Shown here: positions 1-32,000 of the stretch, piece by piece | Layout: every line of letters begins with the position of its first letter | How positions within the stretch are numbered: the stretch's first letter is position 1 | Assembly: GCA_900234795.1 (NCBI GenBank) | Contig: LT962688.1 | Coordinates: forward strand, 930,001 to 962,000 | Length of the DNA: 32,000 nucleotides | Reading direction: 5' to 3' | From: Methylorubrum extorquens | GTDB taxonomy: Bacteria; Pseudomonadota; Alphaproteobacteria; Rhizobiales; Beijerinckiaceae | Translations under genes and position numbers: made by a program | The notes under the pieces: generated by a model | The model's database searches: none | What the model was told of the DNA's origin: nothing | Seen by the model: only the letters and a program-made list of their open reading frames with translations

Positions 1-125
1 CTCAGCCGTGGCGGGGTTTTGTGCTTCCAGACGCCACTAATTGCACCCCGAACGTTACTATCGTACGGTTTCGTACGGAGCCGCAGGCCTATGAGACCTC
101 CTCGGCCGCACGAACTGGAGCACTC

Positions 126-317
126 ATGAAGCCCACCCAACGACGCTATGGGCGTGGCGCGCCTGTACGTCATGAGGCGTGGATTGATCGAAGATCCGCC
201 CGAACGGCCAAAACGATAAGGTGGGCGAGGCGCAAGGGGGCCTCGGTACGTATCGACAATCAGCACCCCGCGCTTAACGACAACGTCGTGCAGTCCGTGG
301 CTCTCGATCTCATCTGA
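126..317 (+). CDS. small hypothetical protein (63 aa), paralog of 11583..11780
   Basis: ATG 126 is preceded by GGAG at 117-120 and lies inside track ORF 21..317. The product has RHEAWIDRR and NDNVV motifs, shared as RHETWINRR and NDNVI with the 11583..11780 product. A hairpin plus T-run follows the stop. Confidence 0.5.
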   Translation: MKPTQRRYGRGAPVRHEAWIDRRSARTAKTIRWARRKGASVRIDNQHPALNDNVVQSVALDLI

Positions 318-323
318 GGCTCT

Positions 324-357
324 TCAAACCCCGCCCGGCTCAGCCGCGGCGGGGTTT
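324..357. terminator. GC-rich hairpin between convergent ORF ends (rho-independent-like on + strand)
   Basis: Perfect 10-bp stem AAACCCCGCC (324-333) / GGCGGGGTTT (346-355), 12-nt loop, T-run 353-357. It lies between the stop at 315-317 (+) and the stop at 364-366 (-). A near-copy of the right arm plus T-run is at 1-20. Confidence 0.6.
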
Positions 358-363
358 TTCGTT

Positions 364-581
364 TCAGGCACCACGCGCCGCAGCCAGCATGCGCTTCCGC
401 ACCTGGGCCATGCGGTCGTCATCACCGACGCCGGCCGCCGCAGCCTCCCGCCCGACGGCATCGGCTCGGCGGCCTGCGACGGCTCTCCTTCCCCCGTCGC
501 CACGTTCACAATGAACTTGGCGAGTTGATTGGGGTCGCGGGGCGCTCGGGTGTGGTCATCGCCGGGCCTCCCATGAGGCAA
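364..581 (-). pseudogene. small gene apparently split between two frames (N-terminal RDPNQLAKFIVNVATGE motif; C-terminal DDDRMAQVRKRML tail)
   Basis: Track ORF 324..581 gives the N-terminal part. A different frame ending at TGA 364-366 reads ...GVGDDDRMAQVRKRMLAAARGA, matching the tail of 858..1055. I found no ATG in the tail frame, which turns Arg-rich and implausible further upstream. Confidence 0.3.
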
Positions 582-753
582 TCAGCACATTCAGCGCCGC
601 CTTCATATCGAGGCGTGCCGCTTCGAAGCTGCTGTAAGGCGCGCTTGAATGGTCCATCACGGCGCCGCGTCGCTTTATAGACCACGTAAAGGCATGGCCC
701 CCGAAGTGAAGCCGTTTCACGTCAACGACGAACGGGTGTGTGGGTGCAGACAT
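556..753 (-). CDS. small protein (65 aa), YegP/DUF1508-like pattern; paralog of 2461..2658
   Basis: ATG at 753 lies within track ORF 556..759. The product reads ...HFGGHAFTWSIKRRGAVMDHSSAPYSSFEAARLDMKAAL. It has the same length and the same F-x-W-x-I-[RK]-x-x-G...S...[YL]...A pattern as the 2461..2658 product. Confidence 0.5.
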   Translation of the reverse strand: MSAPTHPFVVDVKRLHFGGHAFTWSIKRRGAVMDHSSAPYSSFEAARLDMKAALNVLIASWEARR

Positions 754-857
754 GCTCAATCATGCCACACCGGGTCGCGCGCTCAAAGGCCGGTTCAACC
801 TCCATAAATTTCAAACCGGCTCACTACCCGGCACCCGCCGCGCGGGGCTTTCTCGTT

Positions 858-1055
858 TCAGGCTCCGCACACCGCTGTAAGCATCCGCTTCCGCACCTCG
901 GTCATGCGGTCGTCATCGCTGGCGCCGGACTCCGAAGCTTCCCACCAGACGGTCTCGTAGATCAGCCGCACGATCGCCTCGTCCAGGCCGAGACCCTGCG
1001 CGAACCGGAGCAGGCTGCGCATCTCGGCGGCGGATTGTTCGGTGTCTTCGCTCAT
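858..1055 (-). CDS. small hypothetical protein (65 aa) ending DDDRMTEVRKRMLTAVCGA
   Basis: Internal ATG 1055 of track ORF 858..1091 lies 4 nt downstream of the TAG (1060-1062) of the preceding gene. The C-terminal tail and 3' flank are repeated at 364-411 and 6971-7012. Confidence 0.45.
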   Translation of the reverse strand: MSEDTEQSAAEMRSLLRFAQGLGLDEAIVRLIYETVWWEASESGASDDDRMTEVRKRMLTAVCGA

Positions 1056-1059
1056 CGGC

Positions 1060-1278
1060 CTACCGGACCGCGATCGTGCGTTCTCCGACAACGACCTTCG
1101 CCGGCTCGGTCGGATGCCGCTCCACGATGCGCTTGATCCCGTAGGGCCGCAGCTTGTCCCGAGCCGCGTCGCTGCCTGTCATGAGCGCGCGGGCCAGAAG
1201 GTCGGCCAGATCCTTGCCGCTGCCGCAGATGGCCCCGGCGCTGCCGTTGTCGATCTCGATGATGGTGCGCATGCTCAC
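1060..1278 (-). CDS. hypothetical protein (72 aa)
   Basis: Track ORF. Its GTG start (1276-1278) overlaps the TGA (1275-1277) of the upstream reading frame as GTGA, suggesting translational coupling. Confidence 0.45.
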   Translation of the reverse strand: MSMRTIIEIDNGSAGAICGSGKDLADLLARALMTGSDAARDKLRPYGIKRIVERHPTEPAKVVVGERTIAVR

Positions 1279-1670
1279 GCCTTCTGCGCCCGCGCCGCGA
1301 ACTCCCAGATCGGAATGCCCGTTGGCGCGCCGGGCGTGTTCTGGTAGCCGCTTACGTTGCCGAACAAGATCCGGTTGGGCTCGATACCGATCGCCTTATT
1401 CCCTCCGGTGATCATCACCCCGCACCAATCGATACGCAACGTGCCGTGCTGGGGGTGAACGCCGAAGAGCAGTGGCGCGGTCTAGCCTAAGCGCACGGCT
1501 TCGGCGCTGAAGCGCTCGATGAAATCCGTGCATGCCTCGTGGATGTTCGCCCAGGCAGTGGCGCCGAGATAGCGGCACGGTGAGGAGGTGGGGCGTAGGG
1601 CACCGAAGGCTTTCCGCCATTCAGCAGCCTCAGGCGGGAGGTGATCGGGCGCAAGTTCGGGAAGGAGCAT
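1275..1670 (-). pseudogene. about 130-codon reading frame interrupted by one in-frame TAG (1482-1484)
   Basis: Track ORF 1482..1670 ends ...AEAVRLG-TAG. I read the next 68 codons (1481 down to 1278) in the same frame: TAPLLFGVHPQHGTLRIDWCGVMITGGNKAIGIEPNRILFGNVSGYQNTPGAPTGIPIWEFAARAQKA, then TGA at 1275-1277. Confidence 0.45.
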
Positions 1671-1805
1671 TACGGCTGCCGGCTGATGGCGGGGCCGACG
1701 GCATAGGGGTGCCGGGTTGCTTCAGGCTTGCTGGTCGCTAGCGGACGAACTCCGGTGCTTCCTGCCCTCGCCGAGGGCGGTTGATGGTAGGGACTTGGGT
1801 CCTCC

Positions 1806-2204
1806 CTACGCACCCTCCGCAAGCCTCTTGAGGCTCGCTAAATCCCTTCTGACCCAAGCCTCGTCCTCGGCGAGTTTCTCATCGCTCATGTCTGGCTGTC
1901 GGAACAGGGTCAGCATTACCTCGCTGCCTTCTCCGTTCGCGATGACCCGCATGGGCACGTAGACGACGCGCCCGTCTCCAAGATCAACCCAGTGGTCCAT
2001 CACGCCGAATCTATTGTGCTCCGAAAACGTGATCCTGATAGGCCCTTCCGGTCCCTGAGCACTCCACGCTGCCCCTTCGCGTTTGAGAGGCGCGTTGCTG
2101 AGACCTGACGCCCATTTCGGGAAGGTCTCGGGCATCCAGATCATCTCGTAAAGTTCGCGTGCGGTTCTCCGAACCGAACAAGTAATTACTTTGGCTTCCA
2201 ACAT
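1806..2204 (-). CDS. SRPBCC-fold-like (polyketide cyclase/START-type) small protein
   Basis: Track ORF 1806..2225; ATG 2204 (MLEAKVITCSVRR...) is preferred. The length and the pattern ...FPKWASGL...FGVMDHWV...PMRVIANGEGSEV.LTLFRQPDMSDE resemble proteins I recall as annotated SRPBCC family. Confidence 0.5.
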   Translation of the reverse strand: MLEAKVITCSVRRTARELYEMIWMPETFPKWASGLSNAPLKREGAAWSAQGPEGPIRITFSEHNRFGVMDHWVDLGDGRVVYVPMRVIANGEGSEVMLTLFRQPDMSDEKLAEDEAWVRRDLASLKRLAEGA

Positions 2205-2460
2205 GCTCTGCCCTGAAACAACCAACGAGCATGCCTCGACCCGCTACGCCGCGGATCGGACAGCGCCCAAAAGATAATCACGAAGCATCAGCCTGAAGCC
2301 ACTTTCAAGCGCTCAAGCCTCCCGCGCCGGCGCCAGCAGGATCGCGGTGCGGACGGCGTTGCGCTTGACGGATGTGCTGGATTCTTGATTGGCGATGACG
2401 TGGCTGGCCCATAAATGCTTAACGACCGCTGCATCGACAGCGAGGGCGCTTAGGGCGCGG

Positions 2461-2658
2461 TCATCGCTCGCCAACTCCCGACAGCAACTTATCGATTTGC
2501 GCCATCCCGTTCTCTCGGGCTTTGGCCTCGGTTCGCAGGTCGCGGTCCGATCTCTGAGCAAGCTTCCCGTTCTTGCGGATGGCCCACTGGAACGAGCCCC
2601 CTTCCTTTTTCGGGTGAAGGATTTCGAGGCTGTAGGGGTGAATTGCCGGATCGGTCAT
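2461..2658 (-). CDS. small protein (65 aa), YegP/DUF1508-like pattern; paralog of 556..753
   Basis: Track ORF. The product reads ...KKEGGSFQWAIRKNGKLAQRSDRDLRTEAKARENGMAQIDKLL. Confidence 0.5.
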   Translation of the reverse strand: MTDPAIHPYSLEILHPKKEGGSFQWAIRKNGKLAQRSDRDLRTEAKARENGMAQIDKLLSGVGER

Positions 2659-2788
2659 GGCCTGAGCCTACATCGGTCCCCTGCTCGGACCAAGAGTAGG
2701 TCAACCCTCATAAAATCCAAACTGACTCACTACCGGTCGGTGACGGCCTTGGCCTTAAAGAGTTCGCCGGCGGTGGGGGACGATTCGC

Positions 2789-3124
2789 TCACTGCACGGT
2801 GTCTCCGTCCTCCGCCTGGAGCATCCGCAACGCCTCGCGAGTGACCTGATGCAGATCGGAGAGCCCCTGCATTCCGAGCGGGACGCCGACGCGCTGTCCC
2901 TCGACCGTCGTCAGCACGATCACGGCAAGTGATTCGCCCATGAGCAGACCGGGCTTTGGCGCACAGATCGGTAGCAGGAAATCGCCGTCGCCTTCGATGG
3001 CGTCCTTGGCTTTGTCTGGTCGGAAGGGTGACGGCTCGGCTATGATGCTTACTATGTGCTTACCGGAGAAGCGCTTCGGCAAGCAGAATAGAGCTGAGTA
3101 ATGGTGCCGCAATAGGGATTCCAA
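2789..3124 (-). CDS. hypothetical protein (start uncertain)
   Basis: Track ORF only. No recognisable motif; several internal Met could be the start. Confidence 0.3.
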   Translation of the reverse strand: MESLLRHHYSALFCLPKRFSGKHIVSIIAEPSPFRPDKAKDAIEGDGDFLLPICAPKPGLLMGESLAVIVLTTVEGQRVGVPLGMQGLSDLHQVTREALRMLQAEDGDTVQ

Positions 3125-3301
3125 ACCCCGCCCCCCTCATTGAAGAAGACGATCAGGGCAACCCGCAGCCTCAACCTCAGCCGCACGCAGACTTCCCGAA
3201 GAGGACGACCCTGCGGTGGAGAACATCGAGCAGCAGCCGACCTGACATGCCGCCTGGGCTCGGCGCCTAGCTATTCGCCGAGTCCAGTTTCGAGCTTGCT
3301 G

Positions 3302-3802
3302 TCAGGCCGGCTCAGCCACCTTGCGAGGCCGACCAGCGCGCTTTGGCTTTGAGGCCATCGTCGGTTCAGGTGCCGGCTCAGGCGCAGGTTCCGCTTTCTT
3401 GCGCGGATTGCCCAGGCCGAGCTGCTTGGCCAGCGCCGAGCGCGAGGCCGAGTAATTCGCGGCGACCGAGGGGTAGTCGTTCGGCAGTCCGTAGCGACCG
3501 CGATACCCTTCAATCGTGAGGCCATGCACGCTGAGATGCCGCTTCAGGGTGCGATACGGCTTGCCATCGACAAAGGAGATCAGCGCGTCCGGCGTAACCG
3601 ACTTCTTGATCTGCGCTGGCGTCGGCTTCTCAATCTCGCTACCGGCTTCGGCTGCCGGTGTCGCCGACAGGCTGACAAACGCACCATGCACCTGCATTAG
3701 CAGGGTCGGCAAATCGCTTGCTGGGACGGAGTTGTTGCTGACGTAGGCAGCGACGATGTCCGCCGTCAACATCAGCAAATCGGGAGATGTGTTGTCGTCC
3801 AT
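3302..3802 (-). CDS. mucR: MucR/Ros-family transcriptional regulator, Cys-less variant with AT-hook-like tail
   Basis: ATG 3802 is preceded by AAGGAG. The product has KRHLSVHGLTIEGYRGRYGLPNDYPSVAANYSASRSALAKQLGLG, which matches the Ros/MucR core. At the Ros C-x2-C position it reads S-F-V-D. The C-terminus has PAPEPAPEP followed by KRAGRPRK. Confidence 0.85.
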   Translation of the reverse strand: MDDNTSPDLLMLTADIVAAYVSNNSVPASDLPTLLMQVHGAFVSLSATPAAEAGSEIEKPTPAQIKKSVTPDALISFVDGKPYRTLKRHLSVHGLTIEGYRGRYGLPNDYPSVAANYSASRSALAKQLGLGNPRKKAEPAPEPAPEPTMASKPKRAGRPRKVAEPA

Positions 3803-3949
3803 AGTGGTGTGCTCCTTCTCAGGCAGCACAATCACGACATTTGACGTACCGCAACAGGTCCACACTAAAATAGTTGTGTGGAGGCGTTCAGTTTATCCGG
3901 CAGGAGCCTCAGCGGGTAGCAGCGGCAGGGCTGCCACCCGCCGAGAGCG

Positions 3950-4258
3950 TTAAGCCGCCTGGGCGACCGGCGCAGGAACACCCTGCGCGACGCCGTTCTG
4001 GATCGGTCGCGTTCCCTTCGTGCTTATCGGTGATCCAAAAGGTGCGCGGTACAGAAGATCCACAGCATTCCAGAAAGCGGCGCGCTCGTCGGGCGTCAGG
4101 CGGCTTAGAACGATCCGGATCTCAGCCATTGCGGCGGCAGCGCTGACACCAAGATTGTCGACAGCGAAGTAGAGCTGAGGAGCAGCCATGTGATGACATG
4201 CGGATGCTTCGAGTTCTCCCGGTAACCAGTGTGCTGCTGCCGGTTTCCATTGAGACAT
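3950..4258 (-). CDS. hypothetical protein (possibly starting at ATG 4189)
   Basis: Track ORF only; no motif recognised. Confidence 0.3.
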   Translation of the reverse strand: MSQWKPAAAHWLPGELEASACHHMAAPQLYFAVDNLGVSAAAAMAEIRIVLSRLTPDERAAFWNAVDLLYRAPFGSPISTKGTRPIQNGVAQGVPAPVAQAA

Positions 4259-4385
4259 CTCCTAGGGGAACATACCGGTCTGCTGCCCAACCGACATCTC
4301 ACCTAGGAGGGATCCGGCTATCACGCGGGCCAGAGGACACCATCTTAGTTCGCTTTGGAGTGGCAAACAGGAGCAGGAGGAGTTC

Positions 4386-4604
4386 ATGACCAGCACCAGG
4401 GAAGCGATGCCACCCGCCGTTGACGACAGCCTCGGGAAGCGCATCTCGAACCAAGGCAACCCCGATCGGGCCGCAGAGGCGGCCCCCGGGCAACGCCTAG
4501 CCGACGAGAATATGGAGGAGCGCCAGGACCAGTTGCTCGACGAAGCCGTCGAAGAGACCTTCCCGGCGAGCGATCCCATCTCGCCAAAGCGCATCACGAA
4601 GTAG
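4386..4604 (+). CDS. small acidic hypothetical protein with EETFPASDP motif
   Basis: ATG 4386 is preceded by AGGAGCAGGAGGAG. The ...LDEAVEETFPASDPISP motif recurs in small alphaproteobacterial proteins of unknown function, from memory. Confidence 0.55.
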   Translation: MTSTREAMPPAVDDSLGKRISNQGNPDRAAEAAPGQRLADENMEERQDQLLDEAVEETFPASDPISPKRITK

Positions 4605-4715
4605 GCGCCTAATATTGACATTTGACGCGAAAGCTTCGCTTTCCGGCTTCGGCCACGATGTCGAGCGCGCACGTCAACCGCGTGCTGCCAGCCCTACGAT
4701 GGGCCGGGCTGCGAC

Positions 4716-6224
4716 CTAGTGGCCATCTTGAACGGCAGGGCGCACCCCGGCTGTGGTCGCGATCAAGACAGCCTCGGGTAGAGAGTGGGCGCCGAGCGCC
4801 TCCATGATCCGAGCCCGGTGGATCTCCACCGTGCGCGGGCTCAGGCCCAGCGCTCGACCGATCGTCTTGTTGGTCCCGCCTGCGAGCAAACCCTCCAGCA
4901 CGGCGCGCTCTCGATGGGATAGCGCCGCGATCCGGGCACGGGCCTCGTCGCCCCCGCGCGCCCGATCAGCTTCGGCTTGGATCTCGGCGTGTGCCGTCTT
5001 GACGGCGAACAGCAGCGCCTCCGGTGCCCAGGGGGCTTCGAGGAAATCGACCGCTCCCGCCTTCATGACGCGGACCCCGAAGCCGACTTCACCTCCGCTC
5101 GCGCCGACCGCCACCACGGGCAGGTGTGCACGTGCCGCCTTAAGCTGGCTGACGACAACTAGGTCATCGGCTTCCTCTAGGTTGAGCACGACACAGCCGG
5201 GTATCAGCGAGCCCGCCATCTTGAGGAGGGCCTGAGCGTTCCCAAAGGCTCGCACCTCGTAACCGGCGGCCTGTAGGGCCCCGACGAGACGGTGTCGGGC
5301 GTCATCGCCGACCGCAACTACGTAGGCGCGCCGGCTGGTGTCGGTGGTGATGTCCTGCGCGATGCCGCCCACTGACCGGCTCCGTCCGTCGATGCCTGGG
5401 ATCGGGAAGAAGGTGTCGCGGATGCGGCGCACCACGTGGTCTGAGGCGCGTTGGATGCGGTACTCCAGAACCAGCGTCTCACCACCGCCGACCCGCTCTA
5501 GCGCTCGTGCCGCGGCGTTGCGGTCCTCCGGGTGAACGCTGGCGAGCCAGTTCGTGATGTCCGGCATGTCCTCGATGGGCCTGCCCCAAACCTGTGCGAA
5601 GGCCGGGCTGAGATAGTCGAGCTGCCCGCTTTCCAGATCGGCCAGCCAGAGCACGTTCACCGAATGCTCGGCGAAGCGCCGGAAGCGTTCCTCGGTCAAG
5701 CGCAAGGCACTCACCGACTGCAGGCGGTCGATCACCGGCCCCAAAATGATGGCGTAGGTGCGCAGGAACTCGGTGTCCTCGTCACCGAAGTCGCGCGGTT
5801 CGGTCGCGTCCACCTCCAACAGGCCGTAAGCCTTCCAGCCGGGCAAGAAGATCGGCACGTTGGCGAATGCGATGACCCCGGCCTCCTTCATGAACTCGGG
5901 CACATCGAAGCGCTCCTCCTTGCGGATATCCTGCGTAATGGTGGGCTCGCCTTCCTTGATCGCGAAGGTCTCGGACGAGGGCTCTCTCATGGGAAGGCGC
6001 AGCTGACCAACGATGCCCGGATCCCAGCCGACGCCGGCCCGTACGAAGAGTGCTTGTCCATCCTGCTGGATCTCCAGGATCTTGGTGCGGGTGATGCCGC
6101 AAGCCTCGGCGACGAGACGGCAGGCTTCAGCCAGCACCTCGTCGAGGTTCTCGCTGCGCAGGACGAACTCGCCGAAGTCGGCCAGCACGCGCTGGCGCTT
6201 CATCATCTGCTCATGGCTGGGCAT
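4716..6224 (-). CDS. GAF-PAS-(degenerate receiver)-LuxR/FixJ-type HTH transcriptional regulator
   Basis: ATG 6224 ([11 protein letters not shown]) with GGAGAA upstream. Domain segments: GAF-like ([11 protein letters not shown]...LRTYAIILG), PAS ([17 protein letters not shown]...GIAQDIT), receiver-like ([10 protein letters not shown]...[12 protein letters not shown]). The C-terminal [43 protein letters not shown] is a LuxR-type HTH. Confidence 0.85.
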
Positions 6225-6464
6225 CGGAGTTCTCCGGCGCTGAGCGATCAGGCGCTGGTCAGCGAAGAACCGCGGCTCGACCCCTGCGGAGCACCTCAAC
6301 CACTTGTGTGAACACCGCAAGCCGATCTTGGGTCCAACCCAGCCCACCGTACTGCCTGGAAGCGGACCTTCCAGGCTTCTTCTATGGGTCGGGAGCGGCG
6401 GTTCAGGCATTGCGGACCCGATGTCGGCTTCTGGCGCAGAGCTGAACAAGCGGCATGCCAGCAT

Positions 6465-6514
6465 CTGACCCCAAGCGGATTTCGAGCGTGTGTCAGCCGA
6501 AGTTCTGCATAGGG
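6465..6514. repeat. 50-nt repeat, copy A (48/50 identical to 12274..12323)
   Basis: CTGACCCCAAGCGGATTTCGAGCGTGTGTCAGCCGAAGTTCTGCATAGGG was aligned by eye to copy B at the left edge of the IS. Confidence 0.8.
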
Positions 6515-6564
6515 GCAGAAAGCGGACGCGGCGCGAAGCGGCTTAGCGCAAGCCGCAGGCTGGA

Positions 6565-6599
6565 GCGGCTGCGGCAGCGGCAGCGGCAGCGGCAGCGGA
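6565..6599. repeat. hexanucleotide microsatellite (GCGGCW)x~6
   Basis: GCGGCT GCGGCA GCGGCA GCGGCA GCGGCA GCGGA, read directly. Confidence 0.9.
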
Positions 6600-6686
6600 C
6601 CGAGTTAACGCTGTTCTAAACGAACGTCCGACTCTTCGGAGACAAAATTGCAAGCGCGAGGTTCCTTCTACGGCCAAGCTTAGAGC

Positions 6687-7012
6687 GTGGGCGAGAAGGG
6701 AGTGAGAGCGCTGAATCACACCTTGCGACATGGGGACGAGCCCGTGCTCAGTCCCATTGCCTGGGCGCTGATCGAGCTGGACGAGATCGGCTATGTGGTG
6801 ACTTGCGCTTCGGCCGCCCCGACACCGCGGTGGCGCGTCGACACGGGCTCCGTGATGACATCTCGCCAGATTATCAGCTTCGCAATCGAGGCAACCGCGC
6901 ACGCATCGAGCCGGCTTCAGCCCTCGTCGGCGAGGTCGCCCGCGAAATAGGCACGAGGGACGACGGCCGAATGGCCGAGGTGCGGAAGCGGATGCTCGCG
7001 GCGGCCAGGTGA
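6687..7012 (+). pseudogene. possible frameshifted small gene carrying the third copy of the ...RMAEVRKRML tail
   Basis: Track ORF 6687..6950 and the out-of-frame ORF 6803..7012 overlap. Only the last roughly 35 codons of the second (EPASALVGEVAREIGTRDDGRMAEVRKRMLAAAR) look protein-like. Confidence 0.25.
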
Positions 7013-7026
7013 AGCGCCGCCGGACT

Positions 7027-7152
7027 TCACTCTGCGGCCTTGCGGGCGCTCTGCAAGACAGCGGTGAGCGCGGCGCCCGCGTGCTCGACGCTCATCTTTG
7101 CGAAATCGCCCAGCTCGGCCGGGATCGCGAAGCTTGGCTCCGTGGTGGCCAT
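7027..7152 (-). pseudogene. 41-codon ORF resembling the N-terminus of a phasin
   Basis: My own translation is MATTEPSFAIPAELGDFAKMSVEHAGAALTAVLQSARKAAE-TGA, with GGAGGGG 6 nt upstream of ATG 7152. It resembles the phasin start pattern F-[AE]-I-P-x-E-[LM]-R/G-D-[FL]-A-E/K-x-S-V-E. Confidence 0.3.
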
Positions 7153-7508
7153 GATGCCCCTCCAAACTTTGCGCCGCCGAGCAGTTGCTGTGTTGCCAGA
7201 GCTGCATGGTGCCTCGCGACGTAACCGTCAAGCTGAATGAAGCGGCGGCTCATACCGTTATAGCAGTTCGGCTTTCACGCTTGAGACTTCAGGGCGCCAT
7301 CTTGCTGCCGTCGTATACTTTATGCGAATTGATGCTCATTGTGCGCAATCATAATGTGCCGGATCGAATTGCGTAAACTGCGAAGGTTGTCACTTAATAT
7401 TTGTTTGTTCTGCAGGAAGCCGCGTGCATAAGCTTGTAAATTGTACCTTGGTATGAAATGAAAGCTGCAAGCCTAGCGAGATAAAGAAGTCGCAGGCGGG
7501 GGCATCAA

Positions 7509-7976
7509 ATGTTTATCGATGAGTGCGATCTCTCGCCGCCTGACCGTGGCTGGAACTACGAACCTTCGCGTGCTGAGCTGCTCCAGAAGATATCCGCTCC
7601 TCTGTACACAACCGATGCCGAGGGTTGGCTGACGTACTACAACGATGCCGCCGCCGAGCTGTGGGGCCGTCACCCTGTCATCGGTGAGGAGCGCTGGTGC
7701 GGCTCTTGGCGCATCTACGATACTGACGGCAAGCTACTGGCGCGCGAGCAGTGGCCATTGGCAGTCGCCTTCCAACAGAGCCGTGCTGTGCACGGTCTGC
7801 AAGCTATTCTCGAACAACCTGATGGTACTCGCGTGCCAGTAATGCCGCATCCGACCCTGCTGCGCGACAAATCAGGGATTGTGGTCGCTGGCTCAAACAT
7901 CCTTCTGAAGATCGCGCAACCGTCAGCTCTGCACAGCCAATTCAGTGACCCATCAAACACGGAGCTATGGGTATAA
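7509..7976 (+). CDS. stand-alone PAS-domain protein
   Basis: Track ORF. APLYTTDAEGWLTYYNDAAAELWGRHPVIGEERWCGSWRIYDTDGKLL...PDGTRVPVMPHPTLLRDKSG matches the PAS type common at the N-terminus of alphaproteobacterial HWE kinases. Confidence 0.75.
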   Translation: MFIDECDLSPPDRGWNYEPSRAELLQKISAPLYTTDAEGWLTYYNDAAAELWGRHPVIGEERWCGSWRIYDTDGKLLAREQWPLAVAFQQSRAVHGLQAILEQPDGTRVPVMPHPTLLRDKSGIVVAGSNILLKIAQPSALHSQFSDPSNTELWV

Positions 7977-8056
7977 CCCGTGCTTAAGCGAGCACTCGCT
8001 CCAAGCTGAGATCAGGCCAATGTTAAGGGCGTTGTTTTAGGGGGACTGAGGTGCAG

Positions 8057-8296
8057 ATGTTGGACGTGACCCGGACAGCTGTGGCGCAGGAGTTCGTTGA
8101 GATCCTCATACGTCGCGCCCAGCGCAGCGGAGACTGCCCTGCACAGATGCTGCGCGAGCACGGCCGGCGTTTAGCCCTGCTGGTGAAGCTAGCGACAGAC
8201 ACGCAGTTCCAAGCAGTTCTTGCCGAGCTGGATCGCCAGGCAACGAGGCTGGAGCTGAGCGCGGGGATAGAGATACGAGAAACAGTCTGCGCGTGA
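8057..8296 (+). CDS. hypothetical helical protein (79 aa)
   Basis: ATG 8057 with GAGG 6 nt upstream. The overlapping minus-strand ORF 8023..8361 is Ser/Arg-rich and less plausible. Confidence 0.35.
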   Translation: MLDVTRTAVAQEFVEILIRRAQRSGDCPAQMLREHGRRLALLVKLATDTQFQAVLAELDRQATRLELSAGIEIRETVCA

Positions 8297-8591
8297 CCTT
8301 TTCCATTCGCAGATGCTGCGGGGCGGCATTGATTTCCTGATGAGCCTAGCAAACAGATCATCCTGCTACCCTGATAAAATCGCTAGCAGGCTTTGTAGGG
8401 ACAGCTGGAAAGCATAGGCGCGTTCGGTGCCTTGGTCTCATTCAGCTTCGGCACGACAACAATCTTTTCTTCAGCGAACCTGCTTCTTCACGGCTCTGGT
8501 TCTCTACACAATGTAGCGCACCGCTAAAAATCCGCACTTAAGCTAGATTAAAGCGTTGGGCAGGACGTCAATTTAGAACATCGGACGACAG

Positions 8592-8954
8592 TCAGACGAA
8601 CAGCGCTCGAGCAAGCTGGGATGGTTCAACCGGCTTTTCACAGTGTGGCACGTGTGCGTAGCGCTCTGGTAGCGCTGTCTTGTTGTAGCCGGTAGCGAAT
8701 ACGAACGGAACGCCGCGCGCCAGCAAGGCTTCGGCGACCGGGTAGCTCATCACCTCATGTAGATTGATGTCGAGCACCGCGGCATCGAGTTCATGGGCGG
8801 CAATCAGCTCCAGTGCCGTTTTAACGCTCGCGGCCGGACCAATCACCTCAGCCCCGAGCGCTTCGAACTCGGCATCCATCGCGTTTGCGATGAGGTAATC
8901 ATCCTCCACTAAAAGCACACGGCATCCCACCCAATGGTTCGCTGCAGAGGTCAT
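8592..8954 (-). CDS. single-domain response regulator (receiver)
   Basis: RVLLVEDDYLIA...AAVLDINL...FATGY...CEKPV carries all canonical receiver residues. Its ATG overlaps the kinase stop as ATGA (8951-8954). Confidence 0.9.
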   Translation of the reverse strand: MTSAANHWVGCRVLLVEDDYLIANAMDAEFEALGAEVIGPAASVKTALELIAAHELDAAVLDINLHEVMSYPVAEALLARGVPFVFATGYNKTALPERYAHVPHCEKPVEPSQLARALFV

Positions 8955-10813
8955 TGGGCCCTTGTCCCTGCAAGCTCAGTGAGTGGCAGGTCAATGGAGC
9001 AACGCAGCTCATTCTCGCCAAGTTCATAGTCTGTGTGTGCCTTTAGCGTGTAGGGTAGCGCCTTCTCGATCAGCTCGCGCCCATAGCCCCGCCGGATCGG
9101 GTTGCTCTGTTGCGAACGGCAGATTCCCTCCTCCAGCCATGTCAGGGTGAGGCGCTGCTCTCCAGCTTCGGCGGTGTAGGTGTCCCAGCTGACCCAGAGT
9201 TCGGCCTGCTCACGGGACAGAGCACCGTACTTGCGCGCATTGGTGGCAAGTTCGTGCAGAGCCAGAGCCAACGTCTGCACACTGCCCTTTCGCAGCACCA
9301 CCCGAGGTCCCTCTACCGCGATGCGCTCGCGCATGTCTGTCGCTCCGAGCGCATCAAGCTCCATCTCGACAAGGGCCCGAATGGTAATTGGCTCCTGGTC
9401 AGAGCGGGAGAGTAGGCCCTGCACGCGAGAGAGTGCTGCGAGGCGGTCGTTGAAGTGCTCGCGGAACAACTCAGTCGGGCCGGTCTGAGCCATCGTTTGC
9501 TGCGCGATGGCGCGCACCACGGTGAGCAGGTTGCGGGTACGGTGCTGCAGTTCATCCACCATGACGGCTTGTCGCTGCTGCAGTTCGTGCAGCTCATGGA
9601 TGTCCATGGCCGCGCCGAACCACTCCGTTACCTGCCCCTCTCCGCCAAAGATTGGCACCTGCCGTGCGAGGAACCACCGGTATTGTCCATCGCGGCTACG
9701 CAGTCGAAACTGCGCGTCGATTGGCTGCTTGGTCTCGATTCCATGCACAAATGCCTCCTGCACGCCCCTACGGTCATGGGGATGCATTGGGGCGAGCCAG
9801 CCGAAGTCCTGCACTTCGTCTGCCGTTTGGCCGGTGTAATCGAGGAAGGATTGGTTCTCTGAGAAGGTGAGCCCGCTCGCGTCCGAGCGCCATAGAATGA
9901 CCGGCACAAGGTTCGCTAACGCCCGGAACCGCTCCTCGCTCTCGCGCAGGCGCTCCTCAGTGTGACGGCGCTCGCTCAAGTCAGCCGTGACAGCCAATAG
10001 CGTACTCGGCTCGCCCTCATGGTGCAGCGGTTGCACACGGCTGTTGGCCCACACGTGATTACCGTCAGGGCGCAGATAGCGTTTGTCCAGCGAGGCGGGC
10101 TGGTTTGTTCGAAGCGCCTCCGCGACAGCGATCAGGCTGGGGGGGACGTCGTCAGGATACGTCACGTCCATCACGGTGAGACGCAGCACCTCCTCACGGG
10201 TGCGCCCCAGGATACGGCAGAGCTCGTCGTTGGCACGTAGGAAGCGGCCATCCTGCGCAAGCTCGGACAGCCCGACTGCGGCGCTGCCGAAGATAGCGGC
10301 GAGTTGCTCGTCACTCTGACGTGCGATGGTTTCGGCTCGAGCCCGCCCGCCATTCTCAGTGCAGATCATATGGACGTAAGCGACTTGTCCGTCCTCGTCG
10401 CGCACAGGCATGAGGATGGCATCGGACACGTCTGCGTTCGCCTGACCCTCACAGCACATACTGAGTGCTTGGCCGTGGACCTGTATCACCTCACCTGCGA
10501 AGGCACGCTGGTAGAACGGCTCGGCCGCCGCCCAGCCAGCCGGGAAGGTATGAGGCAGTGTTTGGCCGAGAGCCGCGGGATGGTGCTCGCCTAGAAAGGT
10601 AGCAGCCGCATCGTTGTAGATCAGGAGGCGTTCTGGCCCGCATACGAGGCTGGTGGCAAGAGGGTTGGCCAGCGCCATCTCGACAGCAAGTTTCAGGCGT
10701 GGTGACCAGTGCTCGGCTGATCCGAGCGGCGATCCTGACCAGTCATGCGCGCGGATGCGCTCCACCATTTCACTACTGCCAGGCGGCCACTCGAGCGAGT
10801 TGCGACTGCCCAT
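8951..10813 (-). CDS. multi-PAS HWE-family sensor histidine kinase
   Basis: H-box ELQHRTRNLLTVVRAIAQQT, N-box HELATNARKYGAL, and C-terminal GYGRELIEKALPY. There are several PAS-like segments. GGAGAGG lies upstream of ATG 10813. Confidence 0.9.
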   Translation of the reverse strand: MGSRNSLEWPPGSSEMVERIRAHDWSGSPLGSAEHWSPRLKLAVEMALANPLATSLVCGPERLLIYNDAAATFLGEHHPAALGQTLPHTFPAGWAAAEPFYQRAFAGEVIQVHGQALSMCCEGQANADVSDAILMPVRDEDGQVAYVHMICTENGGRARAETIARQSDEQLAAIFGSAAVGLSELAQDGRFLRANDELCRILGRTREEVLRLTVMDVTYPDDVPPSLIAVAEALRTNQPASLDKRYLRPDGNHVWANSRVQPLHHEGEPSTLLAVTADLSERRHTEERLRESEERFRALANLVPVILWRSDASGLTFSENQSFLDYTGQTADEVQDFGWLAPMHPHDRRGVQEAFVHGIETKQPIDAQFRLRSRDGQYRWFLARQVPIFGGEGQVTEWFGAAMDIHELHELQQRQAVMVDELQHRTRNLLTVVRAIAQQTMAQTGPTELFREHFNDRLAALSRVQGLLSRSDQEPITIRALVEMELDALGATDMRERIAVEGPRVVLRKGSVQTLALALHELATNARKYGALSREQAELWVSWDTYTAEAGEQRLTLTWLEEGICRSQQSNPIRRGYGRELIEKALPYTLKAHTDYELGENELRCSIDLPLTELAGTRAQ

Positions 10814-11582
10814 GGGGCCTCTCCTACATGCCCTAACCCTAATCTTACCACGAATCGGAGCGAGTTGATCGGCCTCCAGTACGGCAATTTGCTCTTAATC
10901 CGGGTCGCTCAGAACGACGACCACGTTGGCAGACAGAGCCGCTGACAACAGACCGAGCCCAAGCATGGTATACTGCGACCTCGTAAGCTCCCTGAACCAG
11001 ATAGCAAGCAGAGGGGCAGGGACTAAAAGCCCGCTCTGGTAATCGGCTTCAAAGGCGGCGCTAAGAGGAAAGTCCTGTGCAGATGAGGCCGCGCGTCCGG
11101 CCTAACGTCCGATCTATGCCAGCGTCAGGAGGTTATGAGCGGTGAAGATCATCGCCTATTCGCTTCAGCCCTTGATCTGGCTTAAAACAGCCAGGCTCTG
11201 CAGGCGGAGCGGGATACCAATACCCTAGCCTTCAAGGGGCTTCAGCACGACAATATCGAGGTTCTAGCGTATCACCACTTCCGGCACTGCTATGCAGATC
11301 GGCCGCAGGCAATAGGCGTCGCCGTCGAAGGTGTCCTATGCGGGGTGAGCTCGGAGGGTTGGCAAATCGACTGTGGGTTGAGTCTCAGCCAACCTCCAGG
11401 CTCATTTAGTGCGAGCGTCTTCGGCCGATGATACACGTCAGCCGGCCCTAACAGGTACTTACGCAACCGCAGGCGGGTCAATTTGGAAAAAATCGGTACA
11501 AAGATGCCCAAACCCTGCAATCATAGCCTTCCCATCTGATCACGCGTCTGTGATCTTACGTCTCGGCCTTGGGGAGGAACCT

Positions 11583-11780
11583 ATGACTTTGAGCGAGCGC
11601 CGCTTTCTACAAGCGATGTGCATGCGCCATGAGACTTGGATCAACCGGCGCGCTCCTCATGTGGCCGCCGTAATTCGCCGCGCCAAGCTTAAGAAGGCAT
11701 CTTGTGATAAGTCAAAGAGCAGGTCTTTGCCTCACAATGACAATGTGATTGATTTAGTATTGTCTGACAGAACGAGTTGA
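11583..11780 (+). CDS. small hypothetical protein (65 aa), paralog of 126..317
   Basis: ATG 11583 is preceded by GGGGAGGAA. The product is MTLSERRFLQAMCMRHETWINRR...HNDNVIDLVLSD. Confidence 0.5.
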   Translation: MTLSERRFLQAMCMRHETWINRRAPHVAAVIRRAKLKKASCDKSKSRSLPHNDNVIDLVLSDRTS

Positions 11781-12273
11781 TCGCTCTTCGGCAGCGGCGC
11801 CGCGCCTCAGTCCAAGGAACTTGGCGCCCATGTCACCATAGCAATTTCTCAAAAGTAATCTCTGACGCAGGGGCGATATGTATACAGACTCGCCTATCGG
11901 TCATCTCAGTATGGGGATGATAATGTCGACATGCGGTGAGTGATCTCAACCTAAGACGTGCCGCTGTCGTCCTACGTGTCTTGCTCAAAGCTATCAATCT
12001 GGCAGATGCTGCTCCCCTTGTTGCTGCCGATCGGGGTGCATTGCCGGACCGCGCATATGAAGCCCGCAGCATAAGCGTTTTGGTCCCAATCTTACGCCAA
12101 GCGGATGTGCGCGGACATGAGCGCGGCCAGCATGCCAAGGCCGCCACAAGCCTCGCGGCTGCGACTGCCTGAGCACCATGTTGAGCCGGTCACCGGGCGG
12201 ACGACCCGGCACGATACTGGGCGGCCCGCTCATCAGCACCTGAAGAGGCATCGACCTGCCGGCGAGCGAACAC

Positions 12274-12323
12274 CTGCCCCCAAGCGGACTTCGAGCGTGT
12301 GTCAGCCGAAGTTCTGCATAGGG
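12274..12323. repeat. 50-nt repeat, copy B (overlaps the left end of the IS)
   Basis: 48/50 identical to 6465..6514. Confidence 0.8.
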
Positions 12324-14082
12324 TCCAGGCTGTGTGAAAACGAGCTGGTCTGGTAGAGTGAAGCCCGATCTGGGAGGTCGGGATGAAGCGCTTCATCGCA
12401 GGCGAGGATCGTCAGCAGATCACGCTCCTTCCCGACTGTCTGGACGACTTCATCACCGCCGACAACCCGGTTCGCCTCGTCGAAGTGTTCGTCGATGAGC
12501 TTGATCTGGGCGCGCTCGGCTTCGCGGGCGCGGTGCCGGAGGCAACGGGTCGTCCCGCCTACCATCCGGCAACCCTGCTCAAAATCTACCTCTACGGCTA
12601 CCTCAACCGCGTCCCGTCGAGCCGTCGCCTCGAACGCGAGAGCCAGCGTAACATCGAGTTGATCTGGCTCACCGGTCGGCTGATGCCCGACTTCAAGACG
12701 CTGGCCGACTTCCGCAAAGACAACGGCCCGGCCATCCGGGCCGCCTGCGCGCAGTTCGTGGTGTTGTGCCGTCGACTGAACCTGTTCAGCAAGGCCGTCG
12801 TCGCGATCGACGGCAGCAAGTTCAAAGCGGTCAACAACCGCGACAAGAACTTCACCGCCGCCAAGGTCGAAGCCCGGTTGGCGCAGGTCGAGGCGAGCAT
12901 CGGCCGCTACCTCGCGGCACTGGACCGGGCCGACCGCGAGCCGAGCGACATCGCCGAGGCGCGCACGACACGGCTCAACGACAAGATCGCGGGCCTGCGC
13001 GAGCAGATGCAGGCTCTCCAGGCGATGGGCCGGCAGGTCGAGGCCGCCCCCGACGGCCAGGTCTCCCTAACCGACCCCGACGCGCGCTCCATGGCGACCA
13101 GCGGCAAGGGCACCGGCATGGTCGGCTACAACGTCCAGGCCGCCGTCGATGCCGAGCATCACCTGATCGTGGCCCACGCGGTGACCAACGTCGGCAGCGA
13201 CCGGGCGCAGCTCGCGCCGATGGGGCTCCTGGCTCGGGAGGCGACGGGGTGTGCCACACTCACGGTGCTGGCCGACCGGGGCTACCTCAGCGGAGAGCAG
13301 GTGCTGGCCTGCGAGGGCACTGGCGTGCTGCCATGCGTGCCCAAGACCCTGACCTCGGGCCATGCCAAGCGCGGCCTCTTCACCGGCCAGGACTTCGTCT
13401 ACGATGCCGGACACGACCGCCACACCTGTCCCGCCGGCCAGCACCTGACCAAGGGGGCCGCCCGGTCCGATCGCCAGGCCGAGGGCGATGCGATGGATCA
13501 CTACCGCAACCTCACATCCTGCCTCGACTGCCCGCTCAAGCCTCGCTGCACGCCGACGGAGACGCGGCGGGTCAAGCGCTGGGTGCACGAGGGTGTGCTC
13601 GATGCGATGCAGGAGCGGCTCGATCGGATGCCGGACGCGATGAAGATCCGTCGCCAGACCGTGGAGCATCCGTTCGGCACGCTGAAGGCCTGGATGGGTG
13701 CAACCCACTTCCTGACCCGGACCTTGGCCAAGGTCAGAACCGAGATGAGCTTGCAGGTTCTGGCCTACAACATGAAGCGGATGATCCAGATCTTCGGGAT
13801 CCGCCCGCTGCTGGCGGCCATCCGGACCTGAGGCCAAGCAGCTCGATCTCCGGCGCCACTCGGTGCGCTCGCCCCGATCCCGAGGGATCTGCGTTTCCAC
13901 ACGGCCTCGGTCGAAAGCGGCGGTTCTGCGCCTGCCGGCTCAAGGTCGGCTCATGGCGCACAGCAGCGGTCAAGCCTCCGCCTGCTCAACTGCCGTTTCT
14001 CATCCCGAGCCGCCCTCTCGTTGCGCGATCAGACATGCGAGAAAAATGACCGTTTTTCAGCCGCTTAGATGTGTGCAGAAAC
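12311..14082 (+). mobile_element. IS1182-family insertion sequence (boundaries approximate)
   Basis: A single intact transposase ORF is flanked by imperfect inverted ends. Left end: TTCTGCA-N16-TGAAAACG (12312-12342). Right end reverse complement: TTCTGCA-N14-TGAAAAACG (ending about 14081). No target duplication was identified. Confidence 0.65.
12383..13831 (+). CDS. IS1182-family (IS5-like DDE) transposase, 482 aa, intact
   Basis: The N-terminus MKRFIAGEDRQQITLLPDCLDDFITADNPVRLVEVFVDELDL and ...TGRPAYHPATLLKIYLYGYLNRVPSSRRLERE are typical of IS1182-family transposases. GGGAGG lies upstream of the ATG. Confidence 0.9.
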   Translation: MKRFIAGEDRQQITLLPDCLDDFITADNPVRLVEVFVDELDLGALGFAGAVPEATGRPAYHPATLLKIYLYGYLNRVPSSRRLERESQRNIELIWLTGRLMPDFKTLADFRKDNGPAIRAACAQFVVLCRRLNLFSKAVVAIDGSKFKAVNNRDKNFTAAKVEARLAQVEASIGRYLAALDRADREPSDIAEARTTRLNDKIAGLREQMQALQAMGRQVEAAPDGQVSLTDPDARSMATSGKGTGMVGYNVQAAVDAEHHLIVAHAVTNVGSDRAQLAPMGLLAREATGCATLTVLADRGYLSGEQVLACEGTGVLPCVPKTLTSGHAKRGLFTGQDFVYDAGHDRHTCPAGQHLTKGAARSDRQAEGDAMDHYRNLTSCLDCPLKPRCTPTETRRVKRWVHEGVLDAMQERLDRMPDAMKIRRQTVEHPFGTLKAWMGATHFLTRTLAKVRTEMSLQVLAYNMKRMIQIFGIRPLLAAIRT

Positions 14083-14193
14083 CGAGTAGAAGAAATCAGA
14101 TTCCAAGGAGCGGGACCGTTAGGTGGTTATAAGGGATCTGCTGCGCGCCGGTCAGAGCTCGGGAGCGTCGTCTGCTGACCACGAGTCTTGGCC

Positions 14194-14499
14194 CTAGTGC
14201 GGGTAGCGGCGGGCCAGATCGGCGAGCTGCCGAACCTCTTCCAGCAACTGCTGCAGCACCGCCCCAACGTGTCGGCCCCGCCCACCGAGTTGCTCCAATG
14301 CCAACTGTAGGCCAGCAAGCTCGCGCTCCAAGTTGTCGTGCAAATCCAGAAGCGCGTCGCTGTTGGCTTGGATGTGCGGGACCCGTGAGCCGAGATCCAC
14401 CCCTGCCGCATGCGCCTCGGTCAGCTCGGTGACGATGCGGCTGACCTGCGGTGTCGCGAGACGCATGGTCGGCAGGACGTGGATCTCGGCGTCGCTCAT
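14194..14499 (-). CDS. hypothetical coiled-coil-like protein (101 aa) coupled to the chemoreceptor gene
   Basis: Track ORF. Its ATG (14497-14499) shares one base with the MCP stop TGA (14499-14501), giving TGATG. Confidence 0.5.
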   Translation of the reverse strand: MSDAEIHVLPTMRLATPQVSRIVTELTEAHAAGVDLGSRVPHIQANSDALLDLHDNLERELAGLQLALEQLGGRGRHVGAVLQQLLEEVRQLADLARRYPH

Positions 14500-16196
14500 C
14501 AGGCGGCCCGCACCGTGTTGAGGAAGCGCGCGACCTCTGCACCGAGATGCTCGGACTGGCGCGAAAGCTCGGAGGCCGCTGACAGCACCTGGCTGGCGGC
14601 GGCCCCTGTCTCCTCGGAGGCCTGTGCCACGCCTGCGATGTTGCTCGTCACCTCGCCCGTGCCGGTGGCGGCCTGCGAGACATTGCGCACGATCTCATGT
14701 GTGGCCGCACCCTGCTCCTCGACAGCGGCGGCAATCGTCGCCGTTACCGCGTTGATCTCGCGGATCCGGCTCGTGATCGTCCCGATCGCCGTCACAGCCT
14801 GACCCGTCGCACCCTGGATCTGCGCGATCTGCCCCGAGATCTCGTCGGTGGCCCGCGCGGTCTGGGCCGCGAGTTCCTTGACCTCGCTCGCCACCACCGC
14901 GAAGCCGCGACCGGCCTCACCGGCGCGTGCCGCCTCAATCGTGGCATTGAGCGCCAGCAGGTTCGTCTGTCCGGCGATGTTCGAGATCAGGCTCACGACA
15001 TCGCCGATCCGGGTCGCGGCTTGGCTCAGTTCGCCGACGAGATGGGCTGTCTGGTCCGCTTCGCCCGCGGCGGTCTGCGCGAGGTTGGCCGAACCGCTGA
15101 CCTGGCGTCCAATCTCCTGGACGGAGGCGCCGAGCTCCTCAGCGGCGGCGGCGACGGTGCTGACGTTGGAGGCGGCCTCTTCAGCAGCCGCCGCGACGGT
15201 GGTGGACTGGCTCGCGGTCTCGGTCGCGGTGGCGGTCATCGTGCTGGCCGTCGCCTGCAGCTCGGTGGCGGACGACGAGACCATGCCGACAATGCCGCCG
15301 ACAGCACGCTCGAAGCCATCAGCCAGCTCCAGCATCGTGCGCTTGCGCTCGACGGCAGCAGCCTCATCGGCGATGCGCCTGACCTCGGCCTGCTCGGCCG
15401 CCTTCTGCGCAACCATGGCCTTGATGCCTTCCACGGCCTTGCCGATGGCGCCTATCTCGTCGCCGCGGCGGGCCTCTGCGATCTCGGCATCGATGTCGCC
15501 CTTGGCCATGCGCTGGAGGACGTCGACGAGACGGCCCATCGGCCGGACGGCGCCCCACACAGCGATGGCGCCGAGCAGGCCGAACGCCGTCAGCAGGCCC
15601 GCCACGGCAAGGCTGGTGAGAGTGACGGAGGCCGCCCCGGCGATCTCCGCCGCCTGCGCCTTTGCTGCTTCAAGGTCGCGCAGATTGGCCTCGACGCGCT
15701 TCACAACGGACTCGACGACCTTCCGGCGCGCCGGACGAACCTCGGTGTTGGACACCTTGGAAGCCTCGGCGTTGTTGTTCTTGAGGCCGAGCGCGATCGA
15801 CCGCTCCGCGGCAGCAAAGAACGCGTCCAAGTCCTCCTTGATGCCGAGATTCGTCGTACGGCGAACGTCTGTGTCAGCGAGCGCGATGAGGCGATTGATG
15901 GCGGTGAGTGCCTGCTGCTTGGAGATCTTGTAGTTCTCGGCCTGAGCGGCCATGGCCGCATCTTCGGTCTCGATAATCGTGTTCTTCTCGCTGATGGACG
16001 CCTCGTCGAGGGCGACGTTCATCTGCAGGGACAGGACAGCACGTGCTGAATTGATGTCGACGATGCGCTGCGTGTTCTCGGACAGTATCGCCAGTTTGTC
16101 GCGAGCCAGCACGATGATGCCGGCGGAGACGATGAGCATCACCGCGGCTGGTATGGCCAGTTTGCCGAGCAGCCGGAGATTAGTGAGCCAGGACAT
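14499..16196 (-). CDS. methyl-accepting chemotaxis protein (TM-sensor-TM-HAMP-signalling domain)
   Basis: N-terminal TM helix, second TM ([27 protein letters not shown]), then a HAMP-like segment. It carries the highly conserved MCP hairpin ...[37 protein letters not shown]. Confidence 0.9.
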
Positions 16197-16340
16197 GGAC
16201 GACTTCTGAGGGGCAAAGGCGCTGCATCCGCGAGCTGCCCTTTTGCCTACGGATGAGGCAGCATCACATTTCGTTGGCTAACAACCTATTAACATCAAGA
16301 ATATTGGCTTGCTGCCATAACATAAGTAGAGCAATTTCGA

Positions 16341-16595
16341 TCATTGCGTGATATCCATCCATTTTAGGCGCTCAGGGTTGTGCGCTGGAATGAAGTTTTC
16401 GCAAATTGCAATTCTCACTCTGTTCCTCAACCTGATGTCACACTCAACGATAACATACAGCCGTTCTGGCCTGAGAGCCTGTTTGAGGTGTTCAATCCAG
16501 GCAGGATTGATGAGGGCGTCGGCGGCCATGAGACTGGCGATGCAGGCGAGCCTTCCGGTTGCGACGTCGCGGTGGAGGGTGCGCTCACGGTGCAA
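16341..16595 (-). CDS. doubtful ORF in an AT-rich patch upstream of the MCP gene
   Basis: Track ORF only. It has mixed third-position composition and several AGG/AGA codons, so it is either foreign or non-coding. Confidence 0.2.
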   Translation of the reverse strand: MHRERTLHRDVATGRLACIASLMAADALINPAWIEHLKQALRPERLYVIVECDIRLRNRVRIAICENFIPAHNPERLKWMDITQ

Positions 16596-16649
16596 GCCGC
16601 CTCAACGGCTGAGCGGGTATCAGTTTGGAGAAAGGAGTCTGGCGCGTAC

Positions 16650-16795
16650 TCACCGCTTCGCTATGCGCACGTCCAGCGACACGGCATCGAAATCATGTCC
16701 GGGATCATGACGTAAATCCCAGTCTGCGCACGGTCTTCATCAAGGGTCCAGACGGCGCCATCATCGAGCTGCTGCAGCGGTTGCCCCGTCCCTGA
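16650..16795 (+). pseudogene. C-terminal remnant of a VOC/glyoxalase-family gene
   Basis: I read ...VNPSLRTVFIKGPDGAIIELLQRLPRP-TGA (stop 16793-16795). The upstream piece ...HGIEIMSGIMT ends at TAA 16713-16715 in another frame. The F-x-x-D/G-P-D-G-x-x-I-E-L motif is typical of VOC C-termini. Confidence 0.3.
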
Positions 16796-16922
16796 GGCAG
16801 GCCGCAGCTATCCAATCCAGGACCGCTCGTCAGCGCAACTCGGAGTCGGACGGTTCAATCAGCCAGCACTGTACATCCCCGATTTGCACCGCACTTCCGG
16901 GGGTCTCGAAGCCTGCATCGGT

Positions 16923-18466
16923 CTATCGGGCCCTCACCAGACGAGGCTCGCGTGGCACGCTCTCGGGGTGACCCGTCGGGCCAGAGGCACACCGGGTTTG
17001 GTTGCGCCCGCCTGCCTTCGCCTCGTAGAGGGCCGCGTCCGCCGCCCGGTACAGCGCCTCCGCCGGCTCCCTGGGCGAGCCGGAGCCGGTCGCGAGGCCG
17101 ATGCTCACCGTGACCGCGCCGGCTCCGATGCCGGCTGAGGGCAAGGTGAGCGCCGCAACCGCCTCGTGGACCTTACCGGCGATGCGCGAGGCACCTTCCT
17201 CGTCCGTGTCCGGCAGCAGCAGGACGAACTCCTCGCCGCCCACTCGGGCCACGAGGTCGTCGGGCCGGTTGACGCTCGCGGAAAGACAGCGGGCCAGCGC
17301 CTTCAGCACCTCGTCGCCGACGGCGTGGCCGTAGCGGTCGTTATAGCGCTTGAAGTGGTCGGCATCGACGATGAGCAGCGACAGCGGCTTGCCCTTATGC
17401 CACGCTCTCTTCCAGGCACGCTCCGACACCTCGTCGAAGCGGCGCCGGTTCGGCAAATCGGTCAGGGCATCGGTCCGCGACAGCCGGGCGAGTTCCGCCT
17501 GCAGCACAGCGCGGCGGCGAAGATCCCGTCCGTACAGCAGAGACAGGAACACGGTCAGGCCGCACAGAACCAGGACCACGCTGCTGATGACGAGGGCCTT
17601 GAGGCGCCAGCCGGCCTCGATGTCGCGAGTGGCGAGTGCCACGTTGAGGACAAGTGGCAGGTCGCCGACCCGGTTGAAGGTGTAGTGGCGCTCGACCCCG
17701 TCGCGCACCGAGGTGCCCACGAAGCTCCCGGAGCGCTCGGCCACGAACCGCCGGAAGGTCGAAGCACCGGCGATGTTCACGCCGATGTCCGCCTCCTCAT
17801 AGGGCTGGCGCATAAGGCGCGTGGCGTCGCGCAGGTAGAGATTGATCGCGCCGTCCCGACCGAGGCCGATCTGGTCGAAAAGGCGACTGAAGTAGTCGAG
17901 CTTGAGGCCCGCCAGGACCACCCCGCTGAAGGAGCCATCGGGCTTGTCGATGCGGCGGCTCAGCACCACGATGCGCGAACCCGTTAGTCGGGAGAACAGC
18001 GGCTTGCTGATGTGCAGGCCCAGGTTCGGATCGGCCTTGTGGGCCCGGAAGTAGTCGCGGTCGGCGTTGTTCAGACGGCGCGCTGGGACCGTCCCGGCGT
18101 CCAGGACACTGTCGCCGTGCTCGTCGAGGACGAGCATCACGCCGAGGTCGCGCGCGGTCCCGGCACGGTCGAACAGGACGAGCTGGCGCATCTCAGGGCT
18201 CAATGCGTCGAGGCCGGGGACCCGGAGATTGTCGACGACCGCCTGCAGGGGGAGAGATCGATGATCTCGACGTTGCGGGCGATGTCGCGCTCGATGACCT
18301 GGAGCAGGTTCTTCGAGGTCTGCTCAGCCTTGTCCCAAGCGTCCTGCCGCAGGTCGAGCAGCATCAGCCCGGAGACGACGAGCATGCCGACAGGGGCCAG
18401 CACGCCCAGCGCGATCCAGGTGCGGGCGGAGCGGAGCCGTCGCGCGAGGCGTGGCGGCAGGACCAT
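16923..18466 (-). pseudogene. membrane-bound Cache-like sensor diguanylate cyclase (GGEEF, I-site present) split by a frameshift at G5 run 18248-18252
   Basis: ORF 18200..18466 encodes the TM helix plus ...NLLQVIERDIARNVEIIDLSP. The frame of ORF 16923..18203 stays open upstream and reads LQAVVDNLRVPGLDALSPEMRQ... from codon 18248. Downstream are RDYF, a second TM, RPDDLVARVGGEEF (RxxD five residues before GGEEF) and a GGDEF domain. Confidence 0.8.
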
Positions 18467-19457
18467 CGGCGGGCTCTCCCAAGCTTCTTCGTCGTTGCTT
18501 GGTATCTGGAGCCTGCCGCCTCACCGGCGATTTCTCCGGACGCCGCTCCTGGCCCTTTAACGTTGTCGTGACTAACGCCGCGTTGAGGAGGCCACGAGGA
18601 TTCTCATCGTCCGCGGGACTCGGTTGCGCGGTGTTCGAGGCGGACACCGGGCGGTCGTCGACCCGCGGTCGCTGCCCGCTTCTACCCGGGGGCGTGGCCG
18701 AGACAGGAACGCTGGTATGGGCGACCCAGCGCAGGCCAACGCACGACGAGTTGGTCTGGGCCTGGCCCGCGCGGGAGGGAGCGGGTCCAGCCGAAATTGC
18801 ACGCGGCTGGTGGCAGCCGGCCATCGATATATTGCGCGAGGAGCGCCGCCGGACGGCATCCCTGGAACGCGCCTGTGCATCGCGTCGGTCCGGAGCGATG
18901 CGATCATGCTTATTGGACCGCGAACCGCTTAGCTTCACTGGCAGCGAACCTCATGATGATGTCGGCGAACCTACGTCTGAGAAGGGGCTGGTAGCCGGCC
19001 GAACGTCGCCTGCGCGGGGGCGGAAGCGGGAGGATTCAGGCGACTTGCTCCGAGTTGAAGGCTTTGTTGCCGGGCCAGCAGCCGTCCCCACGCCTGAGCG
19101 CTCTGAAGCCACGCTTCCACATCCGAGTCTGCTCACGCACCCACAGCGGACCTGCCGCCGCACGAGGGCGAATGTCTGCAAGTGGCGCATAGCTGAACAA
19201 TCGGCGTGCGAACTCCTGATTCTGAGTGGCCGTTCCACCTCGTAGCTCTGAGCGTCAGCTTCGATCTGAGGAGCGGAAGTGGTCGCGGGCAATCAGAACT
19301 CGGTACTCGCCCATGAGCAAAGCCGGCTAGCCGCCGAACCAATCGAAGCGGGTAGCACCGCATGGAGAGCTACGCCGCAGACGGAACAGATCCAAAACTC
19401 GGGCAGAAGCTCAGATTGCCGGCCTGCTCCGAGCCGAGGCGCAGATTGTGGCTCAGT

Positions 19458-20903
19458 TCAGATCTGGATCAGGCGGATGTTGTTGGTGTTGCCGGTGGTG
19501 TGGAACGGAATGCCGGCGGCGGCGACGACGATGTCGTTGGGCTTGGCAAAGCCCTCTTCCTGCGCGTGATGGCACGCCTTGGTGGTCATTTCCTCGTAGG
19601 AGTCGACATCATCGGTGCGGACACTGTGGGCTCCCCAGAGCAGGCTGAGGCGGCGGGAGGTGTCGATGTTCGGGGTGAGGGCCAGGATCGGCACGGCCGG
19701 GCGCTTGCGAGCAACGCGAGCGGCCGTCGTACCACTCTCCGTGTAGGTGATGATCGCACTGGCATGGACGGCCTCGGCGAGGGTGGCGGTGGCGGTCGCG
19801 ACCGCATGGGGCGGCGTCTCCTCCTCGCCCGGCTCCAGGGCCGCGATGATCGAGTGATAGAGCTTGTGTCCCTCCACGCTGCGGATGATGCGGTCCATCA
19901 TCGCCACGGCCTCGATCGGATAGCGGCCGGTGGCCGACTCCGCCGAAAGCATCACCGCATCCGCCCCGTCGTAGATGGCCGTAGCGACGTCCGATGCCTC
20001 GGCGCGGGTCGGCGCAGGCGCGTTAACCATTGAGTCGAGCATCTGTGTCGCCACCACGACCGGCTTCACCGCCAACCGGCAGGCGCGGATCAGCTCCTTC
20101 TGGCGGGCCGGTACGTCCTCGTGCGGGATCTCAACGCCGAGATCGCCGCGGGCCACCATCACGGCGTCCGAGAGCCGGATGATGTCCTCGATCCGCTCCA
20201 GCGCCTGCGGCTTCTCGACCTTCGTCATGATGCCGGCCCGGTCCCCGATCAGCGCACGCGCCTCAAGCACGTCGGACGGCTTCTGCACGAAGGAGAGCGC
20301 GATCCAGTCGACGCCGAGCTCGAGCCCGAAGGCAAGGTCGGCACGGTCCTTCTCAGTCAGCGGCGAGAGGTCCAGTAGCGTACCGGGCAGGTTCACGCCC
20401 TTGCGGTTCGAGACGGCTCCGCCCGTGATGACCTCGGCCTCGATCATGGCGGCCTCGATGCCAACGACGCGCACGCGCACGCGGCCGTCGTCGATCAACA
20501 GATCTTGGCCCGGCACGACGGCGGCGAAGATCTCGGGGTGATGCAGCGGGATCGCATCCTTGCCGCCTTCCGAGCCTTCGAGGACGAAGCGCACGCGCTC
20601 GCCCGCCGTGAGATCGAGGCGGCCGTCCCGCACGGTGCCGACGCGGATCTTCGGGCCCTGCAGGTCCTGCAGGATGCCGATGGGCCGCCCGACCTCGGCC
20701 TCTAGCGCGCGGATGGCGGCGTGAACCCGGGCGTGGTCGGCCTGTACCCCGTGGCTGAAGTTGAGGCGGAAGGTGTCGACGCCGGCGAGAAACAGGGCCT
20801 TCAGCATCTCCGGCGTGTTGGTCGCCGGGCCGACGGTGGCGACGATCTTGGCGTAGCGGTGACGACGCATGGTTCGCTCGGCCATAGGCGGCCGCCTCTG
20901 CAT
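19458..20903 (-). CDS. ttuE: pyruvate kinase (start may be ATG 20870)
   Basis: MRRHRYAKIVATVGPATNTPEMLKALFLAGVDTFRLNFSHG..., ...MVARGDLGVEIP... and the rest of the sequence give a full-length PK pattern. It is the last gene of the ttu-like operon. Confidence 0.9.
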   Translation of the reverse strand: MQRRPPMAERTMRRHRYAKIVATVGPATNTPEMLKALFLAGVDTFRLNFSHGVQADHARVHAAIRALEAEVGRPIGILQDLQGPKIRVGTVRDGRLDLTAGERVRFVLEGSEGGKDAIPLHHPEIFAAVVPGQDLLIDDGRVRVRVVGIEAAMIEAEVITGGAVSNRKGVNLPGTLLDLSPLTEKDRADLAFGLELGVDWIALSFVQKPSDVLEARALIGDRAGIMTKVEKPQALERIEDIIRLSDAVMVARGDLGVEIPHEDVPARQKELIRACRLAVKPVVVATQMLDSMVNAPAPTRAEASDVATAIYDGADAVMLSAESATGRYPIEAVAMMDRIIRSVEGHKLYHSIIAALEPGEEETPPHAVATATATLAEAVHASAIITYTESGTTAARVARKRPAVPILALTPNIDTSRRLSLLWGAHSVRTDDVDSYEEMTTKACHHAQEEGFAKPNDIVVAAAGIPFHTTGNTNNIRLIQI

Positions 20904-20909
20904 GAAGGG

Positions 20910-22169
20910 TCAGACAATCAAGATCGCGCGGAAGTCATTGACGTTGGTCAGGGTCGGCCCGGTGATGACCGCATCGCCTAAAGCCTCGAAGAAGCCGTGC
21001 CCGTCGTTCCGGTCGAGGCTGGTACGGAAGCTGAGCCCCAGGGCAGCCGCCCGGGTAGGTGTGTCGGGGCGGAGGATCGCGCCTGCGATTTCGTCGATAC
21101 CATCCACGCCGTCGATGTCGCCGGCAAGAGCATGGATGCAGGGAGGGCCGGCCAGTTCAGCGCCGAGTGCGAGCAGGAACTCGACGTTGCGGCCGCCCCG
21201 ACCGGCCCCGCGGATGGTGACCGTCGTCTCGCCGCCGGAGAGCAGGACGCAGGGCGCCGCCAGCGGCAGGCCGTGGGCGGCAACGCTCCTGGCGATGCCG
21301 GCCATGACCCGGCCGACCTCGCGTGCCTCGCCCTCGATGGCATCACTGAGGATCAGGGGCGCGACGCCTGCGCGCTGTGCGAGATCGGCGGCGGCTTCCA
21401 GCGCCATCAGCGGGGTCGCCACCATGCGCGGATCCGGCTTGTCGAGGCGAGGATCGCCGGGCTTCACCGACTCGCCGGCACCACTCTCCAGATGCGCTCG
21501 CACGGATGCCGGGATCTCGATGCGGTAGCGCGCGAGGATCGCCAACGCTTCCGCGCAGGTGGTCGGATCGGGGACCGTCGGTCCCGACGCGATATCGAGT
21601 GGATCATCGCCGGGCGTGTCGGAGATCAGGAGGGTCACGACCTTGGCCGGATGGCAGGCCGCCGCAAGCCGCCCGCCCTTGATTGCCGAGAGGTGACGCC
21701 GGACGCAGTTGATCTCGCCGATGTCGGCGCCGGACTTCAGCAGAGCGCGGTTTACCGCTTGCTTGTCCGCCAGGGTCAGACCTGGGGCGGGCAGCGACAG
21801 CAGCGCCGAGCCGCCGCCCGAGATCAGGCAAATTACGAGATCGCCGGCGTCGAGCCCAGCGACCCGGTCCAGGATGCTCCGCGCGGCGGTCTCTCCGGCC
21901 GCATCGGGCACGGGATGGCCCGCCTCGACCACCTCGATGCGCTGGGTTGGGGCGCCATGTCCGTAGCGCGTGACAACGAGCCCGGAGAGTTCGCCCGGCC
22001 ATGCCACCTCGACCGCTCGGGCCATCGAGGCGGCGGCCTTGCCGGCCCCGACCACCACGGTGCGACCGCGAGGCGGGTCCGGCAGGTGCCGAGACAGGCT
22101 GACGGCTGGATCGGCCGCCGCCACGGCAGCCCCGAAGAGCCGCCGCAGAAAATCGTCGGGCTCGACCAC
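20910..22169 (-). CDS. ttuD: glycerate 2-kinase / 'hydroxypyruvate reductase' (TtuD, MOFRL family)
   Basis: DFLRRLFGAAVAAADPA...GRTVVVGAGKAAASMARAVE...LISGGGSALL...LLSGGETTVTIRGAGRGGRNVEF is the characteristic TtuD/GckA pattern. Confidence 0.85.
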   Translation of the reverse strand: MVEPDDFLRRLFGAAVAAADPAVSLSRHLPDPPRGRTVVVGAGKAAASMARAVEVAWPGELSGLVVTRYGHGAPTQRIEVVEAGHPVPDAAGETAARSILDRVAGLDAGDLVICLISGGGSALLSLPAPGLTLADKQAVNRALLKSGADIGEINCVRRHLSAIKGGRLAAACHPAKVVTLLISDTPGDDPLDIASGPTVPDPTTCAEALAILARYRIEIPASVRAHLESGAGESVKPGDPRLDKPDPRMVATPLMALEAAADLAQRAGVAPLILSDAIEGEAREVGRVMAGIARSVAAHGLPLAAPCVLLSGGETTVTIRGAGRGGRNVEFLLALGAELAGPPCIHALAGDIDGVDGIDEIAGAILRPDTPTRAAALGLSFRTSLDRNDGHGFFEALGDAVITGPTLTNVNDFRAILIV

Positions 22170-22173
22170 GATC

Positions 22174-23250
22174 CTACTCGTTGTCGCCCTGCACGGCCGC
22201 GATCACCGCATCCGTGACCTGCCGGGTCGTTGCGTTACCGCCGAGGTCTGGCGTGTGCAGGTTCGGATCCGCGGTGACGCGCTCAACCGCCCGCATCAGC
22301 CGGTCGGCTGCCGGCTGCTCGCCGAGGTGCTCCAGCATCTGGCAGGCGGTCCAGAAGGTCGCGATCGGGTTGGCGATGCCCTTGCCGGTGATGTCGAAGG
22401 CCGAGCCGTGGATCGGCTCGAACATCGACGGGAAGGTGCGCTCCGGATTGATGTTGGCGGTCGGCGCGATGCCGAGCGAGCCGGCCAGCGCCGCGGCGAG
22501 ATCCGAGAGGATGTCGGCGTGCAGGTTCGTGGCGACAATCGTGTCCAGCGTCTCCGGCTTCATCGTCATGCGCATAGTCATGGCGTCGACAAGCATCTTG
22601 TCCCAGGTGACATCGGGGAAGTCCCTCGCAACCTCAGCCGCAATCTCGTCCCACATGACCATGGCGTGGCGCTGCGCGTTCGACTTCGTCACCACGGTCA
22701 GCAGCTTGCGCGGGCGGGACTGCGCCAGTTTGAAGGCGAAGCGGATGATCCGGTCGACGCCCGAGCGGGTCATCATCGAGACGTCGGTGGCAACCTCGTT
22801 GGCATGGCCCTGGTGGACACGCCCGCCCACGCCGGCATACTCGCCCTCCGAGTTCTCGCGCACGATCACCCAGTTCAGCTCCGGACCGCTGACGTGGCGC
22901 AGCGGGCTGGTGATCCCCGGCAGGATGCGGGTGGGGCGAACATTGGCGTACTGGTCGAAGGGCTGGCAGATGGCGAGCCGCAGGCCCCAGAGCGTGATGT
23001 GGTCCGGCACGTCCGGCGCGCCGACCGCGCCGAAGAAGATCGCATCGTGGTTCCGGATTTGCTCGCGGCCGTCCGCCGGCATCATCACGCCGTGCTTCTT
23101 GTAGTAGTCCGAGCCCCAGTCGAAATGGTCGAACTTGAACCGGAAACCGCCGGTCTTCTCGGCGAGCGCGTCGAGTACCTCGATGCCGGCGGCGATGACC
23201 TCGATGCCGATACCGTCGGCGGGGATGGCGGCGATGTTGTAGGTCTTCAT
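22174..23250 (-). CDS. ttuC: tartrate dehydrogenase/decarboxylase (isocitrate/isopropylmalate dehydrogenase superfamily)
   Basis: MKTYNIAAIPADGIGIEVI...FDWGSDYYKKHGVMMP...FGAVGAPDVPDHITLWGLRL...NLHADILSDLAAALAGSLGIAP. Confidence 0.85.
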   Translation of the reverse strand: MKTYNIAAIPADGIGIEVIAAGIEVLDALAEKTGGFRFKFDHFDWGSDYYKKHGVMMPADGREQIRNHDAIFFGAVGAPDVPDHITLWGLRLAICQPFDQYANVRPTRILPGITSPLRHVSGPELNWVIVRENSEGEYAGVGGRVHQGHANEVATDVSMMTRSGVDRIIRFAFKLAQSRPRKLLTVVTKSNAQRHAMVMWDEIAAEVARDFPDVTWDKMLVDAMTMRMTMKPETLDTIVATNLHADILSDLAAALAGSLGIAPTANINPERTFPSMFEPIHGSAFDITGKGIANPIATFWTACQMLEHLGEQPAADRLMRAVERVTADPNLHTPDLGGNATTRQVTDAVIAAVQGDNE

Positions 23251-23291
23251 AGGACGTATCCTCTCTTGCTCTTGAAGGATGTGTGGAGGGA

Positions 23292-24590
23292 TCAGCGCGC
23301 GACGGCGCCGGCCGGCTCAGGACGCCGCCCGGTTCGGGCGACGATGAGGGTGACGACGGCAGAAAGGATCAGCAGCCCGGCGACGAAGATCAGGCCGCCG
23401 GTGAAGCTGCCGGTCCGATCCTTGATCCAGCCGATCGCCCAGGGACCGACGAAGCCGCCGAGATTGCCGATCGAGTTGATCGTGGCAATGCCGACAGCCG
23501 CCGCCGAGCCCGACAGGAACATTGTCGGCATGGCCCAGAGCGGCGGCTTTGCCGCACTGATGCCGACGTTGACGAGGCTGAGCGCGGCGATGACCGCGAC
23601 GGCCGAGGATGCACCGCCAGCTAGCATCAGGCCGACGGAGGCGACGAGGCAGGCGATGACCACGTGCCAGGTGCGCTCGCCCGTCCGGTCGGAATGGCGG
23701 GCCCACAGGATCATCGCGATGATCGCGATGGTCGGCGGCACGCCGTTGAGAAAGCCGACCGCCATGGTGGACAGGCCGAAGCTCTTGATAATCTGCGGCG
23801 CCCAGATGCCGAGGGTGTAGAGCCCCGCCGAGGTGCCGAAATAGATGAGCGCGAGCGCCAGCACGCGGGGATCGGCCATCCCGGCCAGGATGCCGTGCTT
23901 GGCGCTGACCTGCTTGCGGGCATGCTCCTCGTTCATCTCCGCGACGAGCCAGGCGCGCTGCTCGTCGGAGAGCCACCGCGCCTTCTCGGGGCGGTCGGTC
24001 ATGTAGAACAGCACGACCACGCCGAGCACCACGGCGGGCACGGCCTCAATGAGGAACATCCATTGCCAGCCATGAAGGCCCAGGACGCCTTCCATCCCGA
24101 GCAGGGCGCTGGAGATCGGCGAGCCGAGCACCACCGAGATCGGCGCCGCCGCCATGAACAGCGAGACGACTCCGGCCCGGTACCGGGTCGGGAACCAGTA
24201 GCTCAAGTAGAGGATAATGCCGGGGAAGAAGCCGGCCTCGGCCGCACCGAGCAGGAAGCGCAGCGTGTAGAAGCTGTACTCGCCTTGCACGAAGGCGAAG
24301 GCTCCCGAGATGATCCCCCAGGTGATCATCACCCGCGCGATCCAGATCCTGGCACCGACTTTGTCGAGGATGATGTTCGAGGGCACCTCGAACAGGAAAT
24401 ATCCGAAGAAGAAAATGCCGGCGCCGAAGCCGAATACGGCCGATGAGAAGCCGAGATCCTTGTTCATCGTCAGCGCGGCAAAGCCGATGTTCACGCGATC
24501 GATGAAGGCGATGAAGTAGAGAAGGCAGATAAAAGGAACCAGGCGCCATGCGACTTTGCGCATGGTTGCCCGCTCGAGCGAGGCGTCCAT
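23292..24590 (-). CDS. ttuB: MFS transporter, TtuB-like putative tartrate transporter
   Basis: ATG 24590 is preceded by AGGAGGAAACG. MRKVAWRLVPFICLLYFIAFIDRVNIGFAALTMNKDLGFSSAVFGFGAGIFFFGYFLFEVPSN is typical of the TtuB/anion-cation symporter group. The product has about 12 hydrophobic segments. Confidence 0.8.
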   Translation of the reverse strand: MDASLERATMRKVAWRLVPFICLLYFIAFIDRVNIGFAALTMNKDLGFSSAVFGFGAGIFFFGYFLFEVPSNIILDKVGARIWIARVMITWGIISGAFAFVQGEYSFYTLRFLLGAAEAGFFPGIILYLSYWFPTRYRAGVVSLFMAAAPISVVLGSPISSALLGMEGVLGLHGWQWMFLIEAVPAVVLGVVVLFYMTDRPEKARWLSDEQRAWLVAEMNEEHARKQVSAKHGILAGMADPRVLALALIYFGTSAGLYTLGIWAPQIIKSFGLSTMAVGFLNGVPPTIAIIAMILWARHSDRTGERTWHVVIACLVASVGLMLAGGASSAVAVIAALSLVNVGISAAKPPLWAMPTMFLSGSAAAVGIATINSIGNLGGFVGPWAIGWIKDRTGSFTGGLIFVAGLLILSAVVTLIVARTGRRPEPAGAVAR

Positions 24591-24630
24591 CGTTTCCTCC
24601 TGTAGGCAAGCATGCGTTGGTCTCTGTGTG

Positions 24631-24650
24631 CCAACTTGCATGCAAGATGG
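24631..24650. promoter_or_regulatory. candidate operator palindrome in the ttuB / gntR divergent region
   Basis: Perfect 12-bp palindrome CTTGCATGCAAG (24635-24646), 18/20 when extended. A related CTTGCATGGAAG lies at 24697-24708 and GCATGC at 24610-24615. A lone 12-bp palindrome is not statistically unusual in 32 kb. Confidence 0.3.
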
Positions 24651-24740
24651 CATTAGGTGCGCTTATTCTCGCATTCGTGTCAACCCCGCATTGCACCTTG
24701 CATGGAAGCTGGTACGAAGAACTGTAAGGCGGAGGGTGCG

Positions 24741-25457
24741 ATGTCGCGGACGCGGGGGGCTTCAAAAGTGGCGCAGAATCAGGAGGTTGAACGTCGTCCC
24801 TCTTTGGTCGACGACGCTTACGCGGCCCTGAAGCAGGCAATCCAAGACTCGAGCTTCGCGCCTGGCTACCAAGCGTCGGAGCAGGAGATCGCCCTTCGCC
24901 TCGGGATGAGCCGTACGCCCGTGCACGAGGCGGTGATTCGCCTGCAGGAAGACGGGCTGGTGCGCGTGCTATCCCGGCGCGGCGTCCTGATTTGCGCCCT
25001 GGCGCCAGAGGACATGCGGGAGATCTATGACGTCATCATCGCCGTCGAAGGCCGCGCGGCCGAACTGCTGGCCTCTCTTCCTGACGCCGAACGCGAGGCC
25101 GTGGCTTCCGAGTTGGCCGGCTACACGGAAGAGATGGCTCAGGCTTGGCAGGCTGGCGACCTTCCGACCTGGGGCCAAGCGGATGCCCGCTTCCACCGGG
25201 TTCTCGTCGAGCGGGCAGGCAACGGGCGAATGACCCGGATCATCCAGACCATCAACGACCAATCCCATCGCGCGCGGATGCTGACGCTCAAGCTCCGTCG
25301 CGAACTTGGAGCCTCCGTGGCCGAGCACCGCGCGATCATCGATGCGATTCGGCATGGCAACCCGGCGAACGCTCAGGCTCGCGTCCACGACCATCGCCTA
25401 CGCGCCCGAGATGAGCTTCTGCCTCTACTGGAGAATTTCGGACTAAAGCATCTTTGA
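24741..25457 (+). CDS. GntR-family (FadR/FCD subfamily) transcriptional regulator
   Basis: ATG 24741 is preceded by GGAGGG. It has an N-terminal winged HTH (...SEQEIALRLGMSRTPVHEAVIRLQEDGLVRVLSRRGV) and a helical C-terminal FCD-like domain. It is divergent from ttuB. Confidence 0.8.
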   Translation: MSRTRGASKVAQNQEVERRPSLVDDAYAALKQAIQDSSFAPGYQASEQEIALRLGMSRTPVHEAVIRLQEDGLVRVLSRRGVLICALAPEDMREIYDVIIAVEGRAAELLASLPDAEREAVASELAGYTEEMAQAWQAGDLPTWGQADARFHRVLVERAGNGRMTRIIQTINDQSHRARMLTLKLRRELGASVAEHRAIIDAIRHGNPANAQARVHDHRLRARDELLPLLENFGLKHL

Positions 25458-25654
25458 GCCGTCCATCCTGCCTTTGCAGCTGATGGCAATCTCATGGCGT
25501 GGCTTACGAAGGTCGGCACGCGTTGGAGGAGCGGACGTTTAGTCCCTCAAGCGTGGAAGTCCGCTGATGGCGCACAGCCGAACCAACGGCATGCGAACCC
25601 ACATCCCTAACTGAGCCTTGAAGTGGAAGGCCGCAGCCGGTCCACGAAACCCGA

Positions 25655-26158
25655 TCAGCCCATCTTCGAGCGTGAAGCCGCGTTGATACGTTCCACGATG
25701 TCCTCGAAGATGTCGGGAGCATCATCGTCCAGGCTGATTGGCTGACCGCTCGTGTCGAACTCCACGATGGCCGTTGCGAGCCTCGCCCAATTGCACTCGT
25801 CGTTGGTCGGATCGTAGCTCGCCCTGGCGTTGATGGCACCGCGCCAGACATCGTCGCCCTCGATCTCGGCCAGGATCTCCTGGCACGAAAGCCACATCCC
25901 GGCATCTGGGTGCGACCGCTTCAGCTCGTCAAGAACCTGCAACGCGCTGTCGAAGCTCCCGAAGCTCAAGGCATAACGACGAGCAGGACGATCCGGCAGC
26001 CCGATGTGAATGGCGAACTCAGGCGCCTCTTCGAGCCAGTCCAGCATATTGTGGTCGTCGGTCTCGTAGTAGCTCTCCAACATGAAGTAGGTCGCGCGAG
26101 AGAGGTCGGCGCGCTGGGCCTGGTTGAGGTGGTTCAGGTTGAGGTGATTGTACGTCAT
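25655..26158 (-). CDS. orphan protein (167 aa), tandem paralog of 26248..26754
   Basis: ATG 26158 (MTYNHLNL...) lies within track ORF 25655..26341. It shares ...RP.RR...[AG].MWLSC.....AEI.G.D..RGAI.ARA.... with its neighbour. Confidence 0.6.
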   Translation of the reverse strand: MTYNHLNLNHLNQAQRADLSRATYFMLESYYETDDHNMLDWLEEAPEFAIHIGLPDRPARRYALSFGSFDSALQVLDELKRSHPDAGMWLSCQEILAEIEGDDVWRGAINARASYDPTNDECNWARLATAIVEFDTSGQPISLDDDAPDIFEDIVERINAASRSKMG

Positions 26159-26247
26159 CGAGAAAGGGTCTCTGAAATGTGCTGGCGCTTCTGTGGCGCT
26201 AGAGTTTGAAAACGAGGGGGTGATGTTGCGAAAAGCGCCGATCCCGA

Positions 26248-26754
26248 TCAGGCCGACAGGGGCTCGAAATACCGGGCAATCTGCCAGAAGACGTGATCGA
26301 GCCCGGCATCGAAATCGACCTTGCGGCCGTGAGTGTCGCATTCGTCGATGTACATCGCGACGGCGGCCCAGGCGCTGAACCGCGCCCCATCGTTGTTCAT
26401 CGCGGCGCGGGCCTTGATCGCGCCACGCAGGGGGTCAGGACCGACAATCTCTGCCCGGCCGTCCTCGCACGACAGCCACATTTTGGCGGTCGGATTGATC
26501 TGCTTGAGGTTCCAGAGGGTGACCGCGGCTCCTTCCGCGAAGGTCACATCCTGGAACAGCCACCGACGATCCGGACGGCCGTCACGGGTCACATGGACGA
26601 CGAAGCGACCGTCCTGCTCTGCCGCCTCGATTGAGGTCACCCGGTGTTGGCTCAAGCGGCAGATCTCCGCCTCGAGCGTGAAATCTGAGGCGTGCTTCAG
26701 ATCATCGATTTCGGCGTGCGAGAGCTTATCGAGTTCGGTGATGAAGTAGGTCAT
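26248..26754 (-). CDS. orphan protein (168 aa), tandem paralog of 25655..26158
   Basis: Track ORF; starts MTYFITEL... Confidence 0.6.
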   Translation of the reverse strand: MTYFITELDKLSHAEIDDLKHASDFTLEAEICRLSQHRVTSIEAAEQDGRFVVHVTRDGRPDRRWLFQDVTFAEGAAVTLWNLKQINPTAKMWLSCEDGRAEIVGPDPLRGAIKARAAMNNDGARFSAWAAVAMYIDECDTHGRKVDFDAGLDHVFWQIARYFEPLSA

Positions 26755-26946
26755 AAAAACAACTTTCTGAAATTTTGGTCAGCACCAAAACGGCGCCTGT
26801 CTCGGTGATAGCAGGTTGGCGATCGTCGGGTCAAAATTCAAATCAGCCGCCGGCTTGTAACGATTTACCCTCTTGGCTTTCGTGGGCTCACTCGTTCCTG
26901 GGGGCGGCGGCGACTTGTTCGTCCTGCGCAAAGGTCCGGCCCACGA

Positions 26947-27327
26947 TCATCGCGTCTTCTTGGAGGCCGGCGTGGGCCAGTTCTTCTGCATGAACGCGTA
27001 GAGCTCTTCGTGCGGCATGAGTGGCTGTCCCATATTTCCACGAGGGCCATCTTCGGCCTTGAAGGGCGCCAGGGCCGGGTGAGTCCGCTCCTTGATCCGC
27101 TCAGCTGCCCGCTCGGGCGTGAACTCAAGCCAGCGAACTCGTTCTCTGAGGCGTGCGATCTCCGCGTCGCGCTCGTCGAGCATCACCAAGAGGGCAATGA
27201 TTTCTTCATTAGCGTCATCGGAGGAATTGGCGTTTTCGATCATGACCCAATTCTGCCGACGAACGGGCGGGAAGTCGAAATTATTCTGACTAGAAAAATT
27301 TATCGACGGATCGGCTGTCGATATCAT
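26947..27327 (-). CDS. orphan protein with coiled-coil-like centre (start 27327 or 27243)
   Basis: Track ORF, with no SD at either start. With start 27327 the gap to the divergent gene is only 36 nt; with start 27243 (MIENANSSDD...) it is 120 AT-rich nt. Confidence 0.45.
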   Translation of the reverse strand: MISTADPSINFSSQNNFDFPPVRRQNWVMIENANSSDDANEEIIALLVMLDERDAEIARLRERVRWLEFTPERAAERIKERTHPALAPFKAEDGPRGNMGQPLMPHEELYAFMQKNWPTPASKKTR

Positions 27328-27363
27328 CTAATACATCTACAACGTTTCATAGAAGCTATTCTC

Positions 27364-28107
27364 ATGGACTCCACAAAGCTTAAAAATCTGCTGGGGCAGC
27401 TCGCGGCCTTGTCCCCCGAACTCGCCGCCGGCATCGAAGAATTGACGAACTCGCAACCCACGAACTTCGACGGAAACGACATCGAAGATCACCTTCTGTC
27501 GAAGGCCGACCCTCGAACTGGCCCACTCCCGCCCAAGAACTCGATCACGTTCATGAAAACGACCCTCTGGGACAACGGCGCGGAGAAGAAGGTCACGAAG
27601 AACGGGAACACCGGCAAGCGCACGAGGTACACGGTCACGATCGAGGCCTACACGATGCCGCTCGAACGGCTCGTGACCCTCGGCCTCATCAACACGTACC
27701 AGTTCAAAAGGAACGTGCAGCTTCGCAGCCGCGATCGCTTCGTTCCCCTCGTGAAGAAGAACCATGCCTCCGGTCGTATCGACCGCGACTTCCACGACTT
27801 CTTGATCGAGTACACGAACGACACGTACATCGATCCCGACGACCTCTTCGGCTTCGTTCTCGACGCGGGCACCTGGAACTACCACTCGGACCAGTTCCTG
27901 CACCTGAAGTGGGCGACGTCCGGTGAACCGCGCCTGTTCGTGGTCCACGGCGACGACATGACCGAGGTCAATACGTGGGACGAGATCGAGAACCCGAAGG
28001 GCGAAGCACGCAAGAAGTACGAGAACGAGATCGACAACTGCGGATATCGAAATGCGCAGAGGACGAACTCGGCCACAAAGAAAAGGACGGGTCGCCGGCC
28101 ACGGTGA
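27364..28107 (+). CDS. orphan protein (247 aa) with basic C-terminal tail ...TKKRTGRRPR
   Basis: ATG 27364 (MDSTKLKNLL...) lies inside track ORF 27010..28107. It has lower GC than its surroundings. Its stop is immediately followed by the 15-bp inverted repeat. Confidence 0.65.
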   Translation: MDSTKLKNLLGQLAALSPELAAGIEELTNSQPTNFDGNDIEDHLLSKADPRTGPLPPKNSITFMKTTLWDNGAEKKVTKNGNTGKRTRYTVTIEAYTMPLERLVTLGLINTYQFKRNVQLRSRDRFVPLVKKNHASGRIDRDFHDFLIEYTNDTYIDPDDLFGFVLDAGTWNYHSDQFLHLKWATSGEPRLFVVHGDDMTEVNTWDEIENPKGEARKKYENEIDNCGYRNAQRTNSATKKRTGRRPR

Positions 28108-28108
28108 T

Positions 28109-28168
28109 CCGATATCATAGACTAGATTAGATCTATGTACGAAGTACCTAATTTAGTCTATGATATCG
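28109..28168. repeat. perfect 15-bp inverted repeat CGATATCATAGACTA (28110-28124 / 28154-28168) with AT-rich spacer
   Basis: Read directly; it extends to 18/19 pairing. It starts 2 nt after the stop of 27364..28107. Confidence 0.9.
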
Positions 28169-28192
28169 CTTGCGCTGAAGGGGTCTATGTCT

Positions 28193-28387
28193 TCTATGAT
28201 ATCGGCCGCCTCCGGCTCCCTCGTCCTCGAAGTCCGGTGACCTCGATCCTGCATGAACTCGACCCCGTGACCGAGTTCTTGTGACCCCAGTGATCTCGTA
28301 GCTGGACCTCGTGATTCCGGCCTCGAAGCCCGAACATCCTCGATCTTCGACCCGGGAGTGATACCGGGGCCGCACCGATATCATAGA
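28193..28387. repeat. second inverted pair of the same 13-mer (TCTATGATATCGG 28193-28205 / CCGATATCATAGA 28375-28387) bracketing 169 nt
   Basis: Read directly. The bracketed segment has stops in all plus frames, six GTGAY and four CCTCGA motifs. Confidence 0.9.
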
Positions 28388-28515
28388 GAATATTGCTCGT
28401 CCGACCTCGAACCGGTAGACGGCCAGGGCCGAATGGGAGGTCTGCCAGACACCGGACGTCACCCACGGTCGAAGGTACCACATGCCGGAAGAGTCTCGCG
28501 CGCGTACGGTTCTGC

Positions 28516-28959
28516 ATGAACCTCCGCATCCCGCTCCCGCCGGCCGTTGCCCGCATCTACGAGGCCGTGGCCGAGCTCTCCACCCGCTATCCCGGTCGCA
28601 GTTTCACGCCGGACGGCCATCTCGTCGGCTCGATCGGCGAAGTGGTCGCCGCCGAGGCTCTCGGCCTCACCCTCTACCGACAATCTTCGCCTGGCCACGA
28701 TGCGGTCGATTCGACAGGCCGCGAGGTGCAGATCAAGATGACGGGCGGTAATGGGGTTGCGCTCTACGCCACCTGCGCACGTCTCGTCGTCCTGAAGGTC
28801 GTCTCCCCAACCGAGGCGGAGATCGTCTTCGACGGCGACGGTGCGCGAGCCTGGGAGCAGGCGGGCAAGATGGGCAAGAACGGGCAGCGGCAGATCTCCC
28901 TCTCTAGGCTGCGCAGGATCGCGGTCGCGGCCGCTCCGCAAGAGGTAGAGGCGGCGTGA
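28516..28959 (+). CDS. small stand-alone PD-(D/E)xK-like (Mrr-catalytic-domain-like) protein, 147 aa
   Basis: ATG 28516 (MNLRIPLPP...) lies inside track ORF 28393..28959. GSIGEVVAAEALGL...GHDAVDSTGREVQIKMT resembles the E...D...QxK arrangement of Mrr-type nucleases. No SD was seen. Confidence 0.5.
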   Translation: MNLRIPLPPAVARIYEAVAELSTRYPGRSFTPDGHLVGSIGEVVAAEALGLTLYRQSSPGHDAVDSTGREVQIKMTGGNGVALYATCARLVVLKVVSPTEAEIVFDGDGARAWEQAGKMGKNGQRQISLSRLRRIAVAAAPQEVEAA

Positions 28960-29350
28960 TGTCCTCCGTCCGCGGATCGGGACGCCGACCGGGAAGATCG
29001 AGTTCGGCCCCGTAGATGCGCACGAACACGACCGGGATGATGCCCAAATAGATCGCCCTGGAGAGCCGCAGGCCCGCGTATAGACGATGGGGGAAGCGTG
29101 GGCCTGATCGTCGGTATGGCGATGTTCCGCAGCATGTGATTTCCGCGGCAAGCCCGTCAACGCGTTCCAGGTCGGGAGCTACGACGATGTCGATGTGGTC
29201 CGCCAAGTAGACGACCGCCTCCTTCTCGAAGATGTTCGAGACGACGGCCTCATCGTGTCGTGGAAGATCACGGGTTTGTTCGTGCCCGGGCAAAGCCAGC
29301 GGGGTCGCGTCGTAACGGCGATCGAGTTCGTCGTCGTTGTCGGGGGGCAA
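28904..29350 (-). pseudogene. doubtful or disrupted ORF; upstream frame joins it across G6 run 29342-29347
   Basis: Track ORF (TTG start) overlaps the 3' end of 28516..28959 by 56 nt. An upstream frame reads VPQYLHPDDHEYAGTTNAIGFIAP and would fuse to ...DNDDELDRRYDATPLALPGHEQT... if one base of the run were removed. Confidence 0.25.
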
Positions 29351-29692
29351 TGAAGCCGATTGCGTTGGTGGTGCCCGCGTATTCGTGATCGTCAGGGTGC
29401 AAGTATTGGGGCACGTTGTCGTTCGCGTATCAATTGGCCACGGTCGACATCATGATCGGCCGGACGACTGGCCGCATGGATTTGCAAATAGGTCAGCAAG
29501 TCTACACGGACGCCCTACCACGAGACAGCCCAGTCGATTGACGCGAAGAGGTCGCCGACAACCTCGATCAGGCCCAAGAACACGCCCACGAAGAAAGGGG
29601 TCACGGCGTAGACGACCTGGGCCAATTATCTAAGGACGGGGATCGAGCCAACGACGGCGCAGCGTAAGAGTGTGGATACGCCCCGCTAGCCC

Positions 29693-29730
29693 GTGAGCAG
29701 ATCGGGCGGCGGGGCTGCTCACGTTTCGTT
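29693..29730 (+). terminator. hairpin GTGAGCAG-N14-CTGCTCAC followed by GTTTCGTT
   Basis: 8-bp perfect stem read directly. It lies 48 nt upstream of the GTG start of 29778..30134 and could be a terminator or a 5'-UTR element. Confidence 0.3.
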
Positions 29731-29777
29731 AACCGTCCTGCTGGACTCTGCCGCCCGTTCAGCATGGGAGGCCAGCC

Positions 29778-30134
29778 GTGGCTCCGGACCTCTACGACGA
29801 TCACTGCCCCGTGCCACTCAAGACTCTCGGCACGATCTACCGTGCGGACGAGTTCGTGCTGTCGGATCTCCTCGCCACGATCCCAGAAGAGACGCGGGCT
29901 CGCTTGGCCGTCTATCTCTATGGACGCAGCCACACCCATGCACTTGGCATCAAGGTGGCCGCGACGTGCGATGGTGAGGCACTACGGGACGCCTCAGGCG
30001 TCGTTGGCAGCATCCTCTACGACTTGTCGCGTCAGCCACTCACTAAGCGTGGCGATGGGAACTCCTCGAAGATGAGCATCAGCCTCGCTGGTTCCCGAGC
30101 GAGCAGCAGGTCAATCGCCTCCGCCGCTCATTGA
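29778..30134 (+). CDS. hypothetical protein (118 aa)
   Basis: GTG 29778 with GGGAGG 6 nt upstream. The product reads MAPDLYDDHCPVPLKTLGTIYRADEFVLSDLL...ARLAVYLYGRSHTHALGIKVAATCDGEALR. I believe similar conserved hypotheticals exist in Rhizobiales (memory only). Confidence 0.55.
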   Translation: MAPDLYDDHCPVPLKTLGTIYRADEFVLSDLLATIPEETRARLAVYLYGRSHTHALGIKVAATCDGEALRDASGVVGSILYDLSRQPLTKRGDGNSSKMSISLAGSRASSRSIASAAH

Positions 30135-30285
30135 TTGTTAACCATACCGTCCCCATTTCAGAGACATGCCGATCGCGATCCTGTCGCTTGATCGGACGCG
30201 GCCACGATGCCGGGATGAGGGTGACGCCGGATGTACGCGCACCTTCGTTCCGGCTCTCGTGGCCGTTCTCTTTTCTGCGACCACC

Positions 30286-30534
30286 TTAGAAGGCGGCGGC
30301 CTGCTTCACCCGATCGCTGGTAGCCGGAACCTTCCATTGGACTGCACCGGGAAGGGCATAGCCGCCCTGGCGGTGCACCAAGCCGACGTTGGTGGCGAGA
30401 CCCCGAGTCTCCAGGGTGAGGGCACCGACCGTCTTGGTGTTGTCGATGCCGGCCGGCTCGCCCGCGATGGCGGCGTTGGCGGTCAGGGTCAGCGCCAGAG
30501 CGGCAGCAGCGCGCGAGATGATCTGCTTGGACAT
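30286..30534 (-). CDS. small secreted protein (82 aa) with signal peptide
   Basis: ATG 30534 lies within track ORF 30286..30675. MSKQIISRAAAALALTLTANA-AIAG is a classic signal peptide with an A-x-A site. GAAGAGG lies 9 nt upstream. Confidence 0.6.
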   Translation of the reverse strand: MSKQIISRAAAALALTLTANAAIAGEPAGIDNTKTVGALTLETRGLATNVGLVHRQGGYALPGAVQWKVPATSDRVKQAAAF

Positions 30535-30543
30535 TGTGTTCAG

Positions 30544-30589
30544 CCTCTTCTTCGTTGGTGCGACGGGTGCCCGTCGCTTCGTGAAGAGG
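30544..30589 (-). promoter_or_regulatory. 5'-UTR hairpin predicted to sequester the SD of 30286..30534
   Basis: mRNA sense: CCUCUUC-ACGAA-GCGACGGG-CA-CCCGUCGC-ACCAACGAA-GAAGAGG-N9-AUG. The inner stem is a perfect 8 bp. The outer 7 bp pairs an anti-SD with the SD. Confidence 0.4.
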
Positions 30590-30811
30590 AATGTGCTGTT
30601 GGCAGCGCCATGAAGCAAATGGGTTGATTTCATAATACGGATCGATCTCGTGCATATTAGTCGGCGCGACATCAACCTGATCGTGGTGCAAGACGTGACG
30701 TAGCCGACAGGACCGTTCAGACGTTGATAGAGGCTATCCCCGATCGCAGCGGTTGAGCCTTAGGGTTCCCAACCGCGAGAGCGCCGGCCGCCATGTTCAC
30801 CCCGTTCATGC

Positions 30812-31378
30812 GTGGCCGGCGAGTCCCTGCATGTGAGCAGCATCATGAGAGACGAGAATACGGCCGCGCACTTGAACGTCGAGGCGAAGGTCGAAGCGTT
30901 GAGCGGCGCCCTTTTAGGCGACGACGAGCTTGGTGCTGTGGTTAGGGGGCACATCTACATCGAGAACGAACTCATAGCGTTCATCAAGGCCCGACTTCCG
31001 AAGCCGGAGGCAATCAAAGATCGCGACATCGATTACAACATGCGCGTGAAGCTGGCGGTTGCTCTCGGTCTCGATCCAAGCTTCGAGCCCGCCCTGAATT
31101 TTGTCGGTTCACTTCGCAATCAGTTCGCTCACAGCCTGGAGGCGAGGATCGGTAAGCAGGAGGCGGTGAATTTCGAGAAGGCTCTGGGGGCACACAGAGC
31201 GATCACGTCGGCTGCGTATCGGCAGGTCCACATCCATCTCGGAACCGAAGCCGCAGCGATCCCGACCAAGCAGCAAGAGCCGAAGGATCGGATCATCTTG
31301 TGCTTCGTGACGCTCTGGGCCGGCATCTTGATAGAGGCTCACGCGGCAGCGCTGGCGCGATCCGAAGATCAACCGTAG
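30812..31378 (+). CDS. HEPN-like protein (Rx4H motif RNQFAH); start 30812 (GTG) or 30845 (ATG)
   Basis: Track ORF with an all-helical look. ...GHIYIENELIAFIK... and ...FVGSLRNQFAHSLE... fit the HEPN R-[N]-x3-H signature. Confidence 0.5.
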   Translation: MAGESLHVSSIMRDENTAAHLNVEAKVEALSGALLGDDELGAVVRGHIYIENELIAFIKARLPKPEAIKDRDIDYNMRVKLAVALGLDPSFEPALNFVGSLRNQFAHSLEARIGKQEAVNFEKALGAHRAITSAAYRQVHIHLGTEAAAIPTKQQEPKDRIILCFVTLWAGILIEAHAAALARSEDQP

Positions 31379-31797
31379 GGGCCGCGAAACAGGTCGCCGA
31401 GAGCCTTCCGCCGGAACAGAGTCCGCCAGCGCCGCCGCTGGTGCTCGGGCTGATCGTGCAGGATGTGACATCGCTGGCAGAAGGCCGCGAGGTTCGCCGA
31501 GCTGTTGTCGGCCGTATCATGGTTCCGGTGCGCGGTGGCGAGCACCACCCGCGTCGTGCGCGCGCTCCCGAGCACATCGTCGGAGCCGACCGCGAGGCAG
31601 ACGATTGCGCCGGCTCCGTCGCGCCAGGAGGCAGCCTCCTCGTCCCACCATCGCCCATCGCCCAGGTGGAACACGGTCTGACCGTGCGGGCGCCCGCAGC
31701 CCTCGCACCGGCCCTTCGCACGGCCGAAGCGGATCACCGCCGAGAGCTGCGGCCAGTCGATCGGATAGAAGAAGCGGTGCTCGCGCCGGATCGGCAT
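31369..31797 (-). CDS. HNH-type endonuclease-like protein (142 aa)
   Basis: Track ORF with RCEGCGRPHG ... LATAHRNHDTADNSSANLAAFCQRCHILHD (Cys pairs plus H-N-H pattern). Its 3' end overlaps the HEPN-like gene by 10 nt (convergent). Confidence 0.65.
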   Translation of the reverse strand: MPIRREHRFFYPIDWPQLSAVIRFGRAKGRCEGCGRPHGQTVFHLGDGRWWDEEAASWRDGAGAIVCLAVGSDDVLGSARTTRVVLATAHRNHDTADNSSANLAAFCQRCHILHDQPEHQRRRWRTLFRRKALGDLFRGPYG

Positions 31798-32000
31798 GGC
31801 AGGGCATCGAGGCCAATGGCTACGCTTCTGCGTAGGCGATGGCCGGCCGGTTGGCTATCTCGGAGCAGTCAGCAGCAGCGCCGCCTGCTACCAAGAGTCT
31901 GTCGAGCGGATCAGCGATCGTGCGGATGACGATCTGCCGTCATTGTTCTCGCAGACGTGACGGGGCCCCCTGTTGGTCTCGCGTACGTCATTGCAATGGA

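Follow-up and report, generated by a model that had tools for sequence, protein, structure and literature searches.

Replication origins and control loci of the iteron type, such as P1 oriR/incA, F oriS/incC, and lambda ori, carry motif copies near the gene of their binding protein together with an AT-rich region, and a downstream iteron cluster can act as a control ('handcuffing') locus. The operators of P1 C1 and the 'stoperators' of mycobacteriophage L5 consist of an asymmetric 12-13-bp motif, which occurs in both orientations, sometimes in inverted pairs, in short intergenic regions of prophages. At the transcript level, the boxB stem of lambda comprises 5 bp, while the res site of resolvases (Tn3/gamma-delta) consists of three dimer-binding subsites of about 25-34 bp located upstream of the resolvase gene. 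In the origin of SaPI, short iterons lie directly 3' of the initiator ORF and are oppositely oriented around a central AT-rich region (PMC9371898). For the temperate phages and satellites of Alphaproteobacteria, including those of Methylobacterium and Rhizobiales-type hosts, the modules of replication and regulation are poorly charted.

The window (the whole stretch of 32,000 nucleotides analyzed here) contains four exact copies of the 12-mer CGATATCATAGA, at 28110-28121 (+), 28157-28168 (-), 28193-28204 (-), and 28376-28387 (+), packed into 280 bp. Both the four copies and the 13-mers with an extra C had been reported in the initial annotation and were found as described, and chance does not account for them, as none of 100 shuffles reached this count. 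When up to two mismatches were allowed, seven matches were present in the window compared with 1.17 expected, and again 0/100 shuffles reached seven. The TGA stop codon of a 247-aa gene occupies 28105-28107, and the distance of 2 nt from the stop given previously is true of the 12-mer, whereas the 13-mer begins 1 nt past the stop. Copies 1 and 2 do form the perfect 15-bp inverted repeat that had been described, but these 15 bp are the termini of a longer one, with arms at 28110-28130 and 28148-28168 that are 95% complementary and a loop containing GTAC-GAA-GTAC. Copies 3 and 4 are indeed a perfect 13-bp inverted pair, 169 nt apart. The start-to-start spacing of copies 1 and 2 is 47 bp, and that from copy 2 to copy 3 is 36 bp. 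The hairpin at 28110-28168 has a G+C content of 32% and a predicted DNA fold of -16.3 kcal/mol (z -6.3), while the core at 28109-28205 has 39% G+C versus 63% in the whole window. Of the 12 occurrences of the hexamer CATAGA in the window, six are inside 28116-28387.

Table 1. Features of the repeat element and its neighborhood (positions in the window)
Feature	Position	Strand	Remark
Small coiled-coil ORF, start 27327 or 27243	26947..27327	-	divergent; co-conserved with the 247-aa gene
Degenerate 10/12 copy CGATATCATCTA	27319..27330	+	upstream divergent region of the 247-aa gene
247-aa gene, sparse unannotated protein family	27364..28107	+	ORF
AT-rich hairpin-forming inverted repeat, copy 1 (+) and copy 2 (-)	28110..28168		21-nt arms, 17-nt loop
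Linker CTTGCGCT...GGGGTCTAT, then copy 3 (28193-28205, -)	28169..28205		near-invariant
G+C-rich spacer with short strand-biased repeats	28206..28374	+	variable length; C/G ratio 1.43
Copy 4 (CCGATATCATAGA), opposite in orientation to copies 2 and 3	28375..28387	+	exact match

The 247-aa protein had been regarded as an orphan, which is essentially right; it is part of a very sparse family without annotation and is not unique (three clusters in 5.8e9 proteins; 39 representatives at E<=1e-3 in 1.84e9 proteins). The protein had no match in Pfam, NCBIfam, PHROG, or PADLOC, 28 family members searched against Pfam, NCBIfam, and PHROG were likewise without a match, and the family has no sequence match in the PDB. 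No match was obtained by tblastn of the window protein against sequenced phages and against plasmids, nor when two distant family members were searched against phages, and a scan of the JGI metagenomes with the protein alignment yielded no relative. The candidate P0027 (935 aa, nine matched stretches) is a translated tandem repeat and was not accepted as a relative. An AF2 model of the protein reached a pLDDT of 88.7, and Foldseek, which the initial annotation had proposed to run on such a model, found no PDB fold match (best E 0.16, TM<0.25); matches of two models to PURA, Whirly, and Mediator folds were discarded as noise (E 0.2-0.7, TM<0.2).

Family members are 210-260 aa long with a near-neutral pI (median 7.8), share the motifs GP.P..IT..Q..WDNG, RYK.TIEAWT.PA, FKRNVQLR, DLFG.I.D..GW.Y...QFV, and DRCGY, and have near-invariant residues at Thr62, Asp70, Arg116, Tyr173, and Gln177. 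The basic C-terminal tail to which attention had been drawn (GRRPR) is shared by the window protein, P0001, and P0002 but absent from P0003 and the distant members. No recognizable initiator type (Rep_3, RepA_N, winged helix, HUH, or helicase with an origin-binding domain) was detected in the family, and no HTH or other regulator domain in the 247-aa protein. As neither a ParB nor a ParA domain was found in this protein and the neighboring ORFs tested, the suggestion that gene and repeats form a ParB/parS-like pair is unsupported.

The same layout of gene and repeats is kept in the related loci L001 (65% protein identity), L023 (70%), L005 (53%), and L009-L011 (98%). The initial annotation had named a lack of repeats at homologous loci as evidence against itself; instead, four lineages with 53-98% protein identity keep them. 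Among these close lineages, the spacings of 47 and 36 bp are identical and the element begins 2-3 nt past the stop, with the hairpin of copies 1 and 2 at the same position and the same 47-bp spacing in L001, L005, and L023. Between the window, L001, and L023, the core is 94-98% identical versus 80-84% for the coding sequence (third positions 75-79%), and the comparison with L005 gave 77-79% for the core and 62-64% for the coding sequence (third positions 55-61%). These alignments show the element to be under stronger constraint than the 247-aa gene. Variation of the linker 28169-28205 across four lineages is confined to 28176-28178, and the hairpin arms are nearly invariant, while the loop and the interior between copies 3 and 4 are variable. 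Single uncompensated changes occur in copy 2 of L009 and copy 4 of L001, and L005 carries a C>T change in four copies. As far as the aligned lineages tell, it is the sequence of the repeats, not their structure, that is conserved.

More distant family members, with 22-30% identity, were found in L014, L015, L017, L019, L026, and L028. Each of these loci possesses an AT-rich hairpin of 21-45 bp (28-39% G+C in DNA of 54-62% G+C), located 10-130 nt past the family gene or past one additional small ORF, and the hairpins are built from a lineage-specific CATAG-type motif, with further copies of the arm motif present. A box of the CTCGCTTCGCTCG type follows the hairpin in five of the distant loci and is degenerate in L014. 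After the box comes a CTCG-rich tract in L015 and L019, which are the loci tested for bias, while L026 and L028 have RTTACT repeats in its place. In L019, the sub-repeats ACAGTAGAT are retained as units, out of the register of the hairpin, which suits binding sites better than a strict stem. This comparison of loci shows that the element exists and is linked to the 247-aa gene family across deep divergence.

Depending on the lineage, copies 3 and 4 are separated by a spacer of 88 to 181 nt. At 28206-28374, CTCG occurs eight times on the plus strand versus once on the minus strand and GTGAY six times versus none; only these strand-specific counts are significant, and the hexamer CGTGAY showed no window-wide enrichment. 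The CTCG bias is also seen in L001, L005, L023, L015, and L019; the interior of the spacer has a C/G ratio of 1.3-1.8 in eight of ten loci and seven to eight CTCG copies on the plus strand versus none or one on the minus strand. A small ORF of 49 aa running through the hairpin (28135-28284) was rejected because it lacks an ATG in L005 and its differences are mostly non-synonymous and without a third-position pattern.

A hairpin that starts 1-3 nt past the stop in five lineages (window, L001, L005, L023, and L015), followed by a tract with C>G on the coding strand, would fit a transcript-level role equally well. The hairpin may be a 3'-end structure of the mRNA (a stabilizer, RNase III site, or pause) and the CTCG tract a rut-like sequence, together making a Rho-dependent terminator or antitermination site in a position comparable to that of lambda nutR/tR1, which follows the first gene of an early operon. 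On this view, copies 3 and 4 would be the two arms of a second long-range stem, or the copies would permit the alternative RNA stems put forward in the initial annotation. The RNA of 28100-28400 is predicted to fold into two domains (-123.6 kcal/mol, z -6.65), L005 has a matching C-G>U-A change in both stems, where the flank of the 3b-4 stem also pairs better, and the pairing of each copy with two partners could in itself freeze the repeat sequence.

Against such a role, there is no U-tract, a consensus scan found no terminator-like site at 28110-28168, and the stem, with its low G+C content, is followed by CTTGCGCT, unlike an intrinsic terminator. The stems are AT-rich in G+C-rich DNA and invariant in sequence while the loops vary, the opposite of what is usual in RNA, and the changes in the L009 and L001 stems are uncompensated. 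Covariation gave the alternative stems no support, since 31 of 45 pairs never vary and the three double changes were reached by 105 of 500 shuffles; furthermore, copies 2 and 3 are not complementary, so that a classical attenuator is impossible. A rut site would be expected to have less G than the 22-28% seen here, and Rfam had no match at gathering score in the window, which also speaks against an RNA element; sub-threshold matches in related loci were to microRNA models on the L018 hairpin and to sRNA and snoRNA models elsewhere. We regard a transcript-level element as possible, though rather unlikely. A pairing between the 5' UTR and copy 3, in which a 9-nt match (TCATAGAAG in the window and CATAGAACA in L001) resembled covariation, was rejected because the duplex predictions are not conserved (z 0.03 in L001, a different register in L005).

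The 247-aa gene diverges from a run of small ORFs that point leftward. The divergent coiled-coil ORF showed tblastn identities of 74% to L001 and 45% to L005, lies within a collinear block (window 26971-28235, L001 9600-10854), and had no family match in Pfam, NCBIfam, and PHROG searches. The degenerate fifth copy reported in this upstream region exists as a 10/12 match, which overlaps the ATG that would start the divergent ORF in its longest reading, but it was seen only in the window and L009; the aligned position reads AGATCTCCTCTA in L001 and CGATGTTCTCTA in L005, and its membership in the repeat family is doubtful. These observations bear on the idea that the 12-mers are operators of a phage regulator, perhaps the 247-aa protein itself, which would overlap promoters in the AT-rich core in the manner of P1 C1 operators or stoperators and control transcription leaving the 247-aa gene or antisense transcription into it. 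The divergent position of the gene is like that of prophage regulators, the window lineage has the 10/12 copy upstream of its own gene, the motif includes a -10-like hexamer (TATGAT; TATAAT in L005), a leftward promoter-like site of consensus level, TAGACC-N16-TATCAT, is present at 28187->28160, and a rightward TTGCGC-N19-TATGAT was read by eye on the invariant linker. However, the promoter matches are weak (9/12 positions, with a spacer of 19 nt), the copy upstream lacks conservation in L001 and L005, and the lineage-specific motif does not recur upstream of the gene in L014, L015, L017, and L019. In addition, the lack of an HTH or other regulator domain counts against operators, and these normally sit 5' of the regulator gene, not 3'. 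An operator array is unlikely in our view.

The surroundings of the 247-aa family are prophage- or satellite-like and do not resemble a small plasmid-like replicon, the setting that had been suggested. L028 is a minimal island with a tyrosine integrase, an HTH_3 repressor, a VapE-like helicase, the family gene, and the hairpin, while in L017 a RusA-type resolvase gene directly follows the element. In L001, L005, L023, and L019, the element adjoins a small serine recombinase that has a candidate site of its own, an arrangement like that of plasmid-like maintenance regions. In L001, a 129-nt direct repeat flanks 10.2 kb, beside an apparent C-terminal fragment of an IS3-type transposase (by eye).

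The convergent resolvase gene (212-231 aa) lies 0.3-0.8 kb downstream of the element in the four loci that have it, inverted repeats of 13-19 bp flank a short variable segment, and synteny ends just past copy 4, the final conserved piece before the window departs from the other lineages; past about 28395 the alignment of the window with L001, L005, and L023 is lost, and these loci continue with a conserved block and the serine recombinase. The inverted 13-mers could be crossover or accessory sites of this recombinase, with the segment of 90-170 bp between copies 3 and 4 invertible, or they could make up a res-type site. However, the element is present without an adjoining recombinase in the window, L009-L011, L014, L015, L026, and L028, and the four copies in the window are still identical. 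A better candidate site, a conserved ACAGGRCCGT tandem with the inverted CTGTACGG, is closer to the recombinase gene, the half-site spacings of 47 bp (center to center) and 36 bp do not suit the 28-34-bp dimer sites of res, and the element lies past the 3' end of the recombinase gene where there is one. The segment between copies 3 and 4 has a uniform orientation in 13 contigs of three lineages, none of which is an inversion variant, and across four lineages as well. Recombination sites of this kind are very improbable. Integron attC sites share with the hairpin its place after a stop codon and its 59-nt length, and direct reading of 28105-28175 found no attC core (GTTRRRY/RYYYAAC).

The proposal that the repeats are terminal inverted repeats of a small mobile unit finds an apparent counterpart in a 24-nt inverted match of 79% (27313-27336 versus 28187-28210), which flanks the 247-aa gene. 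The upstream arm is, however, not conserved in other lineages, and the homology extends beyond the upstream copy, which therefore marks no boundary. The motif was not found elsewhere in the window, although a MITE or REP would be expected to have dispersed copies. A scan for the pattern CGATATYATAGA-N25-50-TCTATRATATCG in 185,579 species genomes (GTDB), IMG/VR, and JGI metagenomes gave unrelated matches only (a Gelria coding region, an AT-rich terminator of a phage, a hairpin resembling a terminator behind an unrelated gene, and contig-end palindromes), so a dispersed repeat was dismissed. With chance ruled out by the shuffles, this group of explanations (a mobile unit, a dispersed repeat, or chance) is hardly credible.

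The four 12-13-mers are best explained, if tentatively, as a putative binding-site array of the origin/iteron type that would act at the DNA level. Of the readings offered in the initial annotation, sites tied to the 247-aa gene in a Rep/ori-type arrangement give the best comparative fit, because the repeats are co-inherited with the gene, more conserved than it, and swapped for lineage-specific equivalents in distant relatives. The genes next to the element in L028, in L017, and in the loci with a serine recombinase also speak for it, as does the similarity of the layout to the SaPI origin. The conserved cis-acting element consists of a 96-bp AT-rich core, in which an inverted pair and a third copy are held at fixed spacing, a strand-biased G+C-rich array of short repeats, and a distal inverted copy, and together with the upstream gene it makes up a single module of alphaproteobacterial elements that are prophage- or satellite-like. 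A sequence-specific protein is proposed to bind the repeated 12-mers, which flank an easily melted, cruciform-prone AT-rich segment, and to nucleate a nucleoprotein complex there. The adjacent 247-aa protein is the obvious candidate binder and, if so, would stand for a new fold among origin- or site-binding proteins, although another co-inherited protein, such as that of the divergent coiled-coil ORF, could take this part. We infer that the element acts as DNA rather than RNA, with the 247-aa protein as the putative binder and replication initiation or control as the putative process.

Clustered motif copies beside an AT-rich region, as in an iteron origin, are present at this locus. Several observations count against an origin, such as the lack of a recognizable DNA-binding or initiator domain, the near-neutral pI of the family, and the absence of nearby DnaA boxes (TKATCCMCA, up to one mismatch, no match between 24319 and 29038). 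Also against it are the repeats of 12-13 bp, mostly inverted and unlike classic direct iterons of 17-22 bp, and the separate replication genes of L014 (DnaB and DUF1376), 7 kb from the element. Going one step further, the family might be a new class of putative DNA-binding proteins that recognize origins or other sites by their sequence and have a new fold. Together with the palindrome and repeats, it would constitute a replicon or maintenance module of a new kind in prophages and satellite-like islands of Alphaproteobacteria, a proposal that we advance with considerable doubt. In a more extreme version, the protein might act enzymatically on the extruded hairpin, nicking or joining it via the conserved Tyr.

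The pair of cis-element and gene defined here has been kept by family members whose protein identity ranges from 98% to about 25%. Since the protein has neither a library annotation nor a structural relative, the pair offers a directly testable handle on a putative, unknown protein-DNA recognition system that comprises a 247-aa protein and a 12-bp site on a 300-bp fragment. Should the element prove to be an origin, vectors for these hosts would gain a new minimal replicon, and searches for such elements a marker; should it be a terminator or operator, it would be a more ordinary feature, still attached to an unknown phage protein family.

Compared with the P1 C1 operators and L5 stoperators, the locus has a similar asymmetric motif of 12-13 bp in both orientations, but its copies all lie within 280 bp instead of being dispersed, and an HTH is lacking in the candidate protein. 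Like lambda nutR/tR1, the element directly follows the first gene of a rightward unit and consists of a hairpin and then a C>G tract; unlike it, the hairpin is 21-45 bp and AT-rich, the stems rather than the loops are conserved, and no N-like protein was identified. With P1 oriR/incA, F oriS/incC, and lambda ori, it shares multiple motif copies by the gene of the presumed binder and an AT-rich neighbor, while it differs from them in having no Rep_3, RepA_N, or WH domain, no DnaA boxes, and only four full copies, which are inverted rather than tandem direct 17-22-mers. The SaPI/PICI origins differ in that their adjacent protein is a helicase with a winged-helix domain, not a protein of 210-260 aa without a recognizable fold, in that their repeats are 5-6 bp rather than 12-13 bp, and in that the AT-rich part here is a long palindrome. 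In common with the SaPI/PICI origins, however, the repeats begin straight after the ORF, the center is AT-rich with its two sides oppositely oriented, and the motifs differ by lineage, in step with the adjacent protein. Both belong to integrative phage-related islands, and in one relative, L028, int, a repressor, and a VapE-like helicase are located directly upstream.

Four exact copies of the 12-mer CGATATCATAGA had been placed by the initial annotation just downstream of the gene for a 247-aa protein, and all four were recovered where it had located them. When up to two mismatches are allowed (≤2), the window holds seven matches vs. 1.2 expected, a number reached in no shuffle of the window, and chance or a TIR/MITE origin is extremely improbable. 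Copies 1 and 2 form the outer portions of an inverted repeat (21-nt arms and 17-nt loop; the hairpin), which starts 2 nt past the TGA of the gene, while copy 3 follows copy 2 at a spacing of 36 bp and copy 4 lies inverted 169 nt beyond copy 3. The G+C content is 63% in the window, 39% in the core spanning copies 1-3 and 32% in the hairpin, and six of the 12 CATAGA sub-motifs of the whole window fall inside the element. Within the spacer that separates copy 3 from copy 4 (the interior), where the C/G ratio is 1.43, CTCG occurs eight times and GTGAY six times on the + strand, against one and zero on the − strand (0/5000 shuffles). A degenerate fifth copy (10/12 match) reported upstream of the gene is indeed present, overlapping what may be the start codon of the divergent coiled-coil ORF, but it is not conserved in the homologous loci L001 or L005. 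The dispersed repeat considered in the initial annotation was not found: scans of the hairpin pattern over IMG/VR, 185,579 genomes (each from a different species) and JGI metagenomes returned unrelated sequences only, and the motif string occurs in the literature only in unrelated eukaryotic, viral-infection and fungal papers. The element is not a dispersed repeat.

The element is a real non-coding feature and under selection. Contigs encoding close homologues were compared, including L001 (65% protein identity to the window), L023 (70% across the portion available), L005 (53%) and L009-L011 (98%), and the repeats, whose loss from homologous loci would have spoken against a tie to the gene, are kept in all of these lineages. 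They share a common layout of stop codon, 2-3 nt, copy 1, copy 2 (47 bp start-to-start), copy 3 (a further 36 bp), a G+C-rich spacer of variable length and an inverted copy 4; in L024, which is cut off by rearrangement, the element is missing. The 96-bp core is conserved above the CDS and far above third codon positions, with identities of 94-98%, 80-84% and 75-79%, respectively, among the window, L001 and L023, and of 77-79%, 62-64% and 55-61% versus L005. The window and L001 are collinear from the divergent coiled-coil ORF through the gene to the core.

The element is linked to the 247-aa gene family across deep divergence, and its motif diversifies with lineage. Six distant loci encode members at 22-30% identity, namely L014 (a Methylobacterium chromosome), L015, L017, L019 (an IMG/VR prophage contig), L026 and L028, and in all of them the element follows the gene itself or one additional small coiled-coil ORF. 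Each carries an AT-rich hairpin (21-45 bp, 28-39% G+C; fold z-scores between −5 and −12 for the four distant loci that were folded), which is built from lineage-specific motifs retaining a CATAG-like core, i.e., CATAGTACTAC in L014 and L015, GTCATATATACAGTAA in L017, AAAGTCATAGATA and ACAGTAGAT in L019, and ACATAGTAAC in L026 and L028. Additional copies of the arm motifs are found beyond the hairpin, and a CTCGCTTCGCTCG-type box is clear in five of these loci and degenerate in L014. For L015 and L019, the CTCG tract and its strand bias could be confirmed, while L026 and L028 possess RTTACT repeats in its place. In a crude scan, the hairpin ranked first or second in strength at nearly all loci, and the sub-repeats of L019 are kept as units, out of hairpin register.

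From selection, deep linkage and lineage-specific motifs together, we infer a DNA-level protein-binding array, a reading that is probable. A lineage-specific protein would bind the repeats as a site array, and the adjacent 247-aa protein would be the prime candidate. In L005, copies 1, 2, 3 and 4 read CGATATTATAGA, with an extra copy retaining the C form, and uncompensated single changes are present in copy 2 of L009 and copy 4 of L001. Among five sequences, 31 of 45 pairs show no variation, double changes are restricted to three pairs in L005, and no covariation excess over shuffles was detected (observed value reached in 105/500). Hardly any change is seen in the arms, while loop and copy 3-4 interior vary freely in sequence and length; this pattern, together with AT-richness in G+C-rich genomes, is what inverted double-stranded recognition sites would be expected to show, and differs from that of a purely structural RNA. 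It is also compatible with an RNA whose every copy must pair with two partners, and the region folds well (z −6.65). A transcript-level hairpin with a rut-like terminator or antitermination site would fit both the C>G strand bias and the way the hairpin abuts the stop codon, but it is rather unlikely given the missing U-tract, the AT-rich, invariant stems and the lack of covariation.

The left 25 kb of the window contains ordinary alphaproteobacterial genes (Ros/MucR, HWE histidine kinase, MCP, GGDEF protein, pyruvate kinase, IS, MFS transporter and GntR regulator), and only hypothetical and phage-type genes occur from ~25.6 kb on. The family gene diverges from a leftward series of small ORFs, among which an HNH endonuclease is frequent; an operator array over weak divergent promoters is an unlikely reading of the repeats. 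L015 carries virion and tail genes further on, L017 a RusA-type resolvase directly 3' of the element, and L028 a minimal integrative island of tyrosine integrase, HTH_3 repressor, VapE-like helicase, family gene and hairpin. Moreover, a convergent serine recombinase (212-231 aa) is located 0.3-0.8 kb beyond the element in L001, L005, L023 and L019, separated from it by a conserved non-coding block of tandem ACAGGRCCGT and inverted CTGTACGG, which is a better candidate recombinase site than the 12-mer element. Because the window lineage, which has neither recombinase nor block, keeps four perfect 12-mers, these are independent of the serine recombinase, and a role as recombination or inversion sites is very unlikely.

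Several other features were observed in these regions (table). The DUF6998 gene of the window stands where other lineages have the recombinase module, and the DUF5629-like ORFs seem to be part of the same element since L005 has a relative. The L026 palindromes may be MITE-like or artefacts of assembly, and the block common to L015 and L017 resembles a promoter or operator.

Coordinates of the features in the window and in homologous loci (L-numbers) carrying the family gene
Locus	Feature	Position	Remark
Window	247-aa gene	27364-28107(+)	
Window	Divergent coiled-coil ORF	26947-27327(-)	
Window	Copies 1, 2, 3, 4	28110(+), 28157(-), 28193(-), 28376(+)	
Window	Fifth copy	27319	
Window	Hairpin	28110-28168	
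Window	Core; interior	28109-28205; 28206-28374	
Window	CATAGA cluster	28116-28387	
Window	Collinear with L001	26971-28235	
Window	DUF5629-like ORFs	25655-26341(-), 26248-26754(-)	Adjacent, overlapping paralogues; weak match
L005	Relative of DUF5629-like ORFs	5469-6257	
Window	DUF6998 protein	28516-28959(+)	E 1e-41; phrog_35225; weak PADLOC match to methyl-directed type II restriction enzyme
Window	HNH endonuclease	31369-31797(-)	phrog_1571, E 3e-27; HNH genes likewise in leftward operons of L001, L005, L017
Window	64-nt direct repeat (89%)	6451-6514, 12260-12323	Second copy just upstream of DDE transposase gene 12383-13831
Window	121-nt direct repeat (79%)	343-463, 837-957	Left part
Window	55-nt inverted repeat (82%)	872-926, 6950-7004	Left part
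L001	129-nt direct repeat (86%)	7528-7656, 17748-17876	10.2 kb apart; brackets entire island with family gene; left copy adjoins apparent IS3-type transposase C-terminal fragment (read by eye only)
L001	ACAGGRCCGT/CTGTACGG block	~10985-11150	Recombinase gene 3' end
L005	ACAGGRCCGT/CTGTACGG block	~3595-3757	Recombinase gene 3' end
L023	ACAGGRCCGT/CTGTACGG block	~800-945	Recombinase gene 3' end
L019	ACAGGRCCGT/CTGTACGG block	6878-6931	Recombinase gene 3' end
L028	Minimal integrative island	5786-10748	
L028	Second repeat cluster	9623-9713	CTACAGACCC direct and inverted, straight after VapE stop
L026	Four near-perfect palindromes (~105 nt)	1842-1946, 3464-3571, 7420-7530, 9526-9630	Arms 51-54 nt, loops 3-4 nt
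L015; L017	Common block GCGTCGAG-N15-GCGTCGAG...GAGGAAAAATTGAACCG	~9170-9240; ~9400-9470	Upstream of next rightward genes

The 247-aa product has no match in Pfam, NCBIfam, PHROG or PADLOC, and only three similar clusters were found among 5.8 billion proteins. When 1.84 billion representatives were searched exhaustively with a profile, 39 proteins were obtained at E ≤ 1e-3; these make up a genuine family of ~180-270 aa with common motifs, near-neutral pI and a few nearly invariant residues, T62, D70, R116, F126, G163, Y173 and Q177. No member contains a Pfam domain, the family has no sequence relatives in PDB and was not found in sequenced phages, and no PLSDB plasmid matched the window protein. 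The AlphaFold2 model from a 28-sequence alignment is confident (pLDDT 88.7) and predicts a helical hairpin at the N terminus, followed by a linker and then an alpha/beta domain. The Foldseek comparison proposed in the initial annotation yielded no significant match in PDB (best E 0.16, TM < 0.25), nor did a BFVD search with an earlier low-confidence model only (pLDDT 69). None of the libraries searched describes the protein family, its fold or this particular element.

Within the broader protein-binding reading, an origin/iteron-type assembly site was chosen for its likeness to described SaPI origins, and by this analogy is plausible though tentative. Against it, no DNA-binding or initiator domain is recognisable anywhere in the 247-aa protein, no DnaA boxes were found near the element, the repeat geometry is non-classical, and L014 has separate replication genes. 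More speculatively, and with doubt, the family might recognise origins or sites through a novel fold, possibly act enzymatically via the conserved Tyr and Arg, and define a new replicon module. Features recalling SaPI origins (PMC9371898) are short repeats that begin right behind the ORF, an AT-rich segment in the middle, copies oriented towards one another, a one-sided short-repeat array and, among the neighbours, a VapE-like helicase, RusA and a recombinase that has a site of its own. Repeat-rich cis sites of mobile elements that adjoin their presumed binding protein are a familiar kind of feature.
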